Of a stretch of 64,000 bases of DNA, positions 1-64,000 are shown in pieces. Positions within the stretch are counted from its first letter, which is position 1. Each line of letters opens with the position of its first letter. The notes beneath the pieces are model-generated. The model ran no database searches and was not told where the DNA came from. It saw nothing but the letters and a program-made list of their open reading frames with translations. The stretch is from Parcubacteria group bacterium. GTDB lineage: Bacteria; Patescibacteriota; Minisyncoccia; Phycocordibacterales; UBA2135. The stretch covers positions 6,970 to 70,969 of the forward strand of contig JACOWN010000007.1 in assembly GCA_016176785.1 (NCBI GenBank), given 5' to 3'. The translations under genes were made by a program, and so were the position numbers.

Positions 1-297
1 CTCGTCTTTGAGACCATTTTTGAGGGGCGCCTGCGGTATGTTGATGAACTGGTGAAAATGGGAGCGTCACTTAATGTGTGCGACCCGCACCGCATTATCG
101 TGCGCGGGCCGACACGGCTGGCCGGCGCAGAGCTTGAGAGCCCCGATCTGCGCGCGGGGCTCGCGTATCTTATTGCGGCGCTGGTTGCGGACGGCGAGTC
201 CGTTATTCATACTGTGTACAACATTGACCGCGGGTACGAGAGGATAGAGGAACGGCTGCGGAAGGTTGGGGCGGATATACAAAGGGTTAAAGAGTAG
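1..297 (+). CDS. murA: UDP-N-acetylglucosamine 1-carboxyvinyltransferase, C-terminal fragment (5' end outside window)
   Basis: Translation ...ESPDLRAGLAYLIAALVADGESVIHTVYNIDRGYERIEERLRKVGADIQRV matches the conserved MurA C-terminus; the frame is open to the window edge. Confidence 0.85.
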   Translation, partial: LVFETIFEGRLRYVDELVKMGASLNVCDPHRIIVRGPTRLAGAELESPDLRAGLAYLIAALVADGESVIHTVYNIDRGYERIEERLRKVGADIQRVKE

Positions 298-336
298 GAT
301 TTTTTGAACACGCGCTTTGATTTTTGAATTTTTACC

Positions 337-1350
337 ATGAGTATTTTTTCCAGAAAACTCGGCATTGACCTCGGCACGGCGAACACGCTCGTGTATTTGC
401 CGCGGAAGGGAGTGGTCTTGAATGAGCCGTCGGTGGTGGCGGTTTCCGTTCCCGACAACAAAATTCTTGCCGTCGGGCTTGATGCAAAAAGCATGATCGG
501 CAAAACGCCCGACTCCATTATCGCGTACCGCCCCATGAAAGACGGCGTCATCGCCGATTATAGGGTAACCGAAGCAATGCTCCGCTATTACATCAATAAA
601 GTGCTCGGACGCTTCAACGTTTTTCGTCCCGATGTCCTTATCTCGGTGCCCGCGGGCGTTTCGTCAACAGAGCGGCGCGCCGTCATTGAAGCCGCCGTGA
701 AAGCGGGCGCGCGGAACGCCTACGTCGTTAAAGAGCCGGTGCTCGCCGCCATCGGCGCGGGAGTCCCCATCCATGAAGCGCACGGCCACATGATCGTTGA
801 CATCGGCGGCGGCACGACGGATGTCGCCGTGATCTCTTTGGGCGGCATTGTGGCGTCAAAGTCGGTCAAATGCGCCGGCGACAAGATAGACGTTGCGATC
901 GCCGATTACATCAAGAAATCTTTCAATCTTGCCATCGGCGACCGCACCGCGGAGGAAGTAAAGATCAAAATCGCCTCGGCGGTGCCGCTTGAGGACGAGC
1001 TCGTGGTCAGTATCAAGGGCCGCGATTTTGTCGCCGGCCTGCCGCGCTCGGTGCAGGTTTCGACGAACGAGATAGTCAAGGCGATCGAGCCGCAGCTCAG
1101 GGACATCGTGAAAGCGATCAAAGACGTGCTGCAAGATACGCCGCCGGAACTCGCCGCGGACATCATTGATCACGGCATCATCATGACCGGCGGTTCGTCG
1201 CAGCTGCGGAATCTTCCCGAACTCGTGTATCGCCGGACCGGCGTGCGCGCATACCTTGCCGAAGACCCGCTCTTTTGCGTGGCGAAAGGGACCGGTTTGG
1301 CGCTTGAACATCTTGAGACCTATAAAAAAAGCATTATCGCAAAGCGTTAA
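337..1350 (+). CDS. mreB: rod shape-determining protein MreB (paralog 1)
   Basis: 337 aa; GIDLGTANTLVY actin-fold phosphate-1 motif, DIGGGTTDVAV, C-terminal GTG..LEHLE; full-length MreB architecture. Confidence 0.9.
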   Translation: MSIFSRKLGIDLGTANTLVYLPRKGVVLNEPSVVAVSVPDNKILAVGLDAKSMIGKTPDSIIAYRPMKDGVIADYRVTEAMLRYYINKVLGRFNVFRPDVLISVPAGVSSTERRAVIEAAVKAGARNAYVVKEPVLAAIGAGVPIHEAHGHMIVDIGGGTTDVAVISLGGIVASKSVKCAGDKIDVAIADYIKKSFNLAIGDRTAEEVKIKIASAVPLEDELVVSIKGRDFVAGLPRSVQVSTNEIVKAIEPQLRDIVKAIKDVLQDTPPELAADIIDHGIIMTGGSSQLRNLPELVYRRTGVRAYLAEDPLFCVAKGTGLALEHLETYKKSIIAKR

Positions 1351-2057
1351 TGTTGAAACACATCACACATCAGACGGCGAAGGTCTTACATCCCAAAAAA
1401 TTGCACCATGCGTATTGCGTGGAAGGGGATAGGGAGACCGCGGTGCGGGAAATAACGCGGTTTTGCGAAGGGGAACTTGGCGTCGCAACCCGCGGCAATC
1501 CCGATTTTTGGCGGAGCGAACACGGCACGTTCGGGATCGACGAAAGCCGCGCGCTCAAAGAGCGCGCGGCGGCGCGGCCGGTGTCTGATGACGGCCGCAA
1601 GATATTCCTCATTGCCGCATACGCATTGACGCACGAGGCGCAAAACGCCCTTTTGAAATTGTTTGAAGACCCGACGCCGCGCACCCACTTTTTCCTCGTT
1701 ATTCCGGACGCGGGCCTTCTTTTGCCCACGCTCCGTTCCCGGCTGGAGATCATCCCTCTTGTTCAACACCCGATGTTGAACAAATTGGCGGGGGAGTTTT
1801 TGGGCGGCTCTTTTCCGGAACGCTGTGCGCTCGTGAAAGAAATCATTGACGAGAAAGACAAACATTCGGCGCTTATGTTGTTAAACGGCATTGAGACCAT
1901 TTTGCACGAACGCATGCGTGAGGAACGCCCGCTTGTTCCCGTTTTGGAGGAAATTGAAAAATGCCGCGGCTATCTCCAAAGCAACGCGCCGTCGGTCAAA
2001 ATGATCATGGAACACCTCGCCCTCGTCATCCCGCCGATAGATAAAAAGGCCCCGTAA
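1350..2057 (+). CDS. holB: DNA polymerase III delta-prime subunit-like protein
   Basis: 235 aa; NALLKLFEDPTPRTHFFLV...LLPTLRSR resembles the clamp-loader delta' box; ATG overlaps the mreB stop (TAATG). Confidence 0.55.
   Translation: MLKHITHQTAKVLHPKKLHHAYCVEGDRETAVREITRFCEGELGVATRGNPDFWRSEHGTFGIDESRALKERAAARPVSDDGRKIFLIAAYALTHEAQNALLKLFEDPTPRTHFFLVIPDAGLLLPTLRSRLEIIPLVQHPMLNKLAGEFLGGSFPERCALVKEIIDEKDKHSALMLLNGIETILHERMREERPLVPVLEEIEKCRGYLQSNAPSVKMIMEHLALVIPPIDKKAP
1759..1783. repeat. 25-bp palindrome TTGTTCAACACCCGATGTTGAACAA, intragenic copy within holB
   Basis: Identical to the copies at 57093-57117 and 58499-58523; 10-bp arms with a 5-nt spacer; encodes LVQHPMLNKL in frame. Confidence 0.8.
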
Positions 2058-2072
2058 TGATACAGTGAAGAT

Positions 2073-2624
2073 ATGCCTTACAATTTTTCGTCGTTAGACG
2101 GCAAGCTTGAGAAAGTGAAAGAATGGTTCACCCGCGAACTTTCAACGGTCAGAACCGGCCGCGCGGCGATCGCCGTTCTTGACAGCGTTCGCGTTGAATC
2201 ATACGGCGCCGCAATGCCCGTCACCCACGTCGCCGGCATTACGACGGAAGATGCGCGGACCATCCGCGTCACGCCGTGGGACAAGAATCAGATTAAGGTC
2301 ATTGAAAAAGCGATCCTTGAAGCGAATCTGGGTTTGTCGGTCGTCGTGGACGACCGCGGAATCCGCATCATATTCCCCGAATTGACCGCAGAGCGGCGCG
2401 AGGCGCTTAAAAAGGTAGTCAAAAACAAACTTGAAGAAGCGCGCATCGCGCTCCGCAAGGTGCGCGATGAAGTGTGGCATGACATTCAGGAACAAGAACG
2501 GCAGAAAAAACTTTCCGAGGACGAAAAGTTCCGGTTGAAAGAGGATATGGAGAAGCGCATCAAGGGAGCGCAGGCCGTGTTGGAAGAGGCGGCGGAGAGA
2601 AAAGAAAAGGAAATATCCGCATAG
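2073..2624 (+). CDS. frr: ribosome recycling factor
   Basis: 183 aa; typical RRF length and sequence (..VRTGRA.. , ..RIIFPELTAERREALKK..). Confidence 0.9.
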   Translation: MPYNFSSLDGKLEKVKEWFTRELSTVRTGRAAIAVLDSVRVESYGAAMPVTHVAGITTEDARTIRVTPWDKNQIKVIEKAILEANLGLSVVVDDRGIRIIFPELTAERREALKKVVKNKLEEARIALRKVRDEVWHDIQEQERQKKLSEDEKFRLKEDMEKRIKGAQAVLEEAAERKEKEISA

Positions 2625-2639
2625 TCGGCACTCACGAAC

Positions 2640-3752
2640 ATGTCCGTTTTACTCTTTATCATCGTCCTTGTCGTCCTCATTCTCGTCCACGAGTTCGGGC
2701 ATTTTATCGTTGCAAAAAAAACGGGGATCCGCGTTGACGAATTCGGGCTCGGATTTCCGCCGAAGCTTTTCAGCGTTCGCCGGGGAGAAACGGAGTATTC
2801 CATGAACGCGCTGCCGTTCGGCGGCTTTGTGCGCATTTTCGGAGAAAATCCAGAGGATGTCGCCTTAGACCATCCAGACCGCGCGCGGAGTTTCGTTGCC
2901 CGGCCAAAACCGATACAGGCAGCCGTCATGGTCGCCGGAGTTACCGCTAACATTGCGCTCGCGTGGGTCCTGCTTTCTTTTGGGTTTATGGTAGGGCTCC
3001 CCATGCCGGTTGACGGTGCGCCGCAAGGCGTCGTCGTGGAGAACGCGCGCGTCGCGATCATAAGCACCGCGGACGGCTCGCCCGCCTCCGAGGCGGGGCT
3101 TCTGCCCGGCGACCGCGTACTTTCTTTGTCTGCGAAAGGGGACCGGCGGGACATCGCGTCGGTCTCCGACCTGCAAACGTTCATTGCGTTCCACGGCGGC
3201 TTGCCCGTGACGGTGCTTTACGAACGGCAAGGCGAGCGGCAGACGGCGGTCGCAACGCCTCGTTCGGGTTCGGGGATTCCGGAGCTGCCGTTTGCGCAAC
3301 CGGCGCTCGGAGTCACCGTCGGTCTTATCGGCACGGTGACGCTTCCACCGCATCGCGCGTTTTTTGAAGGAGCGCGCATGACCGCCGCACTCACCTCGTC
3401 CGTCGTTTCTTCATTCGGCATGCTTGCCCGCGATGCGTTCCGCGGCGCAGCCGACCTCGCGACGCTCACCGGTCCCGTCGGCATCGCGGGTATCATCGGC
3501 GACGCAGCGGATTTCGGAATTATCTATCTTCTCGGGCTGACCGCGTTCATTTCCATTAATCTCGCCGTCATAAACCTCCTGCCGCTTCCCGCTCTTGACG
3601 GCGGCCGACTCCTTTTTCTTTTGATAGAAGCGGTGAGGGGTGCGCCGCTCAATCCGCGCGCGGTTACCATTGCGCATGCCGTCGGGTTTGCGGCTCTCAT
3701 CATCCTCATGCTCGTCGTCACCTTTAACGACATCGTCCGCATCGTTTCCTGA
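2640..3752 (+). CDS. rseP: RIP metalloprotease RseP (M50 site-2 protease with PDZ)
   Basis: HEFGHFIVAK zinc-binding HExxH in the first TM segment, central PDZ-like segment, NLLPLPALDGG motif near the C-terminus. Confidence 0.85.
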   Translation: MSVLLFIIVLVVLILVHEFGHFIVAKKTGIRVDEFGLGFPPKLFSVRRGETEYSMNALPFGGFVRIFGENPEDVALDHPDRARSFVARPKPIQAAVMVAGVTANIALAWVLLSFGFMVGLPMPVDGAPQGVVVENARVAIISTADGSPASEAGLLPGDRVLSLSAKGDRRDIASVSDLQTFIAFHGGLPVTVLYERQGERQTAVATPRSGSGIPELPFAQPALGVTVGLIGTVTLPPHRAFFEGARMTAALTSSVVSSFGMLARDAFRGAADLATLTGPVGIAGIIGDAADFGIIYLLGLTAFISINLAVINLLPLPALDGGRLLFLLIEAVRGAPLNPRAVTIAHAVGFAALIILMLVVTFNDIVRIVS

Positions 3753-3802
3753 TCACCGCAAGATCGCCGCGGCCGTGCGACGCGCGCCTGTCAATTTCCA
3801 TG

Positions 3803-3836
3803 AAAAAATCCCGCGCTAGTGCGGGAGATTTTTGGT
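3803..3836. terminator. bidirectional intrinsic terminator between rseP and the convergent minus-strand ORF
   Basis: A-tract, then stem TCCCGC/GCGGGA with a 6-nt loop, then a T-tract; sits between convergent gene ends. Confidence 0.5.
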
Positions 3837-4172
3837 GTGATGACGCACCACGGAAATGATCATGTCTGCCCATCCGGTTGCGTTCCCGACGAGCCAGTCG
3901 GCGTATTGTTGCCGCTTTTCGTCGGTGTCAAGCGGCGGCGAGAATGGATTTTGAACGGTCGTGTGCGCAACGCCCGCGCGAAGCTCCTGCCGACACTCGG
4001 GGTCGGGTTCAAAAAACCACGGAAAGAACACCGCTTTGTACCCGCGCCGCCACGTTTCGCTTTTGTCGGGAAACGCCTTGGAAAGCGCAGCGTCTGCTTC
4101 CGTTTCTGAAAGACATACGCGCTTGCTGAAGCTTAACTTGTTAAACGGGCCGTGCGTATGGCTCATTGCCAT
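3816..4172 (-). CDS. hypothetical protein
   Basis: About 118 aa from the ATG at 4172 (GGAG 7 nt upstream); non-repetitive protein-like sequence; the only sizable ORF in a 480-bp gap; convergent terminator at its 3' end. Confidence 0.4.
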   Translation of the reverse strand: MAMSHTHGPFNKLSFSKRVCLSETEADAALSKAFPDKSETWRRGYKAVFFPWFFEPDPECRQELRAGVAHTTVQNPFSPPLDTDEKRQQYADWLVGNATGWADMIISVVRHHTKNLPH

Positions 4173-4212
4173 TTCTCCGCATCGTCTCTTGTTCTGTATA
4201 GCACGGCGAAGT

Positions 4213-4241
4213 TTGAATGAAAAGCGCTTTTGGGCTATCAT
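4213..4241 (+). promoter_or_regulatory. sigma70-like promoter of proS (TTGAAT-17-TATCAT), leaderless configuration
   Basis: -35 TTGAAT at 4213-4218, 17-nt spacer, -10 TATCAT at 4236-4241, ATG at 4248 (6 nt after the -10). Confidence 0.4.
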
Positions 4242-4247
4242 AGAGCA

Positions 4248-5492
4248 ATGCGATTTTCACATCTTTTTACCGCAACGCGGCGCGATGCGCCGAAAGATGA
4301 AGTTGCAAAAAACGCGCAGCTTCTTGTCCGCGCCGGATTCATCCATAAAGAAATGGCGGGTGTTTATTCGTATCTCCCGCTCGGCTTCCGCGTCCTTAAA
4401 AAAATAGAGAACATCATCCGCGAGGAAATGGACGCGATCGGCGGGCAAGAGGTGCTTTTGACGGCGCTTCAGGACCCCGACGTGTGGAAGAAGAGCGGCC
4501 GCTGGTCGGATGACGTGGTAGACAACTGGTTCAAGACGACGCTTGCGAACGGCGCGGAGGCGGGCATCGCGAATACGCACGAGGAGCCGCTCACCGCCCT
4601 CATGCGGGAACACGTCCGCTCCTACCGCGATCTGCCGCGGTACGTGTACCAGATCCAAGATAAGTTCCGGAACGAACTGCGCGCAAAATCAGGGCTCATG
4701 CGCGGGCGCGAGTTCATCATGAAAGATCTTTACTCGTTCACGAAAGACGAGAATGAATTGGAGCGTTTTCACGAGAAATGCGCGGAGGCGTACCTGCGCA
4801 TCTTCCGCCGCGTCGGATTGGGAGAACTGACATACCGCACCTTTGCATCCGGCGGCGCATTTTCAAAATACAGCGACGAGTTCCAAACGCTCTCGGAGGC
4901 GGGGGAGGACACGATCTACGTTGACAAAGAAAAAGGAATCGCGGTCAACAAAGAGGTATATACCGATGAGGCGCTTGCCGACCTCGGTCTCAAAAAAGAA
5001 AACCTCGTTGAAGCGAAAGCGATAGAAGTGGGGAACATCTTCAAACTCGGCACGCGTTTTTCGGAGGCGCTCGGACTCACGTATCGGGACGAGGACGGCG
5101 CGGAAAAGCCGGTCGTCATGGGTTCATACGGCATCGGACTCGGGCGGCTTATGGGCGCGGCGGTTGAGGTGTTCTCGGATGAAAAAGGAATCGTGTGGCC
5201 GGAAGAGATCGCGCCGTTCGCATACCACCTTATTGCGCTCGGCGCCGAGCGCACGGTCCGCGCGCGCGCGGACGAGATCTATGACATGTTCGCCGCCTCC
5301 GGCGCGGAAGCGCTCTATGACGACCGCGAAGAAAGCGCGGGGGTAAAGTTTGCGGATGCGGAGCTTATCGGCATTCCGACCGTCATCATCGTAAGCGAAA
5401 AAACGCTCTCCGCCGGCGAAGACCGCGTTGAAGTGCGTCGCCGCGCGACGGGCGCGTCCCGCATGGCGCGCATCGGTGACATCGTTACCTGA
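4248..5492 (+). CDS. proS: prolyl-tRNA synthetase (short form without the editing insertion)
   Basis: Class II aaRS motifs; N-terminus MRFSHLF..DAPKDEVAKNAQLLVRAGFI typical of ProRS; the ORF-track start at 4230 is TTG, the ATG at 4248 is preferred. Confidence 0.85.
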   Translation: MRFSHLFTATRRDAPKDEVAKNAQLLVRAGFIHKEMAGVYSYLPLGFRVLKKIENIIREEMDAIGGQEVLLTALQDPDVWKKSGRWSDDVVDNWFKTTLANGAEAGIANTHEEPLTALMREHVRSYRDLPRYVYQIQDKFRNELRAKSGLMRGREFIMKDLYSFTKDENELERFHEKCAEAYLRIFRRVGLGELTYRTFASGGAFSKYSDEFQTLSEAGEDTIYVDKEKGIAVNKEVYTDEALADLGLKKENLVEAKAIEVGNIFKLGTRFSEALGLTYRDEDGAEKPVVMGSYGIGLGRLMGAAVEVFSDEKGIVWPEEIAPFAYHLIALGAERTVRARADEIYDMFAASGAEALYDDREESAGVKFADAELIGIPTVIIVSEKTLSAGEDRVEVRRRATGASRMARIGDIVT

Positions 5493-5512
5493 ACCGTGGT
5501 ATATCTTTTTGT

Positions 5513-6580
5513 ATGGAACTGCAACGCATCAGAGAACGGATACTCCGTTTGCTTTCAAACGATGTCGGCATTGACCTCGGCACGGCGAATACGCTTGTCT
5601 ATGTGCGCGGTTTCGGCATTGTCATTAACGAACCGTCAGTCGTCGCGTTGAACCAAAAGACGGGTCAAGTCGTCGCCATTGGAGCGCACGCGAAACAAAT
5701 GCTCGGGCGCACGCCGGCGCACATCACCGCCGTGCGTCCGCTGATAGACGGCGTTGTTTCCAATTTTGAAATCACGGAGGAAATGCTCGCGTATTTTTTG
5801 AACCGCGTGCACAAACTTTCCCCGCGCTTCATCCGCCCGCGCGTCGTCATCGGCGTGCCGTCGGGCATTACGAACGTGGAAACGCGCGCCGTCCGCGACG
5901 CGACGCGCGCGGCCGGCGCGCGCGAAGTGTTCATCGTTGAAGAGCCGATGGCGGCGGCCATCGGCATTCAACTGCCCATCCACGACCCCGTCGGCTCCAT
6001 GGTGGTTGACATCGGCGGCGGAACAACCGATATCGCGGTCATTTCTTTGGGAGGTATCGTGCAGTCGCGGAATGTCCGTATCGCCGGCGACCGTTTTAAT
6101 GAAGACATCATTTCTTACATCAGGAATGAGTTCAAGATCTTGATCGGCGACCGGACCGCCGAAAGCATCAAAATTGCCATCGGCTCGGTGTTGCCCGGAG
6201 ATGCGCCGGTGGAAGCGGCGATCCGCGGGCGCGACCTGGTGACCGGCCTTCCGCGCGAAGTCATCGTCACCGACACCGACATCAGAGAGGCGATCTCGCC
6301 GTCTATTGCGGTGCTTACGGAGTCCGTGAAGGAAGTGCTTGAAACGACGCCGCCCGAGGTGCTTGCGGACGTCATGACACGCGGCATTATGCTGGTGGGA
6401 GGCGGAGCGTCTCTCGGCGGGCTGACGACGCTCCTTGAGGGTGAGCTTAAAATACCCATTCACGTTGCGCATGACCCGCTGACCGCCGTCGTGCGCGGCA
6501 CCGGCGTCATCCTTGAGCGTATCCACGTCTATCGCGAAGTTCTCATCACGCAGGAGGACGATTTTCCTCCCACCGAATAG
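5513..6580 (+). CDS. mreB: rod shape-determining protein MreB (paralog 2, in the mreBCD-mrdA operon)
   Basis: 355 aa; VGIDLGTANTLVYV, DIGGGTTDIAVISLGG; immediately followed by mreC. Confidence 0.9.
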   Translation: MELQRIRERILRLLSNDVGIDLGTANTLVYVRGFGIVINEPSVVALNQKTGQVVAIGAHAKQMLGRTPAHITAVRPLIDGVVSNFEITEEMLAYFLNRVHKLSPRFIRPRVVIGVPSGITNVETRAVRDATRAAGAREVFIVEEPMAAAIGIQLPIHDPVGSMVVDIGGGTTDIAVISLGGIVQSRNVRIAGDRFNEDIISYIRNEFKILIGDRTAESIKIAIGSVLPGDAPVEAAIRGRDLVTGLPREVIVTDTDIREAISPSIAVLTESVKEVLETTPPEVLADVMTRGIMLVGGGASLGGLTTLLEGELKIPIHVAHDPLTAVVRGTGVILERIHVYREVLITQEDDFPPTE

Positions 6581-6583
6581 ATT

Positions 6584-7372
6584 ATGCCGCGCCGCGCACT
6601 CTGGTTCATCGGAGCCGTCATCATTATTGCGGGAGCGCTGTGGCGCTTTGATTTTTTGGCGGCGCCGCTCCGAACGGGCGCCCTCACGGCGTTCGCGCCG
6701 GCGTTTCGCGCCGGCGCGGACATTTCTGACGGCGTTATGCGGATGCGCGCGCGGCTCCGTTCCCAGGAAGAACTGGCGGAAGAGAACGCGCTCCTTCGCG
6801 AAGAACTCAATCGGGCGACGACCGAAGCGCTCCTCGCGAAGCGCCGCGCGGAGGAGAACGAATCGCTCAAAGAGATCTTCGGCCGCAGCGGCAACCGTTC
6901 GGGAGCGCTTCTCCTTGCCGCCGTCCTCGCGCGGCCCAACCGGTCGCCGTACGACACCTTTCTCATTGATGTCGGTTCGGAATCCGGCGTCAAGGTCGGC
7001 GACCGCGTATTCGTTCTCGGCGACATCGTTATCGGGACGATTGATGTCGTTTCCGGCTCTGCGTCCCGCGTCAAACTGTTTTCATCTCCCGGAGCCGTGA
7101 TAGACGTGCTCTTCGGTTCGGAACGCATAAGCGTTCCCGCGCGCGGCATCGGCGGCGGCAATTTTGAAGCGCGCCTGCCGCGCGGCGTTGATATCCGCGA
7201 AGGGGACATCGTCGCGTTTCCCGCCATCAGCACCGACATCGCGGGCGTCGTTCAAAAAGTGCTCGGCGATCCGGCCGACTCATTCCAGACAATTCTTTTC
7301 AAAAGTCCCGTTAACGTGTACGAAACGGAATGGGTCGAGGTATTGGTGGGCGAGCGCGTGCACACGCTCTAA
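6584..7372 (+). CDS. mreC: rod shape-determining protein MreC
   Basis: N-terminal TM segment, coiled-coil (LRSQEELAEENALLREEL), C-terminal beta-rich domain; position between mreB and mreD. Confidence 0.8.
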   Translation: MPRRALWFIGAVIIIAGALWRFDFLAAPLRTGALTAFAPAFRAGADISDGVMRMRARLRSQEELAEENALLREELNRATTEALLAKRRAEENESLKEIFGRSGNRSGALLLAAVLARPNRSPYDTFLIDVGSESGVKVGDRVFVLGDIVIGTIDVVSGSASRVKLFSSPGAVIDVLFGSERISVPARGIGGGNFEARLPRGVDIREGDIVAFPAISTDIAGVVQKVLGDPADSFQTILFKSPVNVYETEWVEVLVGERVHTL

Positions 7373-7375
7373 ACT

Positions 7376-7642
7376 ATGCGCCGCCTGTTCGCCAATGCGA
7401 TACTTGCCGCCGCCGTTGTTTTTTTGCCGTGGTGGGCGGCGGCCATCGTGGGGATTCTCGCGCTTGCCGCACTGAAGACGTTTTATGAACTCATCGGATG
7501 GGCGTTTCTTATTGACCTTCTCTACGGTCAGCCAGTCCCCGCGTATTTTTCCATGCCGTTTCTGCTTACCGTAAGCAGCGGCATTGCCGTTGTCGGCACG
7601 GCGTATGCCCGATCGCAACTCCGGCTGGCGTTTCGTTTCTAA
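7376..7642 (+). CDS. mreD: small polytopic membrane protein, probable MreD
   Basis: 88 aa with 2-3 hydrophobic helices; syntenic position between mreC and PBP2; no independent sequence motif. Confidence 0.5.
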   Translation: MRRLFANAILAAAVVFLPWWAAAIVGILALAALKTFYELIGWAFLIDLLYGQPVPAYFSMPFLLTVSSGIAVVGTAYARSQLRLAFRF

Positions 7643-7647
7643 CGCGT

Positions 7648-9336
7648 ATGTTCCGATACCGTTCATCAGCGCCGCTCCACGAGATCGCCCCCGATGAGAT
7701 TTTGCTTGATTCGCATAATTTGCCGCAATTTGACCGTCACCAATTCGAGGGTCGGCTTGAACGCCCGATAAGCAGATTGTCTTTCGTCGCGTTGGGCGCA
7801 TTGTTCCTCGGCATAGCCCTCCTTTTTACCGGTCAGGCGTTCTCGCTGCAGGTGGTGCGCGGAGAAGAGCTTGCGAGCGTCGCGGAATATAATCGCTTGC
7901 GCCACACGCCGGTGTTTGCCGAACGCGGCGTCATTTTTGACCGGAACGGCGTTGAATTGGCGTGGAACGAGTCCTTTGCGGACGCCGCCGCCTTTTCGCG
8001 CCGCAGGTACATTGAGGAACCCGGTTTTGCGCACCTGCTCGGATTTGTGCAGTACCCGTCAAAAGACGCTTCGGGATTTTATTATCACGACCGTTTCGTC
8101 GGCAGGGACGGCGTGGAGCGGTTCTACGACGACGTCGTCGGCGGCAAGGACGGGACGACGATAGTGGAAACGAACGCGCGCGGCGAAATAATTTCGCAGA
8201 ACGTCTTTGACCCGCCCGTTGACGGCACGGACCTCATTTTGTCGGTTGACGCGCGCATTGAGGAGCGCCTGTATCGCTCGATTGCCGACCTTGCGCATTC
8301 CGCGGGTTTTCTCGGCGGGGCGGGAGTGATGCTTGATGTTTTAAACGGCGAGGTCCTTGCGTTGGTGAGCTACCCGGAGTACGACGCTACGCTTCTCTCG
8401 GAGGGCGGCTCGGAGCGGGAGGTTGAGCGCTACACGAATGACGAGCGCACGCCGTTTTTGAACCGCGCCATCGGCGGACTCTACATTCCCGGGTCCATCG
8501 TGAAGCCGGTCATTGCGCTCGGAGCGCTTAATGAAGGAGTCATTAACCCCGATACGAAAATTTTGAGCACGGGGTCCATTTCCGTTCCGAACCCTTACGA
8601 CCGGAAACTCACCTCGGTGTTCACCGACTGGAAAGCGCACGGCTGGGTCGCCATGCGCGAGGCGCTCGCCGTTTCCTCAAATGTTTATTTTTATGAGATC
8701 AGCGGCGGCTATCAAGAGCAACGTGGTATCGGCATTGAAAAACTCGCATCATACATGAAGCAATTCGGCTACGGGAGCGCAACCGGCATTGACCTGTTCG
8801 GCGAAGCGGCGGGCGTGGTGCCGACACCGGCATGGAAAGAGGAGATTTTTAACGACCCCTGGCGCATCGGTGACACGTACAACACCGCCATCGGCCAGTA
8901 CGGTTTCCAGATCACGCCGATCCAGGCGGCGCGCGTAGCCGCCGCGGTCGCGAACGACGGTGTCTTGGTAACGCCGCGCGTGAGCCGGAGCGTTCCGGAA
9001 AAGAATGCCCGCATCCCCCTTGATGCGCGCTTTTTCGCCGTTGTGCGCGAGGGAATGCGCGAGGCGATCAAGATCGGCACGGCGCAAGGGCTCAACATAC
9101 CTTCGGTCTCTGTCGCGGCGAAAACGGGCACCGCCGAAGTCGGCGTGACGAAGAAGCGCGTCAACTCGTGGGTCATCGGCTTCTTTCCGTACGAGTCCCC
9201 GCGTTACGCGTTTGCCGTTGTTATGGAACGCGGTCCGCGCCAAAATCTTGTCGGCGCTTTATATGTCATGAGGGAACTTTTGTCGTGGATGGCCGTTGAA
9301 ACGCCGGAGTACCTCGCGCCCCAGCCGCAGTTGTGA
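7648..9336 (+). CDS. mrdA: penicillin-binding protein 2 (elongasome transpeptidase)
   Basis: 562 aa; N-terminal TM segment; SxxK (GSIVKP), SxN (SSN), KTG (KTGTA) motifs; downstream of mreBCD. Confidence 0.85.
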   Translation: MFRYRSSAPLHEIAPDEILLDSHNLPQFDRHQFEGRLERPISRLSFVALGALFLGIALLFTGQAFSLQVVRGEELASVAEYNRLRHTPVFAERGVIFDRNGVELAWNESFADAAAFSRRRYIEEPGFAHLLGFVQYPSKDASGFYYHDRFVGRDGVERFYDDVVGGKDGTTIVETNARGEIISQNVFDPPVDGTDLILSVDARIEERLYRSIADLAHSAGFLGGAGVMLDVLNGEVLALVSYPEYDATLLSEGGSEREVERYTNDERTPFLNRAIGGLYIPGSIVKPVIALGALNEGVINPDTKILSTGSISVPNPYDRKLTSVFTDWKAHGWVAMREALAVSSNVYFYEISGGYQEQRGIGIEKLASYMKQFGYGSATGIDLFGEAAGVVPTPAWKEEIFNDPWRIGDTYNTAIGQYGFQITPIQAARVAAAVANDGVLVTPRVSRSVPEKNARIPLDARFFAVVREGMREAIKIGTAQGLNIPSVSVAAKTGTAEVGVTKKRVNSWVIGFFPYESPRYAFAVVMERGPRQNLVGALYVMRELLSWMAVETPEYLAPQPQL

Positions 9337-9365
9337 TTTTCAAAAACGTCAGGTACAATTAACGC

Positions 9366-9830
9366 ATGGAGGAAAAGCATTTTCTTTCGCAGGAAAAACA
9401 CGACGCGTTGACGGCCGAGCTCGCCGACCTCAAAACGCGCAAGCGGCGCGAGATCGCCGAAAAACTTGAATATGCAAAATCGCTTGGCGACCTTTCGGAG
9501 AACTCGGAGTATCAGGAGGCGCGCGAATCGCAAGCGGCGATCGAGGAGCGCATTTCAACGATTGAGACCGTTTTAAAATCCGCCGAGATCGTCGCCGACA
9601 GAGGGGGAGACACCATTGACATTGGAAGCACCGTCACGCTCCGCAAGGCGAATTCTTCCGGAACGCAGACCTACAAACTCGTCGGTTCGGAGGAGGCGGA
9701 TATCGCGGACGGGAAGATATCAAACCACTCTCCGCTCGGCGAAGCGCTCCTCGGGAAAAAAACGGGCGATACGGTGCGCTACCTGACGCCGAACGGCGAG
9801 GCGTCGTGCACCATTGTCAAGGTTACGTAA
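9366..9830 (+). CDS. greA: transcription elongation factor GreA
   Basis: 154 aa; N-terminal coiled coil with the conserved LSENSEYQ(E)A acidic tip region; C-terminal FKBP-like domain. Confidence 0.9.
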   Translation: MEEKHFLSQEKHDALTAELADLKTRKRREIAEKLEYAKSLGDLSENSEYQEARESQAAIEERISTIETVLKSAEIVADRGGDTIDIGSTVTLRKANSSGTQTYKLVGSEEADIADGKISNHSPLGEALLGKKTGDTVRYLTPNGEASCTIVKVT

Positions 9831-9847
9831 CCCGCGCCGCAGACCCC

Positions 9848-11317
9848 ATGTCTTCACTAGACGAGATCCAGGGCGATCGCATCAAAAAACTTCGGCTCCT
9901 TAAAGAAGGCGGGATGGACCCGTACCCGTCTTTGGCGCGGCGGACGACCGAGGTCGGTCGCGCGCTTCGCATGTTTGATGCGCTCGCGGGACAGAAAAAG
10001 GCGCTCACCATGGCGGGCCGCATCATGTCGCTCCGGCGGCAAGGCGGCCTCATTTTTTTTCATTTCTTTGACGGAACGGGCACGCTGCAGGCGACGCTTA
10101 AAAAAGACGACGCCGGCGAGCGGCTGTTTTCGCTTTTTGAAAATGCCGCGGATATCGGCGATTTTGTTGAGCTGGCTGGCGTTCTCGGGATGACGCAACG
10201 CGGCGAGCGGACGCTTTTTGCCCGCGCATGGAGAATGCTTGCGAAGAGCATTCGGCCGCTTCCCGACAAATGGCACGGCTTGCAGGACGTTGAAGAGCGT
10301 TTTCGGCGGCGGTATCTTGACCTCGCGATGTCGCCCGAAACTCGCGCGCGTTTTCTTAAACGGACAGAAATCATCGCCCTTGTGCGCGCGCTCCTCAACA
10401 AAGCGGGATATCTTGAGGTTGAAACGCCGGCGCTTCAGCCGCTTTACGGCGGAGCGAGCGCCGAACCGTTCGTGACGCACCACAATACGCTTGATGTTGA
10501 TCTGTACCTTCGCATCTCCGACGAATTGTATCTGAAGCGGCTCCTCGTCGGCGGTTTCCCGCGCATCTATGAGATCGGCAAGAATTTTCGGAATGAGGGC
10601 ATTGATGCGACGCACTATCCTGAGTTCACCATGCTTGAGTTTTATGAAGCGTACACCGATGCGCGCCGACAAATGCGATTTGTCGAGCGGCTTATCAAAA
10701 CGCTCGCCAAGCGGCTCTACGGCAAGGCGAGCATACGCTTTGACGGAGAGGACATTGACCTTTCGCGGCCGTTCGCCGTCGTGCCGTTCCGCGCGGCGCT
10801 CGAGAAATACGCGCACCTCGCGAAGCCGCTTGAAGCGTCCCGCGACGAGCTCTTTCGCGTTGCGAAAGAGCACGGTGCCGCCGCGGCAGAGGGCGACAGC
10901 CGGGCGAAACTGCTTGACCTTTTATTCAAAAAACTGTGCCGGCGCCATCTGGTTCAGCCGACGTTCGTCACGGAGTATCCCACCGGCTACCTTCCGCTCG
11001 CGAAAGAGAAAAAGCGCATGCGCGGCGTTGCCGACGCGTTCCAGCTCTACATCGGCGGCGTGGAATTGGTCAAGGCGTTTTCGGAATTGAACGACCCCGC
11101 GGAACAGCGCAGCCGTTTCCTCGCGGAAGAGCGATTTCGCACCGCTGGCGACGAGGAAGCGCAACGATTGGACGAGGATTTTCTTGAAGCGATGGAATAC
11201 GGCATGCCGCCCGCGGGCGGCGTCGGCATCGGCATTGACCGTTTGGTCATGGTGCTGACCGATACGAAGAACATTAAAGAGGTAATCCTTTTTCCCGCGA
11301 TGCGGCCGAAACGGTAG
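9848..11317 (+). CDS. lysS: lysyl-tRNA synthetase, class II
   Basis: OB-fold N-domain, class II motifs (FPRIYEIGKNFRNEG, ..GGVGIGIDRLVM..); the ATG at 9848 is preferred over the overlapping upstream start. Confidence 0.9.
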   Translation: MSSLDEIQGDRIKKLRLLKEGGMDPYPSLARRTTEVGRALRMFDALAGQKKALTMAGRIMSLRRQGGLIFFHFFDGTGTLQATLKKDDAGERLFSLFENAADIGDFVELAGVLGMTQRGERTLFARAWRMLAKSIRPLPDKWHGLQDVEERFRRRYLDLAMSPETRARFLKRTEIIALVRALLNKAGYLEVETPALQPLYGGASAEPFVTHHNTLDVDLYLRISDELYLKRLLVGGFPRIYEIGKNFRNEGIDATHYPEFTMLEFYEAYTDARRQMRFVERLIKTLAKRLYGKASIRFDGEDIDLSRPFAVVPFRAALEKYAHLAKPLEASRDELFRVAKEHGAAAAEGDSRAKLLDLLFKKLCRRHLVQPTFVTEYPTGYLPLAKEKKRMRGVADAFQLYIGGVELVKAFSELNDPAEQRSRFLAEERFRTAGDEEAQRLDEDFLEAMEYGMPPAGGVGIGIDRLVMVLTDTKNIKEVILFPAMRPKR

Positions 11318-11422
11318 TTGTCTTTTTCGGAGCTGACTGCGGCAGTTGCCCTCCTTGACAAGAGCGTTTATTTTGTGTAGCTTCTTTGCAGAAACAGAAA
11401 ATCTCCCCGAGGAGGAGCCGTT

Positions 11423-12037
11423 ATGAAGTTGAAAAAAAACGGCTTTGTCATGCGAGTTGCGTACGGCGATAATATGCTGAACGCACTTCGAGTTGCGTTT
11501 GGCCGTAATATTCTGAACGCACTTCAACCTCCCGAGTTGCCCAAGCGGGTCAGTGTATGCGCCCTCTTTTGGCGTTTTGTCAAAAATTGTGTCTTAATAC
11601 CGTTTGGTTACCTCAGCTTCGGCTGCTTTATTCTCGCTATTGCCGTAATGTTTGGCATCACTTTCGTGATCGTATTCTTCTTTGCGCGGCGGCCACCTGT
11701 TTTTGCGAACGACGACAAAGGGAAAACGCTCGTGTTCTACAAGAAATGGCCGACGCTTGCTGGCCATCGAGTGTATCCAGCCGCCATCTTTTTACTGGCG
11801 CTCGCCGCATGGGCGCTTTGGCTTCTCGGCTATGCCTTTGTCGCCTGGGTCTCCGACCCGTCGGTGGGGGTGTGGTTTGCGATAACGGTGTTGCTTGCCC
11901 TTGTCGTGTTGCTTCCGGTAGTTCTTTTTTGCATTTTGTTCGCGAGGTTCCTGAAGAGCGAGGCGTGGCAGCTTTTCAAAGAATTCATAAAAGCGAGGAA
12001 GCAGAAAATCTGTCCCTTCGTTGACATCGTGGAGTAA
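11423..12037 (+). CDS. hypothetical integral membrane protein
   Basis: 204 aa, 4 predicted TM helices; preceded by TTGACA-17-TAGCTT and a GAGGAGG RBS. Confidence 0.5.
   Translation: MKLKKNGFVMRVAYGDNMLNALRVAFGRNILNALQPPELPKRVSVCALFWRFVKNCVLIPFGYLSFGCFILAIAVMFGITFVIVFFFARRPPVFANDDKGKTLVFYKKWPTLAGHRVYPAAIFLLALAAWALWLLGYAFVAWVSDPSVGVWFAITVLLALVVLLPVVLFCILFARFLKSEAWQLFKEFIKARKQKICPFVDIVE
11451..11522 (+). repeat. imperfect 36-bp tandem duplication inside the coding sequence
   Basis: cgagttgcgtacggcgataatatgctgaacgcactt / cgagttgcgtttggccgtaatattctgaacgcactt, encoding RVAYGDNMLNAL/RVAFGRNILNAL. Confidence 0.6.
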
Positions 12038-12091
12038 GTTGTTTTTCTCGTCATCGGCATCGTTTTACGGCTCGTCAGAGCCGTTTTTTGT

Positions 12092-12176
12092 TGTGGATAA
12101 ACCGGTAAAAGGACCGTCCTTTTCGCAAAAAGGACGGTCCTTTGAGGGAGTTATCCACAGGCGGTTTGTGTGGATA
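12092..12176. repeat. bipartite repeat locus A: three TTATCCACA-type boxes flanking an inverted pair of AAAGGACSGTCCTTT palindromes
   Basis: TGTGGATAA at 12092, AAAAGGACCGTCCTTT at 12107, AAAAAGGACGGTCCTTT at 12127, TTATCCACA at 12151, TGTGGATAA at 12168; the same bipartite motif recurs at 38264, 48994 and 53858. Confidence 0.6.
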
Positions 12177-12184
12177 ACCGGTTT

Positions 12185-12240
12185 TGCTTGGTGGGTGAAA
12201 GTGGAGTACAATAATAGACAAGTGGTAAGAAGTGGAAAAA
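12185..12240 (+). promoter_or_regulatory. mraZ promoter (TTGCTT-17-TACAAT) with three AAGTGG direct repeats (candidate MraZ operator)
   Basis: -35 at 12185-12190, -10 at 12208-12213; AAGTGG at about 12198, 12219 and 12229 with 21- and 10-bp phasing immediately upstream of the mraZ ATG. Confidence 0.45.
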
Positions 12241-12675
12241 ATGCTCATTGGTGAATACCGCCATTCCATAGACGCAAAAAAACGGCTTTCATTGCCGGCG
12301 AAGTTTCGTAAGGAGATCGGCGGACAAGTGGTGGTGACGCGCGGATTTGATACGTGCCTTTACATTTACCCGCTCAAGGAATGGAGCCGCGTTACCGAAA
12401 AATTGCGCGGGCTCTCCATGGGCCAGCGCGACCAGCGCGGCGTAAATCGTTTTATGCTTGGCGGCGCCGTGGAAGCGGACGTTGACGCGCTGGGGCGCAT
12501 CCTTGTTCCCGATTTTTTGAAAACATTCGCGCGTCTTTCAAACAAAGTGGTGCTCGTCGGCGTGAACGACCACGTTGAGATCTGGGATGAAAAAACATGG
12601 AACGCATATCGTACTCGCATTGAAAAGAAGGCGGATGAATTGGCCGAGAAGTTGGGCGAGATAGGAGCCATTTAG
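12241..12675 (+). CDS. mraZ: transcriptional regulator MraZ
   Basis: MLIGEYRHSIDAKKRLSLPAKFR = the first of the duplicated MraZ/UPF0040 halves; the second half follows; first gene of the dcw cluster. Confidence 0.85.
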   Translation: MLIGEYRHSIDAKKRLSLPAKFRKEIGGQVVVTRGFDTCLYIYPLKEWSRVTEKLRGLSMGQRDQRGVNRFMLGGAVEADVDALGRILVPDFLKTFARLSNKVVLVGVNDHVEIWDEKTWNAYRTRIEKKADELAEKLGEIGAI

Positions 12676-12745
12676 GAGATTATCGCCGTTATTTTTAGTT
12701 TGCGGCTTTGAGGAATGGGGCCAGAGAAAATAATCGCTGAAATTC

Positions 12746-13645
12746 ATGCACATTCCCGTTCTTTTACACGAAAGCATTGAGGGACTTGCGGCGCGGGAAG
12801 GCGATGTCGTGCTTGATGCAACGGTTGGGGACGGCGGCCATGCCCGCGCTCTCTGCGAGCGCATCGGGGCATCGGGGCGGCTCATCGGCATTGACTTGGA
12901 TGAAGACGCGCTTACCGAGGCGCGGCGCGCGCTTGCGAACTCCCCCTGCCGGCACGACCTCTTTCAGGCGAACTTCAGGGAATTAGACGGCGTACTAAGG
13001 CGAGCGCACGTGAAAGGAGTGCAGAGAGTTCTTTTGGACCTTGGCATGCGTTCCGACCAGCTCGAACGTTCCGGACGAGGTTTTTCTTTCCTGCGCGACG
13101 AGCCGCTTCTCATGACTTTTGAAAAAATATCGCCTGATAGCACGATGCGCACGGCCGCGGCAATCGTGAACACCTGGCCGGAGGAGGACCTCGCAAAAAT
13201 TTTCCGTGAGTACGGCGAAGAACGGCACGCCGACCGTATCGCCGCCGCGATCGTCCGGGCGCGGAAACATGAACGCATCATCGGGACGCGCGCATTAAGA
13301 GACATCGTTACGGGCGCCGTGCCCCCGCGAGGACGCGCCGGACAGAGGGACCCCGCTACGAAAACATTCCAAGCGCTCCGCATCGCCGTGAACGATGAAC
13401 TGGAAGCGCTTCGCGAAGCGCTCCGCAAGAGCGCGGAGGCGCTCCTCCCCGGAGGCCGCATCGCCGTCATTTCTTTCCACAGTTTAGAAGACCGTATCGT
13501 TAAATTATTTTTTAAACAGCTGGCGGACGAAGAATCATTCACCGTCATAACCAAAAAACCCGTTACGCCGTCGCGTGCCGAGAGCGAACGCAACCCACGC
13601 GCGCGAAGCGCAAAGTTGCGCATCGCAGAACGAATATCCCGATGA
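12746..13645 (+). CDS. rsmH: 16S rRNA (cytosine1402-N4)-methyltransferase
   Basis: 299 aa; HIPVLL.E...L....G.VLDAT.G.GGH signature of RsmH/MraW. Confidence 0.9.
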   Translation: MHIPVLLHESIEGLAAREGDVVLDATVGDGGHARALCERIGASGRLIGIDLDEDALTEARRALANSPCRHDLFQANFRELDGVLRRAHVKGVQRVLLDLGMRSDQLERSGRGFSFLRDEPLLMTFEKISPDSTMRTAAAIVNTWPEEDLAKIFREYGEERHADRIAAAIVRARKHERIIGTRALRDIVTGAVPPRGRAGQRDPATKTFQALRIAVNDELEALREALRKSAEALLPGGRIAVISFHSLEDRIVKLFFKQLADEESFTVITKKPVTPSRAESERNPRARSAKLRIAERISR

Positions 13646-13965
13646 AAAACGTCATTCCAACCATCACCATCCAGACCAATACTCCCGCCAAGATGCTCTT
13701 TTGGGGGCTCGTGAGCGCGCTTGCGGCAACGGTTGCCCTGTATATGTATTTTGTCAACGCGACAGTCGTGTACATCGTCATGCGGGATGACGTGGAACGC
13801 CGCATCGGGAGCGTCCAGTCGTCACTTGGCGAGCTTGAGGCGCGATATGCTTCGCTCCAAAACTCTCTTTCCGTCGCTCGCGCGCGCTCCCTTTCGTTTG
13901 AGGAACCGGCGGAACGCACGTTTGCCGCTCGCAAACGTCTCGTCACCACCTTGGTCGGCGAGTAG
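13642..13965 (+). CDS. ftsL: FtsL-like cell division protein
   Basis: 107 aa bitopic protein (single TM segment plus coiled coil); located between rsmH and ftsI. Confidence 0.55.
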   Translation: MKNVIPTITIQTNTPAKMLFWGLVSALAATVALYMYFVNATVVYIVMRDDVERRIGSVQSSLGELEARYASLQNSLSVARARSLSFEEPAERTFAARKRLVTTLVGE

Positions 13966-13991
13966 TGTTTTGATATACTGGATTTTCCATT

Positions 13992-15710
13992 ATGGCGCAC
14001 GATGGTTCAACTTTCCGCGTCCGTTTTCTCTATATCCCCGTCTTCCTGCTTGCCGGCGCGCTCGTGGGAAAACTTTTTTTCGTGCAGATGTTGTACGGCA
14101 GCGAACTCCGAGAACGCGCCGCGGAACAATACATCGCCCCCGTTGCGCAGGCATTTGACCGCGGGTCAATTTTTTTTGAGCGGAAGGACGGGACGCTTTT
14201 CGCCGCGGCAACGCAAAAGAGCGGTTTTACCGTCGCCTTAAATCCGAGCGAGATCGCCGATGCGGCGGCGGTATTCCGTCTCCTCGTTCCGCTCCTGCCC
14301 AATCTTGACGAGACGGCGTTTTTTTTGAAAGCGGGCAAACGCAACGACCCTTATGAAGAGATCGCATGGCGCATTCCCGAAGAAAATGCCGTCGCCATTG
14401 AAGAGGCGCGCATCACGGGGGTGCACTTGTATCGCGATAAATGGCGTTTCTATCCGTCAGGAACGCTCGCGGCCCAGGCGCTCGGCTTCGTGGGATTTGA
14501 CGGCAAAAATTTGAGCGGACGCTACGGAGTAGAGAGATACTACAACGACTCTCTTGAGCGCGACGCAAACACGCGCCGCATCAATTTTTTTGCCGAGATG
14601 TTCGCTAACATCGGAAGGTCGTTTTTGTACACGCGGGAATCGCGCACCGGCGATGTCGTGTTGACGATAGAGCCGGAAGTTGAGCGGTTCGTTGAAGCGG
14701 AGCTCGCAGCGCTTTCGTCGCGGTGGCGAAGTCGAGCGGCCGGCGCCATCGTCATTGAACCGAAGACCGGCGCTTTGCGCGCTCTGGCCGCATACCCCAC
14801 ATTTGATCTGAACTCCTTTCAGTCCGAAAGCGATTACGCCATTTTCGGGAATCCGTTGGTGGAAAACGTGTATGAACTCGGTTCCATCATGAAGCCGCTC
14901 ACGCTCGCGGCGGGATTTGATGCGGGCGTTGTGGCGGCCGAGACGACCTACTATGACCGAGGGTATGTGCTTTTTGACGGGGCGCGCATAGAGAACTTTG
15001 ACGGAAAGGGGAGGGGAACGGTTGACATGCAACATGTTTTGAACGAATCGCTCAATACCGGAGCCGTGTATGTGATGCAGCAGTTGGGCGGCAGGCGGTT
15101 CGCCGATTATTTGCTCGCGTTCGGCCTCGGCGAAGAGACGGGCATTGACGTGCCGAACGAAACGCACGGGCTCGTCGGCAATCTCTCAAGTTCCCGAACC
15201 GTTGAGTACGCGACGGCGTCGTTCGGGCAGGGGATAGCGGTGACGCCGATCGCCATGGCGCGGGCGCTCTCCGCGCTCGCGAACGGCGGCGTCTTGGTAA
15301 CGCCGCACGTCGTTGACCGCGTCGTTTCAAAGATAGGTTCAACGCACCCCATCACCTACGGGGGGGAAACCCGCGTTATCAAAAAGGAGGCGGCGGATGA
15401 GATAACGCGGATGCTCGTCAAGGTTGTTGACGTGGCGCTCGCCGGAGGGACGGTAAAACTTGCGGGATACAGCGTCGCCGCGAAAACCGGCACGGCGCAG
15501 ATCGCTCGTCCGCAAGGGGGCGGCTACTACGAAGACCGTTTTCTGCATTCCTTCTTCGGGTATTTTCCCGCGTATGACCCGCGTTTTCTGATTTTTTTCT
15601 TTATGGTTGAGCCGCAAGGAGTCCGGTACGCGTCGGAGACGCTCACGAAGCCCTTTATGGACACGGTCAAGTTTTTAATCAATTATTACGAAATACCGCC
15701 CGACCGATAG
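13992..15710 (+). CDS. ftsI: penicillin-binding protein (FtsI/PBP3-type septal transpeptidase)
   Basis: 572 aa; N-terminal TM segment; SxxK (GSIMKP), SxN (SLNTG), KTG (KTGTAQ); dcw position. Confidence 0.85.
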   Translation: MAHDGSTFRVRFLYIPVFLLAGALVGKLFFVQMLYGSELRERAAEQYIAPVAQAFDRGSIFFERKDGTLFAAATQKSGFTVALNPSEIADAAAVFRLLVPLLPNLDETAFFLKAGKRNDPYEEIAWRIPEENAVAIEEARITGVHLYRDKWRFYPSGTLAAQALGFVGFDGKNLSGRYGVERYYNDSLERDANTRRINFFAEMFANIGRSFLYTRESRTGDVVLTIEPEVERFVEAELAALSSRWRSRAAGAIVIEPKTGALRALAAYPTFDLNSFQSESDYAIFGNPLVENVYELGSIMKPLTLAAGFDAGVVAAETTYYDRGYVLFDGARIENFDGKGRGTVDMQHVLNESLNTGAVYVMQQLGGRRFADYLLAFGLGEETGIDVPNETHGLVGNLSSSRTVEYATASFGQGIAVTPIAMARALSALANGGVLVTPHVVDRVVSKIGSTHPITYGGETRVIKKEAADEITRMLVKVVDVALAGGTVKLAGYSVAAKTGTAQIARPQGGGYYEDRFLHSFFGYFPAYDPRFLIFFFMVEPQGVRYASETLTKPFMDTVKFLINYYEIPPDR

Positions 15711-15741
15711 TCGCCGCGGCATGTATCGCGCATAGGCAACG

Positions 15742-17037
15742 ATGCTGAAAGATATACTCAAAAAAACGGTTGTTTTCATACTCACTCTTGAAGCGAGGGC
15801 TGTTTTGAAAAAGTACAAACCCCGCATCGTCGCGGTGACGGGGAGCGTGGGGAAGACGTCCGGAAAAGACGCGATACGCGCCGTGCTTGAGCCGCATTTT
15901 TTTGTGCGGGCGAGCGCAAAGAGTTACAACAGCGAGATCGGCGTCCCGCTCTCAATTCTCGGAAGCGAGAACGGATGGGAGAATCCATTCGCGTGGTTTG
16001 CCGTTTTCTGCGAGGGGCTCGCGCTTATTTTTTTGAAAAATCATTATCCAAGTTGGCTCGTGCTTGAGGTCGGCGCCGACCGACCGGGCGATATTCAAGC
16101 GTTTACCCGATGGATTGCGCCCGACGTCGTCGTCATAACGCGCTTTGGGGAGGCGCCGGTCCACGTTGAGTTTTTTGACTCGCGCGATGCGTTGGTCCGG
16201 GAAAAATCGCATCTTGCGCATGCCGTAAAAGCGGACGGCGTCCTTGTGCTCAATGCGGATGACCCCGACGTGGCGCGATTGCGCGAGAGCATACACGGCA
16301 GGCGTCTTGTTGCCTACGGCATGAGTGAAGGCGCGAACGTCCGCGGCTCGCACGCAGAGGTGCGTTTTGAAGACGGGGAGCCGGTCGGCATGCAGGCGAA
16401 GGTGGCGTATGACGGGAACGTTTTTCCGCTTGTCATGCGGGGCACGCTCGGCATGCCGATACTTGAGGCGGCGCTTGCCGCGCTTGCGGTCGGGTCGGCG
16501 CTCGGCGTCAATCTCGTCTCCGCGCTCCCCGCACTCGCCGCGTTCCGCGCTCCCCCCGGTCGCATGCGTCTTATCAAGGGACTCAAGGGGAGCGTCATTA
16601 TTGACGACTCGTACAATTCTTCTCCCGCCGCGGCGCGCGCGGCGCTTGAGGCGCTGGCGGAGCTTCAGGTAACGGGGCGGAAGATCGCGGCATTGGGAGA
16701 CATGCTTGAACTGGGGAAAGAAAGTGTTTCGGAACATAAAAAAATCGGCGCGCTCGCCGCGACCGCCTGCGACGTACTCGTCACTGTCGGCGTGCGGGCA
16801 CAGATTATGGAGGACGCCGCGCACGCAAAACGAATGAAGAAAGGCGCCGCATTCCACTTTGATACGGCGTTTGAGGCGGGGGAGTTTTTGGCCGGTTTCG
16901 TCGGGGAAGGAGACGCCGTTCTCGTGAAGGGTTCGCAATCGATCCGGATGGAGCGCGTGGTTAAGAAAATTATGGCGGAGCCGGAGCGGGCGGGGGAATT
17001 TTTGGTGCGCCAAGAGCCGGAGTGGCGGCGCCGCTGA
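15742..17037 (+). CDS. murF: Mur ligase, probably UDP-MurNAc-tripeptide--D-Ala-D-Ala ligase
   Basis: 431 aa; P-loop VTGSVGKTS of Mur ligases; dcw position after ftsI; a MurE assignment cannot be excluded. Confidence 0.65.
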   Translation: MLKDILKKTVVFILTLEARAVLKKYKPRIVAVTGSVGKTSGKDAIRAVLEPHFFVRASAKSYNSEIGVPLSILGSENGWENPFAWFAVFCEGLALIFLKNHYPSWLVLEVGADRPGDIQAFTRWIAPDVVVITRFGEAPVHVEFFDSRDALVREKSHLAHAVKADGVLVLNADDPDVARLRESIHGRRLVAYGMSEGANVRGSHAEVRFEDGEPVGMQAKVAYDGNVFPLVMRGTLGMPILEAALAALAVGSALGVNLVSALPALAAFRAPPGRMRLIKGLKGSVIIDDSYNSSPAAARAALEALAELQVTGRKIAALGDMLELGKESVSEHKKIGALAATACDVLVTVGVRAQIMEDAAHAKRMKKGAAFHFDTAFEAGEFLAGFVGEGDAVLVKGSQSIRMERVVKKIMAEPERAGEFLVRQEPEWRRR

Positions 17038-17131
17038 CTATTTTAAAGATAAAGAAGGCGCGTGCGGAGCGGCAAATTTTTGTAACTTTGTTTTGTTTGT
17101 TTTTTGGTTGCGGTGCGCGAGCCTCGCGGTT

Positions 17132-18139
17132 TTACTGTATTTTTTCAAGCTTGTAGGTTGTCGGCGCTTTTGCAAACCACTTCTCAAGTTCGGGGAGCGC
17201 GAGAAGCCCCTCCTGCGCACCGACATATTGGACGACGGAGGCGGAGTTTATCGGAGCCAAAGCGAACGCTTCGGGCAGGGTTTTTCCCAATGCCATGAGC
17301 GCGGTCAAGGTTGACGCGAATGCGTCTCCTGCGCCGGTCCTGTCAACCGGCGGCGCGGGGTCGGGGTACATCGGCATATGCCACATATCCGCGCCGTCGT
17401 GCATGTATGCGCCATTCGGGCCATCGGTGATGAAAATGACTTTTGGCCCCAGCGCTCGCATTTCCGCAAGGAGTTTTTTGATGTCATCTTCGCTTGTGTT
17501 CAAGATCCGCCGCGCTTCTTCAACATTGCAGAAAAAAAGCTCCGTCACCGCATACACGTCCTTAAGCGTTTTGTGTCCGAGCCGGACTTGAAACGTGCCG
17601 GGCTGGAAGGCGAGTTTTATCTCCGGATGCGCCGTGAGATAATCGGCGATCGCGCGGTGGAACGCAAGGGTCTTTTCTCCGACCGAAGACAGGTAGAGCC
17701 ATTTCGGCGAACCGATGTCCGGCAATTCGTAAGAGTACTCCTGATGCTTTACCAAAATCGTCCGTTCCTCTTCGTACCACAGCACAAAGTGATAATTACT
17801 TTTTTCCCCCTCATGGACTTTTACAAAATCGGTCGCAACGCCCTCTTTTTTGAGCCGCTCAATTTTGAGGTTGCCCCGCAGGTCATCGCCCAAATTGGTA
17901 ACGAGCGCAGAAGTAAGGCCGAGGCGTCTTGCCGCGACCGCCGCGTTCGGGCTGTTGCCCACCGCGGGAACTTCAATGAGCTCGTCGTATTCAATCTTGT
18001 CCCCGAAATTGAAACAGATTTTTTTCTTGCGCGAGTCCTCTCGCTCAATAGCCGCGTCATCGCCCGAGAGGCGGATGAAGGCGTCGGTGGTGATGTCGCC
18101 CACGGCGACGAAGTCAAAATCTTTTCCCATACTTTTCAT
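17132..18139 (-). CDS. PfkB-family carbohydrate/nucleoside kinase (ribokinase-like)
   Basis: N-terminal VAVGDITTD and C-terminal DRTGAGDAF signature of the ribokinase/PfkB family; start ambiguous among 18157, 18139 and 18130. Confidence 0.8.
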   Translation of the reverse strand: MKSMGKDFDFVAVGDITTDAFIRLSGDDAAIEREDSRKKKICFNFGDKIEYDELIEVPAVGNSPNAAVAARRLGLTSALVTNLGDDLRGNLKIERLKKEGVATDFVKVHEGEKSNYHFVLWYEEERTILVKHQEYSYELPDIGSPKWLYLSSVGEKTLAFHRAIADYLTAHPEIKLAFQPGTFQVRLGHKTLKDVYAVTELFFCNVEEARRILNTSEDDIKKLLAEMRALGPKVIFITDGPNGAYMHDGADMWHMPMYPDPAPPVDRTGAGDAFASTLTALMALGKTLPEAFALAPINSASVVQYVGAQEGLLALPELEKWFAKAPTTYKLEKIQ

Positions 18140-18216
18140 GCGACCGCTTGACCGCATATTTTATACTACCACATCGTTTGTTTTGTGTGGAATGGGGATG
18201 TGGTACACTATACGGA

Positions 18217-19077
18217 ATGCAGACGCTCAAAGAACACATCGCCGACGCCGCGGCGCGCAAAAAAGCAGTCGGGCATTTTAATTTCTCCACCGTTGAAGTG
18301 TTATGGGCGATTTTTGAAGCGGCAAAAGACCTTGGCGTCCCCGTTGTGGTCGGCGCCTCCGAGGGGGAGCGTAAGTTTGTGGGCGTAAAACAGGCGTCCG
18401 CGCTTGTTAAAAGCATTCGCGAGGAATATGACTATCCGATTTTCTTGAGCGCCGACCACACATATTCCCTTGAGGGGGCAAAAGAGGTGGTGGATGCGGG
18501 GTATGACATGGTTATTTTTGACGGTGCGCGTCTCTCGCTTGCGGAAAACATTGAAATGACGAAGCAGGCGGTTTTATACGCGCGTTCGGCCAATCCAGGT
18601 ATCATCGTTGAGGGGGAGCTGGGATACATCGGAGCATCATCCCGCCTTTTTGACGAAATTCCCGCCGATGTTGCGACGATGAGCATGACGGAACCGCCGC
18701 AGGCGCGCGAGTTCGTCGCGAAGACGGGCGTTGACCTCCTTGCGCCGGCCGTCGGCAATATCCACGGCATGCTGAAACGGGGACCGAATCCGCGCCTTGA
18801 CGTCAACCGCATCCGCGAAATACGGGAAGCGGCCGGCGTGCCTCTTGTGCTTCACGGCGGTTCGGGCATTTCGGACGAGGATTTTTCGCAAGCAATCTCA
18901 ATGGGCATGGCGATCGTCCACATCAATACGGAGATCCGCGCGGCGTGGCGGGGCGCAACGCAGCTTTTTCTTGAAGCGAACCCTGACGAGGTCGCGCCGT
19001 ATAAGATCCTGGAGAGCGCGAAGCGGGAAGCGCGGGGTATTGCGGAGAAACGGCTGAGATTGTTTAACGACCTATGA
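18217..19077 (+). CDS. fba: class II fructose/tagatose-bisphosphate aldolase
   Basis: Class II aldolase family pattern (..HFNFST.., LSADH, ..PAVGNIHG.., LVLHGGSG); the ATG at 18217 is preferred. Confidence 0.8.
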   Translation: MQTLKEHIADAAARKKAVGHFNFSTVEVLWAIFEAAKDLGVPVVVGASEGERKFVGVKQASALVKSIREEYDYPIFLSADHTYSLEGAKEVVDAGYDMVIFDGARLSLAENIEMTKQAVLYARSANPGIIVEGELGYIGASSRLFDEIPADVATMSMTEPPQAREFVAKTGVDLLAPAVGNIHGMLKRGPNPRLDVNRIREIREAAGVPLVLHGGSGISDEDFSQAISMGMAIVHINTEIRAAWRGATQLFLEANPDEVAPYKILESAKREARGIAEKRLRLFNDL

Positions 19078-19087
19078 TATAAGAACC

Positions 19088-20056
19088 ATGCCGACAGTTT
19101 TTGTCACCCGAAAAATCCCCGAAACGGGGCTCAAACTGCTCCGAGAGAAGGGATATGAAGTGGATACGTCCGAAAAGGACGGCGTTTTGACGAAAGAAGA
19201 ATTGATCGCCGCGCTGCGGATGAAACCCTACGACGCGGTGCTGTGCCTTTTGACCGACACGATAGACGCGGCCGTTTTTGACGCGGCGCCCTCGGCGAAA
19301 ATTTTTGCGAACTACGCGGTCGGGTTTGACAATGTTGATGTCGCGGAAGCGAAGCGGCGCGGCGTTGTCGTCTCAAACACGCCGGATGTTCTGACGAATA
19401 CGGTTGCCGAACACACCTTTGCCCTTATGCTCGCAATCGCGCACCGGATCGCCGAGGCGGACCGTTTTACCCGCGCGGGGAAATACGAAGGATGGGCGCC
19501 GGAGCTTTTACTCGGAACAGGTGTATCCGGAAAGACCCTCGGCATCTTGGGCGCGGGGCGCATCGGCGCGCGCGTTGCCTACCACGGCGCGAAAAGTTTT
19601 GATATGCGGGTGCTTTACTATGACGTCAGGCGGAATGAGGCGATTGAAAAAGAAGTGAACGCGGAGTTTCGCGATAGCGTTGAGGCGGTTTTGAAAGAAG
19701 CGGATTTTGTGACTATCCATGTGCCGCTTCTTTACTCAACGCGGCATCTCATGAACCGCGCGCGGCTCGCTCTGATGAAGCCGACGGCCTATCTCGTGAA
19801 CACGTCGCGCGGGCCGGTCATTGACGAGGCGGCGCTTGTGGAAGCGCTTGGAAACGGGGTTATCAAGGGCGCGGCGCTGGATGTTTTTGAGAATGAGCCG
19901 GCGCTCGCCACCGGTCTTTCCGAGTTGGAGAATGTCATTGTGACGCCCCACATCGCTTCCGCGACTGAAGAGGCCCGCTCGGCGATGTCCCGTCTCGCGG
20001 CAGAAAACATTATTGCGGTTTTGGAAGGAGAAGAAGCCCCGAACGCGGTCAGATAG
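19088..20056 (+). CDS. D-isomer-specific 2-hydroxyacid dehydrogenase (glyoxylate/hydroxypyruvate reductase-like)
   Basis: GILGAGRIGARVA NAD-binding motif; catalytic R/E/H triad region (..TSRGPVIDE..HIASAT). Confidence 0.8.
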   Translation: MPTVFVTRKIPETGLKLLREKGYEVDTSEKDGVLTKEELIAALRMKPYDAVLCLLTDTIDAAVFDAAPSAKIFANYAVGFDNVDVAEAKRRGVVVSNTPDVLTNTVAEHTFALMLAIAHRIAEADRFTRAGKYEGWAPELLLGTGVSGKTLGILGAGRIGARVAYHGAKSFDMRVLYYDVRRNEAIEKEVNAEFRDSVEAVLKEADFVTIHVPLLYSTRHLMNRARLALMKPTAYLVNTSRGPVIDEAALVEALGNGVIKGAALDVFENEPALATGLSELENVIVTPHIASATEEARSAMSRLAAENIIAVLEGEEAPNAVR

Positions 20057-20117
20057 TGAAAGATATTATCACGTGTTTGTCGGAACATGTCGTTTCAACA
20101 AGCATTCTGACGGCAGA

Positions 20118-20241
20118 CACTTGGCAGGAGGGCGGTAATTTGTTATACATAACGCAGGAAGTGAAAGTCCAGTGTGCACTGGGCTTTGTCCCTCGACAAG
20201 CTCAGGGACAATCCCAAACCCAAGAAAAGGAGGAAGGACAA
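20118..20241 (+). promoter_or_regulatory. promoter plus conserved structured 5' leader of cassette copy 1
   Basis: TTGGCA-17-TGnTATACA extended -10; leader with hairpins CCAGUG..CACUGG and GUCCCU..AGGGAC; AAGGAGG RBS; about 90% identical to 21450-21639. Confidence 0.45.
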
Positions 20242-20955
20242 ATGGGAAAGCTGTGCAAGGATCAGAGGGAAACCCTGATTGGCAAGTTGGCCGCCCTGTT
20301 CTCAGGGGTTACGGCCGACGAGATCGACGAAGTGGTGGACGCCACCAAGACCCTTCTCACGAGTGAGGCCAAGGAAGCCAAGAACCGCGAGCGCCTGGAG
20401 ACCTTTGATGGTCAGGTCAAGACCTTGATCGACAAGGGCTACCCCGAAGCGGCCGGCATGGAGAAGGATCAGTTCCTCGGGTATGTGAACCCCCTCAGGG
20501 ACAAGTTCGAGATCGGCGACATCATCGTCATCCCCGAGCGGATCGTCTCCATCCCCAAGCAGATGTCGCTGGTGAAGCTCGCCGGCAAGACGGGCTATAC
20601 CCGCCTCAACCTCGGCGTGCTCACGCAAGCCGATGGTGTCGAGACCCCGAATGTCCCGTACCTGATTCGCGATGTCGAGGACGGGAGCGCCTGTCGGAAC
20701 ACCTCTCCCGGCGACTGCGTCAAGCAGTTCAAGAAGCAGGGACGGTTCGGACTCGTCACGGAGGAAGGGATCGCCATCGTCACCCACAAGCCGGAGACGC
20801 TCTGCGATCACTACATCGATCTCCCCGGCTCCCGCTATTATGGCTCGGGCCATGTGCCGCTCTTGTGGCTCAATGTCGGTCGGCCGAAGCTCGACTACAA
20901 CTGGGCTGTCAGCGACATCTCGAAGTGCGGTTCCGCGTCCTGCGGTAGTCGCTAG
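20242..20955 (+). CDS. hypothetical protein, cassette paralog A (unknown family)
   Basis: 237 aa from the ATG behind the AAGGAGG RBS; GC3-rich codon usage unlike neighbouring genes; paralog of 21640-22375; C-terminus ...GSASCGSR. Confidence 0.6.
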   Translation: MGKLCKDQRETLIGKLAALFSGVTADEIDEVVDATKTLLTSEAKEAKNRERLETFDGQVKTLIDKGYPEAAGMEKDQFLGYVNPLRDKFEIGDIIVIPERIVSIPKQMSLVKLAGKTGYTRLNLGVLTQADGVETPNVPYLIRDVEDGSACRNTSPGDCVKQFKKQGRFGLVTEEGIAIVTHKPETLCDHYIDLPGSRYYGSGHVPLLWLNVGRPKLDYNWAVSDISKCGSASCGSR

Positions 20956-21026
20956 GACTTTGGACTTTGGGCCCTTGCCGTGCCCGCCGTAGGCGAGGCT
21001 CGCCAAAGGCGGCAGGTCGCGTCACG

Positions 21027-21068
21027 CGACACAACGAGGGCAGTTCGATGCATCACGCACGATCTGCC
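21027..21068 (+). terminator. intrinsic terminator after cassette copy 1
   Basis: GGGCAG ... CTGCCC stem followed by TTTTTTT. Confidence 0.5.
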
Positions 21069-21174
21069 CTTTTTTTCTATCTTTTTATTCAAAAAAGCGG
21101 TAAATAAAAAACATGATGTTTGTTGCGCACAAGAGAGAAACCGCACTATACTTTCGTAAGACGTACAAGGAGGG

Positions 21175-21408
21175 TCACTCATCGCGTGTGAGCGCATGTG
21201 GATGATGCTTCGGACGTGAGGAGCGCGTCGGAATCGCTCCATAACCGCGTCTCTTTGCTTTCGCCACCCACTTTACCACTGCGGAGTGGGTGTATCCGAA
21301 ATGTCTCGCCGCCTTTCTCGTCGACCACCCGCGACGGACCAACTCCACCGCTTGTCCCCGAACTTTTGGCAGTTCGGGATTTAGTGCTATATGCCATATG
21401 CACTTCAT
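21175..21408 (-). mobile_element. truncated transposase N-terminus (HTH plus ..SRPKHHP linker; IS481/IS3-integrase-like), IS remnant
   Basis: 77 aa: ..VELVRRGWSTRKAARHFGYTHSAVVKWVAKAKRRGYGAIPTRSSRPKHHP, then stop; lies exactly where the similarity between the two cassette copies breaks (21178). Confidence 0.5.
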
Positions 21409-21449
21409 GCTAACCCCCAGGGTGGTTCCAAGCTATTGAACCATTACGG

Positions 21450-21639
21450 ACACTTGACAGGAGGGCAGTAATTTGTTACACGTAACGCAGGAAGTGAAAG
21501 TCCAGTATGTGCTGGGCTTTGTCCCTCGACAAGCTCGGGACAATCCTGAGCGAAGTCGAAGGATTGACAACGGAATAATCTCCGCCTACGCATAAAGCTA
21601 CGGCGGACAGGCCAAACCCAAGCAAAGGAGGAAAGACCG
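21450..21639 (+). promoter_or_regulatory. promoter plus conserved structured 5' leader of cassette copy 2 (about 70-nt insertion relative to copy 1)
   Basis: TTGACA at 21453; same leader hairpins as copy 1 with compensatory substitutions; AAGGAGG RBS. Confidence 0.45.
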
Positions 21640-22375
21640 ATGGGAAAGCTGTGCACGGATCAGTTGATCGGGAAGTTGGTCGCCCTCTTGCGAGAGGCCG
21701 ACTCGGAGGAGTTCGATGACGCGGTGACGCAGGCCAAGGGTCAACTCACGGCAGAGTCCAAGCAGGCCAAGCGGAACGACCTCGAGAAGCTCTTCGACGC
21801 TCAGATCGCGACTCTCAAGGATCGCGGCGTCCCCGAGCAGATCGTGGAGATCCTCCAGAACCAGAAGGGTTCGGTGGTGAAGAAGGCGAGCGAGTTCGGT
21901 GGTGAAGAAGGCGAGCGAGATGGCGATCGGAGACGGCAACATTCCGTTTCTCCCCGTCATCCCCCGCTCCCCTCGGAGCCCCTACGACCTCATGGCCATG
22001 GTGCGAAACGGTTCGAAGGTGGGCTACGCCTACCTCAACCCGACGCAGATCTCCGATGTGGTGGACGCTCCCCAAGAGCCCTACTACATCTACGATGTCG
22101 AGGACGGCAACATCACCCGTGGCAAGTCGCCGGAAGACGCCCTAAAGATCTTCAAGCAGCAGAAGCGGTCTCCGCTCACTGCCGCCGAGGTCATGGCGCT
22201 CGCGACTCACACGGATGTGCTCTCGCGGCACTATGTGTGGGCTACCGGCTCCCGCTATGAGTTCGCCGCCCGGGTGCCGAATGTCTATCTGGGCGGCGGT
22301 CGGCCGAAGCTCGGCTGGGACTGGGTCGGCGACTCGCTTGGCCACTGGGGTTCCGCGTCTTGCGGTAGTCGCTAG
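21640..22375 (+). pseudogene. cassette paralog B, disrupted by a frameshift
   Basis: ORFs 21640-22260 and 21899-22375 are in different frames but together align with paralog A (..YIYDVEDG..GSRY..GRPKL..GSASCGSR); the frameshift coincides with the 25-bp tandem duplication. Confidence 0.55.
21871..21919 (+). repeat. 25-bp perfect tandem duplication (tcggtggtgaagaaggcgagcgag x2)
   Basis: Seen directly in the sequence; the length is not a multiple of 3, so it shifts the frame of paralog B. Confidence 0.7.
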
Positions 22376-22497
22376 GACTTTGGACTTTGGGCCCTTGCCT
22401 GCCCGCCGATTTTTTCCCCCCGCCGTAGGCGAGGCTCGCCAAAGGCCAAGAGAGAAACCGCACTATACTTTCGTAAGACGTACAAGGAGGGTCACTA

Positions 22498-22908
22498 ATG
22501 GCGCGCAGGCCGAAGCAATCAGAAGTTGAAAAACGGCGCCGCGAGGCGTTGCCCGACCTCCCGTATTTTGACCGCGCGACGCTCGTGGAAGCGGGCGATG
22601 TTTTTTCGGGATACGCGGACCGATGGATAGGCCAGTATAAAGAAGGATATTGGGAGCCGCATCATATCCTGGCCCGACTCGTGGAAGAAGAGGTCGGCGA
22701 GCTGTCGCGCGAGGTGAACCACGAATTCGGCCCGAAAAGAAAAAAGAAAAGTGAGATCGCCGGAGGAGTTGCCGAAGAACTGAGCGACATTCTGTTCACG
22801 ATCGTCTGCCTCGCGAACTCCCGGGGCATCAACCTCGGCGCTTGCTTTGCGGACACATTGGCGAAGTACAATAAACGCGACACCGGGCGGTTCAAAAGAA
22901 AGAAGTGA
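22498..22908 (+). CDS. MazG-like nucleoside triphosphate pyrophosphohydrolase
   Basis: 136 aa; EEVGELS...AEELSDILFTIVCLAN MazG/NTP-PPase helical motifs; preceded by a TATACT -10 and an AAGGAGGG RBS that are also present (orphaned) after cassette copy 1. Confidence 0.7.
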   Translation: MARRPKQSEVEKRRREALPDLPYFDRATLVEAGDVFSGYADRWIGQYKEGYWEPHHILARLVEEEVGELSREVNHEFGPKRKKKSEIAGGVAEELSDILFTIVCLANSRGINLGACFADTLAKYNKRDTGRFKRKK

Positions 22909-23027
22909 CAACGCGCTCAACCCGGGGGCGCATTTTTTAATGCCGATGCCCCGTGTCAGCCGCGCGTTTTTTTGTTTTCCACACCGGCGCATAGACCCCC
23001 GACGATTCCCGCTGGTATACTTTGGCT

Positions 23028-23396
23028 ATGGACGCCTCCTCATTCCTCACCGTTTCCGCATCGCTCGCAGGCGTCATGCTCGGCGTAAGTTTTTGGCCGC
23101 AGGTCTACAAAGTATATCGTACCAAAAGCGCGCGCGACCTCTCCATCTGGATGGTCGCGCTGCTTTTATGCGCCTCCGTCGTGTTTTTTATTTACAGCAT
23201 CTATTTTGTCCAGTGGCCGTTCCTCATCGCGAACGGCTTGGGCATCCCCGCGCTCCTGTTGCTCGTTCTTGGGTATGTGAAATATCGCGACCGCCGGAAC
23301 GAACAAGGGAATGAATGGGAGGGGGTTGTGGCGGTGGACCGGGCCGAACTTGAGGAAAGCGCCCCTGCGGTTGATTTTTTTGCCGAAAAATCATAG
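23028..23396 (+). CDS. SemiSWEET / PQ-loop family small transporter
   Basis: About 122 aa, 3 TM helices; PQ motif in helix 1 (SFWPQVYKVYRTKSARDLS). Confidence 0.6.
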   Translation: MDASSFLTVSASLAGVMLGVSFWPQVYKVYRTKSARDLSIWMVALLLCASVVFFIYSIYFVQWPFLIANGLGIPALLLLVLGYVKYRDRRNEQGNEWEGVVAVDRAELEESAPAVDFFAEKS

Positions 23397-23406
23397 GATA
23401 GGAACG

Positions 23407-24069
23407 ATGGAAACACCTATCCTGCGCGCGGAAAAACGGGATGTGAAAACGAGGGCGGACGCGGTGCGAAAGGGAGGAAAACTCCCGGCGGTTTTTTATG
23501 GCCGCAAAGCGTCATCAACACCGATCGCGGTGCCGAAAATGGATTTTTTGAAGGTCTGGCAGCGCGCAGGCGAGTCAACGGTCGTCACGCTCAAAACGGA
23601 GGACGGCGACCTGCCGGTCCTGATACAGGATGTGGCGTTTGATCCGGTGCGCGGAGAGCCGATCCATGCCGATTTTTATGTCATTGAAGCCGACCGTCCG
23701 GTGGAGGTCAACGTCCCGCTCGTATTTGAGGGCGTGGCGCCCGCGGTCAAAGACCTCGGGGGGACGCTCGTCAAGGTGCTTCGCGAGCTTGAGATCAGGG
23801 GACTGCCGAAAGATCTGCCGCACGAAGTTGCCGTCAATGTTTCTTCGCTCATAACCCTTGAAAGCCAGATCACGGCGCGGGACATTCCGCTCCCGCGCGG
23901 CATCACGCTCATAACCGGCGCGGAAGAAATAGTCGCCGCAGTCGCCGTTGCCAAGGAAGAAGAAGTGGCGCCGCCCGCCGAGTTTGACGCTTCGCAAATT
24001 GAAGTTGAAGAAAAAGGCAAGAAAGAACCGGAAGAAGGCGAAACCCCGGAGGAAACACCGAAGAAATAG
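23407..24069 (+). CDS. rplY: ribosomal protein L25 (Ctc-type, with acidic C-terminal extension)
   Basis: N-terminus ..ILRAEKRDVKTRADAVRKGGKLPAVFYG.. and two-domain L25/general stress protein Ctc layout. Confidence 0.85.
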   Translation: METPILRAEKRDVKTRADAVRKGGKLPAVFYGRKASSTPIAVPKMDFLKVWQRAGESTVVTLKTEDGDLPVLIQDVAFDPVRGEPIHADFYVIEADRPVEVNVPLVFEGVAPAVKDLGGTLVKVLRELEIRGLPKDLPHEVAVNVSSLITLESQITARDIPLPRGITLITGAEEIVAAVAVAKEEEVAPPAEFDASQIEVEEKGKKEPEEGETPEETPKK

Positions 24070-24171
24070 CCCCCTCTTTTTTCCTTTTTTCTGCAGCAAT
24101 GCCGGATATCAGAACCAAGAATTAAGGATCAAAAAAGGCGGTTCGTTCCCTTAACTTTTGGTCCGTGATTC

Positions 24172-25488
24172 TTGATTCTTGTGATATTTCGTTACTCCGT
24201 CAGCATATCCTCGCTCCTCATCGTTTTCCTCGTCTCGGGGTTGGTCTTGCCTGTGCATGCCGAGGTGACGGGCGCCGATGTCCTTGCGCGCCGCGCCGAA
24301 CTTGAGCAGGACCTCGCAGCTCTTGAAAGAGAAATTGAAGCGCAGCGCGCCGTTCTCCAGGAGAAACAGCGCGAAAAGGTGTCGCTTGAACGCGATATCG
24401 CAATTTTAGACGCAAAAATCCAGTCCGCCGAACTTTCCATCCGCGCGCGCAACCTCGTCATTGAGCGCCTCTCGCGCGATATCGTTTCGCGCGAAATAAC
24501 CATCGGCGATCTTTCCGAAAAATTGTCGCGCGAAAAAGAATCGCTTGCCGAACTTATTCGGAGGACGCACGAAATTGACTCGTATACCATCGTTGAAGTG
24601 GTGCTCGCCAACCGGAGCTTGTCGGATTTTTTCCAGGACCTCGATTCGTTCGGCGCCATCAGCGCGTCGCTTCAGGCGTCATTCCGCGAGATCGGCGAGA
24701 CGAAAGACGCGACGGAACGCGAGCGCAATTCGCTTGCCGATAAGCGCTCCGAGGAGCAAGAACTCCGCCGTTTGCAGGAAATCCAAAAACAGCGCATTGA
24801 AAGCGACAAAGGTTTGAAGCGCCGCTTGTTGGCGTTCGCCGCGGGGCAAGAGGCGGAGTATTTGGAGGTCGTCAACGCAAAAGAAAAAGACGCCGCGGCG
24901 ATCAGAAGCGAGCTCTTTGCGCTCCGCGGCTCCGACGCCATCCCTTTTGAACAGGCGCTTGAACTCGCGAATTTCGCCGCGCGGAAAACCGGCGTCCGCG
25001 CGGCGCTCATCTTGGGCGTTATCGCCGAGGAATCAAATCTCGGCGAGAACGTCGGCACCGGCACATGGCTTGCCGACATGCACCCCACGCGCGACCGACC
25101 GATTTTTGAAGAGATCACGCGGAAACTCGGCTATCTTCCCGACGCCATGCCGGTGTCAAAAAAACCATGGTACGGCTGGGGCGGCGCCATGGGACCCGCG
25201 CAGTTCATTCCCTCAACGTGGGTCTTGTATGAGGACCGAGTTGCCGCAGCGGTGGGGGTCTCGATCGCCGACCCGTGGAAGCCGCGCGACGCATTCGCCG
25301 CCGCCGCGCTGCTTTTGAAAGACAACGGCGCGTCAAACGGTTCGTATGCCGCGGAACGTCTTGCCGCGCTTCGCTATTTTGCCGGCTGGCAAAATGCGAC
25401 GAAACCGTCCTACGCGTTTTACGGCGACGAGGTTATGGAGCTCGCGGCGAAATATCAGAGGCAGATAGACATATTGGGGAGCTCGTAA
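24172..25488 (+). CDS. membrane-anchored lytic murein transglycosylase (MltB/Slt family 3) with a long coiled-coil stalk
   Basis: Signal/TM segment, about 200-aa coiled coil, C-terminal domain with AEES..., GAMGPAQFIPSTW motifs; the TTG at 24172 or GTG at 24181 is the start. Confidence 0.65.
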   Translation: MILVIFRYSVSISSLLIVFLVSGLVLPVHAEVTGADVLARRAELEQDLAALEREIEAQRAVLQEKQREKVSLERDIAILDAKIQSAELSIRARNLVIERLSRDIVSREITIGDLSEKLSREKESLAELIRRTHEIDSYTIVEVVLANRSLSDFFQDLDSFGAISASLQASFREIGETKDATERERNSLADKRSEEQELRRLQEIQKQRIESDKGLKRRLLAFAAGQEAEYLEVVNAKEKDAAAIRSELFALRGSDAIPFEQALELANFAARKTGVRAALILGVIAEESNLGENVGTGTWLADMHPTRDRPIFEEITRKLGYLPDAMPVSKKPWYGWGGAMGPAQFIPSTWVLYEDRVAAAVGVSIADPWKPRDAFAAAALLLKDNGASNGSYAAERLAALRYFAGWQNATKPSYAFYGDEVMELAAKYQRQIDILGSS

Positions 25489-25583
25489 CCCCGTGCATCA
25501 ATGGAGCAATGGCGGCTTTACAAACAGAACGGGTTTTGTTATAGAGAATAAGACCGTTATTGAAGTGAAGGCGGAATCATTTT

Positions 25584-25922
25584 ATGAAGTCTGACATACA
25601 CCCGACCTATTACCCGAACGCCACAGTAACCTGCGCGTGCGGCAATTCTTTTACTGTGGGTTCAACGATGGAAAAAATAGAAGTGGAAATTTGCTCCGCG
25701 TGCCATCCGTTCTATACGGGGCAGGGGAAGATTTTGGACACTGCGGGGCGCGTGGAGAAATTCAAGGCGCGCCGCGCGACCGCAGAATTGCGGAAGGGAG
25801 ACCTTGCAAAAAGCAGGGAAAAGAAGGAGGCAAAAAAGGCAAAAAAAACAGAGAGTAAAAAAACAAAAGCCCCCGCGCCCAAAAAACAAAAAACAAAAGC
25901 AAAAACAAAAACCGCGAAGTGA
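25584..25922 (+). CDS. rpmE: ribosomal protein L31 (zinc-binding form) with a lysine-rich tail
   Basis: [10 protein letters not shown]...CxCG...[10 protein letters not shown]. Confidence 0.9.
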
Positions 25923-25940
25923 CCGCTTCGCGGTTTTTGT
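25910..25940 (+). terminator. intrinsic terminator of rpmE
   Basis: 9-bp stem ACCGCGAAG/CTTCGCGGT enclosing the stop codon, followed by TTTTTG. Confidence 0.6.
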
Positions 25941-25943
25941 TGC

Positions 25944-25985
25944 CGCCGTCTATGCTTAAATTCTTAAGAATTTAAGCATAGACGG
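25944..25985. repeat. 42-bp perfect palindrome centred on CTTAAG
   Basis: gccgtctatgcttaaattctt | aagaatttaagcatagacggc, exact reverse complements. Confidence 0.7.
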
Positions 25986-26125
25986 CGAGACACGCGAACG
26001 GAACAGCCCGCTGAAACTGTGTCTTGACAGAGTCGTGTATGTCTGATATCGTATAATCCGGCACAGTTACCTCTACCTCCCCGCAATGTCGCGGGTAACC
26101 ATCAGAATAGGAAAGGAAAGAAGAC

Positions 26126-26593
26126 ATGGTTGTTCTTTACCAGTGTTGTAAGTGGAGCACGATCGTCTTCGTGCTTCAGGTTGTTATTGCGGCGCTGGCA
26201 TGGTTGGCGACGACGGACGGCGACGACATTGCCTTCGTCGCCTTCGCCGCCGTCATCTCCCTCTTCCCCGCCGCCACTTTATTCGCCTTCACCATCGCCT
26301 TCCCCGCCGCCATCGCCCTCCTCTCCGCCGCCATCGCCTTCTTTATCGCCTTCTTCATCGCCGCCGCCACCTTCCTCATAGCCGACCCCCCATTCACCGC
26401 GCTTTCCATTTTTGGCACCACGGCCGCCGTCGTCGGCGTCATGGTGGGAATCGTAAGAATCATACATGAGGCGCGGGCAAACGGCGAGACGGCGCCATGG
26501 TGGGCATACGCCGTCGCCCTCGCGCCGGCCATCGGCGCGACAGCGGGGTGGCTCCTCTACCTCCGCTTCAGGAATCGCGCTGCGGCACGGTAG
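26126..26593 (+). CDS. hypothetical small membrane protein with low-complexity Ala/Phe/Ile repeats
   Basis: 155 aa; TATAAT at 26051 and AGGAAAGGAAAG RBS upstream; strong terminator downstream; the underlying DNA is internally repetitive (ATCGCCTTC-like units). Confidence 0.4.
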
Positions 26594-26613
26594 CTTGCCG
26601 CAACGCGCTTCTT

Positions 26614-26648
26614 CCCCCGACCGTGCGCGTGGTCGGGGGATTTTTTTT
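26614..26648 (+). terminator. intrinsic terminator
   Basis: CCCCCGACC-gtgcgcgt-GGTCGGGGG followed by TTTTTTTT. Confidence 0.65.
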
Positions 26649-26666
26649 ATGGTATGTTTTACGTGT

Positions 26667-27617
26667 ATGGATTTGGAACAGTACAAAAAGAATCCCAAAA
26701 CAAAGTATCTCGCAGAGATGTATCAAAAACTTCTTGAGGAAGAAACGAATCTTGACCATCTCGTTGCAGACGACCCCTCAATGGTCGGGCTTGCCGCCGA
26801 TGAGAAGCGGCGTATCGTCGAACAGCGCGAGGGGGTCTTAAAGCAGATGGACGACATTCTCGCTGGAGGCGGCGAGGAAGCGGCGCCTCCCAAGGAAGTC
26901 ATTTTGGAAGTGCGTGCGGGAGCGGGGGGAGAAGAGGCGGCGCTTTTCGCCCGGGAACTCGCGGATATGTACGGGCGGTACGCCGGAAATGTCGGCTGGT
27001 CGTTCAAAAAAATCGACGGATCGGAGAGCGAACTCGGCGGATACAAAGAGGCGTCGTTTGAGATCAGAGGAGGGGATGCATACGAAAAACTGCGGCATGA
27101 AACGGGTGTGCATCGCATCCAGCGCATACCCGCGACGGAAAAGTCGGGACGCATCCACACCTCAACCGCATCCGTCGCCGTTTTGCCGGTGTACAAAACG
27201 GCCGGTGTAGAAATTAATCCCGCCGATATTGAGGTTGCTTTTTCCCGCGCGGGAGGGCCGGGCGGACAGAACGTGAACAAGGTGGAAACGGCCGTCCGCA
27301 TTACGCACACACCGACAGGTCTCGTGGTGCGCTCCACCGCGGAGCGCAGCCAGCAAAAAAACCGCGAAAAAGCGTTCGCGGTGCTTGCCGCAAAACTTGC
27401 CGAAATGAAAGAAGAAGAAGAGTTCGCGAAACTTTCGGCGGAACGGCGGGCGCAGATCGGCCGCGCCGACAGGTCGGAAAAAATCCGCACCTATAACATC
27501 CCTCAGGACCGCGTTACCGACCACCGCTTGAAACAAAGCTGGCACGGCGTTCCGCGCATCCTTGGCGGAGACATCGGGGAAATAATTGAGGCGTTCCGCG
27601 TTCCGGAAGCGTCGTAA
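26667..27617 (+). CDS. prfA: peptide chain release factor 1
   Basis: GGQ motif ([16 protein letters not shown]) and RF1-type PxT tripeptide ([14 protein letters not shown]); the start at 26667 (or 26649) is preferred over the long upstream ORF extension. Confidence 0.85.
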
Positions 27618-27653
27618 TCCCCACCGTTCCCTTCCGCGTGCTATACTACAAGT

Positions 27654-28880
27654 ATGGCGTTTTTCTTTTCTCCTCGTTCACATCAAAAGAAACTCGTCGC
27701 TCTTTTTGACGTCGGCAGCGCATCCGTCGGCGGGGCGCTTGTCGGGGCGGCAACCGGAGAAAAACCGGTCGTCTTTTCCGCAGTCCGCCGCGACCTGCCG
27801 TTCCAGTCGTCGTTTGACATCAAGCGTTTCCGCGCCTCTCTCGGCGAGGCGTTGTCTCTCGTTGCGGCAGACCTCATGCGGCAGGGGATTCCCGCAGTAC
27901 CGCGGGAGAGCGGATACGCATTTCCGCCCCGCAGGGCATTTTGTTTTCTCTCGGCTCCGTGGCATGCGGCGCATCTGCATCGCATCACTATCGCGCGCGA
28001 CAGGCCGTTTAAGGTAACGCGGCAGCTCATTGAGCGCGCCCTCCTCGGGGAGAGCGAAGCCGCGGACGCGGCGCGGACGCCGTACGGAGCGCACTCCGAC
28101 GCGGAACCGATTGAACGGCATGTCGTGCGAACGCTGCTCAATAAATATGACGTTGCGCTTCCCGTCGGCAAAGAAGCGCGGACGGTTGAACTTGACGTCT
28201 ACATGAGTTTTGCGCCGTCTCCGTTCCTTGCCGACATGCGGCGTCGCCTTGAACGAACGTTGTCGCTTGACCGCGTCAGTATCCACTCGTTCCTCCTTTC
28301 TTTTTTTGACGTCGTGCGCAGCGTATGGCACGAAGAAGAACATTTCGTGCTGCTTGACGTAAGCGGCGAAGTCACGGAGGCGGCGCTTATCCAAAGCGGT
28401 TCCATCGTTGACACGTTCTCGTTCCCGATAGGCACGCGAACTTTTTTGCGCGCGCTTGCGCGCGCGCACGGCGTTTCTCCCGCCGAAGCGTTGTCGCTTG
28501 CGAATGTCTATGCGAGCGGCAGAGGAGCGCGCGGCGCCTCAGGCAGGGTCGCCGAAGCGCTTGAAGCAACGCGCCGCGAGTGGCTGGCCGCCGTACACGG
28601 CGGACTCCATCGCGCAACGCGCGGCATCCTCACGCTGCAATCGGTTTTTTTGACGGCAGACCCCCCTTTTGCCGATTGGCTTGCCGAACTTCTGGACAGC
28701 GAGGAACTGCGCCGGTTCGCCCCGACACCCGCAACGTTCTCGGTTCGTCCGCTTACGGCACGGACGCTCGCGCCATTTCTTGAGTACCGCGGCCCGCGGA
28801 CGGCCGACCCTTTTCTTGCGACCGAGGCGCTTCTTGTTTCGCGGGTCGCAGAGGAAGTGCACGGCGGTTTCGGTCTGTGA
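27654..28880 (+). CDS. actin-fold (ASKHA) ATPase, divergent FtsA-like protein
   Basis: LFDVGSASVGGALV phosphate-1-like and LLDVSGEVTEAALI phosphate-2-like motifs; ..IGTRTFLRALARAHGVSPAEALSL.. resembles the FtsA subdomain; a Ppx/GppA relationship is not excluded; TATACT -10 lies 6 nt before the ATG. Confidence 0.5.
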   Translation: MAFFFSPRSHQKKLVALFDVGSASVGGALVGAATGEKPVVFSAVRRDLPFQSSFDIKRFRASLGEALSLVAADLMRQGIPAVPRESGYAFPPRRAFCFLSAPWHAAHLHRITIARDRPFKVTRQLIERALLGESEAADAARTPYGAHSDAEPIERHVVRTLLNKYDVALPVGKEARTVELDVYMSFAPSPFLADMRRRLERTLSLDRVSIHSFLLSFFDVVRSVWHEEEHFVLLDVSGEVTEAALIQSGSIVDTFSFPIGTRTFLRALARAHGVSPAEALSLANVYASGRGARGASGRVAEALEATRREWLAAVHGGLHRATRGILTLQSVFLTADPPFADWLAELLDSEELRRFAPTPATFSVRPLTARTLAPFLEYRGPRTADPFLATEALLVSRVAEEVHGGFGL

Positions 28881-28926
28881 TATGATTATGTGTGCGCAGA
28901 TATTTTTCTCATTTCCGTAAAACCCC

Positions 28927-30255
28927 ATGTCCAATCGCAAATTTCACGACATACGCATACGGGGGAGTTCACCGAGAGCACCCGCGTCTCCGCGCGGTAA
29001 GGCTCGTCCTGAAGAGCGGCGCATGCCCGAGGCGCCGCGCGCACCCGGTCTTTTCCGGCGCATGGTGCAGCCGCCGCGCCCGGGAAAGCCGTCATATTCC
29101 CGCATGTTGTTGTGGGGCACCGTGTGCGCCGCTCTCGCGCTTCTTATCGGTTCGTTCTCAACTCTTTTTGAGGGCGCCACGGTTACGATTACGCCGCGCG
29201 CCAAAACCATTCCCGTTGATACGACCTTTTCGGCGCGGCGCGCATCCGCGGCGGGCGACACCGACCTCTCTTTTGACGTGATTGAACTCAAAACTTCGGC
29301 GAAGAGGGAAATTCCGGCAACCGAAGTGAAGCAGGTTGAGCGCCGCGCCTCGGGACAGATCGTCATTTACAACAACTACAACAAATTCAGCCAGCGTCTG
29401 ATAAAAAATACCCGTTTTGAAACGCCGGACGGCTTGATTTACCGCATTTACGAATCGGTGGTCGTTCCCGGCCAAAAAGTAGAGAACGGCAAGACGCTCC
29501 CGGGGTCCATTGAAGTGACGGTATATGCCGATGCACCGGGAGAAAAATACAACACCGGTCTCGTGGATTTCACCGTTCCCGGATTTAAGGGTACGCCGCG
29601 GTTCGCTTCCTTTTACGCACGGGGCAAGACGCCGATCGCCGGAGGGTTTGTCGGCGTCGTCAAGACCGTATCGCAAGCGGAACGAAAACGCGTTGAGGAA
29701 GAACTTCGCCAAGAAGTGACGCAGCAGTTGCTCGCGGCGGCGCATGCGCAAGTTCCCGCCGGTATGACGCTTTTTGACAACGGCGTATTTATGAAACACG
29801 AAAGCCCTTCGGATGCGGAACAAGAGGACATCGCGCAGAAAACGGTTACTATTGAACAAAAGGCGGCGCTCTCCGCGGTCATATTTCCCGCGCGCGCATT
29901 CGCGTATTTTGTTGCCCGAAAACTTCTTTCGGAAACGGAAATTGCCGCAGGCGATATTCTCGAGATCGCGAACATCGACGAGCTGACATTCGCGATAGCG
30001 GAAAAGGAAAAAGTTGACCCGTCCAAAGACACGACGCTCCGATTTTCTTTGCGCGGCAACCCGACTTTCGTGTGGCAATTTGATGAAGCGGCGGTACGTC
30101 AAAAGTTGGCTGGCAAGCGGAAGGATGAGCTGTCAAGCGTCTTGTCGCAATTCGCGAGTATCACGAAAGCGGAGGTCGCCGCCCGTCCTTTCTGGAAGGC
30201 TTCGTTTCCGGATAATGCCTCCGATATTACGATAGAGCAGGCGGTAACGAAGTAA
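28927..30255 (+). CDS. hypothetical membrane-anchored extracytoplasmic protein
   Basis: 442 aa; Pro/Arg-rich N-tail, one TM segment (LLWGTVCAALALLIGSF), large beta-rich ectodomain; no recognisable motif. Confidence 0.5.
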   Translation: MSNRKFHDIRIRGSSPRAPASPRGKARPEERRMPEAPRAPGLFRRMVQPPRPGKPSYSRMLLWGTVCAALALLIGSFSTLFEGATVTITPRAKTIPVDTTFSARRASAAGDTDLSFDVIELKTSAKREIPATEVKQVERRASGQIVIYNNYNKFSQRLIKNTRFETPDGLIYRIYESVVVPGQKVENGKTLPGSIEVTVYADAPGEKYNTGLVDFTVPGFKGTPRFASFYARGKTPIAGGFVGVVKTVSQAERKRVEEELRQEVTQQLLAAAHAQVPAGMTLFDNGVFMKHESPSDAEQEDIAQKTVTIEQKAALSAVIFPARAFAYFVARKLLSETEIAAGDILEIANIDELTFAIAEKEKVDPSKDTTLRFSLRGNPTFVWQFDEAAVRQKLAGKRKDELSSVLSQFASITKAEVAARPFWKASFPDNASDITIEQAVTK

Positions 30256-30269
30256 AAAGTTTGGGCTCG

Positions 30270-30299
30270 TTGACACCGAGCGGGGTTTTTTGCTATTAT
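30270..30299 (+). promoter_or_regulatory. sigma70-like promoter TTGACA-18-TATTAT upstream of infA
   Basis: -35 at 30270-30275, -10 at 30294-30299; overlaps a weak hairpin plus T-tract that may terminate the upstream gene. Confidence 0.35.
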
Positions 30300-30320
30300 A
30301 TCCTCGACACTTCGAAAGAG

Positions 30321-30536
30321 ATGGCGCAACAGAAGCAAGCAGAAAAAGCGATAGGGACAGTGACTGAGGCACTGCCCAGCGCTTTGTTTCGCGTTACTCT
30401 GGGGGGCGGCGAGGCCATTCTCGCGTATCTCTCGGGTAAAATGCGCATGTACCGCATCCGCGTCCTCGTCGGAGACAAAGTGGAAGTTGAGCGGGACCCG
30501 TACGGCGGCAAGGGGCGTATCGTACGGCGGCTGTAA
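30321..30536 (+). CDS. infA: translation initiation factor IF-1
   Basis: 72 aa; S1-like OB fold; ..[10 protein letters not shown].....LSGKMR...IR.L.GDKV.VE..PY....GRIV.R. Confidence 0.85.
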
Positions 30537-30556
30537 TGCGTCCGTTTTCGTGCATT

Positions 30557-30670
30557 ATGAAAGTAAAAGCATCAGTAAAAAAGATATGCGCAAAGTGCCA
30601 GATGGTGCGGCGAAAGGGCCGTTTACATATTATTTGCACGAACCCAAAACATAAGCAGAGGCAGGGGTAG
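30557..30670 (+). CDS. rpmJ: ribosomal protein L36
   Basis: 37 aa [37 protein letters not shown]; below the ORF-track length cutoff; canonical position between infA and rpsM. Confidence 0.85.
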
Positions 30671-30768
30671 AAAACGGAGAGTGCAAATTTAAGAATTAAA
30701 AGTTGCCGAACCGGGCCGTACTCAATACCCAACTTTGTTTTTTATCCTTTAATTTTTACATTCGGAAC

Positions 30769-31149
30769 ATGCGTATCGCGGGCATCACAATTCCAGACAC
30801 AAAACATTTAAGCGTCGGCTTGACGGCGATTTACGGCATTGGCAGGTCGCGCGCGCGCGACATTTTGAAAACTGCCGGCGTGTCTCCCGAGACAAAACCG
30901 AAGGACCTCGGGACCGAGGCGGAAAACGCAATTCGCCAAAGCGTCGAGGCGTTCACGATAGAAGGAGAGCTGCGCCGCGAGGTGAGCGCGAACATTAAGC
31001 GCCTGAAAGACATTAAAAGTTATCGGGGAGGGCGGCACACGCGCCGTCTTCCGACGCGCGGCCAACGGACAAAAGTGAACTCGCGAACGGTTCGGGGAAA
31101 TGTCAGAAATACCATGGGTTCGGGAAGGCGCAAGCTTGAAAAGACCTAA
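30769..31149 (+). CDS. rpsM: ribosomal protein S13
   Basis: MRIAGI.IP..K.......IYGIG...A...L.. and C-terminal ..GRRHTRRLPTRGQRTKVN.RT. Confidence 0.85.
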   Translation: MRIAGITIPDTKHLSVGLTAIYGIGRSRARDILKTAGVSPETKPKDLGTEAENAIRQSVEAFTIEGELRREVSANIKRLKDIKSYRGGRHTRRLPTRGQRTKVNSRTVRGNVRNTMGSGRRKLEKT

Positions 31150-31191
31150 TTTTTTGGATGGAGAATGGCTCTTTGCTCATCGTGAACGCAC

Positions 31192-31626
31192 ATGGGAAAA
31201 AAACGCACCGTACAAAAAAAGGGAGGAGGATTTGATGCCGCGCTCAAGGCGCGTGCGCTTTCGCGTACCGCGCGGCGCAAGGTGGGGTCGGGGACGCTTT
31301 ACATAGAGGCGACGTATAACAACACCAAGTGCGTGCTTGCCGACAAGAGCGGCAATACACTCGCATGGTCGTCATCCGGCAACCTCGGGTTTAAGGGCAC
31401 CAAAAAAGGGACGCCGTTTGCGGCGGCAAAGGTCGGCGAACTGATGGGGGAGCGCGCGCAGCAGGTCGGCATGCAGGACGTTGCCGTCTCCATTAAAGGA
31501 GTCGGAGCGGGCCGAGAATCCGCGTTGCGTTCTTTTGCCGCAAAAGGGGTCAGTATCAGCGCCATTCGTGACCAGACCCCCGTGCCATTCAACGGTCCGC
31601 GGCCGCCCAAAAAACGCCGCGTCTAA
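31192..31626 (+). CDS. rpsK: ribosomal protein S11
   Basis: ..ATYNNTKCVLADKSGNTLAWSSSGNLGFKGTKKGTPFAA...PFNGPRPPKKRRV. Confidence 0.85.
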   Translation: MGKKRTVQKKGGGFDAALKARALSRTARRKVGSGTLYIEATYNNTKCVLADKSGNTLAWSSSGNLGFKGTKKGTPFAAAKVGELMGERAQQVGMQDVAVSIKGVGAGRESALRSFAAKGVSISAIRDQTPVPFNGPRPPKKRRV

Positions 31627-31655
31627 GCAAAAGAGTTCAACAATGATCACAAGGT

Positions 31656-32264
31656 ATGCCCAGGATTAAACAATTCAAGATCGCCCGCCGGTTGGGAGCA
31701 CGCGTCTTTCCCAAGACGGAGAACCCGCGGTTCGTGCTGACGCCGCGCCAACGCACGCAGAAACACCGCGTTGCGCCTCTTTCGGAATACGGCACCCAAT
31801 TGCTGGAAAAACAAAAAGTCCGTTACGCATACGGTCTGCGCGAAGCGCAATTTTCAAACTACGTTAAAAAGGCGATGGGGAAAAAGGGCGCAAACTCGGC
31901 GGCGCAACTTTTTCGGCTGTTGGAAAGCCGCGCCGATAACGTCGTCTACCGTCTCGGTCTGGCGAACACGCGCCGCGCGGCGCGGCAAATGGTCTCGCAC
32001 GGCCATATCACCGTGAACGGCCGGAAGACGACCGTCCCTTCGCAGTCGCTTTCCGTCGGCGATCGGGTCGGCGTGCGGGCCGGAAGCTCCGGAAAAAAAC
32101 TTTTCCAGGAGATCGAGAAATCGTTTGAAACGCGTACGCCCCCCGCGTGGCTTGCGCGAGACGAAAAAAAACGCGAGGGGGTGGTTTCGGCGGCGCCGTC
32201 TCTTGAAACCGGCGGCGAGGCGCTTTTCAACCTAACGTCGGTCATAGAGTTTTATAGTCGTTAG
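31656..32264 (+). CDS. rpsD: ribosomal protein S4
   Basis: ..LSEYGTQLLEKQKVRYAYGLREAQFSNY...RADNVVYRLGLANTRRAARQMVSHGHITVNG. Confidence 0.85.
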   Translation: MPRIKQFKIARRLGARVFPKTENPRFVLTPRQRTQKHRVAPLSEYGTQLLEKQKVRYAYGLREAQFSNYVKKAMGKKGANSAAQLFRLLESRADNVVYRLGLANTRRAARQMVSHGHITVNGRKTTVPSQSLSVGDRVGVRAGSSGKKLFQEIEKSFETRTPPAWLARDEKKREGVVSAAPSLETGGEALFNLTSVIEFYSR

Positions 32265-32289
32265 CCATTATTGTTCGCTCATATTTATT

Positions 32290-33258
32290 ATGGAGATTAT
32301 TCTTCCGTCAAAACCAAAAGTTGTTAAAGAAGAAGGCGCGCGCGGCGCGTACGAGATCGAAGGTCTCTACCCCGGCTACGGCCACACGCTGGGGAACTCG
32401 TTGCGCCGCATCATTTTGTCATCTTTGGTCGGCGCCGCGATCACCTCGGTTAAAATCGACGGCGCGAGCCACGAATTCTCAACCCTTGAAGGAGTGAAAG
32501 AAGACGTCATTTCCATTCTCCTTAATCTGAAGAAGGTCAGTTTTAAACTTGCGACCGGAGAGCCGCAGGAGGCGCGGTTGAAAGTGAAGGGTCCCAAAAC
32601 GGTCACGGCAAAAGACATAGAAGCGCCCGGTCAGGTTGAGATTTTGAACCCCGGGCAGTATATCGCGGAAATTACCGGCAAGAACACCGCGCTTGACATC
32701 TCCATCCGGATAGAAAAAGGGCTTGGGTATGTATCCAAAAACGTGCTGCAGAAAGAAAAAATCGAACGGGGAACGATCGCGCTTGATGCGGTCTTTTCTC
32801 CCATTCGCCGCGTGAATTACGAGGTTGAAAACATGCGTGTCGGCGAGCGGACCGATTACAACCGCCTGCGCATCTCCATTGAAACTGACGGCACTATTTC
32901 CCCGCGGGAAGCGCTTGAAGAGGCGATCATGATCATGGTCAAACAACTGAAGGCGATCGTCGGCTTCCAAGAAGAGATGGCGGCAGTCGCCGCTCCGGAA
33001 GAGGGCGCGGGGGCGGTCGGAGACCTCGGCGCCGAAGGCGAGCGTCCCGAAGAAGACAAAGAATTCCTAAAAACACGCATTGACACGCTTGGTTTTTCAA
33101 CACGAACGGCAAATGCGCTCACCAAAGCAAACATCAGAACCGTCGGAGGGCTTGCGCGCAAAAGCGAAAAAGACCTCCTTGATGTTGAGGGAATGGGCGA
33201 AAAGGGAGTGCAAGAGATCAAACGAACGCTGTCAAATTTTGGGATTACGCTCAAATAA
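32290..33258 (+). CDS. rpoA: DNA-directed RNA polymerase alpha subunit
   Basis: 322 aa; N-terminal dimerisation domain (..GYGHTLGNSLRRILLSS..) plus C-terminal alpha-CTD. Confidence 0.9.
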   Translation: MEIILPSKPKVVKEEGARGAYEIEGLYPGYGHTLGNSLRRIILSSLVGAAITSVKIDGASHEFSTLEGVKEDVISILLNLKKVSFKLATGEPQEARLKVKGPKTVTAKDIEAPGQVEILNPGQYIAEITGKNTALDISIRIEKGLGYVSKNVLQKEKIERGTIALDAVFSPIRRVNYEVENMRVGERTDYNRLRISIETDGTISPREALEEAIMIMVKQLKAIVGFQEEMAAVAAPEEGAGAVGDLGAEGERPEEDKEFLKTRIDTLGFSTRTANALTKANIRTVGGLARKSEKDLLDVEGMGEKGVQEIKRTLSNFGITLK

Positions 33259-33267
33259 CGCATTACC

Positions 33268-33621
33268 GTGAGACACCACGATAAGAACAGAAAATTCGGC
33301 CGGACGCGGAATGTGCGCCGCGCGCTCATGCGCACGCTCGCGCTTTCGCTCATTTCCGCAGAAGCGATAGTTACGACCGAAGCGAAAGCCAAAGAACTCC
33401 GCCCTTTCATTGAGCGGCTTGTCACCAGAGGCCGAAGCGGCACCGTGGCGGCTCGCCGCCTCGTCGCCCAACGATTGGGCGGCAATGCGGACGGCGCGAT
33501 GAAACTTGTCAAAGAGATTGCTCCGCGTTATAAAGAACGGCAGGGCGGCTACACGCGCATCACGAAAATGCGCGCGCGGATAAGCGACGGCAGCCCCATG
33601 GCCCGCATTGAATTCGTATAA
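33268..33621 (+). CDS. rplQ: ribosomal protein L17 (GTG start)
   Basis: MRHHDKNRKFGRT...RAL...L...L.....I.TT..KAKELR. Confidence 0.85.
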   Translation: MRHHDKNRKFGRTRNVRRALMRTLALSLISAEAIVTTEAKAKELRPFIERLVTRGRSGTVAARRLVAQRLGGNADGAMKLVKEIAPRYKERQGGYTRITKMRARISDGSPMARIEFV

Positions 33622-33632
33622 GTATAAAAGGC

Positions 33633-33977
33633 ATGAAAATAACTCTTGATGCACGGGGAAAAAAATTGGGGCGCATCGCAAGCGAAGCGGCGACATTGCT
33701 TATGGGGAAGGGAGATGCGTCTTATGAACGCCGCCGTGCCGGCGAGACCGAGGTTACAATCGTGAACGCGGCGCGCCTTGACCTCTCGGCTCGTAAGCGC
33801 GCCGGAAAACGCTACACGCGATATTCGGGCTACCCGGGCGGCCTTCGGGAGGAATCGCTTGCCGCCGCCATCTCAAAACACGGATACCAAGAGCCGCTGC
33901 GCCGCGCCGTTTACGGGATGCTGCCCGCCAACCGTTTGCGGAAAAACCGCATGCAGCGTTTGAGCATCCGCGATTAA
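33633..33977 (+). CDS. rplM: ribosomal protein L13
   Basis: ..GKKLGRIASEAA.LL.GK.......R...G..V.IVNA. Confidence 0.85.
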   Translation: MKITLDARGKKLGRIASEAATLLMGKGDASYERRRAGETEVTIVNAARLDLSARKRAGKRYTRYSGYPGGLREESLAAAISKHGYQEPLRRAVYGMLPANRLRKNRMQRLSIRD

Positions 33978-34013
33978 AATACGCGGCGTCGGAAGGCGCC
34001 ACTTTTGTATCTT

Positions 34014-34460
34014 ATGCAAGAAACCGTACCGCATGAAGAATGGAAACTTGAACCGCGCCTTAAGGGGCGGTATGTTGAGGCGGTCGGACGCCGCAAAACC
34101 GCCGTCGCGCGGGTCCGGATCACCGAAAGCGCCGCGCGCACGCCGGTTTTTTCGGTGAACGGAAAAGCAATGCGCGATTATTTTCCTACCGATGAAATGA
34201 GGGCGATCGCGACGGAGGCGCTCCGAATGTTCGGCGCGCTTAAAGTGTTTGACGTGTCGGCGCACATACGCGGAGGAGGCATCCATTCGCACGTTGAAGC
34301 GTTGCGGCTCGGTCTTTCCCGCGCGCTGGTGCTCTATGAAGCCGGACTCCGCGGCCCTCTCAAGAAGAAAGGGCTCTTATCGCGCGACCAGCGCATGAAA
34401 GAACGGCGTAAATTCGGAAAAAAGAAAGCGAGGAAGGCCCCGCAGTGGTCAAAACGGTAA
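34014..34460 (+). CDS. rpsI: ribosomal protein S9
   Basis: ..GRRKTAVARV.......GGG...H.EALRLG..RAL......LR..LKK.GLL.RD.R..ERRK.GKKKARK..QWSKR. Confidence 0.85.
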   Translation: MQETVPHEEWKLEPRLKGRYVEAVGRRKTAVARVRITESAARTPVFSVNGKAMRDYFPTDEMRAIATEALRMFGALKVFDVSAHIRGGGIHSHVEALRLGLSRALVLYEAGLRGPLKKKGLLSRDQRMKERRKFGKKKARKAPQWSKR

Positions 34461-34518
34461 TTTATTCCAAAGAATGATGAACCCCGGGGGCACGCCCGGG
34501 GTTTACCGTTGAGGAAAA

Positions 34519-34547
34519 CTTGACAGACGTGTCTGAAACAACTATAG
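34519..34547 (+). promoter_or_regulatory. consensus sigma70 promoter TTGACA-17-TATAGT of the grpE-dnaK-dnaJ operon, leaderless spacing
   Basis: -35 at 34519-34524, -10 at 34542-34547, ATG at 34555 (7 nt downstream); no CIRCE-like element seen. Confidence 0.55.
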
Positions 34548-34554
34548 TATTTTT

Positions 34555-35151
34555 ATGAGTGAAGAAGAAAACAAGGCGCCGGCTCCCGAGGGGGCGGAGG
34601 AATCGCCTGACGTTCTCATCGTTGAGACCGACACGGAAGCGGCGGAGGGGTCCCTCAAGGGGGCGGTGAAGAAACTGCGGGACGAGCTCAAGGCGTGCGA
34701 GAAAGAACGCCAGGAATATCTCGCCGGCTGGCAACGCGCCAAAGCGGATTTCATCAATGCGCGGAATGAAGAGGAGCGGGCGCGGAAAGAGTTTGCGTCC
34801 TATGCGACCGAATCGGTGATGCGCGGATTGCTGCCGGTCTTGGATAATTTTGAACGCGCGCTTAAAGACACGGCGGCGCGAGATGCCGCCTCGGAAGCAT
34901 GGCGGAGCGGTATAGAACTTATCCATGAACAGATGAAAGAATTGCTCAAAAGATACGGCGTTTCCGCTTTCGCGCCGTCGGAGGGCGAACGTTTTGACCC
35001 GGCGCGCCACGAGACCGTCGGGACGGTTCCCGCGCGCACGGAAGAAGAGGACGGTTTGGTGCGTGAAGTCGTCGAGAAGGGGTATATAATGAAGAGCAAG
35101 GTCATTCGTCCCGCGCGGGTCAGGATAGCCGTTTTCCAAAAAGAAAAATAA
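34555..35151 (+). CDS. grpE: nucleotide exchange factor GrpE
   Basis: 198 aa; long N-terminal helix (...LKACEKERQEYLAGWQRAKADFINARNEEER..) plus C-terminal beta domain (..GYIMKSKVIRPARVRIA). Confidence 0.85.
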   Translation: MSEEENKAPAPEGAEESPDVLIVETDTEAAEGSLKGAVKKLRDELKACEKERQEYLAGWQRAKADFINARNEEERARKEFASYATESVMRGLLPVLDNFERALKDTAARDAASEAWRSGIELIHEQMKELLKRYGVSAFAPSEGERFDPARHETVGTVPARTEEEDGLVREVVEKGYIMKSKVIRPARVRIAVFQKEK

Positions 35152-35187
35152 TTCGTTTCGCAATCGTAATGCATCTAATTTTTATTT

Positions 35188-37104
35188 ATGACAAAAATAC
35201 TTGGTATTGACCTCGGCACGACGAATTCCGCGATGGCCATCGTTGAAGGGGGCCGTCCGAGGATAATTGAAAATGCCGAAGGCGGGCGGACAACCCCCTC
35301 GGTTGTCGCCGTGTCAAAAGCGGGGGAACGGCTCGTCGGGCTTATCGCGAAGCGCCAGGCGATAACCAACCCCGAAAACACCGTCCACGGCATCAAGCGT
35401 TTTATGGGGCATCGTTTCAACGACCCCGTCATCCAGAAAGAAAAGAGCGCCGTATCGTATGATGTCGCAAAAGGCGACGGAGAAGGTGCGAAGGTCCGCA
35501 TGGGAGACGCGTACTACACGCCGGAGGAAGTTTCGGCGATGATACTTCAAAAGATGAAGCGCGACGCCGAGGCAAAATTAGGCGAAAAAATCACCGAAGC
35601 GGTCATTACCGTTCCCGCATATTTTGACGATTCCCAACGGAAGGCGACCAAGGTCGCGGGAGAAGTCGCCGGTTTTACCGTGCACCGCATTTTGAACGAA
35701 CCGACGGCGGCGGCGCTTGCGTACGGGTTGGATAAAAAGAAGAACGAACGGATCGCCGTATTTGATTTCGGCGGAGGAACTTTTGACATCACCGTGCTTG
35801 AGGTCAGCGGAGAAGTGATCGAAGTGAAGGCGACTGACGGCGACAGCCACATGGGCGGCGAGGACATTGACCGCGACATCGTCGCCTTTATTGCGGGCGA
35901 GTTCAAGAAAGAAAGCGGCATTGATGTTTCGCGAGACCCGCTCGCGCTCCAGCGGCTCAAGGAAGCGGCGGAAAAAGCGAAGCATGAGCTCTCGGAAACG
36001 ACGGAATCGGAGATCAATTTGCCGTTCATAACCTCGGATGCAGCCGGCCCGAAGCATCTTGTCATGCGCCTTTCGCGCGCCGCGTTGGAACGCATCGCCG
36101 CGCCGTACATCGACAAGGCCGTCGCGATCACGAAACGCGCCCTTGAAGCGTCAAAGTTTCAAATGGACGAAATTGACGAAGTGATCCTCGTGGGCGGCCA
36201 GACGCGCATGCCTGCGATCGTCGCCGCGGTGCGCGCGCTCTTCGGCAAAGAGCCGAACAAATCCATCAACCCCGACGAGGTCGTCGCCGCCGGCGCCGCG
36301 ATCCAGGCGGGGATCATCCAAGGGGACGTTAAAGACATCCTTCTGCTCGATGTTACGCCGCTTTCGCTCGGCATCGAAACCCTTGGCGGGGTGGCGACAA
36401 AGGTTATCGAGCGGAACACGACCGTTCCGACGGCGCGGACGCAGGTGTTTTCAACGGCGGCGGACAATCAGACCTCGGTTGAGATCCATGTGATGCAGGG
36501 CGAGCGGCCGATGGCGGCTGACAACAAAACACTCGGCCGATTCATTCTGGACGGGATCCCTCCTTCGCCGCGCGGTTTACCGCAAATTGAGGTGACGTTT
36601 GACATTGACGCAAACGGCATCCTTTCCGTTACCGCCAAGGATAAAGCGAGCGGCAAAGCGCAGTCAATTCGCATTGAGGCGAGCTCCAATTTGCCGGCGG
36701 ATGAAATTGAACGCATGAAGCGGGATGCGGAGGCGCATGCGGCCGACGACGAGCGGAAGAAGTCGTTCGCAGAGGCGAAAAATGCGGGAGAAACGCTCGC
36801 CTATACCGCCGAAAAAGCGCTTTCGGAAAATAAAGCGCGCATTCCCGCTGACGTAACGGCATCGGTTGAAGAAAAGATCGGCGCGTTGCGCGCCGCGCTC
36901 GGCGGCGAAGATGCGGAAGCCGTCAAGACGGCGACTTCCGCGTTGTCGGCGGCGATGCAGAAAATCGGCGAGGCGGTTGCGCGCGGGAAGAGCGGTTCGT
37001 CTCCCGATTCCGGCACGCCGCCTTCGCCGGGCACCGACACCGGACCGACGCGCGACGCCGATGTTGAAGACGAGAACGACGCGGGCGGAGAGAAAGCTCC
37101 GTAA
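35188..37104 (+). CDS. dnaK: molecular chaperone DnaK (Hsp70)
   Basis: 638 aa; [29 protein letters not shown] signatures. Confidence 0.95.
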
Positions 37105-37197
37105 TCCGCGGAACGCGTCCGCAGTTTGCCGTGAAGCGGCGCATCCGGTATACTGGAATGCACAGCCGGCTTCTCCTTCGCCATCCTTATTTTTTGT

Positions 37198-38265
37198 ATG
37201 CCAACACGCAAAGATTTCTACGAAATACTCGGGATCGCGCGTGACGCGACGAAAGACGGCGTTAAAAAAGCGTACCACCGTCTCGCGCGCAAATACCATC
37301 CCGACAATAAAGAAACGGGCGATGAGGCGCGTTTCAAAGAGATTAGCGAAGCGTATCATACGCTTTCTGACGATAAACGGCGCGCGGAGTATGACGCGTA
37401 CGGCAACGTTTTTGCCGGCGCGGAAGGATTTTCCGGATTCGGGCCGTTCGGTGGAGCGCAGGGCATGGAGTTTGACCTCGGCGATATTTTCGGCGAGTTT
37501 TTCGGCGGCTTGGGGGGAGGAGAACGCTCCCGCCGCATGCGGCGCGGGAGAGACATAACGATTGACGCCGAGGTTTCTTTCGCCGAAGCCGCGTTTGGCA
37601 CAGAGCGTTCATTTTTGCTCGGCAAAACAGCGCAGTGCGAGGCGTGCCGCGGCACGGGCGCGGAACCGAATACGGAATTGGCCGTGTGCGCGGCGTGCAA
37701 CGGCCAGGGCCGCGTGCACGAGACGCGCTCGTCGTTCATCGGCACCTTTTCAAGCATCCGCGAGTGCGACGCGTGCCGCGGTGAGGGCCGCGTGCCGAAA
37801 GAGACGTGCCATGTATGCCGCGGCATGGGAGTGGTTAAAAAACAAGAAGAGGTAACCATTACCATCCCCGCCGGTATCGAAGACGGCGGCGTCATCAAGA
37901 TCGGAGAAATGGGAGAAGCGGTCCAGCGCGGCGCATCGGGCGATCTCTATGTCAAAGTGCATGTTGCGCGGCATCCGATATTCCGCCGCGAAGGGCACAA
38001 TCTCATCATGACGCTTGACATTAAACTTTCCGATGCGCTCCTCGGCGCGACGTATCAGATCGGCACGCTTGATGGCGCGACGCTCAAATTGAAGATACCC
38101 GCCGGCGTTACGTTCGGAGAGATATTGCGCGTGAAGGGGAAGGGCGTGCCCATTGAGCGGGGCAAGCGCGGCGACCTCCTGGTTAAACTGAACGTAAATC
38201 TGCCGACCGCGCTTTCGCGCGCCGCGAAGGAACTTTTTGAGAAGCTCCGCAGTGAAGGTATTTAA
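37198..38265 (+). CDS. dnaJ: molecular chaperone DnaJ
   Basis: J domain (DFYEILGI....KKAYHRLARKYHPD), G/F region, four CxxCxGxG zinc repeats. Confidence 0.9.
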   Translation: MPTRKDFYEILGIARDATKDGVKKAYHRLARKYHPDNKETGDEARFKEISEAYHTLSDDKRRAEYDAYGNVFAGAEGFSGFGPFGGAQGMEFDLGDIFGEFFGGLGGGERSRRMRRGRDITIDAEVSFAEAAFGTERSFLLGKTAQCEACRGTGAEPNTELAVCAACNGQGRVHETRSSFIGTFSSIRECDACRGEGRVPKETCHVCRGMGVVKKQEEVTITIPAGIEDGGVIKIGEMGEAVQRGASGDLYVKVHVARHPIFRREGHNLIMTLDIKLSDALLGATYQIGTLDGATLKLKIPAGVTFGEILRVKGKGVPIERGKRGDLLVKLNVNLPTALSRAAKELFEKLRSEGI

Positions 38266-38327
38266 GGACGGTCCTTTTTGAGTTTATCCCCAGAAAACTG
38301 GGGATAAACTCAAAAAGGACCGTCCTT
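38264..38327. repeat. bipartite repeat locus B: 64-bp perfect palindrome (30-bp arms, 4-nt centre)
   Basis: AAGGACGGTCCTTTTTGAGTTTATCCCCAG aaaa CTGGGGATAAACTCAAAAAGGACCGTCCTT; the left arm starts inside the dnaJ stop codon. Confidence 0.7.
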
Positions 38328-38343
38328 GGTGGTCCCCCGATAA

Positions 38344-38368
38344 CCCCGCAGTTGCGGGTTTTTGTTTT
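38344..38368 (+). terminator. intrinsic terminator after dnaJ
   Basis: CCCCGC-agtt-GCGGG followed by TTTTTGTTTT. Confidence 0.6.
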
Positions 38369-38397
38369 AATGATTTTCTTTTGCTATGATGTAAGAC

Positions 38398-39375
38398 ATG
38401 GGTATCGGGAAAAAGCTCCTGCTCTCGGGCGTCAAACCGACCGGCAGGCCGCATATTGGAAATTATTTTGGCGCGATGAAGCAATTTGTGGCACTTCAGA
38501 GCGAGTACGACAGCATTTTTTTTATTGCCGATTATCACGCCCTTACGACGCTTCACGACCCCGTGAAGCTCGCCGAGTACACCCTTGGCGTCGCGCTTGA
38601 TTATCTCGCCATCGGCCTTGACCCGAAGCGGGCGCTTATCTTCAAACAGTCGGACATTCCCGCGCACACGGAACTCGCATGGATTTTTAATTGCATTACG
38701 GCGATGCCGTATCTTTTGCGCGGCCACGCCTATAAAGACGCCGAGGCAAAAAACGAAGAAGTGACCGTCGGCACGTTTGATTACCCGATGCTCATGGCGG
38801 CGGACATATTGCTCTACGACACCGACGTCGTCCCCGTGGGGCAGGACCAGAAACAGCATCTTGAGTTTGCGCGCGACACGGCGGAAAAGTTCAACCGTCT
38901 TTTCGGAGAGACGTTCAAACTTCCCGAGCCGCACATCGTTTCGGAAGTCGCCGCCGTTCCGGGGCTTGACGGACGCAAAATGTCAAAGAGTTACGACAAC
39001 ACGATCCCGCTTTTTGCGGATGATGACGAAATTGAGCGGCTTGTCATGAGCATCGTGACGGATTCAAAGGGAGAACGGGAGCCGAAAGACCCCGCGGCCG
39101 ATACTGTTTTTGCGCTCCATCGGCTGGTGAGCGCGGGGCAGTTGGATGAGCTCAAAAAACGCTACGAAGAAGGAACGATCGGCTACAAAGAGTCAAAAGA
39201 AATACTCGCCGAAAATATGAAAAAGTTCGCCGCGCCGCTTCGCGAGAAACGAAGAGAGTTGGAAGAAAAACCGGAGTATGCGAAAGACGCGCTCGCACAA
39301 GGCGCGGAGGTCGCGCGCAAAAAGTCTGAGGAGAAAATGAAAGAAGTGAGAAGGAAAGTGGGAGTTGCGCTTTAG
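38398..39375 (+). CDS. trpS: tryptophanyl-tRNA synthetase
   Basis: Class I HIGH-like (PTGRPHIGNY) and KMSKS motifs; TTGTTT-16-TATGAT promoter with the -10 lying 7 nt before the ATG. Confidence 0.9.
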   Translation: MGIGKKLLLSGVKPTGRPHIGNYFGAMKQFVALQSEYDSIFFIADYHALTTLHDPVKLAEYTLGVALDYLAIGLDPKRALIFKQSDIPAHTELAWIFNCITAMPYLLRGHAYKDAEAKNEEVTVGTFDYPMLMAADILLYDTDVVPVGQDQKQHLEFARDTAEKFNRLFGETFKLPEPHIVSEVAAVPGLDGRKMSKSYDNTIPLFADDDEIERLVMSIVTDSKGEREPKDPAADTVFALHRLVSAGQLDELKKRYEEGTIGYKESKEILAENMKKFAAPLREKRRELEEKPEYAKDALAQGAEVARKKSEEKMKEVRRKVGVAL

Positions 39376-39394
39376 AGTTTAGTATCTCACGCTC

Positions 39395-40723
39395 ATGCCC
39401 CGCATTTACATCAAAGACCTCCATTCCCATATAGGAAACGAAGCCACCGTCTCCGGCTGGGTGGACGTGCGCCGCGACCACGGAAAAATTATTTTTCTTG
39501 ATATCCGTGACCGAAGCGGCTCAATACAGGCGGTCATTGCGCCCGACGAAGGAATGCTCCTTGAAACCGTTGCGCCGATACGCCCGGAATGGGTCGTGGA
39601 GCTCACGGGCGAAGTAAAGAAACGGCCGGAGAAGATGGTGAACGAAGCGCTGCCGACCGGCGACATAGAATTGTCCGTGCGCGCCGTCCGCGTTTTGGGG
39701 GAGGCGAAGGAGTTGCCGTTTTCAAAAGACGAGTCGCTCAACTTTGACACCTATCTTGACTATCTGCCGCTCACGCTCCGCACGAAGCGCGCGCGCGCGA
39801 TCTTTACCGTACAGGCGGAGATCATCCGCGCGTTCCGCGAGTTTTACGAGCGCGAAGAGTTCGTGGAAATCCAAGCGCCCAAACTCATCGGCGAAGACGC
39901 CGAGGGGGGAGCGTCGGTCTTTGAAGTGCCGTACTTCGGCCACACGGCGCACCTCGCGCAGAGCCCGCAATTCTACAAACAGATCATGGTGGGCGTTTTT
40001 GAAAAAGTATTCATGACGGGGAACGTGTTCCGCGCCGAAAAGCATGCGACGACGCGGCATCTGAACGAATACACGAGCTTGGATGCGGAGATGGGTTTTA
40101 TTGAAGACCATCGGGACGTCATGAAAACGCTCGGGCGGATGATGCGGCATATCGCGGGGGCGCTTCGCGCGCGCGCGGCGGAAGAATTCGCATTCCTCGG
40201 CGCGGAATTCCCGCTTTTGCCGGACGATATTCCGTCGCTCAAACTCCGCGAAGCGCAGCGGGTCATCAAAGAAAAATTCGGCGAAGACGCGACGCACGAG
40301 CCGGACCTTTCGCCCCAGCACGAACGATGGCTTTCCGAATATGCGCGCGAGGAGTTCGGGTCCGACTGCCTCTTTATCACCCATTTTCCGATGGAAAAGC
40401 GGCCGATGTACACCCGCGAAGACCCCGACGACCCGGGGTATGCGCGCGGTTTTGACCTTCTCTTCCGCGGGCTTGAAGTGGTGACGGGAGGACAGCGCGT
40501 GCATGAGTATGACGCGCTGGTTGCCGCGATGCGCGCAAAAGGCCTCGACCCCGACAGGTTTTCGTTCTATCTTCAGGCATTCAAGTACGGCATGCCGCCG
40601 CACGGCGGTTTCGGCATGGGGCTTGAACGCCTGACCGCGCGATTTTTGGGCCTTGAGAACGTCAAGGAAGCGACGCTTTTCCCGCGCGAGATAAATCGTA
40701 TTGACGCTCGTTTGTCGGAGTAG
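39395..40723 (+). CDS. aspS: aspartyl-tRNA synthetase, archaeal/type-2 (possibly non-discriminating)
   Basis: 442 aa with no GAD insertion; class IIb motifs FRAEKHATTRHLNEYTSLDAEM and GGFGMGLERL. Confidence 0.8.
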   Translation: MPRIYIKDLHSHIGNEATVSGWVDVRRDHGKIIFLDIRDRSGSIQAVIAPDEGMLLETVAPIRPEWVVELTGEVKKRPEKMVNEALPTGDIELSVRAVRVLGEAKELPFSKDESLNFDTYLDYLPLTLRTKRARAIFTVQAEIIRAFREFYEREEFVEIQAPKLIGEDAEGGASVFEVPYFGHTAHLAQSPQFYKQIMVGVFEKVFMTGNVFRAEKHATTRHLNEYTSLDAEMGFIEDHRDVMKTLGRMMRHIAGALRARAAEEFAFLGAEFPLLPDDIPSLKLREAQRVIKEKFGEDATHEPDLSPQHERWLSEYAREEFGSDCLFITHFPMEKRPMYTREDPDDPGYARGFDLLFRGLEVVTGGQRVHEYDALVAAMRAKGLDPDRFSFYLQAFKYGMPPHGGFGMGLERLTARFLGLENVKEATLFPREINRIDARLSE

Positions 40724-40750
40724 GCGGCGGATAAATCGCGCAACAAGAAA

Positions 40751-40772
40751 ACGCCCCGCGGCGTTTTTTTTG
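40751..40772 (+). terminator. intrinsic terminator after aspS
   Basis: ACGCC-ccgc-GGCGT followed by TTTTTTTT. Confidence 0.5.
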
Positions 40773-40797
40773 TTTGGAAGCCAGCGGCGGACGCGAT

Positions 40798-41571
40798 ATG
40801 ATACACATAATGGACACGAATGACGCCACACCGGCAAAGGCGGGGGGATTCACCGTGAAGCTCAGCGCGTTTGAGGGGCCGCTTGACCTGCTTCTTCATT
40901 TGATAGAAGGGCGGAAACTTCACATCAGCGACGTGTCGCTTGCGCAGATCACGGACGATTACCTCGCGTATCTTGAAAAACTTGAGGAGTTCCCCCTGCG
41001 GGACGCCGCGCATTTCATTCTTGTCGCCTCAACGCTCGTGCTCATCAAGTCGCGCTCGCTCGTACCCGCCCTTACGCTTTCCGATGAGGAGGAGGCGAGC
41101 ATTGAAGACCTGGAAGCGCGCCTCAAGTTGTATCGGGAAATCAAGGCGTTGGGCAAATACGTGGAAGAACGGTTCGGCGCGGCGCAGATTTTTTTCCGCG
41201 AGGACGGCCGTCATTTTGAGCCGGTTTTTGCGCCCTCGCGCGAGATCACCGTGGCGCATCTCGCTGCAGCCGTCGCAGAAGTCATTGCGCGCCTCCCGAC
41301 CGTTGAGGCGATCCCGCAGGCGATCGTCCGCAAGGTCGTGAACCTGGAAGACATGATGTCGGACCTTGCGCGCCGCGTCGCCTCGGCGATCTCAATGAGT
41401 TTCCGCGAGTTCGCCGGCGGAGGCGGGGGAACCGACAAAGCGCGCCTCGTGGTTGGCTTCCTCGCCATGCTTGAGCTCGTCAAGCGTGGTATCATTACCG
41501 TGAAGCAGGACAGACATTTTGAAGACATTAAAATCGGCGCCGCGGCCCCCGGCGCGCCGCGGTATTTGTAA
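40798..41571 (+). CDS. scpA: segregation and condensation protein A
   Basis: ..FEGPLDLLLHLI....L.I.DVSLAQITDDYL kleisin N-domain; followed by scpB. Confidence 0.8.
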   Translation: MIHIMDTNDATPAKAGGFTVKLSAFEGPLDLLLHLIEGRKLHISDVSLAQITDDYLAYLEKLEEFPLRDAAHFILVASTLVLIKSRSLVPALTLSDEEEASIEDLEARLKLYREIKALGKYVEERFGAAQIFFREDGRHFEPVFAPSREITVAHLAAAVAEVIARLPTVEAIPQAIVRKVVNLEDMMSDLARRVASAISMSFREFAGGGGGTDKARLVVGFLAMLELVKRGIITVKQDRHFEDIKIGAAAPGAPRYL

Positions 41572-41592
41572 TTTTTTCAACAGGCGTTCTGA

Positions 41593-42225
41593 ATGTTTTA
41601 TATGGCCGTGTCATTAGAAAAACAAATTGAAGCGATCCTTTTTTTCAAATCCGAACCGATGCGCGCGGATGAGCTCGCGCGGCTTCTCGGCACAACCCCC
41701 GATGCGGTGCGTGCGGCGCTCGGCGAACTTGAAACGGCGCTTGCCGGACGCGGCATCCGCCTTCTTAGAAAAGACGACGAGGCCGCGCTTGGCACCGCAG
41801 CCGACGCTTCGCCGCTCATTGAACGCATAACCAAGGAAGAGCTTTCCCGCGATCTCGGGAAAGCGGCCGTTGAGACGCTCGCCATCGTGCTCTATCGGGG
41901 GCCGGTAACGAAAGCCGAGATTGATTATATCCGGGGTGTGAATGCCGGATTTATCGTGCGCTCGCTCCTCGTTCGCGGGCTTATTGAACGAATTTCAAAT
42001 CCGAAAGACCAACGAAGTTTTCTTTATCGGCCGACGTTTGACCTCCTCGCGCACATGGGCGCGGCGCGCGTTGAGGACATGCCGGATTACGCCGCCGCTC
42101 GCGCGCGCTTCACGGCGTTTGAAGAGTCAATGGAGCGCGAGGCGGCGCACGCGGAAGAAGAGGAGCGTATTGAAACCGCATCCGGTATCCCCCCGACCGA
42201 ACCCCCGCGCGACACACCACAATGA
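41593..42225 (+). CDS. scpB: segregation and condensation protein B
   Basis: Two winged-helix repeats (..IEAILF...P....ELA.LL.., ..ETLAIVLYRGPVTKAEIDYIRGV). Confidence 0.8.
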   Translation: MFYMAVSLEKQIEAILFFKSEPMRADELARLLGTTPDAVRAALGELETALAGRGIRLLRKDDEAALGTAADASPLIERITKEELSRDLGKAAVETLAIVLYRGPVTKAEIDYIRGVNAGFIVRSLLVRGLIERISNPKDQRSFLYRPTFDLLAHMGAARVEDMPDYAAARARFTAFEESMEREAAHAEEEERIETASGIPPTEPPRDTPQ

Positions 42226-43148
42226 ACGAACGCACCGGACAACGCATAGCGCTTCTCGCGTTCCTCGTTTTTGCTTTTTGGGCGGGGCGGTTTTTGTGGG
42301 CGCCGTCGGCTCCCTTGGAAGAAAAAAATGCGGAAATGGCGCCGCCCGACCCGTTTGCAAGCGTTTCACTTGCCGCTTCCGCGGCGGTCGTTTTTGACGT
42401 CGCGCGCGGCGTTACGCTTTTTGAGCGCAACGCGGAAGCGCAGCTGCCGCTCGCTTCGCTCGCGAAACTCATGACGGCCTACGTCGCCGCCGAAACCATT
42501 GCGCCGGATACGGAGATCGCGATGACAAAAAGCGCGGTGGAGAAAGAGGGAGATAACGGATTTCTTGTCGGGGAAAAATGGAGAAGGAATGACCTCATTG
42601 CCGCGACGCTTCTCTCTTCGTCAAACGACGGCGCCGCGGCGCTTGCGGAGGAGGGTGCGGATGGCGGAGGAGGGGGCGGCGAACTGCCGGCGGGAGACGC
42701 CAAAGAAACGTTCGTCGGCCGCATGAACGCCGCGGCGCATTCTCTCGGCCTTGCGCAGACGTTTTTTGTGAACGAAACGGGGCTTGACATCAATACCGCG
42801 ATAAGCGGCGCATACGGGTCGGCGATTGACGTCGCGAAACTCGGAAGCGCGCTTCTCGCGCGCAACCCCGAGCTTTTTGTGGCGACCGCGCGCGCCGAGG
42901 GGGCTTTCGTTTCTTCCGACGGCAAGAAACATTCGTTAAAAAACACGAACGAAATCGTTGAAACGATACCCGGCATTGTCGCGTCAAAGACCGGCTTCAC
43001 CGATCTTGCGGGCGGCAATCTCGCCGTCATTTTTGAAGCGGGTCCGATGCGCCCGGTCGCCGTCGTCGTGCTCGGCTCAACCGCCGACGCGCGTTTCGCT
43101 GATGCGGAGATGCTCGTTTGGGCAACGATACGCGCGATAGCCCGCTGA
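42222..43148 (+). CDS. serine-type D-Ala-D-Ala carboxypeptidase (S11, low-molecular-weight PBP)
   Basis: N-terminal TM/signal segment; SxxK (ASLAKLMT), SxN (SSSND), KTG (SKTGFT). Confidence 0.75.
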   Translation: MNERTGQRIALLAFLVFAFWAGRFLWAPSAPLEEKNAEMAPPDPFASVSLAASAAVVFDVARGVTLFERNAEAQLPLASLAKLMTAYVAAETIAPDTEIAMTKSAVEKEGDNGFLVGEKWRRNDLIAATLLSSSNDGAAALAEEGADGGGGGGELPAGDAKETFVGRMNAAAHSLGLAQTFFVNETGLDINTAISGAYGSAIDVAKLGSALLARNPELFVATARAEGAFVSSDGKKHSLKNTNEIVETIPGIVASKTGFTDLAGGNLAVIFEAGPMRPVAVVVLGSTADARFADAEMLVWATIRAIAR

Positions 43149-43172
43149 ATAAAGGTTCTTCGGGCATACCTA

Positions 43173-43200
43173 ACAATCACTTGACAGTGATTGTTTTTTA
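43173..43200 (+). terminator. intrinsic terminator after the DD-carboxypeptidase gene
   Basis: ACAATCAC-ttgaca-GTGATTGT followed by TTTTTT. Confidence 0.55.
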
Positions 43201-43245
43201 TGATAGTGCTGTTTAAAGATCGTTCCTTGTGGGAGATATTTCGCG

Positions 43246-43887
43246 ATGCAGAAAAAACAGCATGCCACGCCAGAGGAATCGCACGCGATTCCTCTGGGTG
43301 GAGAAGACCCGATCCAGGCTGTCCTGGTCCGGGTTGTCCTGACCGGCGAACAGTGGTTCGGCTGGATCGTCGGGCAGTCCATCCCCAGCAAGGGGGACGG
43401 AATGACGCAGGAGCAAAGGGAACTGCTCCACGTCACCGTCGCCGCGGAGCGCAATGTGCCCGACAAGCTCCTTGTGCGCGGCCGCTGGCGTCCCGAGCAT
43501 TGGGACACCGGCGAGGCGGAGGTGGCGGGGTTGCCCCACACGGGTGTCCCGTCTCTCTGGACGGGCCTCCAAGACGCGGGATACGTTCCGCGCCTGGTCG
43601 AGTGGGACAAGATGGAGGACAGCGCGGCGGGCCGGTCCCGCTACCGGTTCACCGTCGTGTTTTCCAATGATGAAGGGCACCCGGTCGCCCAATTCATGGA
43701 AAACAAAAAGGCGGTGGAAGAAGTCCGGCGCGTCATCGAAACGTGCGCCGGCTTCTGCTGGGCCTGGGACAACCGTCGGTCCCAAGTTCCGACGGTCACT
43801 GTCAACCTGGCCGGTTGCCAGATGACCGTCATGCCCAAGCACAAGATCGTCGTAAAGAGCGAGGAGCTCAAGGCGGTCCGCGCCTGA
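43246..43887 (+). CDS. hypothetical protein (GC3-rich island I)
   Basis: 213 aa, no recognisable motif; codon usage strongly GC3-biased relative to flanking housekeeping genes. Confidence 0.5.
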   Translation: MQKKQHATPEESHAIPLGGEDPIQAVLVRVVLTGEQWFGWIVGQSIPSKGDGMTQEQRELLHVTVAAERNVPDKLLVRGRWRPEHWDTGEAEVAGLPHTGVPSLWTGLQDAGYVPRLVEWDKMEDSAAGRSRYRFTVVFSNDEGHPVAQFMENKKAVEEVRRVIETCAGFCWAWDNRRSQVPTVTVNLAGCQMTVMPKHKIVVKSEELKAVRA

Positions 43888-43963
43888 GTGACCCGTACAC
43901 GCTACTCGGTTATACTTGCCGTCGGCACATGCCGGCGGCTCTTTCTTATTCTTTTTTCGTTTT

Positions 43964-45385
43964 TTATCCGTTCGTTTCCGGTTCGGAAACGGGGTCCGCT
44001 TTTGTGAACATAAACGTACCGAGTATTTTTTCAACGGCGGCGACAGAACCCGTGCCGAGGATTTCTTTGCTGTCTATTTTCGTTTGGTCAACCCACTTCG
44101 GCACTGGTATACCGCGCGTGATGTCAAAGAGGTGGGCGAGCAATGTCGTCGCGTATGCCGCCGGCGGTAATTCAAAATCAAGCACGATTATTTTACCCAA
44201 AGAACGCACGGCGTGGATTACGGCGCGTACCGTTGTGGGGATACTGTTTTTACTGTGAATCGGGTCGTAGCCAAAGATTTTTGTTGCCGCGCCGGATACG
44301 TCTCCTATGTCATCTGACGCCAGAGCATCATGATAGGTCGGAACAGTTTGGTAATCGGGATGAAGGAGGAGGGGAATAACCGGCGGCAGAGGTTTTCCGT
44401 TCTGGATAAGTGTTGACAGATGGAGATTCGCCAGGTAACTCGCGTATGAATAAACCCAAAATCTTCCCTGGGCGCGGATTGAAAGCAGGGCGCCAAAAAA
44501 GTTGCGTGGGTCGGCGGCAAGAAAACGCAGAACCTCAAGTTCTTGGCGAAAGGTGTACGGAAGATGACGAAAAATTTCCGCCATCGTACGCCAGTTGCCG
44601 AATTCGCGGCATGCCCGCGCCCGAAGCTCGCGGATGAGCGGTACGTTTTGCGCCCCGTTCTCGCAGAGCAAAACGCGTATCGTTTCATCGTAATTTTTCT
44701 GGAGGATATGTTTTCCGAGGATATGGCTTTGCAAACGAGGCGTCCCGAATCTTTGGAAGTAGTAGAAATTGTAAAAGCCGTCACGGATCGTCGCGAGATG
44801 CCGAGTGAGAGCATCGGCGGCGACTTCCGCATCGGCGCGGACAACGATCGTAAATCGGTTGCCAAAAAGTTTCCCTTTTTCATGCGTGCCCTTTCCCCAC
44901 GTCATATTTTTGAGCACAAGACCGGGGACTGAGAGCTTCGCAATGGCGTCAGGATCGGCGCGGCGAATAGAAATGGACTGGCTCGTAATCGCACCCTTGT
45001 CCTTGATGCCAGCGTAGCCGATTTGTTTTTCAGATACGCGCAGCGAGCGCGCAAGTGCAGAGACCGCCTCAAGCGTAGAGAGCCCAACCTTGATGAGGTC
45101 CCCGTAAAGGGTAGATGTCTCCTCGGGGCGCGGCGGCGTTGCATTGCCCGCAGGTTCAACGGTATGAAGAATGCCACGCGCGTCGCGTTCCTCCACGATG
45201 AAGTCCTGCGGGTAGAGATTTAAATATCCCCGTGAGAGCGTTGGAAGCGGCACCGTGATGCCGATATACGGCAGCAGTTCCGTGGGCGTCACATTATGGA
45301 TGGGGCGGACAAGGTTCGGGTACCGTGTTTCGTACTCTTTTAACAATCCTTGCTCTGCTCGATAGAGGGTTACAAGATCGTCCAT
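43964..45385 (-). CDS. truD: tRNA pseudouridine synthase TruD-like
   Basis: N-terminal ..YPQDFIVEE and catalytic-loop GYAGIKDKGAITSQ match the TruD/Pus7 signatures (PEDFxVxE, G.KDxxA); 473 aa. Confidence 0.65.
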   Translation of the reverse strand: MDDLVTLYRAEQGLLKEYETRYPNLVRPIHNVTPTELLPYIGITVPLPTLSRGYLNLYPQDFIVEERDARGILHTVEPAGNATPPRPEETSTLYGDLIKVGLSTLEAVSALARSLRVSEKQIGYAGIKDKGAITSQSISIRRADPDAIAKLSVPGLVLKNMTWGKGTHEKGKLFGNRFTIVVRADAEVAADALTRHLATIRDGFYNFYYFQRFGTPRLQSHILGKHILQKNYDETIRVLLCENGAQNVPLIRELRARACREFGNWRTMAEIFRHLPYTFRQELEVLRFLAADPRNFFGALLSIRAQGRFWVYSYASYLANLHLSTLIQNGKPLPPVIPLLLHPDYQTVPTYHDALASDDIGDVSGAATKIFGYDPIHSKNSIPTTVRAVIHAVRSLGKIIVLDFELPPAAYATTLLAHLFDITRGIPVPKWVDQTKIDSKEILGTGSVAAVEKILGTFMFTKADPVSEPETNG

Positions 45386-45562
45386 ATTTTTTACCGTACC
45401 ACCTTTTTGGTTGGATGTCTATGCTGCGGGAAACCTCTTTTATTGGTTATTTGACATTTTAATGGGCAAATGTTAATGTGTATTCGTACCTGTTTTTCTG
45501 CGCGCTGGTTTTCGTGCGGTGGAAAAACCCTGTTCTTCACAAAAAAGTGCAAAGGGATACAC

Positions 45563-46954
45563 ATGAGGCGGATGTCCGTTGGTTTTTTTGGCGGCGCTCG
45601 CAAAATAGGCGCCAGCTGTCATGCGTTTGCCTTTGAACAAAGAGGTGAACGCCACATCGTCATGGTTGACATTGGGATGGACCCGACTGTCGCATTCACG
45701 CCCCAAACGTGGCTCGAGTGCTTTCCTGACATGGAAGGCTTGGGAGCATTTCTTGACAATTCAACGACGTGCACAGTTGTCATCACGCACGCCCACTTCG
45801 ACCACGTCGGCGGGGTGCCGTACTTTATGCGGTGGGTGCGGGGTCGCTGTCCTGCTCTTTCCGTTACCTTCTTTATGACGGAAGAAACGCGTTCTCTTGC
45901 TGGCGTGACTTGGGACGAAACGGAACAGACCATGCAAAAGGGAGAAGCATGGCGAGAGGCCGAGCCCATCTATTCGGAATGTGACCGTTTTATGACAATG
46001 TCCCGCACCCGCGTGGTCAAACCGGGAGTGTATTACGAGGTGTGCCCCGGCGTGCGGCTTTTCCCGCTGCCAGCAGGTCATATTCTCGGCGCGATCGCGG
46101 TTGGTTTTGAGGCGTTTAACGAACATATCGTCCACACCGGCGACATCTCGTTCGGCGAGCAGCCGTTCATAGAGGGAGCGGCATATATGTCGCTCCCGCA
46201 TACGCGGTTCGTTGTTTCGGAAGCGACGAATCTCGGAGAGACACTGCCGCGTCGGAGTGATGCGGCAGCCGACCTTGGAAACGAGTGCCGCGAAACACTC
46301 AACCGCGGCGGCACGCTGTTGTTACCCGCCTTTCAAATTCACCGCGCGCAGGCGTTGACTGCAATGCTCGTGGCGGAAGGCATTCCTCCCGCGGCGATTC
46401 TTGTGGATGGCAACGCACAACGCGTTCACCGGATCTATCGAAAAATGCTTCCACCCAACAATATACTCACCGGAGTTCCGCTGGCGCGCGACGTTTTTCG
46501 CGGCAAGGACGCGCGTGAAACGCTATTCCTTGAGATGAAAGAAGGGAAAACCTTTCCAAGGATCGTTGTTGCATCAGGCGGCATGCTTCACGGAATTGCC
46601 CAGAAATGGGCAAAAGCGCTATTGCCGAACAAACGGAACGCGATCGTCCTGAACGGTTGGGCGTACGCCGGAAGCCCCGCGGATGTACTCCACCGCGCGG
46701 TGCTTCGTGGCGACGCATCAGTGCAACTGAACGGCGACGAGGTGCCGCTTGAAGCCGGAGTGCGGCGCATTAGGCTCTCTTCGCACGCCTCCGGTCCTGA
46801 GCTTGAAAGGTTGTGGACGGGGTTGAACCCCGATGCCATTATGTTGGTGCACGGAGACGAAAGTAAAATCGAAGATTATCTCAAGAGATACGGACCTCAC
46901 GCGCACGATGCGGGCTTCGTTGTGCCACGTCGCGGAGAGGTCTATGAATTGTAA
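45563..46954 (+). CDS. metallo-beta-lactamase-fold hydrolase (RNA-metabolising beta-CASP-like)
   Basis: VVITHAHFDHVGG (HxHxDH) motif; about 460 aa with a C-terminal domain compatible with beta-CASP; the start at 45563 or 45572 is preferred. Confidence 0.6.
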   Translation: MRRMSVGFFGGARKIGASCHAFAFEQRGERHIVMVDIGMDPTVAFTPQTWLECFPDMEGLGAFLDNSTTCTVVITHAHFDHVGGVPYFMRWVRGRCPALSVTFFMTEETRSLAGVTWDETEQTMQKGEAWREAEPIYSECDRFMTMSRTRVVKPGVYYEVCPGVRLFPLPAGHILGAIAVGFEAFNEHIVHTGDISFGEQPFIEGAAYMSLPHTRFVVSEATNLGETLPRRSDAAADLGNECRETLNRGGTLLLPAFQIHRAQALTAMLVAEGIPPAAILVDGNAQRVHRIYRKMLPPNNILTGVPLARDVFRGKDARETLFLEMKEGKTFPRIVVASGGMLHGIAQKWAKALLPNKRNAIVLNGWAYAGSPADVLHRAVLRGDASVQLNGDEVPLEAGVRRIRLSSHASGPELERLWTGLNPDAIMLVHGDESKIEDYLKRYGPHAHDAGFVVPRRGEVYEL

Positions 46955-46968
46955 TGCCCCGTGCCCGC

Positions 46969-47008
46969 AATCCCTGTCAAGGCGCCGCCTTGACAGGGAT
47001 TTTGTATT
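46969..47008 (+). terminator. intrinsic terminator (14-bp stem) after the MBL hydrolase gene
   Basis: AATCCCTGTCAAGG-cgccg-CCTTGACAGGGATT followed by TTGTATT. Confidence 0.55.
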
Positions 47009-47112
47009 AGTGTAGAATTCCACCAGATCAGGTAGATCATTTCAATGGCAAGAGGCCAAAGACGCGCGTAACATCGTTGCGAGAAGGGACACCTCTCTTT
47101 TCGCAGTCAGCC

Positions 47113-48915
47113 ATGGAGATTCCAATGAGCGATGACGTAAAAACAGGCGCCGCGAACAACGTACCGGCGCCGGAAGGACAGTTCGCGGCGGCTTTCGCCG
47201 CCGCGAGGAGCGCGAAGGAAAGCGGTCGGCAGGTGGCGGCGAAGAAGATGCCGAGCTTCGGCCTTCCCTCTCGTGCTTTCAGGACGCAGATTGAGGAGAG
47301 GCGGAAGATGCGCGATGCGCTCATCCTCCGCGGCAAAAACCTGGTCGAAGCGGTGCTCGACCCGTTGCCTGAAGAGGTGTTTGTCCTCGTTGCGCAGCGC
47401 GACGACTTGGTCGCGCAGATGCAGAAGGAGATCGCCGAGAAGGGTCCCACGGCCCGGCTCGCTTTTGAAGGCGAGCTCAAGCAGTACGACAAGTTTCTCG
47501 AGGGATACCTCGAGGGAACCTTCGACCCCAACCTTCAGCCGCACGAGCGCGCGGCCGTGAAGGAGCGGGCGGGGGTGGCGTACATCCTCTGCCGGGCGCT
47601 CGCGCTTTCTAAAAGGGAGGCGTTCCCCGGTGACGTCATTCGGCTGCTCGAGGGCAGCATCGAGAAGAACCTGCCCGAGGACAAGTTTTCCGCCCTCGCG
47701 CTCGGCGTCGTCACCGTCGTTTCGCCCGAGGCGGAAGCCGTCATCAAGAAGAATCCGCGCCGGAGGGACACCGCCGTCGTCATTATCTTGAACAGGAAGA
47801 AGTCCTTCCTGTTCCAGAACGTCGTCGCCGGAAGGCTTGCCGTCGCGGCGGCGAAGAAGGTCCTCGCGAACCCCGACATCCAGGGGTTCCCGGAGACAAT
47901 CCGGGCTCTCTGGGCGCAGGCCGTCCAGCGGGCCGACGCGAAACACGCCGCGGCGGAGAGGGAGATGCGAAAGGGTCTCTCCCTCGGAGCGACCTTCCAT
48001 GATCTCATGGATCAGAAGGAGGTCGTCATCCTCCTTCGAGACCCAGGAGAGGAGGTGGGGGATCGCATTTACCGCCCGGCAGAGATCAAGGTCGCGTCGG
48101 ACGGCACGAACGTCTGGCCGGTGGACGCGGAAGGCCGCGGCGCCGGTAGCGTCCTCTCGTTCGTGAAGAGGGGGATCAGAATTCCCCAGAAGTACTTCGG
48201 CGACTCCTTCCTCAAGGGGGGCGGGCAGCGGCCCGACCTCGCCGGGGCTGAGTTCGCCTTCTGGGCGACGGTGAGACGAGCGATCCAAAACGAAGCAAAC
48301 CTCGCCACGCTCAAGGCCGAGAGCGTGGCGAAGTTCGAGGCGGAGCTCACCGAAGCCGCCTTGCGTGGCAAAAGCCACGCCGCCGAGAAGGGGATTGCCT
48401 ACCTCTCCGAGGCGGAATTTCAGAGCGGCCGCGACGGTGTCGCGGCGGTCTACGTCACGGGGGCGTGGTACGACAAGGAGCGGGATATCAAGGTTTACTA
48501 TCCCGTCATCGTCGTATCTCGCCACGGCGGCAAGGAAGGGCAGAAAAAGATCACTCTCGTTGCCACGATCGGCAACGCAAGCAAGATCTTCGAGGGCTCT
48601 TCCGTCTGCGTCGGCGGAGAGTACTACGAGAGCGACGCCGGACGCGCACAGCCCTACAGCGGCTGCGCATGGCCGCTGAGATCCGTTCTTTGGCTCCACT
48701 CTTCGCAGTTGTCGAAGAGGATGAAGAAAGGAACGGATGAGGAGGTGGAAGCGTCGTCTGCCAGTCCCGCGCCTTCGTCCGACGCGCTCACGACGAGCGG
48801 CACAGACGGCAAGACCCTTGCCGCGGGCAACCCTACTCCCTTCAGTTGCCCGAAGTGCAACTTCATCGCAAAGAACAAGGGCGGGCTTACCGCCCACATG
48901 AAGAAGCACGAGTAG
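47113..48915 (+). CDS. large hypothetical protein with a C-terminal classical C2H2 zinc finger (GC3-rich island II)
   Basis: About 600 aa; C-terminus FSCPKCNFIAKNKGGLTAHMKKHE = C-x2-C-x12-H-x3-H; GGAG RBS before the ATG at 47125; terminator at 48951-48987; strongly GC3-biased codons. Confidence 0.55.
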   Translation: MEIPMSDDVKTGAANNVPAPEGQFAAAFAAARSAKESGRQVAAKKMPSFGLPSRAFRTQIEERRKMRDALILRGKNLVEAVLDPLPEEVFVLVAQRDDLVAQMQKEIAEKGPTARLAFEGELKQYDKFLEGYLEGTFDPNLQPHERAAVKERAGVAYILCRALALSKREAFPGDVIRLLEGSIEKNLPEDKFSALALGVVTVVSPEAEAVIKKNPRRRDTAVVIILNRKKSFLFQNVVAGRLAVAAAKKVLANPDIQGFPETIRALWAQAVQRADAKHAAAEREMRKGLSLGATFHDLMDQKEVVILLRDPGEEVGDRIYRPAEIKVASDGTNVWPVDAEGRGAGSVLSFVKRGIRIPQKYFGDSFLKGGGQRPDLAGAEFAFWATVRRAIQNEANLATLKAESVAKFEAELTEAALRGKSHAAEKGIAYLSEAEFQSGRDGVAAVYVTGAWYDKERDIKVYYPVIVVSRHGGKEGQKKITLVATIGNASKIFEGSSVCVGGEYYESDAGRAQPYSGCAWPLRSVLWLHSSQLSKRMKKGTDEEVEASSASPAPSSDALTTSGTDGKTLAAGNPTPFSCPKCNFIAKNKGGLTAHMKKHE

Positions 48916-48950
48916 CCCCCAATCTAAAACTTCCGTAATTTGTTTCGGAA

Positions 48951-48987
48951 ACCCGCTATGCGCAATGCATGGCGGGTATTTTTTTGC
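48951..48987 (+). terminator. intrinsic terminator after the large hypothetical gene
   Basis: CCCGC...GCGGG stem followed by TATTTTTTT. Confidence 0.5.
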
Positions 48988-48993
48988 CCCACC

Positions 48994-49026
48994 TGTGGAT
49001 AACCAAGCCCAAGGACGGTCCTTTTT
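48994..49026. repeat. bipartite repeat locus C (TGTGGATAA + AAGGACGGTCCTTTTT) upstream of mraY
   Basis: TGTGGATAA at 48994-49002, AAGGACGGTCCTTTTT at 49011-49026. Confidence 0.6.
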
Positions 49027-49080
49027 GGGCCTTATTTTGCGCACTTTGAGCGGCAAAAAAAACGTGTTATATTCAAACCA

Positions 49081-50139
49081 ATGGAAGTCCTCTCCGTTGT
49101 CAAAGTATTTGTGCCAGCGACAGCCGCTTTTTTTGTTGGCATTGTTCTCACGCCGTTTCTCACGCATTTTCTTTACAAACATAAATTGTGGCGCAAGGAA
49201 GCGAAACAGACGACGATCAGTGGCGCGGAAGCCGCGGTAACCCGTTCTCTCGGCAGTCAGCAAAATGAAACAAAAGTTCCTCGCATGGGCGGTATCGTCA
49301 TTTGGGCATCGGTGCTGCTGACGACGCTCGGATTCTGGCTTTTCAAAGATCTCTTCCCTTCCACGCTCACGGAGAAATTGAACTTTTTAAGCAGGAACCA
49401 GACATGGCTCCCTCTTTTTACGCTTGGCGCAGCGTCGCTTGCCGGATTGCTTGATGACGCGCTCGTCGTCTCCGGAAGGGGGCGCTACGCGAGCGGCGGA
49501 TTGCCGCTTCATGTTCGCATCCTTATCGTGCTCGCGATCGGCGCTCTCGGCGGGTGGTGGTTTTTTACCAAATTGGGAGTGAACGCGGTCGCGGTCCCGT
49601 TCGCGGGAGAGATTTTCCTCGGTCTTCTGTTCGTGCCGTTTTTCATGCTCGTGATGCTCGCGCTTTTTTCCGGAAGCGTCATTGACGGCATTGACGGGCT
49701 TGCCGGCGGCATCATGGCGATTATTTTCGCCGCGTACAGCATCATCGCTTTTTTCCAGGATCAGATTGACATCGCCGCTTTTTCCGCCGTCGTTACGGGA
49801 GGACTTCTCGCGTTTTTGTGGTTTAATATCCCCCCCGCGCGGTTTTACATGTCGGAAACCGGCATGCTCGGGCTTACGACCTCGCTCACCGTCATCGCAT
49901 TTTTAACCGACGCGGTCTTTGTGTTGCCGCTCATTGCGTTTCCGCTTGTGGCGGCTTCCGGCTCCGTTATCGTTCAGCTTCTTTCCAAAAAATTCTTCGG
50001 CGTAAAGGTTTTCCGCGCGGCTCCCTTGCACCATCACTTTGAAGCGATCGGCTGGCCTTCATACAAAGTAACCATGCGGTTCTGGGTTCTGGGTGCTATT
50101 TTCGCGCTTCTGGGCGTCGTCGTGGCGCTTGTCGGATAA
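49081..50139 (+). CDS. mraY: phospho-N-acetylmuramoyl-pentapeptide transferase
   Basis: 10-TM GT4/MraY topology; conserved DD, ..VIDGIDGLAGG.. motifs. Confidence 0.9.
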   Translation: MEVLSVVKVFVPATAAFFVGIVLTPFLTHFLYKHKLWRKEAKQTTISGAEAAVTRSLGSQQNETKVPRMGGIVIWASVLLTTLGFWLFKDLFPSTLTEKLNFLSRNQTWLPLFTLGAASLAGLLDDALVVSGRGRYASGGLPLHVRILIVLAIGALGGWWFFTKLGVNAVAVPFAGEIFLGLLFVPFFMLVMLALFSGSVIDGIDGLAGGIMAIIFAAYSIIAFFQDQIDIAAFSAVVTGGLLAFLWFNIPPARFYMSETGMLGLTTSLTVIAFLTDAVFVLPLIAFPLVAASGSVIVQLLSKKFFGVKVFRAAPLHHHFEAIGWPSYKVTMRFWVLGAIFALLGVVVALVG

Positions 50140-50145
50140 TGTTTT

Positions 50146-51237
50146 ATGCAACGGCATTTTGACACATGGTTCCTCGTCTTGGTCATCGCGCTTGTCGTCG
50201 GTGGCTTTTTTGTTTTTCTTTCCGCGTCGCTCGGGCTTCTTGCGCGCAGCGACGCCGTTTTTTCCGGCATCATCATAAATCAGATCGTGAGCCTCACTCT
50301 GGGCGTCGGCGTCCTTGTTCTCATGGCGCGCATCCCGTATCGTTTTTTGAAACCTGCCGCGTTTTATATTTTTCTTCTGGCGATCGGTGCGACGGCGCTT
50401 GTTTTCATCCCTTCATTAGGATTGGCGTACGGCGGCGCGCAACGCTGGCTTGCGGTCGGCCCGTTCACGTTTCAGCCGGCTGAGTTCTTGAAACTGGGAT
50501 TTGTGTTGTACTTTGCCGCGTGGCTTTCCGCAATGCGTATGCGCGTTCATTCGCTCTGGTACGGCATTGTACCGTTCGCTGCGATCATTGGCGTTGTCGG
50601 GGTTCTTCTTTTGGCGCAGCCGGACACCAGCACCTTCGTCATCGTCATTGGAACAGGCCTCGGCATGTTCCTTGCCAGCGGCGCGCGCTGGCGGCACATC
50701 CTCGCTCTCTCCGGAGCGGCTTTCGCGGGACTCGGCGGCGTCGCGTTCTGGAAACCGTATATCCAACAGCGCATCATTACTTTTTTTGACCCCTCGTTTG
50801 ACCCCCTTGGCGCGGGTTATCAGATCCAGCAGTCGCTCATCGCCATCGGTTCGGGCCAGCTGTGGGGCAGGGGGTTTGGCCAAAGCGTCCAGAAATTCGG
50901 TTTTCTTCCCGAACCGGTCGGCGACTCCATTTTCGCCGTCTTTGCCGAGGAATTCGGTTTTTTCGGAAGCGCAGCGCTCGTCACGCTCTTCGTGCTCTTT
51001 GCGTTTCGCGGTTTTTCCATAGCGGCGCGCGCCCCCGATTATTTTGCTCGACTGACGGTCGTCGGACTTGTTATACTCATTGTAGGGCAAGCGTTCCTGA
51101 ATATCGGCGCCATGCTCGCCGTTTTTCCGCTGACCGGTTTGCCTCTGCCGTTCGTTTCTCACGGCGGCTCCGCGCTCCTTTTGACGCTTGCTGAAGCGGG
51201 GATCATACTGAACATTTCACGGTACGTTAAAACGTAG
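50146..51237 (+). CDS. ftsW: SEDS-family peptidoglycan glycosyltransferase FtsW/RodA
   Basis: 363 aa polytopic; ..GGAQRWL..GPF.FQP.EF.K.. SEDS signature; lies between mraY and murG. Confidence 0.85.
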   Translation: MQRHFDTWFLVLVIALVVGGFFVFLSASLGLLARSDAVFSGIIINQIVSLTLGVGVLVLMARIPYRFLKPAAFYIFLLAIGATALVFIPSLGLAYGGAQRWLAVGPFTFQPAEFLKLGFVLYFAAWLSAMRMRVHSLWYGIVPFAAIIGVVGVLLLAQPDTSTFVIVIGTGLGMFLASGARWRHILALSGAAFAGLGGVAFWKPYIQQRIITFFDPSFDPLGAGYQIQQSLIAIGSGQLWGRGFGQSVQKFGFLPEPVGDSIFAVFAEEFGFFGSAALVTLFVLFAFRGFSIAARAPDYFARLTVVGLVILIVGQAFLNIGAMLAVFPLTGLPLPFVSHGGSALLLTLAEAGIILNISRYVKT

Positions 51238-51317
51238 TGGTCCTTTGGCGGTGCCGCGGGCAAACGGCGATACGCGCGGCGCGCATCATTCCCTATCAAA
51301 ATTTACAGCAAAAATCC

Positions 51318-52445
51318 ATGAAAATTTTATTGACTGGCGGCGGTTCCGCCGGACATTTCTACCCGCTGATCGCCATCGCCGATGCGGTGCGGCGTATTGC
51401 CGAAAAAGAAAAACTTGTTAAACCGGAGTTGTATTATCTTTCAACGTCGCCTTACGACGAGCGCGTTTTGTTTGACAACGACATCGTTTTTAAGCGTGTC
51501 TTTGCCGGTAAAATGCGCCGCTATTTTTCCCTTTTAAATCTCATTGATATTTTTCCGATGACGCTCGGCCTCGTGAAGGCCTTGTGGAGCGTTTATTTCG
51601 TGTATCCTGACGTGGTGGTGAGCAAGGGCGGCTATGCGAGCATTCCCGCCGTGTTTGCGGCGCGTCTTCTCAACATTCCGGTCATCATCCACGAGTCGGA
51701 TGCCGTTCCCGGCCGCGCAAACCGTTGGGCGGCGCGCTTCGCGGTCCGCATCGCGCTTTCGTGGCCTGAAGCCCAAGCGTTTTTTCCTGCGGAAAAAACG
51801 GCGGTCACCGGTCAGCCGGTACGCGAAGAAATCAAAATTCCTTCGGAACGCGGCGCGCGGGAATATCTGCATCTTGAAGAGGAAGCGCCGGTCGTGCTGG
51901 TGCTCGGCGGCTCCCAAGGAGCGGAGCGCATCAATCAGACGATCCTTGACAGCGTGGCGGATCTCGTGGAGCGTTTCCAAATAATCCATCAAGTTGGCGT
52001 GAAAAACCTGCCCGCCCTTGAACAACTGCGCAAAGCGATCCTCGGCGGGAACGTGCACAAAGAACGGTATCATCCTTTCGGATATTTGAATGCGCTCGCT
52101 TTGCGGATGTCGGCGGGCGCCGCTGACCTCGTCGTGTCCCGCGCCGGTTCCACGATCTTTGAGATCGCCGCATGGGGGCGGCCGAGCATCATCATCCCTC
52201 TTACGGATTCAAACGGCGATCACCAGCGGCGCAACGCATTCAATTACGCGCGCTCCGGCGCCTGCATCGTCATTGAGGAAAAAAACCTGACCCCGCACGT
52301 GCTTTTGGCGGAGATACAACGGCTCATGGACCACCGCGAAGAACGCGAACGCATGGCAGAAGCGGCAAAAAGTTTTTTTGTTCCCGGTGCGGCGGAAAAA
52401 ATAGCGCAGGAGGCGATCACTATAGCGCTCAAGCACGAACGATAA
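51318..52445 (+). CDS. murG: undecaprenyldiphospho-muramoylpentapeptide beta-N-acetylglucosaminyltransferase
   Basis: MKILLTGGGSAGHFYP N-terminal G-loop, GT28 two-domain layout; the ATG at 51318 is preferred. Confidence 0.85.
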   Translation: MKILLTGGGSAGHFYPLIAIADAVRRIAEKEKLVKPELYYLSTSPYDERVLFDNDIVFKRVFAGKMRRYFSLLNLIDIFPMTLGLVKALWSVYFVYPDVVVSKGGYASIPAVFAARLLNIPVIIHESDAVPGRANRWAARFAVRIALSWPEAQAFFPAEKTAVTGQPVREEIKIPSERGAREYLHLEEEAPVVLVLGGSQGAERINQTILDSVADLVERFQIIHQVGVKNLPALEQLRKAILGGNVHKERYHPFGYLNALALRMSAGAADLVVSRAGSTIFEIAAWGRPSIIIPLTDSNGDHQRRNAFNYARSGACIVIEEKNLTPHVLLAEIQRLMDHREERERMAEAAKSFFVPGAAEKIAQEAITIALKHER

Positions 52446-52481
52446 TATGCGAAGCCGCCGATCGCTCTTGGTTCTTGACCC

Positions 52482-53846
52482 ATGATTTCTGACTCCAAAA
52501 AAATCGTAACCCGTTTCGCTCCTTCTCCGACCGGCCCTTTTCATGTGGGAGCGGCGCGCACGGCGCTTTTTAATTTTTTGTTCACGCGGCATCACGGCGG
52601 CGTTTTCATCCTTCGCATTGAAGACACCGACAGTGCGCGTTCAAAAAAAGAATACGAAGAAGACATACTGCGCGGTCTTTCGTGGCTTGGCATCGCATAC
52701 GACGAGCTGCATCGGCAATCGGAACGAACCGCGGAATATCGCGGATCGATAGAGCGTCTGCTTCGCGACGGGACGGCGTATGTTTCCGCGGAGGAACGGG
52801 ACGGCGCGACAAGCGATGTCATCCGGTTCAGGAACCCCAACCAGCCGGTCACCTTTAACGATGCCGTGCGCGGCGAAATTACCTTTGATACGACCGAGCT
52901 CAAGGACTTTGTGATCGCCCGCTCCGTTGAGGAACCTCTCTACAACCTCGCAGTCGTCATTGATGACGGCGCAATGCGGGTAACCCACGTCATTCGCGGG
53001 GAAGACCATATCTCCAATACGCCGCGTCAAATTTTATTGCAGCGGGCGCTTGGACTGCCGCAGCCAATCTACGTCCACATTCCGCTCGTGCTTGCTCCCG
53101 ACCGCAGCAAACTCTCAAAACGGCACGGGGCAACGTCGGTATCCGAGTATCGCGATGCGGGATATCTGCCCGAAGCATTGGTCAACTTTCTTGCGCTTCT
53201 CGGCTGGTCTCCGCAGGAAGGGGCGGGGGACGAAGCCGCGGAAATCATGTCGCTCGGGGAACTCATTGCGCACTTTGATATTGACAAAATACAGAAAAGT
53301 GGTGCAATTTTTAATCTTGAAAAACTGCAATGGATGAATCGCCAGCACATTAGACGGCTGCCGCAGGAAAAACTTGAGCAGTATGTCGCGTCGTTTATGC
53401 CGCCTGACGTTGCGTCGTTGCCGCAATACGATCCGCCGCGCCTTGCGCGCGCCGCTTCGCTCATTGCCGAACGGCTCAAAACATTCGGCGACATCCGCAC
53501 GATGGCCGATGCGGGGGAACTCACGTTCTTTTTCGCGGCGCCGCCGTACCCCGAGCCGCACAAGCTTGCGTGGCGTACGGCTTCGCGCGAAGAGACGGTA
53601 CGCCACCTTGAGGAAGCGGCGGCGCTCCTTAAAAATGTTGCCGATCGCGATTTCATTGCGCGAACGATCACCGCCGTTCTTATGCCGTACGCCGAAGAAC
53701 ACGGCCGCGGCAACGTCCTGTGGCCTGTGCGGTACGCGCTTTCCGGAAAGGATCGGTCGCCGGACCCGTTTACTCTCGCCGCGGCTCTCGGCAAGGAGGA
53801 AACGCTCGCGCGGCTTTCTCTAGCCCGCGAGGCGCTCCAGAAGTAA
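52482..53846 (+). CDS. gltX: glutamyl-tRNA synthetase
   Basis: HIGH-like (PSPTGPFHVGAAR) and KLSKR (KMSKS-type) motifs. Confidence 0.9.
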   Translation: MISDSKKIVTRFAPSPTGPFHVGAARTALFNFLFTRHHGGVFILRIEDTDSARSKKEYEEDILRGLSWLGIAYDELHRQSERTAEYRGSIERLLRDGTAYVSAEERDGATSDVIRFRNPNQPVTFNDAVRGEITFDTTELKDFVIARSVEEPLYNLAVVIDDGAMRVTHVIRGEDHISNTPRQILLQRALGLPQPIYVHIPLVLAPDRSKLSKRHGATSVSEYRDAGYLPEALVNFLALLGWSPQEGAGDEAAEIMSLGELIAHFDIDKIQKSGAIFNLEKLQWMNRQHIRRLPQEKLEQYVASFMPPDVASLPQYDPPRLARAASLIAERLKTFGDIRTMADAGELTFFFAAPPYPEPHKLAWRTASREETVRHLEEAAALLKNVADRDFIARTITAVLMPYAEEHGRGNVLWPVRYALSGKDRSPDPFTLAAALGKEETLARLSLAREALQK

Positions 53847-53849
53847 TGT

Positions 53850-55196
53850 ATGTTTTCTGTGGATAACCTGTGGAAAAACCCGAAAAGGACCGTCCTTTTT
53901 GCCGGGGTTGCCGCGCTCGCGTTTTTGGGATACTTGGGATATGCGCCAGGAAATGCGCCGGCGGTCTTTTCTGCGGGGCTTATTGATGAGTTGCGTTCAA
54001 AGATACAGGAACGGAACAGCGAAATTGAGAAATTGGAGCAGGAAATCAAACGCTACGAAACGGAAATCACCACCATCAACAAAGCAACGCGGACGCTAAC
54101 GTCAACGGTTGCCGAAATAACGACAACGGAACGGAAACTTCGCACGGACATTACGCTTACGGAGCGAAAAATCAACACCGCCGCGCTTACGATACAAGCG
54201 CTCTCCGATGAGATCGCCGACAAAGAAGCGCGCATCAAAACCAACACCGCCGCGATCGGCGAGATCGTGCGGCGGATGCATGAACTGGAGTCGCGCTCGC
54301 TCATAGAAATATTTCTTTCCCGCGACACGTTTTCAAGTTTCTGGGACATTGTGGAAAATCTCGGGCGTCTTGAAAAAGGGGTTGCGGCAAACGTTGCCGA
54401 GCTTGAGTTTCTGAAGGAAGGATTTCTTACGGCGCGTTCCGAACGCGAGGCGGAAAAAACGCGGCAGACAAAACTCCGCAACCAACTCGCGGACCAAAAG
54501 GAACTTGTGGCGGCGAGCCGCGCACAGCAGGAAAAGCTCTTGCGCGAAACCAAAAACAAAGAAACGCTTTACCAAAATCTTCTTGAGGAACGCCTCGCGC
54601 GCAAAGAAGCGCTTGAGTCCGAGATCGCGGCGTTTGAAGACCAGCTGCGCGTTGAAATTGACCCGTCCAGTTTGCCGCCGACGGGGATGGGGGGCGTGCT
54701 TTCATGGCCGCTCGCAAGCGTTACCGTCACGCAGTATTTCGGCAACACGCCGTTCGCGAGCAAAAATCCACAGATCTATAACGGCGGCGGGCACAACGGC
54801 ATAGACCTGCGCGCTTCCGTAGGAACGCCCGTTTTGGCGGCGGCAAACGGCATCGTGGTGGACACGGGCGACACCGACACTGGCTGTTACGGCGCTTCTT
54901 ACGGCAAATGGGTACTGGTGAAGCACTACAACAACCTCGCGACCTTGTATGCGCACCTCTCGCTTATTCGCGTCGCGGCGGGGGAAGAAGTCAGGACCGG
55001 CGACTTGGTCGGATACAGCGGCAACACCGGATATTCAACGGGGCCGCACCTTCACTTTTCCGTGTATGCCGCTTCGGCGGTCCGCGTTACGGACGCATAC
55101 AAAAGCAAAGTATGCAAAACGAACCTCAAACTCCCGCTCTCGCCGCGAAACGGATACCTCAATCCGCTGTCGTATCTGCCGGCACTTGATAATTAG
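53850..55196 (+). CDS. M23-family peptidase with N-terminal TM anchor and long coiled coil (EnvC/LytM-like)
   Basis: C-terminal LytM domain (GxHNGIDL..., ..YAHLS..., GNTGYSTGPHLHF); about 250-aa coiled coil. Confidence 0.8.
   Translation: MFSVDNLWKNPKRTVLFAGVAALAFLGYLGYAPGNAPAVFSAGLIDELRSKIQERNSEIEKLEQEIKRYETEITTINKATRTLTSTVAEITTTERKLRTDITLTERKINTAALTIQALSDEIADKEARIKTNTAAIGEIVRRMHELESRSLIEIFLSRDTFSSFWDIVENLGRLEKGVAANVAELEFLKEGFLTARSEREAEKTRQTKLRNQLADQKELVAASRAQQEKLLRETKNKETLYQNLLEERLARKEALESEIAAFEDQLRVEIDPSSLPPTGMGGVLSWPLASVTVTQYFGNTPFASKNPQIYNGGGHNGIDLRASVGTPVLAAANGIVVDTGDTDTGCYGASYGKWVLVKHYNNLATLYAHLSLIRVAAGEEVRTGDLVGYSGNTGYSTGPHLHFSVYAASAVRVTDAYKSKVCKTNLKLPLSPRNGYLNPLSYLPALDN
53858..53900. 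repeat. bipartite repeat locus D (TGTGGATAA, TGTGGAAAA, AAAAGGACCGTCCTTTTT) overlapping the 5' end of the M23 peptidase CDS
   Basis: Encodes ..VDNLWKNPKRTVLF.. in frame if the ATG at 53850 is the true start. Confidence 0.6.
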
Positions 55197-55221
55197 TCGG
55201 GATTTGTCAATAATTAAAATA

Positions 55222-55536
55222 ATGCGCACGCTCCATTACCAAAAACAATCCGGTCTGGTAAAACTTATCCTTCTCGTCATTTTTGTTATTTTGGTTCTTT
55301 CCTATTTCAGCATTGACGTTCGGGGGATAGTAGAGTCGGAACAATCGCAGAAGAATTTTACCTATGTCTGGGGATGGGTTGTGTTTGTGTGGGACAGATA
55401 TCTCGGCGAACCGGTGCGGTATGTATGGAACAACATCGTGGTGAATCTATTGTGGGAAAGTTTTGTGAGCAACCTTGAACGCATCAAAAGGGGAGCGCCG
55501 AACGATTTTGAGCTCATGGCGCCGCAGGCGCCGTGA
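55222..55536 (+). CDS. hypothetical small membrane protein
   Basis: 104 aa; one TM segment plus a Trp-rich domain; hairpin terminator at 55538-55575. Confidence 0.4.
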   Translation: MRTLHYQKQSGLVKLILLVIFVILVLSYFSIDVRGIVESEQSQKNFTYVWGWVVFVWDRYLGEPVRYVWNNIVVNLLWESFVSNLERIKRGAPNDFELMAPQAP

Positions 55537-55643
55537 GAACCGCGCCCTCGGGGGAGAGGGCGCGGTTTCCTTCTCCACTTTGTATAGTGCAGTCAAGATA
55601 TATTGTGCGACATTATAAGGATGCCGCGAAGCGCAGTTTCTCC

Positions 55644-55901
55644 CTACTCCCCTCTGCCCAAGAAGTGAACGATGCGCCGCAGGTACGGCGCGTATTTTGG
55701 GTACCGGTCTGTGCATTTCTCAATCCCCGTTCGCACCCATCGGTACTCAAACGATAAGAGGTAAAAACCGATCACAATGAACAAAAATCCCTGCAAAAAC
55801 GGCAAAACGATGCCGGTGATGCCGACAATAATCAAAAAACCTCCCGCGATCGTAATGAGCCCCCTTCGTATACTCCCCCTCATACTGTTTGCATAAATCA
55901 C
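55644..55901 (-). CDS. hypothetical small membrane protein (two TM segments)
   Basis: 85 aa; GLITIAGGFLIIVGITGIVLPFLQGFLFIVIGFYLL. Confidence 0.4.
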   Translation of the reverse strand: MIYANSMRGSIRRGLITIAGGFLIIVGITGIVLPFLQGFLFIVIGFYLLSFEYRWVRTGIEKCTDRYPKYAPYLRRIVHFLGRGE

Positions 55902-55906
55902 GCGTC

Positions 55907-56299
55907 CTATTTCCCGTTAAGCCCCGGACAGTTGCTTGCCGGTTCGTAGCCGGCGGCGCGCGCTTCTTCTTCCGAGGCGAACCATAGTTTATTTGCTTCG
56001 CTTATTTGTGACGCCCCCGGGCACCACGGAAAGTGATACTTGCTCCCCTTCGCCGACGCGATGAATTGGCCCGCCGCCGCGGTTGGAAGCGCGCGTTCTG
56101 TCGGCGCAGTGCGTTCCCCTCCCTCTGCGGCTGCCCCGACAATGCGTATCGGCTCTTTCGCTTCAAATATTTTTGACAGGCGACCGAGGCCGAATCCCCC
56201 GAAGCCGACGAGGATAATGAGCGCGACAATGAACAAATCCTCTCGCCCGCTGAGCTTTTTAAGCGCACCCTTGCATTTTTCAGAAAAAACTTGTAACAT
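55907..56299 (-). CDS. hypothetical membrane-anchored protein with a C-terminal Cys/His motif (Ada-like metal-binding domain?)
   Basis: TM segment, then ..KYHFPWCPGASQISEANKLWFASEEEARAAGYEPASNCPG reminiscent of the YHxPxC...F.S.EEA.AAGxxPC pattern; start at 56299 preferred. Confidence 0.4.
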   Translation of the reverse strand: MLQVFSEKCKGALKKLSGREDLFIVALIILVGFGGFGLGRLSKIFEAKEPIRIVGAAAEGGERTAPTERALPTAAAGQFIASAKGSKYHFPWCPGASQISEANKLWFASEEEARAAGYEPASNCPGLNGK

Positions 56300-56330
56300 G
56301 CTTACACGCTTACATTTATAAATTTTCGTT

Positions 56331-56618
56331 ATGGCACACAAAAAAGCCGGAGGAACAGTCAAAAACCTGCGCGATTCAAACCCGAAATATCTCGGCACGA
56401 AAAAGTACGACGGCGAGACGGTAAAAAGGGGCTTTATTCTCGTGCGTCAGCGCGGCACCAAGATCCAGGCGGGCAGAAATGTTCGCCGCGGCAAGGATTA
56501 TACCCTCTTTGCGGCGATTGACGGCACGGTGCGTTTCAGGACGATCCGGAAAAAAGCATACACGGGGCACGTGCGTGCCCGCAAAGAAATTTCCGTGATG
56601 CCTGCGGGCACGAAGTGA
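56331..56618 (+). CDS. rpmA: ribosomal protein L27
   Basis: [19 protein letters not shown]...[27 protein letters not shown]. Confidence 0.9.
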
Positions 56619-56631
56619 GTGAACGAACCGG

Positions 56632-57078
56632 TCACTCGCTTTTTTTGATGCGCAGCATGAAGCGCGCCGTCCGTTCCCCGCGACGCACGAAAATCTCATA
56701 CTCCCCTATTTCTTTGAGAGGAGACGGCAGGTCTATGTCGCCCGCGTTGAGCTCCATTCCTTTTTCTTGTTTCACCGCCGCCGCGATCTCCTCGGCGTCA
56801 ACTCCGGCAAAAAGATGCCCGCGTTCATTTGCTTTCGCCGCGAGCGTTACCACTCCCCCGTCAAGCGAAACGAGCGCCGCTTCAAACGCCTCTTCCGTTT
56901 TTGCGTGCCCTTGCGCGGCCGCTTTTTTCAAATGCTCAACATTTTTTATTGCAGCCGGTGTTGCATACGCCGCTTTTTTTTGCGGCACAAGAACGTTCCG
57001 CGCATAACCGTCGGCGACCCAAACGACGTCGTGTTTACGGCCGATTTTCGGGACATCGGTCAGAAGAATGAGCTTCAT
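56632..57078 (-). CDS. rplI: ribosomal protein L9
   Basis: MKLILL.DV...G..HDVV.VADGYARN.L.P...A.......I; two-domain L9. Confidence 0.85.
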   Translation of the reverse strand: MKLILLTDVPKIGRKHDVVWVADGYARNVLVPQKKAAYATPAAIKNVEHLKKAAAQGHAKTEEAFEAALVSLDGGVVTLAAKANERGHLFAGVDAEEIAAAVKQEKGMELNAGDIDLPSPLKEIGEYEIFVRRGERTARFMLRIKKSE

Positions 57079-57092
57079 AGTTTAACATCATT

Positions 57093-57117
57093 TTGTTCAA
57101 CACCCGATGTTGAACAA
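57093..57117. repeat. 25-bp palindrome TTGTTCAACACCCGATGTTGAACAA (copy between the ctpA stop and the rplI start)
   Basis: Identical to the copies at 1759-1783 and 58499-58523; followed on the plus strand by TTTTAATTTTAATT. Confidence 0.8.
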
Positions 57118-57125
57118 TTTTAATT

Positions 57126-58409
57126 TTAATTATCGCCTGCCTGCGCCGCGCTCCGTGACGCGGCGGGCGATCCGACCAACAACCCCACCGCCCTTTCCAT
57201 CTGCGGGTCTTTTTTTGCCTCGCGGTCCTTTTCAGTCATTGTGACTTTGTATTGCGGAGTGAGCCCGCTTTTTGAAATTATCGTCCCCTTAGGGGTTTTC
57301 CAATGCGCAACGGTAAGCTTTAAGGATGTATCGGGGGTGATTTTTATTAATTCCTGCACCGACCCCTTGCCGAACGTTTGCTCGCCGACAAGCGTTGCCG
57401 TTCCGTGCTCCGAGAGGGCGCCGGCAACAATTTCCGACGCCGAAGCGGAACCCCCGTCAACAAGAATCGCCATTTTCAGTTTGTCGGTAAAAATATCGTA
57501 CCCCTTGCTCCGATACATGACGTTTAAATCCGCCTTGTGCGGCCCGAAATCTTCCGAGACGACAATGGCTCCTGACGGGAGGAACCAACTTGCGATATCA
57601 ACCGCCGCCTCAAGAAACCCGCCGGGATTGCCGCGCATGTCAAGAATAAGTTTATCGTTGCCGGAAAGGACAAACTCACGGAGCGCTTCACGGAACAGCC
57701 GCGGCGACTGTGCGGAGAAGTTATACAATTTGATGACAAAAACGCCGTCCGGCAGCTCTTCTGTATCAATGGTCGGGATGACGATAACGTCGCGGACGAC
57801 CTTGATCTCAAACGGCTCCTCGCGCTCTTTGCGCGAAAGCAAAAGCGTCACCGTGGTCCCTATTTCGCCGCGGATCAGCCGCACCGCCTTTTCAACGCTC
57901 ATATCGGCCGTAAGCGCATCGTCAATTTTAAGGATGATGTCTCCCGCCTGTATGCCCGCGCGCGCCGCCGGCGTGTTTTTAAGCGGAGCGATCACCGTCA
58001 GGGCCTTGTCGCGAATGCCGATCTCCATACCGACGCCGCCAAAATTGCCGTTGATGTTCTCTTCAAACATGCTGGCATCGGCGGGCGGCAAGAAGACCGA
58101 GTACGGGTCGCCAAGCGACGCCACAAGCCCTTGGATGGCGCCCCAGACCTTGTCTTGAGCCGTAATTTCGGTTGACGTGCCGTTTGCGGGCGTATATTTC
58201 TCGTCAATGGCATTCCATGCTTTCCAAAACGGCGCAAAGTCAATTTTTTCGGACGGCGCGACCGTCGGCGGCATCGTGCCGACGAGCGCGGTGATCTTTG
58301 CGACTTCCGGACGGTTGCCGTAGCCGAAATAGACGCCGGTAATGAACGCGGCGGCAATGATGACAACGGATATGCCGATGAGAACGGGAGTTCTGTTGGC
58401 GCGATACAT
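57126..58409 (-). CDS. ctpA: C-terminal processing (tail-specific) peptidase, family S41, with PDZ domain
   Basis: 427 aa; N-terminal TM segment; ..LILDMRGNPGGFLEAAVDIAS.. catalytic Ser region. Confidence 0.85.
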   Translation of the reverse strand: MYRANRTPVLIGISVVIIAAAFITGVYFGYGNRPEVAKITALVGTMPPTVAPSEKIDFAPFWKAWNAIDEKYTPANGTSTEITAQDKVWGAIQGLVASLGDPYSVFLPPADASMFEENINGNFGGVGMEIGIRDKALTVIAPLKNTPAARAGIQAGDIILKIDDALTADMSVEKAVRLIRGEIGTTVTLLLSRKEREEPFEIKVVRDVIVIPTIDTEELPDGVFVIKLYNFSAQSPRLFREALREFVLSGNDKLILDMRGNPGGFLEAAVDIASWFLPSGAIVVSEDFGPHKADLNVMYRSKGYDIFTDKLKMAILVDGGSASASEIVAGALSEHGTATLVGEQTFGKGSVQELIKITPDTSLKLTVAHWKTPKGTIISKSGLTPQYKVTMTEKDREAKKDPQMERAVGLLVGSPAASRSAAQAGDN

Positions 58410-58498
58410 AGGGACATTATCGCAGAAGCGCTCGTTGTGGTCAAACCCGCTTCACGATATAATGTTACGTGATACGCCGCTACCCGTGTTACGTAAAA

Positions 58499-58523
58499 TT
58501 GTTCAACACCCGATGTTGAACAA
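58499..58523. repeat. 25-bp palindrome TTGTTCAACACCCGATGTTGAACAA (copy in the ctpA/corA divergent promoter region)
   Basis: Identical third copy, 24 nt upstream of the corA ATG and about 90 nt upstream of the ctpA start. Confidence 0.8.
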
Positions 58524-58546
58524 AATAGTAATCGCCGCAATATTTT

Positions 58547-59461
58547 ATGTTCAAAAAACATACCTACGATTCCCTGACCTGGATTGATCTTGAGTCGCCG
58601 ACCAAGGATGACACGCGCGCGCTCATAGAGGAGTTCGGCATCCACTCGCTCGTCGCCGACGAGCTGCTCTCCCCCACCCTGCGCTCCCGCGTTGAAACGC
58701 ACGGAGATTATATTTTTCTCATTCTGCATTTTCCGACCGTTATGCATTCCCACGGGGGCCGCACGGAGCAGGAAATTGATTTTATCGTCGGAAAACATTT
58801 TATCGTTACGGCGCACTACGAACCCGTCGATGCGCTTGATGAGTTTTCAAAGCTTTTTGAGATCAATTCCGTTATCGGCGCGAACGCGGGCAAAATGCAC
58901 GCCGGATTTCTTTTCTTTCATATGGCGCGCGAGCTGTACAAACAGGCGTCCGACGAGCTTGACCACATGCGAAAAGAACTCACCCGCATTGAAGAGAGCA
59001 TTTTTCGGGGCGAAGAACACGCGATGGTCCAGTCCTTGTCGCGCATCGGCCGCAAGCTGCTTACTTTTAAGCGCGCCGTGAGGCCGCACCGCGAAGTGCT
59101 TGAATCGTTTGCGTCAGTCGGCGCAAAACTTTTCGGAAAAGAGTTTGCCTATTATCTTCATGCCATAACCGGCGAACAGTATAAAATTTTCTCCGCGCTT
59201 GAAAGCGACATTGACACGCTTGATGCGCTTCGGGCCACCAACGACTCGCTTCTCTCCACCAAGACGAACGACATCATGCGCGTCCTCACCATCATGGCGT
59301 TCGTCACGTTCCCGCTCGTGCTCGTCACCTCGGTTTTCGGCATGAATACGGCGTATCTTCCCGTCGTCGGTCTGCCGAACGACTTTTGGATCATTGTCGG
59401 TTTCATGGTCGCGGCAACCATCGGCTTTTTCCTCTTCTTCAAATCCAAGAAGTGGCTGTAA
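58547..59461 (+). CDS. corA: CorA-family Mg2+/Co2+ transporter
   Basis: Cytoplasmic N-domain plus two C-terminal TM helices with the F/YGMN motif (FGMNTAY). Confidence 0.85.
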   Translation: MFKKHTYDSLTWIDLESPTKDDTRALIEEFGIHSLVADELLSPTLRSRVETHGDYIFLILHFPTVMHSHGGRTEQEIDFIVGKHFIVTAHYEPVDALDEFSKLFEINSVIGANAGKMHAGFLFFHMARELYKQASDELDHMRKELTRIEESIFRGEEHAMVQSLSRIGRKLLTFKRAVRPHREVLESFASVGAKLFGKEFAYYLHAITGEQYKIFSALESDIDTLDALRATNDSLLSTKTNDIMRVLTIMAFVTFPLVLVTSVFGMNTAYLPVVGLPNDFWIIVGFMVAATIGFFLFFKSKKWL

Positions 59462-59515
59462 CTTGAGTTTTGAGTTTTTAACGCCCCGTTCCCTACAATC
59501 TAAAAACCGGCGGCT

Positions 59516-60853
59516 ATGACCATTTTTCTCCACAACACTCTTACTCGCCAAAAGGAAGAATTTAAACCGCTGAAGCGGGGCGCCATTTCAATGTACCACT
59601 GCGGGCCGACGGTCTATGATGCGGCGCACATCGGGAACCTGCGTTCATTCGTGTTTGCCGACACGCTCCGGCGCGTTATGGAATACAACGGCTACGCCGT
59701 GAAGCAGGTGATGAACATTACGGATGTCGACGACAAAACCATCAAGCGCGCGGCGGAAGAGCGCGTTCCCCTCTCCGAGCTGACCGCCCGCTATGAAAAA
59801 GCGTTTTTGTCCGATGCAGATGCACTGCTCATTAAACGCCCCGGCACAATGCCGCGCGCGACGGAACATATCAACGAGATGGTCGCTTTGATCGAGCGCT
59901 TGCTTGAACGGGGCCTTGCGTACAGAGGAGAAGACGGCTCAATTTACTTTGACATCTCCAAGGACCCGCACTATGGCGAACTGGTAAACCTTGAAAAACA
60001 GGAACTCAAGGAAAGTGTCCGCGTATCCTCCGATGAATACAGCAAGGAAGAACCGCGCGACTTTGTTCTTTGGAAGGCATGGCAGAAATCGGACGGGGAT
60101 ATCTTCTGGGAGACATCTCTCGGGAAGGGGCGTCCGGGGTGGCATATAGAATGTTCGGCAATGTCCATGAAGTATCTGGGGGAGCGGTTTGATATCCACA
60201 CGGGCGGCATTGACCTCGCCTTCCCCCACCACACGAATGAGATCGCGCAATCGGGCGGTCATTTGGCGAACTACTGGCTCCATAACGAGCACCTACTGGT
60301 TGACGGCAAAAAAATGGCGAAATCGGCGGGTAATTTTTTGACGCTCAAAGATATCACCGAAAAGGGCTTTACTCCCCTCGCTCTTCGCTATTGGTTCCTG
60401 CAGGCGCACTATCGCACGCCGGCAAATTTCACCTGGGACGCGCTGGAAGCGGCGCAAAATGCCCTTAACAAACTTTACGACCATTTTTATGATACCGCTG
60501 AAACAGAAGATGCGTCCGTAATACCCAAGGCGCATTTTGAAGAAGCAGTAAACGACGACCTCAACACCCCCCTTGCCCTTGCGGAACTGTGGGATGTCGT
60601 GCGGGACCGCAACCTAAGCGGCGGAGTAAAACGAAAAATAATGCTCGATTTTGACCGTGCCTTGGGGTTGGGCTTTGCACAGCTTGGAGAGAAGCATTAT
60701 ATCCCCGATAACGTGCAAGCTCTTATAAATAAACGCGCCCAAGCGCGCGCGGAAGAAAATTGGGGGTATGCGGATGAATTGCGTGAGAAAATAAACAAAA
60801 TGGGTTACAAAGTGGAGGATACTCCCGACGGACAAAAAGTCCGTCCCCTTTAG
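59516..60853 (+). CDS. cysS: cysteinyl-tRNA synthetase
   Basis: CGPTVYD..HIGN (HIGH-type), Zn-binding Cys (..HIECSAMS..), KMAKSAGN (KMSKS). Confidence 0.9.
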   Translation: MTIFLHNTLTRQKEEFKPLKRGAISMYHCGPTVYDAAHIGNLRSFVFADTLRRVMEYNGYAVKQVMNITDVDDKTIKRAAEERVPLSELTARYEKAFLSDADALLIKRPGTMPRATEHINEMVALIERLLERGLAYRGEDGSIYFDISKDPHYGELVNLEKQELKESVRVSSDEYSKEEPRDFVLWKAWQKSDGDIFWETSLGKGRPGWHIECSAMSMKYLGERFDIHTGGIDLAFPHHTNEIAQSGGHLANYWLHNEHLLVDGKKMAKSAGNFLTLKDITEKGFTPLALRYWFLQAHYRTPANFTWDALEAAQNALNKLYDHFYDTAETEDASVIPKAHFEEAVNDDLNTPLALAELWDVVRDRNLSGGVKRKIMLDFDRALGLGFAQLGEKHYIPDNVQALINKRAQARAEENWGYADELREKINKMGYKVEDTPDGQKVRPL

Positions 60854-60899
60854 CCGCTGTCCCGCTTGCTCCCTTTCGCCCTTTTAATTATTGCTTGTC

Positions 60900-61178
60900 T
60901 TATTTTCCCAATGCGGCTTCAACGACAAGCATTTTATCTTCAAGCCGTTCCAGGCGGTTGTTGTGGTCGCGCAAAAGAAGGTTTTCAATGCGGTCAAGGC
61001 GTGTTTTCACTTCTCCCATGTCTGCTTTGACCCCCCTTATATCTGCTTTCACCCCCCTTATATCTGCCTTGACCCCATCCATATCAACTTTTGATGCGGT
61101 TTCTTCAAATCCTCGTGCGGTCATCTCCGCCAGAGCGTCTATCTTAGCAATTATTTTGGTGTTGGATTCTTCCGCCAT
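60900..61178 (-). CDS. hypothetical small coiled-coil protein with three 21-nt tandem repeats (GVKADIR x3)
   Basis: 92 aa; repeats at 61020-61080 on the plus strand (ccccccttatatctgcttt-like units); lies immediately downstream of the tail-fibre-like gene on the same strand. Confidence 0.45.
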   Translation of the reverse strand: MAEESNTKIIAKIDALAEMTARGFEETASKVDMDGVKADIRGVKADIRGVKADMGEVKTRLDRIENLLLRDHNNRLERLEDKMLVVEAALGK

Positions 61179-61219
61179 AACAATAATGTAACGTACTCAA
61201 AATTGAGCCGCAAGCTCTG

Positions 61220-62362
61220 TTATGTCTGCGGCGTCGTCGTTGCGACTACGTTGACCGTTCTCGCCGCCTCTGCCGCCGCATTCCCCGCGGCGTCGGTTAC
61301 GTTGTAGCGGACGGTGTAGGCGCCGAGCGTCGCCGCATCAACGGGGTTCGTTACAACAATCTGCGCCGTGATGTCTCCGTCGGTATCGTCTGTTGCGGTG
61401 GCGCCTGCATCAGCGTAGGTGTCACCTTGCAGCATCTCCACCGTGCTTGAGCCGACGAGCGTGATCAAGGGCGGTGTCGTATCCGTCGCCTGCTCGCCGC
61501 CGCCTACGATCACGGTTCTGGTTGATGTCGCCGTGTTCCCCGCGTTGTCGGTTGCGACATAGGAAACGGTGTGCGTTGCGGCGACGGACGTGTCAAGCGC
61601 GACCGCGCTCGTAAAGACGCCGTCAAGGTAGGTCTGATAGCCCAAGTTTGAGTCCACATTGTCCGTTACCGTCGCGCCGTTGTCCGAATACGCCATGCCG
61701 AGCGCGATTTCCGCCGGATTTGCGCCGACAACGATGATGACGGGAGGCGTCGTATCGGTCGTTTGTTCCGCGCCCGCTCCGGCGTTTGAGTTTATATTTG
61801 CGTTCGCAAGCAACGCTTGCAACTGGTTCTCGTTGATACACGTGCTTCCGATGCAAAATTGGTCGCTCACGGTAATCCTCTGCGTGAAAATATCCGTAAA
61901 CGCGTTCGTTGCGGCCGCGATGCCGCTTGCGACTTGTTGTTCCAGCGTTTCAACCTTCTTCACGAGTTCTTGAAATGCAGAGAGAAGCGAGGTAACGAGT
62001 TTGTAAAGGTCAACCCCCTTACCGCCTTTGGCGAGAATTTCCTCCGGCGCTTCTTCCGCGATAAGCCCCAGCCGTTTCGGGTCGGTATCGTCATCGGTAT
62101 TGTAACGATAGGTTGCAACCCCGATGTTTTTTATCTTTTCAAAAAGCGATTCCTTCGCGGCTTCGTTGATATACGAGATGTCTTTTTTGCTTTCTTGCGT
62201 TGAAATGTTGACGAACGATTGTGCCGCAACATCTCCTATGACGTGGAGCGCGTATTCCGGCGTTGTCGTTCCGATGCCGATCCGCCCGCTTGCGTCAATG
62301 TAAAGCGACGGCGTTGAAGTTGGCGCAAGAAGCGTGCTTATCGCCGCCTCGCGCTGCTGCGT
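61220..62362 (-). pseudogene. tail-fibre-like surface protein, C-terminal segment: fibre repeat, complete intramolecular-chaperone (peptidase S74-like) motif, two DUF5011 Ig-like domains
   Basis: Open minus-strand frame continuous with 62363-63529 except for the TAG at 62363-62365; ..SKKDISYINEAAKESLFEKIKNIGVATYRYN...LGLIAEEAPEEIL..VDLYKLVTSLLSAFQEL.. resembles the S74 chaperone core; ..TTPPLITLVGSS..DAGATATDDTDGDIT..YTVRYNVTDAAGN.. repeats are DUF5011-like; the ORF-track start at 61963 is GTG. Confidence 0.5.
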
Positions 62363-63529
62363 CTAGGACGACAGGTAATTGAAGAACACGGGGCGGAGTT
62401 GCATCACCTCGGCAAGCCCGTAATCCAAGTCGGCGACGTTCTCCTTATAGCGAAGCGATGAGGACGAATTGCAGTCGTTTGAGGTATTGACGCGGATTTC
62501 ACCCGTCGCGCTTGACCAGCACACGTCATCCTCTATGGTAGTTCCTGTCTCAAGCCCCGTCGCAAACATGTTGCCGTTGACATCAATTTTCATTTTTTCG
62601 GTAAAGGTAATGGTATTGCCCGCAGACCCGCTCCCTGCGGTGCGAAATATGTAACTGGCGGCGCCGTCTAAATAAACCTGTGAAGCGGCGGCGGTTTCTT
62701 TGTAAAGCCATGCGGTACCGTTGTAAAGTGCGTTCTGTCCCAAAAATGTCTCGTCGGAAACCCCCGCCAAGCCCGTCCTGTCGCCTATATCAAGTGCCGG
62801 GGTATTTGTCCACTGGCCATTCGGCACCACTCCGATGCCCAAGACACCAGTGCTTGTAATTCTCACCTTTTCCGCCATGGCTCCGTCAAGCATAGTGGCA
62901 AACACAAGTGCGGAATCACGCGTTGAAGCCGTGGATGTCCACTCTACTTCTTTTGCGGAAAAGACGCCTCCGGCGGTTCGTGAAGCACCCCCCGTATCCG
63001 CGAAAAAGAAACCATACCCGGCGATGCCGTTCACGGAGAATGTCGCGCTCGGCGAGGTTGTCCCAATGCCCAAGTTCCCGCTTGAATCAAGGCGCATGAC
63101 CTCGGTGCGCCCGCCCGCTTGGTGGTTTATGAACGCGAGTTCTGTTCCCCCCGATTCGCGGATTGACGAGATGCGGGATGATTTTGTTGCCGCCGTGCCG
63201 TGGTAGAAAATGAGGTCGGCGGTCGTGTTTTCTCCTGTACTCTTATTCTCTATGATGAGCGCGGGCGGCAGGTTCACGCCGTCCGAGGCGGTGTAGGTGA
63301 GCGCGCTCGTCGTTGCCGCGTGGAGGATGCCGTAGGTTTCCGTTGGTGAGTCAATCGCGATTTTCCCGTTGTCAAATATCGTGAGGATTTCTTTGTTGTT
63401 CGCGTCCGCGATTGCGAGTGTGCGTCCGGTTGAAACGCCCGCGCCGTTCACGGAGAATGTCGCGCTCGGCGAGGTTGTCCCAATGCCCAAGTTCCCGCTT
63501 GAATCAAGAGGTGCTTCCCCCGCGGTCAA
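62363..63529 (-). pseudogene. tail-fibre-like surface protein, central segment with xSGNLGIGTTSP repeats and a truncated S74-like motif before an in-frame TAG
   Basis: 388-aa ORF; DSSGNLGIGTTSPSATFSVNG occurs twice; C-terminus ..SSLRYKENVADLDYGLAEVMQLRPVFFNY resembles the first half of the S74 chaperone motif, then LSS and a stop. Confidence 0.5.
63026..63091. repeat. 66-bp perfect direct repeat, copy 1 (copy 2 at 63443-63508) inside the tail-fibre-like gene
   Basis: gccgttcacggagaatgtcgcgctcggcgaggttgtcccaatgcccaagttcccgcttgaatcaag is identical at both sites; copy 2 coincides with the frameshift. Confidence 0.75.
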
Positions 63530-64000
63530 TCATCTGAAGCGTCCGCCCGATACCGACATCCCCCGCGACCATAACATACGGGCTGTTGAACGCCTGCGTC
63601 GTCGTCGTGCCGACGAGCAGATTGCCGTCAGATGTAATTCTCATCTTTTCACCCGCAGTTGCGTTAAGTGCGGCGGCAAAGACCATCGCAGAATCTCTTG
63701 TGGAGCCGGTGGTTGTCCACTCCTGTTCCTTCCGCACGAAAATCCCGCCTGCGTTTCTTTCGTTACCGGAAGTATCGGCAAGGCGGAAACCCAATGCCGC
63801 AAAATTATTCGTCGCCGCAGTAGTATCGTAGTTTGAAATGAAAGAAGCGACTCCGGTGAAATCGACGGCTCCCGTTTCAGTTCCGTCCCTCCTGACTTCA
63901 AGGCGTGAAGCGGGACTCGTGTCTCCGATGCCGACGTTGCCCGCATTGTCAATAATGAACGGCGTCTGGTCGGGTGATGTGTCATCCTCCACCAAAAACG
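63504..64000 (-). pseudogene. tail-fibre-like surface protein, upstream segment (runs off the window); frameshifted relative to the 62363-63529 segment
   Basis: 163-aa ORF paralogous to repeats in the next segment (AGGIFVRKEQEWTTTGSTRDSAMVFAAALNATAGEKMRITS vs AGGVFSAKEVEWTSTASTRDSALVFATMLDGAMAEKVRITS); overlaps it by 26 nt in another frame. Confidence 0.45.

Follow-up and report, generated by a model that had tools for sequence, protein, structure and literature searches.

The dnaJ gene (37198..38265, + strand) ends in a 64-bp perfect palindrome (38264-38327) that separates it from trpS, and the locus raises the question of whether this structure serves its two neighbors or belongs to a mobile or domesticated repeat. 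The window referred to below is the whole stretch of 64,000 nt that was analyzed. The palindrome is its longest inverted repeat and consists of two 30-nt arms (38264-38293 and 38298-38327, 100% complementary) around a 4-nt centre, aaaa (38294-38297), which would form the loop of a large hairpin or cruciform. The predicted RNA fold has an energy of -68.8 kcal/mol (z = -10), while the predicted ssDNA fold is a single 30-bp hairpin (-37.2 kcal/mol, z = -13.8). Within the 64-kb window the 30-mer arm is present only at the two palindrome sites, with 0 chance matches expected (100 shuffles). Arm 1 comprises one REP-like unit in the order hairpin core, spacer, box (AAGGACGGTCCTT-TTTGAGT-TTATCCCCAG) and arm 2 is its inverted copy (CTGGGGATAA-ACTCAAA-AAGGACCGTCCTT). 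The hairpin-core module, GGACGGTCC, lies at 38266-38274, with a second copy, GGACCGTCC, at 38317-38325; the box module, TTATCCCCA, lies at 38284-38292 (+ strand; one mismatch with respect to TTATCCACA), with its mirror copy, TGGGGATAA, at 38299-38307. The two boxes thus face each other in a head-to-head (HH) doublet.

The TAA stop codon of dnaJ occupies 38263-38265, and its last two bases are the first two of the palindrome. The dnaJ coding tail resembles an arm over 27 nt (70%, shuffle p ~7e-4); as the C-terminus of DnaJ (...EGI*) is native, we treat this similarity as a curiosity. Past the palindrome, a separate intrinsic-terminator-like hairpin, CCCGC-AGTT-GCGGG with a T-run (38345..38368, + strand; CCCGCAGTTGCGGG), begins after 17 nt and is the only one reported by a terminator scan of the locus. 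The palindrome itself is followed by GGTGGTCCCCC and does not have the organization of an intrinsic terminator, i.e. a GC-rich hairpin directly followed by a U-tract; since the separate hairpin with its T-run comes after it, it is unlikely to be needed for termination. The trpS gene (38398-39375) is preceded by an extended -10-like element, TGcTATGAT (38382-38390), placed 7 nt before the ATG (whole feature 38382..38400, + strand), so that its start looks leaderless. A consensus scan found no complete sigma-70-type promoter upstream of trpS, hence the promoter is proposed from the extended -10 alone. The sequence-only reading of this junction therefore holds in most respects: the perfect palindrome with 30-bp arms and an aaaa centre, its location immediately after dnaJ, its construction from a bipartite repeat, the separate terminator (put at ~16 nt) and the dispensability of the palindrome for termination. 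Of the trpS promoter that it described, the position of the -10 element stands.

The repeat unit is bipartite, with a box (CTGTGGATAA; CTGGGGATAA in the palindrome) followed after a gap of 8-10 nt by AAGGACSGTCCTT. Beyond the palindrome it recurs at 12092-12177, 48994-49026 and 53858-53900, which gives 7 units at 4 loci in 64 kb, or about one locus per 16 kb. The first of these comprises a tail-to-tail (TT) doublet (12092..12159; boxes outside, cores inside; 32-nt arms, 84% complementary, 4-nt centre), located between a terminator and the mraZ promoter region, and an adjoining solitary exact box, TGTGGATAA (12169..12177, - strand). The second is a singlet, CTGTGGATAA-CCAAGCCC-AAGGACGGTCCTTTTT (48994..49026, + strand), flanked by a terminator on one side and, on the other, by the promoter of a gene (49081) for a family-4 glycosyltransferase. 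The third, also a singlet, carries two tandem boxes, TGTGGATAA and TGTGGAAAA, with an 11-nt period, followed by AAAAGGACCGTCCTTTTT (53858..53900, + strand), and is found inside the first ~15 codons of an M23-peptidase ORF (53850-55196). The GGACSGTCC core occurs 6 times in the window vs 0.59 expected, and a 16-mer gives 9 matches vs 0.05 expected. Exact TTATCCACA boxes lie without exception (5/5) within 10-20 nt of such a core, and non-coding DNA, 7.2% of the window, holds 5 of the 6 cores (P ~1e-5). The family's two doublets rank as the longest inverted repeats of the window and have a 4-nt centre each; both (38264-38327 and 12092-12159) are inverted REP pairs with a short spacer that fold into one hairpin, as is characteristic of REPINs. 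A separate MraZ-type repeat adjoins mraZ. We considered and rejected the reading of the GTGG core as a MraZ box (single boxes paired with a palindrome are unlike MraZ arrays) and of the family as DNA-uptake sequences (the density is far too low).

The same bipartite unit was found in divergent Patescibacteria with GC contents of 34-57%. The full CTGTGGATAA is present in 6 of 11 genome matches, though the search demanded GGATAA only. A scan of metagenomes yielded 67 loci, a minority of which are coding or chance matches; those with a full box show HH, TT and box-hairpin-box arrangements, the HH architecture of the window palindrome, with its variant box, recurs in L027, and at least 7 sites are present on one related metagenome contig of 68.7 kb. 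Outside the window, 32 box-carrying sites are intergenic (21 between tandem, 8 between convergent and 3 between divergent genes); for 12 further sites the coding call comes from a crude ORF caller, which also got a known intergenic copy wrong, and 14 more are located at contig edges. The stem flanks of the core, AAGGAC-S-GTCCTT, vary between lineages with complementarity retained by compensatory changes (CCGCAAGGAC..GTCCTTGCGG, GGGAGGAC..GTCCTCC, CCCCAGGAC..GTCCTGGGG and GAGGACCGCCCTCCG-TATA-CGGAGGGCGGTCCTC), while the head is conserved across lineages with different hairpins. With its single central base, the core GGAC-S-GTCC alone would be limited to a short stem closed by a triloop; in fully symmetric copies the box is part of the stem. 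Among viral contigs the motif had 2 matches, both chance-like or coding-like.

The relatives also reveal a gene physically linked to the repeat. In the L028 contig family, a 238-aa ORF with a Pfam Y1_Tnp match above the gathering score is found between two repeat copies, and in four loci picked by the DNA motif alone (L015, L081, L042 and L045) the motif is at most ~100 nt away from a Y1 homolog of 44-48% identity. In the reverse test, where protein homology was the sole criterion for choosing the Y1 genes (from Yonath-, Kaiser- and Roizmanbacteria and one Parcubacteria MAG), palindromic repeats were found on both sides of the gene in 4/4 lineages; the flanking repeats carry the box in 2 of these and are devoid of it in the other 2. 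Altogether, repeat copies flank the Y1 gene in the L028 family, L015, L042/L045, L081, L087 and L090. Directly 3' of the Y1 gene in L042/L045, the element GGACGGGCC-...-TTATCCCCAG-16 nt-CTGGGGATAA-...-GGCCCGTCC shares both the HH architecture and the variant box with the window palindrome. A tblastn search revealed no Y1/RAYT gene in the 64-kb window; this genome may encode the enzyme elsewhere. The Y1 locus is syntenic in three lineages, where a ~1,200-aa neighbor is 42-45% identical. The Y1 protein, with 64% identity between L087 and L089, is more conserved than this neighbor. Such synteny and conservation would fit the single-copy, vertically inherited behavior that defines RAYTs (PMC5581495).

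Sequence analysis of the Y1 protein points to an HUH transposase: Pfam Y1_Tnp matches 65/65 family members, and H83/H85 (HUH), Y143 and N147 (Y+4) are invariant in the 65 sequences. The sole NCBIfam match is 'REP-associated tyrosine transposase' (NF047646, RAYT equivalog; 38-44 bits, E-value 1e-9 to 3e-11). These scores are below the cut-off of 80 bits, hence the protein is a divergent relative rather than an equivalog of the curated RAYT family. Searches of PDB sequences gave no match with phmmer and one Y1 protein as the query, and insignificant matches with the family profile (only E-values of 0.3-0.9, for ISDra2 TnpA and 4ER8), thus a fold comparison was needed. The AF2 model (pLDDT 92) has 4ER8 (TnpA_REP) as its closest fold, ahead of the IS200/IS605 TnpA proteins, with IS608 and ISDra2 TnpA as the next-best matches. 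As modeled, the linked protein has the fold and motifs of a RAYT-like enzyme, together with a ~75-aa helical C-terminal extension. The idea that this C-terminus is similar to domain IV of DnaA was abandoned, as there is no Pfam Bac_DnaA_C/HTH signal in the 65 members and no fold match.

We therefore regard it as quite probable that the 64-bp palindrome is a REPIN-type element, made of two inverted (HH) REP copies, parasitic or domesticated, and not a regulator of dnaJ or trpS. The repeat family, its extragenic bias, the doublet architecture and the physical linkage to Y1 genes in relatives are direct observations; mobilization of the repeats by the Y1 enzyme is what known systems would lead one to expect. 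Inverted REP doublets that form hairpins are known as REPINs (PMC3116915), and among REPs HH dimers predominate, TT dimers are frequent and the GTAG head is sometimes GTGG, as documented in one REP family (PMC3733652). The system resembles the REP/BIME/REPIN-RAYT 'REPtron' of E. coli K-12 and Pseudomonas fluorescens SBW25 in several respects: its palindromes are short, extragenic and repeated, an unpaired head is conserved on one side of them, most form inverted doublets (HH or TT) that give one long hairpin, and copies in relatives bracket an HUH/Y1 gene that is apparently single-locus and vertically inherited. E. coli TnpA_REP, which has N119 at Y115+4 (PMC6006769) and thus shares the Asn at Tyr+4 with the Patescibacteria protein, requires the 5' tetranucleotide and cuts C|T (PMC3333891); the head described here contains CT|GTGG, comparable with the C|T cleavage of REPs beside GT[AG]G. 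There are differences as well. Canonical REPs are species-specific and have the tetranucleotide head directly at the foot of the hairpin (PMC6006769), whereas the present head, a 9-11 nt box (CTGTGGATAAC), stands ~8 nt away from the core palindrome and is conserved among Patescibacteria classes (34-57% GC) in which the hairpin has drifted; the core, a perfect palindrome, has one central base instead of a loop, and the Y1 protein, unlike curated RAYTs, has the C-terminal extension and scores below the equivalog cut-off. Also weighing against this reading are the absence of a Y1/RAYT gene from the 64-kb window, the box-less flanking repeats in 2 of the 4 protein-selected lineages, and the presence of the element in every assembly that spans 38264-38327, which gives no sign of mobility. 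With IS200/IS605 elements (IS608, ISDra2) the system shares the HUH/Y1 catalytic domain and the recognition logic of a hairpin plus a sequence 5' of it, but it has neither IS structure nor tnpB, the gene is apparently single and is syntenic, the repeats are dispersed gene-less units of 30-70 bp, and the residue at Tyr+4 is Asn, not the Gln of IS200/IS605.

Each REP has a head, CTGTGGATAA(C), with a GTGG preceded by CT, and, ~8 nt further, the hairpin palindrome AAGGAC-S-GTCCTT; such units are dispersed in non-coding spacers and, in related lineages, flank a Y1 HUH gene of the RAYT/TnpA_REP type. What is known of E. coli TnpA_REP and IS200/IS605 suggests how the family may work. In single-stranded DNA, e.g. 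the lagging-strand template, the element could fold into a hairpin, and the Y1 enzyme could bind hairpin and head, cleave and rejoin the strand, by which copies would be created or removed. The doublet is the likely replicating unit and the singlets are probably its decaying remnants. One copy would have landed exactly at the dnaJ stop codon, and because the insertion lies upstream of the operon's own terminator, the palindrome should be transcribed into the dnaJ 3' end. The element may affect dnaJ or trpS, for instance by stabilizing the mRNA 3' end or impeding ribosome release, as by-products and not as the reason for its presence; for the two genes themselves it is most likely incidental.

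The sequence-only reading had assigned no element identity to the palindrome, and its main suggestions, a cruciform, a small RNA or a rearrangement hotspot, give way to a REP/REPIN family tied to a RAYT-like Y1 gene; a hotspot would be compatible with the broken dnaJ-trpS synteny. It had also proposed that absence from all close relatives with otherwise conserved synteny would point to a recent selfish insertion without function, and it is this alternative that the REP/REPIN interpretation matches. The comparison came out on this side, as the nearest relatives' retrieved DNA is devoid of the element (0 in 7.4 kb of L085, 0 in 16.4 kb of L086) and shows no dnaJ-trpS junction: L085 has both dnaJ and trpS, not adjacent, while in L086 other genes precede trpS and the retrieved stretch has no dnaJ. 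This comparison is a weak one, as both relatives are distant (~70% TrpS identity).

The alternative that fares best, improbable though we consider it from the sequences at hand, is that the repeats are binding sites for host proteins, with genuine DnaA boxes and a 13-bp palindrome bound by a dimeric partner, used for DnaA titration/reactivation (cf. E. coli datA and DARS) or for transcription control (mraZ, trpS, cell-wall genes); it is compatible with a REP origin. The head matches the DnaA-box consensus TTATCCACA in 9/9 positions, and all 5 exact copies in the window belong to these elements. The boxes of the palindrome itself (TTATCCCCA) depart from it at one position, 7, which is not among the tolerated ones. 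At mirror positions, which the motif search did not constrain, the variants found (TTATCCACA x8, TTATGCACA x2, TTATACACA and TTTTGCACA) fit the consensus TTWTNCACA (PMC6006769). Tandem boxes with a period of 11-12 nt occur in the window (53858-53877) and in L010, L032, L048 and L090, the distance between box and palindrome is near-constant, most copies lie 3' of a terminator in spacers that are probably untranscribed, in L087 and L089 isolated boxes precede a conserved TATAAT by ~30 nt, and the head is kept where the hairpins differ. DnaA boxes or clusters outside oriC have precedents in datA, DARS and the B. subtilis DBCs, and in the DnaA box in the outside end of Tn5/IS50, where DnaA acts as a host factor. 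Unlike DnaA-box clusters, however, the box described here is in every case associated with a hairpin palindrome, and in relatives also with a gene for a transposase; such tight linkage to Y1 genes, found in at least seven lineages, would not be expected of a host operator. The presence of the repeat is patchy, with none in 7-16 kb of the nearest relatives; its mosaics vary (HH, TT, box-hairpin-box, pal-box-pal) and the neighboring genes differ, with no consistent set among them; and the covariation of the hairpin arms between lineages argues for selection on a folded structure, not on fixed protein contacts. The window has no oriC or dnaA signature. The GC skew of the window has a maximum near 50-54 kb; an oriC, terminus or dif assignment, suggested by DnaA boxes and GC skew, was rejected after no DnaA, ParB, Xer or RpmH signatures were found in six-frame translations of the window and the loci.

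The match of the head to the DnaA-box consensus is what makes this REPIN-type element unusual; together with the fit of the natural variants to TTWTNCACA, it leaves space for binding by a host protein, a role not predicted by the REP model. We speculate, with considerable reservation, that the REP head could be a functional DnaA box and that Patescibacteria possess an ancient, vertically inherited RAYT-REPIN system that recruits the replication initiator. If so, DnaA could be a host factor through which replication is coupled to cleavage or transposition, or the host could have co-opted dozens of REP-borne boxes as a dispersed DnaA-titration/reactivation network in genomes with very few regulators; either direction would account for the conservation of the head at 34-57% GC while the hairpin drifts. 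A link between a Y1 transposase lineage and DnaA-box-type DNA recognition has been raised for TIRYT (Y1 subclass 2.1.2), the C-terminal domain of which is Bac_DnaA_C-like and the flanking repeats of which are unlike TTWTNCACA (Quentin et al. 2018, PMC6006769). The present case is the reverse, since here the repeats match the DnaA box and the protein has no DnaA-like domain signal. With the head identical to the DnaA-box consensus, a link between the initiation of replication and a domesticated ssDNA transposase system becomes concrete and testable.

Still less probable is an RNA-level cis element of the dnaK-dnaJ operon, i.e. a 3' UTR hairpin that guards against 3' exonucleases or slows ribosome release and so tunes DnaJ. 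The hairpin starts in the stop codon and precedes the terminator, hence it should be transcribed, and its predicted RNA fold is very stable, as given above. mRNAs that contain REPs are known to serve exonucleases as substrates or to act as barriers to them (PMC12320835), and REPs have been implicated in mRNA stabilization, termination and translation control (PMC6006769; PMC3733652). Nonetheless, the other copies in the window and most of those elsewhere follow terminators or lie between convergent genes, in both orientations; a dnaJ-specific RNA function cannot explain the family, and the closest dnaJ-carrying relative (L085) has no such hairpin after dnaJ. Rfam models gave 0 matches to the whole window at gathering thresholds, and at E <= 1 the locus matched only sub-threshold models of eukaryotic miRNA precursors, which is generic for any long hairpin.

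A heat-shock operator of the dnaK operon (a CIRCE/HrcA or HAIR/HspR inverted repeat), to which the position in dnaK-dnaJ and the HAIR-like half-sites TTGAGT...ACTCAA of the arms could point, is effectively refuted, since CIRCE (TTAGCACTC-N9-GAGTGCTAA) has no match with up to 3 mismatches anywhere in the window, HAIR (CTTGAGT-N7-ACTCAAG) has none at the locus with up to 3 mismatches, the half-sites being 22 nt apart and not 7, the element is located at the 3' end of the operon and not at its promoter, and the same element adjoins unrelated genes. Just as negligible is an assembly artefact or a chance palindrome: assemblers can make or break palindromes, and one Logan contig stops exactly where arm 1 ends, at the palindrome centre, but the sequence is identical in the window and in three independently assembled Logan contigs (SRR12113433, SRR12113430 and SRR12113422), shuffles gave no chance matches, and unrelated metagenomes contain homologous architectures.

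Most of what is known of REP/REPIN-RAYT systems comes from Proteobacteria and a few further phyla, and our literature search found no description of one in Patescibacteria; searches for the 13-mer or 9-mer returned only irrelevant primer or coding matches, and those for a Patescibacteria DnaA-box motif nothing relevant. The element is of a known kind, while the variant and its phylum are new. The synteny of the Y1 gene in several CPR classes and the head shared across GC contents suggest that the association is old and has been passed on vertically, in genomes that tend to be seen as too streamlined for repeats. There are practical consequences too, as such palindromes break short-read assemblies and sit at synteny breakpoints, and in CPR annotation they may be mistaken for operators, terminators or origin-like clusters of DnaA boxes. 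Inspection by eye revealed no evident target-site duplications around the symmetric copies, and a precise excision of the element at the end of dnaJ, if it took place, would leave a junction that reads dnaJ...TA joined to GGTGGTCC.

The palindrome at 38264-38327 (AAGGACGGTCCTTTTTGAGTTTATCCCCAG-aaaa-CTGGGGATAAACTCAAAAAGGACCGTCCTT) consists of two 30-nt arms, 100% complementary across a gap of 4 nt, as the sequence-only reading had claimed, and is the longest inverted repeat of the 64-kb window. The 30-mer arm occurs at no other place in the window and gave no matches in shuffles. The predicted RNA fold including flanks reaches -68.8 kcal/mol (z = -10) and the predicted ssDNA fold -37.2 kcal/mol (z = -13.8). 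The claimed setting was also recovered: dnaJ (37198-38265; Pfam DnaJ, DnaJ_C, DnaJ_CXXCXGXG) ends in a TAA stop codon within which the palindrome starts, a distinct T-run hairpin (38345-38368) begins 17 nt past the palindrome (16 nt had been stated), and the trpS ATG (38398) is preceded by TGcTATGAT and then 7 nt, the spacing proposed for the -10 element. Three contigs, each assembled independently from another sequencing run, contain the identical palindrome, while a fourth (L004, Logan SRR12113385) stops exactly at the last base of the first arm, as expected where an assembler meets a palindrome; assemblies of this organism are fragmented by these palindromes. The last 27 nt of the dnaJ coding sequence (38226-38252) show 70% identity to the arm (shuffle p ~7e-4), and the DnaJ C-terminus (...KELFEKLRSEGI*) is homologous to that of a relative without the element; the likeness could be due to chance or to microhomology at the insertion site.

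The palindrome had been described as built from a bipartite repeat, and both modules indeed recur across the window. AAGGAC[G/C]GTCCTT, the outer module, forms a small palindrome by itself; its core GGACSGTCC occurs six times versus 0.59 expected, and five of these cores are located in the non-coding 7.2% of the window (P ~1e-5, with a coding share of 92.8% from a crude gene map). The inner module, TTATCCCCAG, equals TTATCCACA with one mismatch, and each of the five exact copies of TTATCCACA/TGTGGATAA in the window has a GGACSGTCC at a distance of 10-20 nt. Since the modules recur together, we define the unit as CTGTGGATAA-N8-10-AAGGACSGTCCTT, i.e. a box ("head"), a spacer and a hairpin core. 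It is found at four loci. Locus A (12092-12159), with a terminator on one side and mraZ on the other, is a tail-to-tail doublet with 32-nt arms, 84% complementary around a 4-nt centre, accompanied by a solitary box (12169-12177). Locus B, the dnaJ palindrome in the dnaJ/trpS spacer, is a head-to-head doublet. Loci C and D are singlets: the former (48994-49026) occupies the spacer that separates a terminator from a family-4 glycosyltransferase gene, and the latter (53858-53900) carries two boxes in tandem and overlaps an M23-peptidase ORF in its first ~15 codons.

Three side observations concern the surroundings of these loci. Directly after the locus A cluster, GTGGG-N5-GTGGA direct repeats (12191-12205) followed by TACAAT (region 12180-12231) stand just upstream of mraZ (12232-12675) and look like a MraZ operator in the mraZ-rsmH promoter. 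Upstream of locus C, a 612-aa protein (47077-48915) matches a C2H2 zinc finger weakly and below threshold at the very end of its C-terminus (residues 589-612) and has no further Pfam domain. At locus D (region 53850-53900), the two boxes and AAAAGGACCGTCCTTTTT lie within the M23-peptidase ORF (MFSVDNLWKNPKRTVLF...), which begins 3 nt past the gltX stop; here the unit appears to encode a cytoplasmic N-terminus ahead of the membrane anchor.

Searched in one genome per species, the pattern GGATAA-N6-9-AAGGACSGTCCTT returned 11 loci only, six of them with the full CTGTGGATAA, beyond what the pattern demands. Three of these six genomes are labelled as Patescibacteria (Saccharibacteria, Vogelbacteria, Paceibacterota), the others as "uncultured bacterium" (two) and "bacterium" (one), and GC content spans 34-53%. 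A metagenome scan yielded 67 loci, with many copies on several contigs; most instances are element copies with the full box, and a minority are coding and look like chance matches. The copies include perfect 47-bp palindromes (box-stem-GGACSGTCC-stem-box) and head-to-head pairs resembling the dnaJ palindrome, one of which (L027) has the same centre, TTATCCCCA(C/G)...CTGGGGATAA. The flanks of the core vary between lineages with complementarity kept. A partner box stands at the exact mirror offset in 16 of 38 units (the search fixed one box only), and its variants TTATCCACA, TTATGCACA, TTATACACA and TTTTGCACA fit TTWTNCACA. Box-carrying sites are usually located just past a terminator hairpin, between tandem (21), convergent (8) or divergent (3) genes by crude gene calls. 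A few dozen non-redundant sites underlie the association statistics. In a Yonathbacteria locus (L087, 5617-5664) a REP-type hairpin with A- and T-runs at its flanks (AAAAAGGACCGCCCTT-GGGAATTCAAAA-AAGGGCGGTCCTTTTT) is shaped like a bidirectional intrinsic terminator; the REP hairpin may thus also serve as the terminator in some lineages.

In a contig family from at least 7 metagenomes, two unit copies 781 nt apart enclose a 238-aa ORF with a Pfam Y1_Tnp match above the gathering score. A tblastn search with this protein revealed homologues (44-48% identity) in L015, L081, L042 and L045, loci selected on the DNA motif alone, each within ~100 nt of the motif. Directly 3' of the Y1 gene, L042 and L045 carry GGACGGGCC-TTGCCCCCAC-TTATCCCCAG-16 nt-CTGGGGATAA-CTT-TGTGGATAA-ACAGGGGCAA-GGCCCGTCC, the architecture of the dnaJ palindrome together with its variant box. 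In the reverse test, Y1 homologues were chosen by protein only and their flanks then inspected: L087 (Yonathbacteria) has CCGAGGACCGCCCTCCG-TATA-CGGAGGGCGGTCCTCGG at both flanks, the downstream copy followed by AAAGTTATCCACAG; L090 (Roizmanbacteria) has inverted composite pal-box-box-pal copies at each flank; L091/L092 (Kaiserbacteria) have a variant hairpin without a box at both flanks; and L089 (a Parcubacteria MAG) has another palindrome at both flanks and a AAGGACCGTCCTT palindrome 6 kb off. This comparison indicates that the head is widely conserved and the hairpin drifts by lineage. Within the 64-kb window, tblastn detected no Y1 gene.

In 65 members of the Y1 family H83/H85 (N-H-F-H), Y143 and N147 (Y-I-H-L-N-P) are invariant. 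Asn at Tyr+4 is shared with E. coli TnpA_REP, in contrast to Gln in IS608 (PMC6006769). The sole NCBIfam match is NF047646 ("REP-associated tyrosine transposase"), with 38-44 bits, below the 80-bit equivalog cut-off, and the AlphaFold model has a pLDDT of 92.3. The neighbourhood of the gene is conserved in three lineages, with 42-45% identity for the ~1,200-aa neighbour and 64% for the Y1 proteins when L087 and L089 are compared. Single-locus, vertical inheritance sets RAYTs apart from insertion sequences (PMC5581495), and, judged from sequence comparison, the gene described here appears to behave in this way. The CPR Y1 protein is RAYT-like.

REPs are repeated, extragenic and palindromic, with a conserved head 5' of a hairpin; a REPIN is an inverted REP doublet folding as a single hairpin, and a REPtron is a RAYT gene with its own REPs at its flanks (PMC3116915; PMC3733652; PMC3333891; PMC6006769). 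By these definitions the dnaJ palindrome is a head-to-head REP doublet, a REPIN-type element, and it is best explained as a REP/REPIN with a RAYT, a kind already known, of which we found no description for this phylum. The Y1 enzyme would most likely act by the mechanism worked out for E. coli TnpA_REP and IS200/IS605, recognising the folded single strand together with the head and then cutting and rejoining the strand. E. coli cleavage occurs at C|T next to GT[AG]G (PMC3333891), paralleled here by CT directly ahead of GTGG in the head.

The system departs from canonical REPs in several respects. The head measures 9-11 nt and stands ~8 nt off the core; and while REPs are as a rule species-specific (PMC6006769), this head is kept across lineages of widely differing GC. 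What is unusual in this REP family, at the sequence level, is that the head is identical to the DnaA-box consensus; the Y1 enzyme, DnaA or both are candidate readers. Tandem boxes with a period of 11-12 nt were seen repeatedly. Isolated, hairpin-less AGTTATCCACA boxes precede a conserved TATAATGT (TATAAT) by ~30 nt in L087 (5790-5860) and L089 (5075-5140), in the syntenic spacer ahead of a ~1,200-aa surface-protein-like gene; the equivalent spacer of L090 also holds an isolated box (position 1084), which does not align with those two. The box may have a function of its own, apart from the REP hairpin. On the side of the Y1 enzyme, the CPR protein has a C-terminal extension of ~75 residues, which gave neither a Bac_DnaA_C nor an HTH signal. 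Quentin et al. (PMC6006769) reported Y1 proteins whose C-terminus resembles DnaA domain IV and whose repeats are unlike DnaA boxes; the CPR system is the reverse.

As to the host genes, the dnaJ palindrome lies upstream of the operon terminator and should thus belong to the dnaJ transcript, where it may shield the 3' end or impede ribosome release. Such an RNA role cannot explain the family, since most other copies lie past terminators and in either orientation, and the palindrome is probably incidental to dnaJ and trpS. TrpS homologues (the nearest ~70% identical) assign the window to Patescibacteria (Paceibacterota-like). In L085, the closest relative with a usable contig, three genes (a 177-aa protein, an epimerase and a HisKA_7TM kinase; region 2484-6001) separate dnaJ from trpS; L086 keeps the order trpS-aspS-scpA...GT4-ftsW-murG-gltX-M23, but has other genes ahead of trpS (a HisKA_7TM kinase, a UCP032817-like protein and a peptidase; region 3817-5412). 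No boxes or cores were found in L085 (7.4 kb) or L086 (16.4 kb), both distant relatives, which suggests a patchy distribution of the element family among related lineages. The sequence-only reading had named absence from all close relatives with otherwise conserved synteny as a sign of a recent selfish insertion; the element is absent from these distant relatives, in which the dnaJ/trpS junction was not found either. As the dnaJ/trpS adjacency is not conserved in them, the palindrome sits at a synteny breakpoint (38265/38398), and the junction carrying it may be derived.

Two further palindromes of the window are outside the REP family. A perfect 44-bp palindrome without spacer (25944-25987; CGCCGTCTATGCTTAAATTCTT|AAGAATTTAAGCATAGACGGCG), found in none of the 92 fetched loci, is preceded by a terminator hairpin (25904-25941) and followed by a TTGACA...TATAAT-like promoter near 26024-26056; it may be an operator. 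A 33-bp palindrome (46969-47001; AATCCCTGTCAAGGCG-c-CGCCTTGACAGGGATT) lies just past a gene ending at 46954. Finally, of 68 crude gene calls in the window, 14 have a TAnnnT -10-like hexamer whose end is 5-9 nt ahead of the start codon, versus 3.3% of random positions (e.g. at 38382-38400, 49066-49083, 27654 and 9366). Together with the lack of a Shine-Dalgarno sequence at the few starts viewed by eye (trpS, GT4 gene), this suggests that leaderless mRNAs are frequent. In two relatives (L085 5980-6003; L086 5395-5414) trpS shows the window's arrangement, TGGTACTAT, 7-8 nt and ATG.

Follow-up and report, generated by a model that had tools for sequence, protein, structure and literature searches.

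The three identical 25-bp palindromes described here are probably solo REP-like elements, copies of the DNA hairpin cognate to a family of RAYT-like Y1/HUH transposases with a wide distribution in Patescibacteria. They lie in a 64-kb stretch of DNA from a Parcubacteria group bacterium, which we refer to as the window. Sequence comparisons tie the palindrome to a gene for a Y1/HUH transposase of about 220 residues in related genomes.

Three identical palindromes in the window

The 25-mer TTGTTCAACACCCGATGTTGAACAA occurs exactly three times in the window, always in the + strand orientation, and its expected count is 0.00 (100 dinucleotide-preserving shuffles). A first-pass annotation of this DNA had reported identical 25-mers at these three sites and a hairpin with a perfect 10-bp stem and a 5-nt loop. 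Exact matches at all three positions and the predicted fold bear out both statements; as single-stranded DNA the element folds at −8.7 kcal/mol for the top strand and −8.6 kcal/mol for the bottom strand, with z about −5.3 to −5.6. The gene contexts given in that annotation (holB, ctpA/rplI and ctpA/corA) are upheld by the open reading frames and by Pfam, with one correction in that copy 3 lies 23 nt, and not 24 nt, before the corA ATG. The features of the window are as follows.

1350-2057: holB-like gene, a 235-aa ORF matching Pfam DNA_pol3_delta2
1759-1783, + strand: copy 1 of the palindrome, a probable solo REP-like element, in frame inside the holB-like gene (exact match)
57078: ATG of rplI (ribosomal protein L9), a 148-aa ORF ending at 57078
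57090-57122: 33-nt extended unit around copy 2, reading ATT, the 25-mer and TTTTA on the + strand (inverted repeat I3)
57093-57117, + strand: copy 2 of the palindrome, inside the 47 nt that separate the ctpA stop from the rplI start (exact match)
57126-58409, − strand: ctpA-like S41 peptidase gene, with PDZ plus S41 peptidase domains
58494-58526: 33-nt extended unit around copy 3, reading TAAAA, the 25-mer and AAT on the + strand (inverted repeat I3)
58499-58523, + strand: copy 3 of the palindrome, in the divergent ctpA/corA intergenic region (exact match)
58547-59461: corA, an ORF with its ATG at 58547 (CorA)

The window holds no degenerate copies of the 25-mer. The next-best two-arm match has at least 4 mismatches, and the 9-mers TGTTCAACA and TGTTGAACA are confined to the three copies in a scan of the window, such that the distribution of the element here is all-or-nothing. 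All three copies have the same asymmetric centre, CCCGA, and judged by this centre they are direct repeats. The immediate flanks are CCTC/ATTG for copy 1, CATT/TTTT for copy 2, and AAAA/AATA for copy 3. The flanks of copy 3 are the reverse complement of those of copy 2, and the two extended units form a 33-nt inverted repeat (I3) that is 91% complementary.

Copy 1 encodes the peptide LVQHPMLNK in the holB-like protein, within a variable linker that follows the SRLxxI motif. In an alignment with 18 homologs this linker is 11 residues long, versus 11-12 in most of them and more in a few. Because the linker length equals that of the homologs, the copy was not simply added, and we rejected a plain insertion, since there is no net gain in length relative to the 18 homologs.

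Copy 2 is separated by 8 nt from the ctpA stop and by 14 nt from the rplI side. Copy 3 lies 89 nt before the ctpA start (58409). A consensus scan places a ctpA promoter at 58444-58416 on the − strand (TTGACC-17-GATAAT), with copy 3 about 55 nt upstream of its −35 element. The TTGAAC of the right arm was also considered as a −35 element and was rejected, its spacing to −10-like boxes being inconsistent.

The palindrome and a transposase gene in other Patescibacteria

Searches with the arms TTGTTCAACA...TGTTGAACAA and a free centre gave about 60 distinct sites, nearly all of them in Patescibacteria, from 20 loci in species-representative genomes and 66 metagenome loci. The host lineages include Saccharibacteria, Niyogibacteria, Nomurabacteria, Zambryskiibacteria, and unclassified Parcubacteria. 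Exact-arm copies number one to three per genome in these other Patescibacteria, and the arms are identical between distant lineages. The exact 25-mer was not found in the metagenome contig collection, and the arms gave no match in viral contigs. Matches with A/T-only centres (ATAAT, ATTAT) in Proteobacteria and a few others (Castellaniella, Vibrio) resemble an unrelated operator and were set aside.

The centre follows the pattern Y-Y-N-R-R, which in most copies lengthens the stem to 11 bp and shortens the loop to 3 nt. In some copies the symmetry runs through the whole middle (CCTGG, TCGGA, TTCAA, CTTAG). The most frequent centre is CTCGG/CCGAG, and centres within one genome are either the same or mutual reverse complements. 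The CCCGA/TCGGG centre has no instance among the matches in species-representative genomes or metagenomes, and CCCGA is absent from roughly 90 other instances. Since this centre is common to the three window copies and unique to their genome, the copies presumably derive from one another or from one master copy.

The genes next to these sites are unrelated to each other and include alanine dehydrogenase, lepA/prfA, MacB-type ABC operons, recA/ssb, groES, ruvB, and tRNAs. Sites are found after stop codons, in convergent gaps, upstream of genes, and inside long ORFs. About one fifth lie in an open frame inside a real gene, examples being secA, murG, lysS, uvrC, ligA, and genes for glycosyltransferases and an epimerase. 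Within genes the palindrome is invariably read in one or the other of its two open frames, and the resulting peptide is either (F/I/L/V)VQHxxLN(K/N) or xCSTxxVEQ. The C-terminal tail of SecA has two tandem palindrome copies, and in LigA the palindrome is in the linker before the BRCT domain. No GTAG/GTGG tag was noticed in the flanks of the approximately 90 instances listed. Such contexts are not those expected of an operator, of a terminator, or of a repeat confined to the DNA between genes.

Two of the palindrome-containing genes encode homologous 220-aa proteins with a Pfam Y1_Tnp (IS200-like) domain. A tblastn search with one of them identified seven homologs within the palindrome loci that had been fetched, and in six of these the stop codon is followed at 0-12 nt by a palindrome, either perfect or variant; others are upstream of or inside the gene. 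All seven have a homologous stretch near residue 57, which reads FVQHRVLNK where the DNA is a perfect palindrome, and FLETGSFDV or FLKNGYFDF where the palindrome has decayed. As these seven loci had been selected through the palindrome, the test was repeated on genes picked by protein similarity. Four loci on long contigs (L091, L093, L094, and L095) were chosen by protein similarity only and a fifth (L100) was met by chance, so that 5 of the 12 transposase genes examined in all were chosen without regard to the palindrome.

Palindromes occupy three fixed places relative to the transposase gene: about 35-57 nt before the ATG, at nt +171 inside it, and 0-60 nt after the stop. At least 10 of the 12 genes have the upstream copy, which adjoins −10-like boxes, and most also have one after the stop. 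In seven genes with a perfect stem the internal copy is at nt +171, upstream of the HUH motif. All four genes picked by protein similarity have upstream, internal and downstream palindromes, the imperfect ones having been read from the printed flanks. L091 and L094 each have three perfect palindromes, the upstream one starting 52-57 nt before the ATG, the internal one at nt +171, and the downstream one starting 6-15 nt past the stop, with arms TGTTAAACAC in place of TGTTCAACAC. L095 has arms TGTCAAACAC, with perfect internal and downstream copies and an imperfect upstream copy. L093 has a perfect upstream copy with arms TGTCCTAAGC and an imperfect downstream copy visible in the flank; its internal copy is deduced from the codons for FVLSRALD. 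The L100 gene, which is next to a ctpA homolog, has arms TGGTGGACAT and shows an upstream copy and part of an internal one, the gene being cut by the contig end. Overall, six arm types track the transposase genes by lineage.

The transposase family has more than 2000 members, of which the best 120 (57-64% identical to the query) were used here; where organism names on these 120 go beyond 'bacterium', all are patescibacterial. The motif FV[KQ]H[SR]V[FL][ND] is present at the internal site in 70 of these 120 homologs. Among the 70, the variable pair is K-F in 42, Q-L in 12, and mixed in 16. Because AAA/TTT and CAA/TTG are complementary codons, the K-F and Q-L pairs represent compensatory changes, and this co-variation keeps the DNA palindromic within the coding sequence.

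The transposase genes of L091 and L094 are syntenic, in the order UDG, GDH, TsaD, aminoacyl-tRNA synthetase, PrsW, HSP20, glutaredoxin, transposase, enolase, and DHODH. Together with the 57-64% identity, this fits a gene that has probably been vertically inherited, and not an active insertion sequence. No tnpB gene was found beside the transposase gene in L091, L093, L094, or L095. There is no transposase homolog in the 64-kb window, in the 4.3 kb upstream of it, or in L096, and tblastn of the window at a relaxed E-value gave only the palindrome-encoded peptide and a spurious match antisense to gltX. The genome of this organism presumably encodes the cognate enzyme.

The transposase has two motifs that are invariant in the alignment (A2), NHFH (HUH) and YIHRNP (Y---NP), and it matches Pfam Y1_Tnp at 5.8e-08. 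The only NCBIfam match is to the REP-associated tyrosine transposase, at 38.7 and 30.3 bits, below the cut-off of 80. PDB sequence searches gave marginal matches to the ISDra2 and IS200 transposases (E 0.07-0.6). Confidence was low in an AlphaFold model built from 16 sequences (mean pLDDT 57.7, and below 50 for residues 47-65, which include the palindrome-coded peptide), and therefore only the ranking of fold matches was used. In this ranking the top matches of the low-confidence model are Y1 transposases and the best is 4er8_A (E 8e-4), which is E. coli TnpA_REP bound to a REP hairpin. A Y---NP motif characterizes class 2 TnpA_Y1 proteins, to which the REP-associated transposases belong (PMC6006769).

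The ctpA locus and alternative explanations

Copies 2 and 3 lie close on either side of ctpA and its promoter, 8 nt beyond the stop and 89 nt ahead of the start, and the first-pass annotation had raised the possibility that they mark the ends of an inserted or invertible segment of about 1.4 kb. Their flanks do form the 33-nt inverted repeat, and the transposase genes are themselves bracketed by the same palindromes. However, the gene order cysS-(corA)-ctpA-rplI-rpmA is kept in three relatives, L098, L099, and L100, in which the palindrome was not found at the ctpA locus (the nearest ctpA homologs are 64-67% identical). The intervals between ctpA and rplI are as follows.

L098: 14 nt, without the palindrome
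L099: 11 nt, without the palindrome
L100: 118 nt, with a different hairpin inside
Window: 47 nt, with copy 2 inside

Subtracting the 33-nt unit from the 47-nt gap of the window leaves 14 nt, the length of the gap in L098. On the ctpA/corA side the palindrome is absent from L098 and L100, and L098 has a near-identical TTGACC...GATAAT ctpA promoter. In four further assemblies of this organism, which come from other sequencing runs and are at least 99.9% identical, the gene order and orientation are the same and the two copies are present; no inversion at ctpA was seen in any of them, and the orientation of ctpA does not vary among the relatives either. Inversion by site-specific recombination is further contradicted by the centres, according to which copies 2 and 3 are direct and not inverted repeats. 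The conserved order, the palindrome-free relatives, and the constant orientation in the four assemblies argue together that ctpA is ancestral at this position and that the palindromes are probably additions in the lineage of the window. An excisable, inserted or invertible ctpA cassette is thus largely refuted and we regard it as extremely improbable; the bracketing of ctpA by copies 2 and 3 is incidental.

The main rival that we keep is that the palindrome serves the host as a binding site, recognized by a domesticated Y1/HUH protein or by another conserved protein (through autoregulation plus a small regulon, or in a parS-like role) and maintained by selection and not by transposition. The copy upstream of the transposase gene, at its fixed distance of about 35-57 nt and close to −10-like boxes, is operator-like, and it is the exception to an otherwise negative pattern: elsewhere there is no recurrent gene set, no consistent promoter position, and no degenerate variants. 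Identity of the arms between distant lineages recalls parS or CIRCE, and perfect copies without degenerate ones, as well as intragenic occurrence, are also typical of parS. Symmetry through the centre (CCTGG, TCGGA, TTCAA) is what would be expected for a dimer on double-stranded DNA, and the holB copy involves no net insertion. Against this, the solo sites have neither a common gene set nor a fixed promoter position, they are absent from the ctpA locus of the relatives, and the arm sequence changes with the transposase gene by lineage, as in REP/RAYT systems and unlike a universally conserved site. The genome-specific centre found in all copies points instead to copying. We consider a host-function site rather unlikely as the explanation for the window copies, and an ordinary transcription-factor operator, one of the roles proposed in the first-pass annotation, is not supported as the primary role given the unrelated contexts elsewhere, including those inside coding sequences.

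The motif was compared with the sites of LexA, HrcA/CIRCE, NrdR, Rex, the Fur family, BirA, GlnR, and MerR-type regulators and with parS, dif, and integron attC, none of which matches its 10-5-10 layout. The arms bear some likeness to attC cores (RYYYAAC/GTTRRRY) and to parS half-sites, which we judged coincidental once the link to the transposase appeared.

Another possibility is that the hairpin acts chiefly in RNA, as a terminator, a stabilizer of mRNA, or a translational element for rplI and corA. A consensus scan flags copy 2 (on the + strand, followed by TTTTAATTTT) and copy 3 (on the − strand, followed by TTTTACGTAA) as terminator-like, many sites elsewhere are at 3′ ends or in convergent gaps beside other hairpins, and co-option of REPs in this manner is known (PMC3733652). 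The T runs, however, are only on the strands antisense to rplI and corA, and in the sense direction of ctpA-rplI it is AAAATGATG that comes after the hairpin, without a T run. Rfam matched no family in the window, and 16 related loci gave just four tRNA genes. Sites elsewhere are in either orientation and also inside coding sequences, exact sequence and not just pairing is conserved between lineages, and an RNA hairpin does not need the symmetry that runs through the centre. An RNA-level function is very unlikely on this evidence, and the RNA stabilizer of the first-pass annotation is set aside as a primary role.

We return to the reading that we prefer, in which the three 25-mers are solo copies of the hairpin of a Y1/HUH transposase. 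How the hairpin is mobilized is taken by analogy from E. coli TnpA_REP, IS200/IS605, and IS608/ISDra2. The enzyme would bind the hairpin formed on single-stranded DNA and would then cut and rejoin nearby (PMC3479197), such that the hairpin is copied or moved. The CCCGA variant would have been copied in this manner to at least three places in the genome of the window, and extra solo copies would come to be scattered between genes and in frame inside genes. Effects on holB, rplI, corA, and ctpA would be by-products, possibly a 9-residue loop in the holB protein and a hairpin in the ctpA-rplI and corA transcripts. Earlier suggestions of a recently spread mini-element or a recombination site for the 25-mer both agree with a cognate hairpin of a Y1/HUH transposase family; they are also in keeping with the CCCGA centre being exclusive to the three copies, and with two relatives in which copy 2 is missing and the gap is shorter by about 33 nt.

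Comparison with known systems and implications

REP/RAYT (TnpA_REP) 'REPtrons' have reportedly been described in E. coli, Pseudomonas, and Stenotrophomonas, in work by Nunvar in 2010, Bertels and Rainey in 2011, and Ton-Hoang in 2012. Work on REP/RAYT systems has, to our knowledge, dealt almost exclusively with Proteobacteria and a small number of other phyla. Patescibacteria are unmentioned in the REP/RAYT classification papers that we searched, and a literature search found no description of this palindrome or of RAYT/REP in Patescibacteria, nor of a fixed three-site architecture with compensatory codon changes. The system is most likely of the known REP/RAYT kind.

In the E. coli TnpA_REP system (Messing 2012, PMC3479197) and other REP/RAYT systems, a Y1/HUH gene of low copy number is flanked by specific palindromes, one type per gene, and dispersed copies are mostly downstream of genes or in convergent gaps (PMC3337134, PMC6006769, PMC3733652). 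The resemblance to what we describe is close: a short palindrome is dispersed in the genome (three copies in 64 kb here), related genomes have a Y---NP Y1/HUH gene flanked by its own palindrome, the type of palindrome co-varies with the gene, the gene is syntenic between genomes, and the best fold match is 4er8. Intragenic REPs in replication and repair genes, and in-frame REPs in tnpA_REP, are also documented (PMC3733652, PMC6006769).

In canonical REPs the foot of the hairpin bears a guide tetranucleotide, 5′ GT[AG]G (or CGTC), and the stem base is GC-rich (PMC6006769). The Patescibacteria palindrome has no 5′ GT[AG]G guide, and in contrast to the imperfect canonical REP with its GC-rich base it has a perfect, AT-rich stem of 10-11 bp that starts with TTGTT, and a loop of 3-5 nt. 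Lacking both the guide and the GC-rich base, it is therefore not a canonical REP, and these absences, together with an NCBIfam score under the REP_Tyr_transpos cut-off, sit uneasily with the REP-like assignment. The same is true of the copy number, which is a few per genome and not hundreds, of arms that are the same across distant lineages whereas classical REPs are species-specific, and of the holB copy, which brings no net gain in length.

Two of the published TnpA_Y1 groups invite closer comparison. In subclass 2.4 (Bertels group 4) REPs are in frame within tnpA_REP (Quentin et al. 2018, PMC6006769); the likeness lies in a cognate palindrome inside the transposase coding sequence with the frame intact, and in an HUH motif of the type NH[IFV]H, whereas here the internal palindrome has one fixed place (nt +171) and is kept by compensatory codons. 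TIRYTs (subclass 2.1) have terminal inverted repeats with a GGGGWSAS motif, no REP-like hairpins have been found in the subclass, and C-terminal HTH-like domains are described (Di Nocera 2013, PMC3733652; Quentin 2018). They are alike in protein size (about 220-240 aa), in the motifs NH[YF]H and Y[IV]H.NP, in a C-terminal SS motif (WSSYQD here), and in having small repeat families that are sometimes self-complementary; they are set apart by the GGGGWSAS of their published repeats and the lack of REP-like hairpins in subclass 2.1.

The Y1/HUH enzymes of IS200/IS605 elements recognize subterminal hairpins on single-stranded DNA, and miniature hairpin-ended derivatives (PATEs) exist. The elements are multi-copy and nearly identical, often with tnpB; their motif is Y---Q, and their left and right ends differ. 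A Y1/HUH enzyme with hairpins and non-autonomous hairpin-ended derivatives are shared features, whereas here the motif is Y---NP, no tnpB lies beside the gene in the four loci chosen by protein similarity, the same hairpin is at both ends, and the gene, which is syntenic, has diverged (the best 120 homologs are 57-64% identical to the query). Rickettsia palindromic elements (RPE) are, as far as we know, 100-150 bp long and have no known transposase. RPEs and intragenic REPs are similar to the present sites in being in-frame palindromes in housekeeping genes, often those of replication and repair, that encode a short loop or linker peptide (PMC3733652). Unlike RPEs, the unit here is 25 bp (9 codons), and the holB copy at least is without net change in length.

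A more far-reaching interpretation is that the Y1/HUH enzyme is anciently domesticated and vertically inherited throughout Patescibacteria, with its three-hairpin gene, and that solo hairpins are written length-neutrally into loops of essential replication, repair, and translation genes as a form of host editing or marking of single-stranded DNA, not as a selfish repeat. We offer this as a speculation with a rather low chance of being right.

For annotation, the sites in the window should not be read as a regulatory device of ctpA, corA, or rplI. If the REP-like reading is true, it would account for a class of unusual inserts of 9 residues (VQHxxLN or CSTxxVEQ) among the predicted proteins of Patescibacteria, and the palindrome would provide a lineage marker for binning and strain typing. 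The transposase would be a compact Y1 enzyme with a defined 25-nt substrate, testable in vitro. The hairpin would be tolerated in essential genes (holB, secA, lysS, uvrC, ligA, and murG), and very small, streamlined genomes would be maintaining a hairpin-transposase pair with a very regular architecture.

Palindromes in other genomes

In several other Patescibacteria the 25-mer forms part of a composite in which it is flanked on both sides by other elements (loci L002, L006, L009, L019, L020, L035, L041, L045 and L047, all outside the window). On one side lies a GC-rich terminator-like hairpin with a TTTTTAT end, and on the other a conserved motif, ATA(C/T)CC(T/C)GAGCG...GTCGAAGG(G/A)T. The composite is repeated at separate loci within a single genome, JBBTRR (L009, L019 and L020). 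An Rfam search with the composite containing the 25-mer returned no matches.

The arms of the 25-mer are also found around a centre composed only of A and T (ATAAT or ATTAT) at L014, L016, L030, L036, L069, L071 and L078. These loci are from outside the Patescibacteria, and include Castellaniella, Vibrio and other contigs of 33–60% GC. At L014 and L016 the palindrome lies directly upstream of a gene that by eye encodes a putative transporter-binding protein. The A/T-centred palindromes look like an operator unrelated to the 25-mer of Patescibacteria.

At two syntenic loci that carry a Y1/HUH transposase gene with its own palindromes (L091 and L094, positions 10673–10800 in each), a putative tRNA gene recognized by eye abuts the palindrome 3′ of the transposase gene, and this arrangement of palindrome and tRNA-like sequence is found in both genomes.

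Other repeats in the window

A second palindromic repeat family, distinct from the 25-mer, is present at four sites in the window. Its unit consists of a DnaA-box-like sequence (TGTGGATAA/TTATCCACA) followed after 8–14 nt by a 13-bp palindrome, AAGGACSGTCCTT; there are six such cores in the window, two of them in inverted doublets. Two strong palindromes also lie side by side at 25904–25987. These sites are listed here together with the direct repeats, duplications and paralogs.

Repeats and palindromes in the window other than the 25-mer
12092–12164, second-family repeat
38264–38327, second-family repeat, a perfect 30+30-nt palindrome directly 3′ of a dnaJ-like gene
48989–49027, second-family repeat
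53858–53897, second-family repeat, within an M23-peptidase ORF (53850–55196), at its 5′ end
25904–25941, hairpin with a 16-bp stem
25944–25987, perfect 44-bp palindrome, CGCCGTCTATGCTTAAATTCTTAAGAATTTAAGCATAGACGGCG
63026–63091 and 63443–63508, perfect 66-nt direct repeat (family D7), copies 417 nt apart
20116–22503, tandem duplication with a period of ~1.3–1.4 kb (repeat families D2, D12 and D17), 91–96% identity between pieces
337–1350 and ~5540–6560, two MreB-like paralogs (repeat families D1, D5 and D15), 72–75% DNA identity across conserved stretches

Surroundings of the 25-mer in the ctpA/corA gap

Between the ctpA promoter and the 25-mer copy at 58499–58523 there is an additional imperfect inverted repeat, TTACGTGATACGCCGCTACCCGTGTTACGTAA, at 58470–58500. 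Reading of the sequence also reveals a perfect TATAAT on the forward strand at 58458–58463, which is absent from the promoter-scan calls and could be a candidate corA promoter element. If it does serve corA, this copy of the 25-mer would lie within the corA 5′ leader.

Follow-up and report, generated by a model that had tools for sequence, protein, structure and literature searches.

A probably defective member of a family of giant tail-fibre-like genes with tandem S74 modules in a Parcubacteria chromosome

Why should a gene that resembles a phage tail fibre lie in three pieces at one end of a 64,000-nucleotide stretch of Parcubacteria DNA (the window), and what might its intact form be? To our knowledge, how episymbionts of the CPR/Patescibacteria recognise and hold their hosts is largely obscure beyond the type IV pili of Saccharibacteria, so that a fibre gene of this kind bears on more than its own fate. 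An earlier note on the window had proposed a fibre-like adhesin and had left pseudogenisation, phase variation and assembly error side by side as explanations for its interruptions.

The ORF list and three-frame translations of the window resolve three fragments at the locus. As the note had claimed, a single minus-strand frame is open from 63529 to 61223 with one interruption, a TAG at 62363-62365, after which the same frame runs on from 62362 to a TAA at 61220-61222 (380 codons). The segment further upstream does lie in a different frame, and because both frames are open only between 63507 and 63529 a single frameshift must fall there. This short stretch contains a G5 run at 63517-63521 (C5 on the plus strand), removal of one G from which would fuse the upstream and middle frames, and it lies directly 5' of one copy of a 66-nt exact direct repeat. 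The upstream fragment is the end of HYS74_01895 (P0001), a 1,371-aa NCBI protein from a Parcubacteria MAG that matches at 100% identity, in agreement with the CPR host that had been suspected; it is a fibre shaft with the repeat motifs GNVGIGDTSP and EKMRITSDGN. The features, all on the minus strand and given in the direction of the gene, are as follows.

63507-64000, minus: end of the upstream fragment by translation (last 164 codons), continuing beyond 64000; stop TGA at 63504-63506
63507-63529 (listed as 63509-63529), minus: frameshift window with the G5 run inside
63443-63508, minus: 66-nt exact direct repeat, copy A, encoding LDSSGNLGIGTTSPSATFSVNG (family D1, 100% identity, spacing 417 nt)
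63026-63091, minus: 66-nt exact direct repeat, copy B, from the repeat search
62366-63529, minus: middle fragment (388 codons), fibre shaft repeats followed by a Cys-containing tip region, DDVCWSSATGEIRVNTSNDC; ORF ended by the TAG
62366-62461, minus: truncated first S74 module of canonical type, SSLRYKENVADLDYGLAEVMQLRPVFFNYLSS, from Pfam, the local HMM and the alignment of relatives
62363-62365, minus: in-frame TAG stop
62234-62305, minus: lead-in repeat of the second S74 module, LYIDASGRIGIGTTTPEYALHVIG, homologous to a repeat motif seen in crystal structures of Bdellovibrio MAT fibres
61913-62233, minus: second S74 module, complete, of divergent type, DVAAQSFVNISTQESKKDI...RLGLIAEEAP...GKGVDLYKLV... 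plus C-terminal helix, from Pfam, PHROGs and PDB profiles
61805-61858, minus: conserved Cys-loop linker, FCIGSTCINENQLQALLA (family consensus ELC(V/I)GSTC(V/I)xxxQLQxLL)
61505-61738, minus: first DUF5011 / Bact_surface_Ig-like domain (PF16403; confident model, tandem Ig-like adhesin folds)
61247-61465, minus: second DUF5011 / Ig-like domain, the best PF16403 stretch (residues 300-372, profile 1-71 of 71); gene stop TAA at 61220-61222

The tail-fibre-like character of the gene is upheld by four GN(L/V)GIGTTSP motifs, which are the only ones in the 64-kb window and all lie within the gene, and by PHROGs tail-fibre families with matches in the shaft as well as in the S74 part (phrog_9942, at 3.2e-17, and phrog_18345 on the middle fragment). 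In the fragment that follows the TAG, Pfam places Peptidase_S74 (PF13884) at residues 57-107 with 27.4 bits, above the cutoff of 22, and phage tail families in PHROGs match this second module with their own C-terminal ends. The first copy scores 19.3 bits, under the cutoff, and covers only profile positions 1-31 of 58 (1-31 of 79 in our local S74 HMM): the half carrying GFIAEE...AIQEL is absent while the positions of the Ser-Lys dyad (Ser 62459-62461, Lys 62444-62446) are kept. A truncated first and a complete second chaperone module with the TAG between them, as the note had read them, is therefore also what the profiles return. The sequence features quoted in the note all occur at the positions it gave, and they go well past what chance would produce. 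The dyad, Ser-x4-Lys, is present in both copies, as S-S-L-R-Y-K in the first and S-T-Q-E-S-K in the second (Ser 62201-62203, Lys 62186-62188), with Ser or Thr replacing the Asp that follows the Ser in the S74 motif; the second copy represents a divergent subtype, FVNISTRxAKKDI, with Thr in place of the Asp.

Beyond the second module lie some 230 aa that comprise the Cys-loop linker and two DUF5011 domains, just as had been proposed, so that S74 is not the extreme C-terminus. PF16403 matches the post-TAG fragment in two stretches with 97.5 bits (cutoff 27, E = 4.6e-28); in NCBIfam, by comparison, there are only OmpL47/LapB-like Ig matches, all sub-threshold. Structure prediction of the 380 aa after the TAG was informative for one part of the protein and not for the other: mean pLDDT is 63, the first DUF5011 domain is modelled as a beta-rich, Ig-like fold with pLDDT 83-94, and the S74 part, modelled as a monomer, is poor (pLDDT 33-69). 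The folds matched by Foldseek are those of tandem Ig-like domains in adhesins (Rib, SraP, SiiE, cadherins), and Ig domains dominate the result. Membership in S74 rests on sequence profiles for these reasons. Among PDB profiles, the S74/ICA domains of MYRF (7dc3, 1.2e-14), of a phage long tail fibre (6f45, 1.8e-14), of 8jov (3e-12) and of the GA-1 neck appendage (3gud) are matched, and the three-sequence alignment A3 also matches MAT fibres (8ojn, 1.3e-09; Bd2133, 8ond, 9.2e-09; 8oml; 8ol4), aligned on IDxxGNxGIGTxxPxxxLHV.

Does the same architecture occur unbroken elsewhere? In GTDB species representatives, which do not include the source MAG, 27 Patescibacteria loci carry a single unbroken ORF with a canonical S74 module, a spacer of about 45 aa, a divergent S74 module and often one or two DUF5011 domains, and it is from these loci that we define the Patescibacteria tandem-S74 giant fibre family. 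ORFs in these loci can exceed 3,800 aa. Of the 27 canonical copies, 26 are close to full length and that of L022 is partial (model 1-51). Among the homologues retrieved, 14 of 120 have DUF5011 after S74, as do many species-representative genomes, and the order is never reversed; 57 of 65 S74 homologues lacking DUF5011 have only 14-27 aa after the module. The arrangement, which had been called unusual, is so relative to phage proteins, but in Patescibacteria it is recurrent and conserved. Across 12 of 12 aligned sequences the Ser and Lys of the dyad are invariant (S54 and K59 of the alignment), and C175 of the linker is near-invariant. The dyad is likewise kept in 50 of 50 divergent copies, and among canonical-model matches in 61 of 61 (Ser) and 95 of 95 (Lys), counts obtained with local S74, divergent-S74 and DUF5011 HMMs that were built from hand-chosen seeds, iterated and applied at E cutoffs of 1e-2, 1e-3 or 1e-8; the divergent copies of P0002 and P0005 escape the canonical model. 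A scan of JGI metagenomes yielded no relative with more than 37% identity over the S74 region.

The other end of the protein lies outside the window, in HYS74_01895. Its N-terminus is hydrophilic, with weak hints of HTH_17 and AM32 only, and a single hydrophobic segment follows at residues 189-207. An N-terminal domain of the form GKKYISSxRAxExxGYTxDYIGQLCRxGKI together with a TM anchor is common to HYS74_01895, to ORFs in seven of the relatives' loci (L006, L023, L029, L030, L035, L049 and L053) and to P0100. In the NCBI annotation the upstream fragment figures as an ordinary protein.

Set against this family, the gene in the window keeps all modules and their order but fails to form an unbroken ORF, owing to the frameshift, the TAG and the loss of half of the first S74 module; judged by its sequence, it is a defective member. 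Relative to 14 intact relatives, hand-picked out of the 27 and only about 30-60% identical to it, some 55-60 aa are missing, corresponding to the C-terminal half of the first S74 module, with the TAG at the junction; the deletion is also seen relative to P0005. No remnants of the missing half are visible in the other frames around the TAG. Recoding of the TAG is improbable: TAG ends 15 of the 52 long ORFs in the window, that of the adjacent cysS included, and neither a suppressor nor any other tRNA is seen in the 64 kb. The first in-frame start past the TAG, a GTG at 61963, comes only within the final helix of the second S74 module. Given that TAG is an ordinary stop and that there is no standard start codon for the second S74 module alone, the lesions would be inactivating rather than a case of recoding, and because all three fragments are otherwise open this copy is probably a recently inactivated pseudogene.

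We think it fairly probable, as the best explanation of the locus as a whole, that it forms the 3' third of a chromosomal gene encoding a giant, membrane-anchored, trimeric Parcubacteria surface fibre, in which two inactivating lesions have produced a recent pseudogene; intact, the gene would encode about 2,130 aa (roughly 2,100). Other explanations need to be weighed, however. Imagine that the gene is intact in the organism and that the frameshift and the deletion with its TAG arose locally in the assembly or consensus, as would happen, for instance, if co-existing variants of a hypervariable and internally repetitive gene from different strains were merged into a mosaic. We regard this as unlikely, if by no means negligible. 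The source assembly is a short-read MAG, the 66-nt exact repeat adjoins the frameshift and, the lesions apart, the reading frame stays open across some 6.4 kb in the three fragments. Logan assemblies also break at the fibre gene: contigs from five samples with an identical cysS all end between window positions 60857 and 61390, at or just inside the gene's 3' end. Many relatives' genes in species-representative genomes likewise sit at contig ends, from which we conclude that this class of gene is hard to assemble. No independent assembly spans the lesions, and for HYS74_01895 and a 247-aa ORF there is no further record. Yet if an assembly fault were responsible, some reads should still carry the U-R and TAG junctions, since De Bruijn assemblers invent no junction k-mers, and collapse mediated by repeats is normally in-frame and creates no stop. 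Moreover, no other gene is visibly broken in the 64 kb. Outside the locus, intact ORFs take up 91.7% of the window even though there are 106 G/C runs of at least 5, which argues that base-level errors are not general.

A different possibility is that the interruptions are functional, the locus encoding separate proteins (a 1,371-aa anchor and shaft, and a 388-aa product from a TTG at 63529) or switching expression of the full fibre through slippage in the G run or read-through of the TAG. The frames overlap by just 26 nt, the TTG is there, the upstream part is annotated as a protein at NCBI, and surface fibres are classic phase-variable genes. However, five G residues are short for a slippage tract, and the window holds 106 such runs; the TAG is a normal stop with no suppressor tRNA seen; half a domain is lost at the TAG, which read-through would not repair; the 388-aa piece would have neither signal nor anchor, and the S74 module after the TAG no start codon; and in 27 of 27 relatives the gene is one continuous ORF. 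We consider such functional interruptions improbable. The position of the TAG at the deletion junction, in particular, makes pseudogenisation or a local assembly fault more likely than phase variation or recoding, so that of the three explanations originally put forward phase variation loses ground. Finally, the gene might be the remnant of a prophage or tailocin tail fibre instead of a cellular surface protein. Its shaft repeats and S74 modules have homologues in phage tail-fibre families and among phage fibres of solved structure, and genomic context is known for the 3' side alone, the region 5' of the gene, beyond about 67.6 kb, being outside the window. But the protein starts with a conserved cytoplasmic domain and a TM helix that its relatives have in common with it, and its 3' neighbours are housekeeping genes (cysS, corA, an S41 peptidase and the genes for ribosomal proteins L9 and L27). 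In genome and viral scans with A3, which favours the divergent-S74 subtype, the full module was found in dozens of Patescibacteria chromosomal contigs (E = 1e-50 to 1e-79), whereas the best of 79 viral-contig matches reached E = 1e-11 and none covered the DUF5011 domains. A phage origin of this kind strikes us as very improbable.

Returning to the membrane-anchored surface fibre as the preferred explanation, the intact protein would begin with a conserved, weakly HTH-like cytoplasmic domain and one transmembrane helix, from which a long extracellular shaft would extend, built of xMRIDxxGNVGIGTxxP repeats of the phage-tail-fibre and Bdellovibrio-MAT type and leading to a Cys-bracketed tip. The canonical S74 module, a short spacer repeat, the divergent S74 module, a helical linker with a Cys loop and two DUF5011 domains would complete it. 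Folding of the trimer in intact relatives would presumably start from the C-terminus, nucleated by the S74 modules, which would afterwards cut themselves at the invariant Ser-Lys dyads. Homology suggests this trimerisation and autocleavage, along with a role in adhesion, most plausibly in recognising a host cell or surface or in attaching to it.

A bolder reading, which we offer as a speculation of fairly low probability, is that the intact relatives represent, in Parcubacteria/Patescibacteria, a so far undescribed kind of organelle for recognising hosts: a giant trimeric fibre, anchored by its TM helix, with two sequential self-cleaving S74 modules and kinship to phage fibres and MATs. Cleavage would then release, or non-covalently retain, an Ig-tipped trimeric fragment, the cytoplasmic head with its weak HTH likeness might link the fibre with the inside of the cell, and the broken copy might be a snapshot of turnover in the fibre repertoire, such as a failed tip swap or a lost host specificity. 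In the searchable literature we found no description of S74 fibres in CPR bacteria, nor of tandem S74 modules with intact dyads, of Ig-like domains past the normally cleaved module, or of the conserved cytoplasmic N-terminal domain. Being probably defective, the copy in the window is useful chiefly for pointing to giant, membrane-anchored, tail-fibre-like proteins that form a widespread family in Patescibacteria, and also as an example of gene turnover or of assembly difficulty. The family has repeats and an S74 chaperone/protease in common with the experimentally characterised prey-recognition fibres of Bdellovibrio, which makes it a concrete and testable candidate for host attachment in Parcubacteria, and it raises the biochemical question of what purpose a double self-cleaving chaperone serves.

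Those Bdellovibrio fibres are the closest characterised analogue. The S74 subgroup within the superfamily of mosaic adhesive trimer (MAT) fibres of Bdellovibrio bacteriovorus (Caulton et al. 2024, PMC10769870) has a signal peptide and a conserved, beta-rich N-terminal domain of about 130 aa, the dyad motif is SDxxxK, self-cleavage has been demonstrated for Bd3182, and full-length Bd2133 has 1,031 residues (PMC10769870). Like the fibre here, MATs are cell-encoded surface fibres that resemble phage tail fibres, in an organism that lives on other cells; they display the same xxIDxxGN(V/L)GIGTxxPxxxLHV repeat, an S74 chaperone/protease module with Ser-x4-Lys and variable C-terminal ends. Unlike MATs, the fibre here has a weakly HTH-like cytoplasmic domain and one TM helix in place of the signal peptide and beta-rich domain, and where S74-type MATs end in S74 it continues through a tandem S74, a Cys-loop linker and one or two DUF5011 domains. 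The predicted proteins of the Patescibacteria relatives are also larger, with ORFs of up to more than 3,800 aa against the 1,031 residues of Bd2133.

Phage S74 domains (K1F endosialidase, 3GW6; T5 pb1, 4UW8; 6f45; GA-1 neck appendage, 3gud) share the above-threshold PF13884 match, a beta-helical fibre preceding the module and, for PHROG tail families, a match by their C-terminal ends; in the phage chains 6f45 and 8jov, SDrRiKkdI aligns with the Ser-Lys columns of the family. In phages, however, the domain forms the very C-terminal end and is shed once cleaved, whereas here some 230 aa follow it and another S74 module precedes it, the second copy is of a divergent subtype, and the gene is chromosomal in a CPR bacterium and encodes a membrane anchor. 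The ICA domain of the eukaryotic myelin regulatory factor MYRF (7dc3) is, among PDB sequences, the one that the family profile matches best, and MYRF resembles the fibre in having further domains after an S74-type domain, a membrane anchor and an N-terminal domain of DNA-binding type. In MYRF, the ICA and DNA-binding domains lie on the same side of the membrane and cleavage frees a transcription factor. The S74 modules here, in contrast, would lie about 1,500 aa past the TM helix on the extracellular side, so that cleavage would not release the N-terminal domain; 7dc3 also has Ala (PADLRAKEHV) in the family's Ser column. With bacterial surface DUF5011 proteins, finally, the fibre has in common two confident PF16403 matches, an Ig-like model and matches to adhesin Ig folds, but placement of these domains after a self-cleaving chaperone module was seen, in this analysis, only in the Patescibacteria relatives.

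The minus-strand frame broken only by a TAG, and the upstream segment in a separate frame, that the earlier note had described at the high-coordinate end of the window are both reproduced by an ORF list and by the three minus-strand translations.

Features of the fibre gene, its repeats and its 3' neighbour
64000 to 63507, minus strand: upstream piece in the other frame, ending at TGA 63504-63506 (translations)
TTG 63529 to TAG 62363-62365, minus strand: middle fragment, 388 codons (ORF list and translations)
to TAA 61220-61222, minus strand: post-TAG fragment in the same frame as the middle fragment, 380 codons (ORF list and translations)
63443-63508, minus strand: copy A of a 66-nt exact repeat, abutting the frameshift window
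63026-63091, minus strand: copy B of the 66-nt exact repeat (repeat search)
60900-61178, minus strand: 92-aa coiled-coil ORF, 41 nt downstream of the fibre stop (ORF list)

The three-frame translations show both frames open together only at 63507-63529, so that a single indel must sit there; a G5 run (63517-63521) lies within this overlap. In the upstream frame the sequence '...LQMIDRGG' looks like the beginning of the repeat motif, and the motif then restarts as 'LDSSGNLGIG'. Judged from the sequence, the junction has the look of an out-of-register join, or else of a gain or loss of 1 nt in the G5 run.

Pfam searches bear out the domain assignments proposed for this gene, with one qualification. 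The post-TAG fragment matches Peptidase_S74 (PF13884; 27.4 bits against a cutoff of 22) and, in two stretches, DUF5011 (PF16403; E = 4.6e-28). Two S74 copies had been claimed: the second stands, whereas the first, at the C-terminal end of the pre-TAG fragment, is partial and below the cutoff (19.3 bits, model positions 1-31 of 58). Among PHROGs profiles, the shaft matches tail/tail-fibre families (phrog_9942, 3.2e-17) and the second S74 matches the C-terminal ends of tail families (phrog_5555, 1.2e-13); the fibre motif has no occurrence in the window outside this gene. The predicted structure of the DUF5011 domains is Ig-like (pLDDT 83-94) and resembles tandem adhesin domains.

How unusual is sequence after an S74 domain? 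With local HMMs, and with the caveat that these counts, like those for the genome loci below, depend on the seeds and cutoffs we chose, S74 was found in 79 of the 120 best homologues, 65 of which lack DUF5011; the domain is terminal in 57 of these 65, where just 14-27 aa follow it. The remaining 14 of the 79 carry DUF5011 as well, always after S74, a count that agrees with precomputed Pfam annotation, and Pfam coordinates give the same order for the homologues P0004, P0005 and P0100. The trailing sequence is thus non-canonical, as the earlier note had it, but not unique to this gene.

Scanning species-representative genomes with A3, a three-sequence alignment of the C-terminal module that replaced the 12-sequence A2 and biases the scans toward the divergent S74 subtype, returned 80 loci, nearly all in Patescibacteria (Lloyd-, Niyogi-, Taylor-, Kaiser-, Specht-, Yonath- and Uhrbacteria, Paceibacterota and MAGs labelled Saccharibacteria); Bdellovibrio, Bacteroidia and others gave weak S74-level matches only. 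In 27 of the 51 locus ORFs with a divergent S74, that module ('DVAAxSFVNISTRxAKKDIxY...RLGLIAEEAP...GKGVDLYK') stands after a canonical S74 and a ~45-aa spacer in a single unbroken ORF; the canonical copy is almost complete in 26 and partial in L022. These tandem ORFs, which reach >3,800 aa, often also carry one or two DUF5011 domains, two being present, as here, in L040 (Kaiserbacteria), L020, L021 and L006. A Ser and a Lys five residues on are invariant in both S74 types, in 12/12 sequences of A2 and 50/50 aligned divergent copies; among canonical-model matches in relatives, the Ser is kept in 61/61 and the Lys in 95/95. Viral contigs yielded 79 matches (best E = 1e-11), most spanning residues ~17-145; two weak matches (L151, L166) run on to ~residue 185, and none of the 79 reaches the DUF5011 domains (residues 209-372), which is why the full C-terminal module looks cellular.

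Weaker S74/repeat matches (L051, L062-L064, L072, L079 and others) lie in Bdellovibrio/Bacteriovorax, Bacteroidia, Nitrospirae, Leptospiraceae and Desulfobacterota MAGs; fibre and S74 module are therefore spread over cellular lineages well beyond phages. L051, labelled Gammaproteobacteria, has a divergent S74 of Patescibacteria type, and its label may be a binning error. One Patescibacteria MAG (L011 and L023; contig CAYNRJ010000002.1, 83,672-125,683) has several giant fibre ORFs next to one another (366 aa, 2,680 aa, >3,165 aa and >3,631 aa), three with the conserved N-terminal head and two with divergent S74 plus DUF5011, an arrangement of tandem paralogues that recalls the many-membered MAT (mosaic adhesive trimer) repertoire of Bdellovibrio.

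Against this background, the gene in the window is probably a broken representative of a Patescibacteria tandem-S74 fibre family. Aligned with 14 hand-picked intact relatives, and additionally with P0005, it follows the family to '...S-S-L-R-Y-K-E-N-V...L-R-P-V-F-F-N-Y' and then resumes only at the far end of the first S74 ('...AAISTLLAPTSTPSLYIDASGRIGIGTTTP...'). Relative to the 14, ~55-60 residues are missing ('K..GFIAEEV..IPE.V...DY..L...L..AIQEL'), with no remnant in other reading frames, and the two S74 starts are 76 residues apart, against 116-129 in the tandem ORFs of relatives. The TAG falls within a few codons of the deletion junction, between the truncated first and the complete second S74, as the earlier note had it. 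TAG serves as a regular stop codon in this genome, ending 15 of 52 long ORFs in the window, cysS included; ARAGORN found no tRNA genes in the 64 kb window. Beyond the TAG, no in-frame ATG/GTG/TTG occurs before GTG 61963, which already lies in the last helix of the second S74; this module is therefore not translatable alone from a standard start.

Are these lesions real? Of the rest of the window, 91.7% lies within intact ORFs, taken as greedy long ORFs, even with 106 G/C runs of >=5 present, which makes a general base-calling error unlikely, and the post-TAG segment is the only unexplained non-ORF stretch adjoining a gene in the window. We consider a genuine pseudogene the probable explanation; local mis-assembly is rather unlikely, even though fibre genes of this class commonly break short-read assemblies, via repeats or strain variation. 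In five Logan samples with identical cysS (L001-L005), assemblies end at or just inside the fibre gene's 3' end (60857-61390), and many relatives' fibre genes (many of L006-L085) lie at contig ends. If the gene is a pseudogene, its products, an anchor plus shaft cut mid-repeat and fragments without a complete chaperone, are presumably non-functional.

The best database match, at 100% identity, is the 1,371-aa P0001 ('hypothetical protein HYS74_01895, Parcubacteria group bacterium'), encoded on a contig of 82,980 nt. It ends '...QMIDRGGSTS' and is the upstream fragment of the fibre gene, which if intact would thus specify ~2,130 aa (1,371 + 388 + 380) plus the missing segment. The N-terminus of P0001 is a conserved domain of ~60 aa (consensus GKKYISSxRAxExxGYTxDYIGQLCRxGKIExxxIGRxWFV), also present on fibre ORFs in no fewer than eight other Patescibacteria and weakly, sub-threshold, similar to HTH_17 (7/9 members, best E = 1.5e-4). 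Beyond the window, residues 1-210 comprise this head, ~130 aa of low complexity and one TM helix, the single hydrophobic segment (189-207), from which we infer a probable N-in, C-out anchor with the fibre pointing outward. The HTH_17 matches are of excisionase type, a DNA-binding-type fold being odd on a giant surface fibre. On the 3' side lie the coiled-coil ORF, cysS, corA, an S41 peptidase and ribosomal proteins L9 and L27, with no phage context. The coiled-coil ORF, in which 'GVKADIR' occurs three times in tandem (21-nt repeats), has no Pfam or NCBIfam match; a homologue (41% identity) sits just upstream of the Lloydbacteria fibre ORF in locus L006 (at 5700-5900), and it may be a conserved partner of fibre genes.

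Among known systems, the S74-bearing MAT fibres of Bdellovibrio and phage tail fibres with S74 come nearest. The family profile matches solved S74/ICA (intramolecular chaperone) domains of MYRF (7dc3, 1.2e-14), a phage long tail fibre (6f45, 1.8e-14), 8jov (3e-12) and GA-1 (3gud, 1.4e-4). The Ser-Lys dyad aligns with 'SDxRxK' in the tail-fibre chains 6f45 and 8jov, whereas in MYRF only the Lys is matched and Ala stands in the Ser column ('PADLRAKEHV'). Via the repeat motif, a subfamily profile matches MAT crystal structures (8ojn, 1.3e-09; Bd2133 8ond, 9e-09). MAT proteins form trimeric beta-prism fibres with variable binding tips on the predator surface; 13 of the 21 terminate in an S74 that bears an SDxxxK motif, and Bd3182 cleaves itself at S782 unless mutated to S782A (PMC10769870). 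By analogy, trimer folding of intact Patescibacteria fibres might be nucleated from the C-terminal S74 modules and followed by cleavage at both dyads, in which case the mature anchored fibre would end at a Cys-bracketed tip just before the first S74, and the S74 plus Ig portion would be released or kept non-covalently.

Unlike MAT fibres, this gene appears to lack their N-terminal signal peptide and domain, and its S74 is not in the canonical terminal position; the family's traits are instead tandem S74, a post-S74 Ig domain and a weakly HTH-like N-terminal domain plus TM helix. Our literature search found no description of such a family, the nearest statement being that very large Patescibacteria surface proteins are candidate host-interaction factors (PMC13059738). 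The family merits follow-up, although the copy in the window is probably broken.

Elsewhere in the window, ORFs of 612 and 718 aa (47077-48915, plus strand; 47107-49263, minus strand) overlap almost completely on opposite strands, one presumably being spurious. GC content is 52-60%, fairly high for a Parcubacteria genome.
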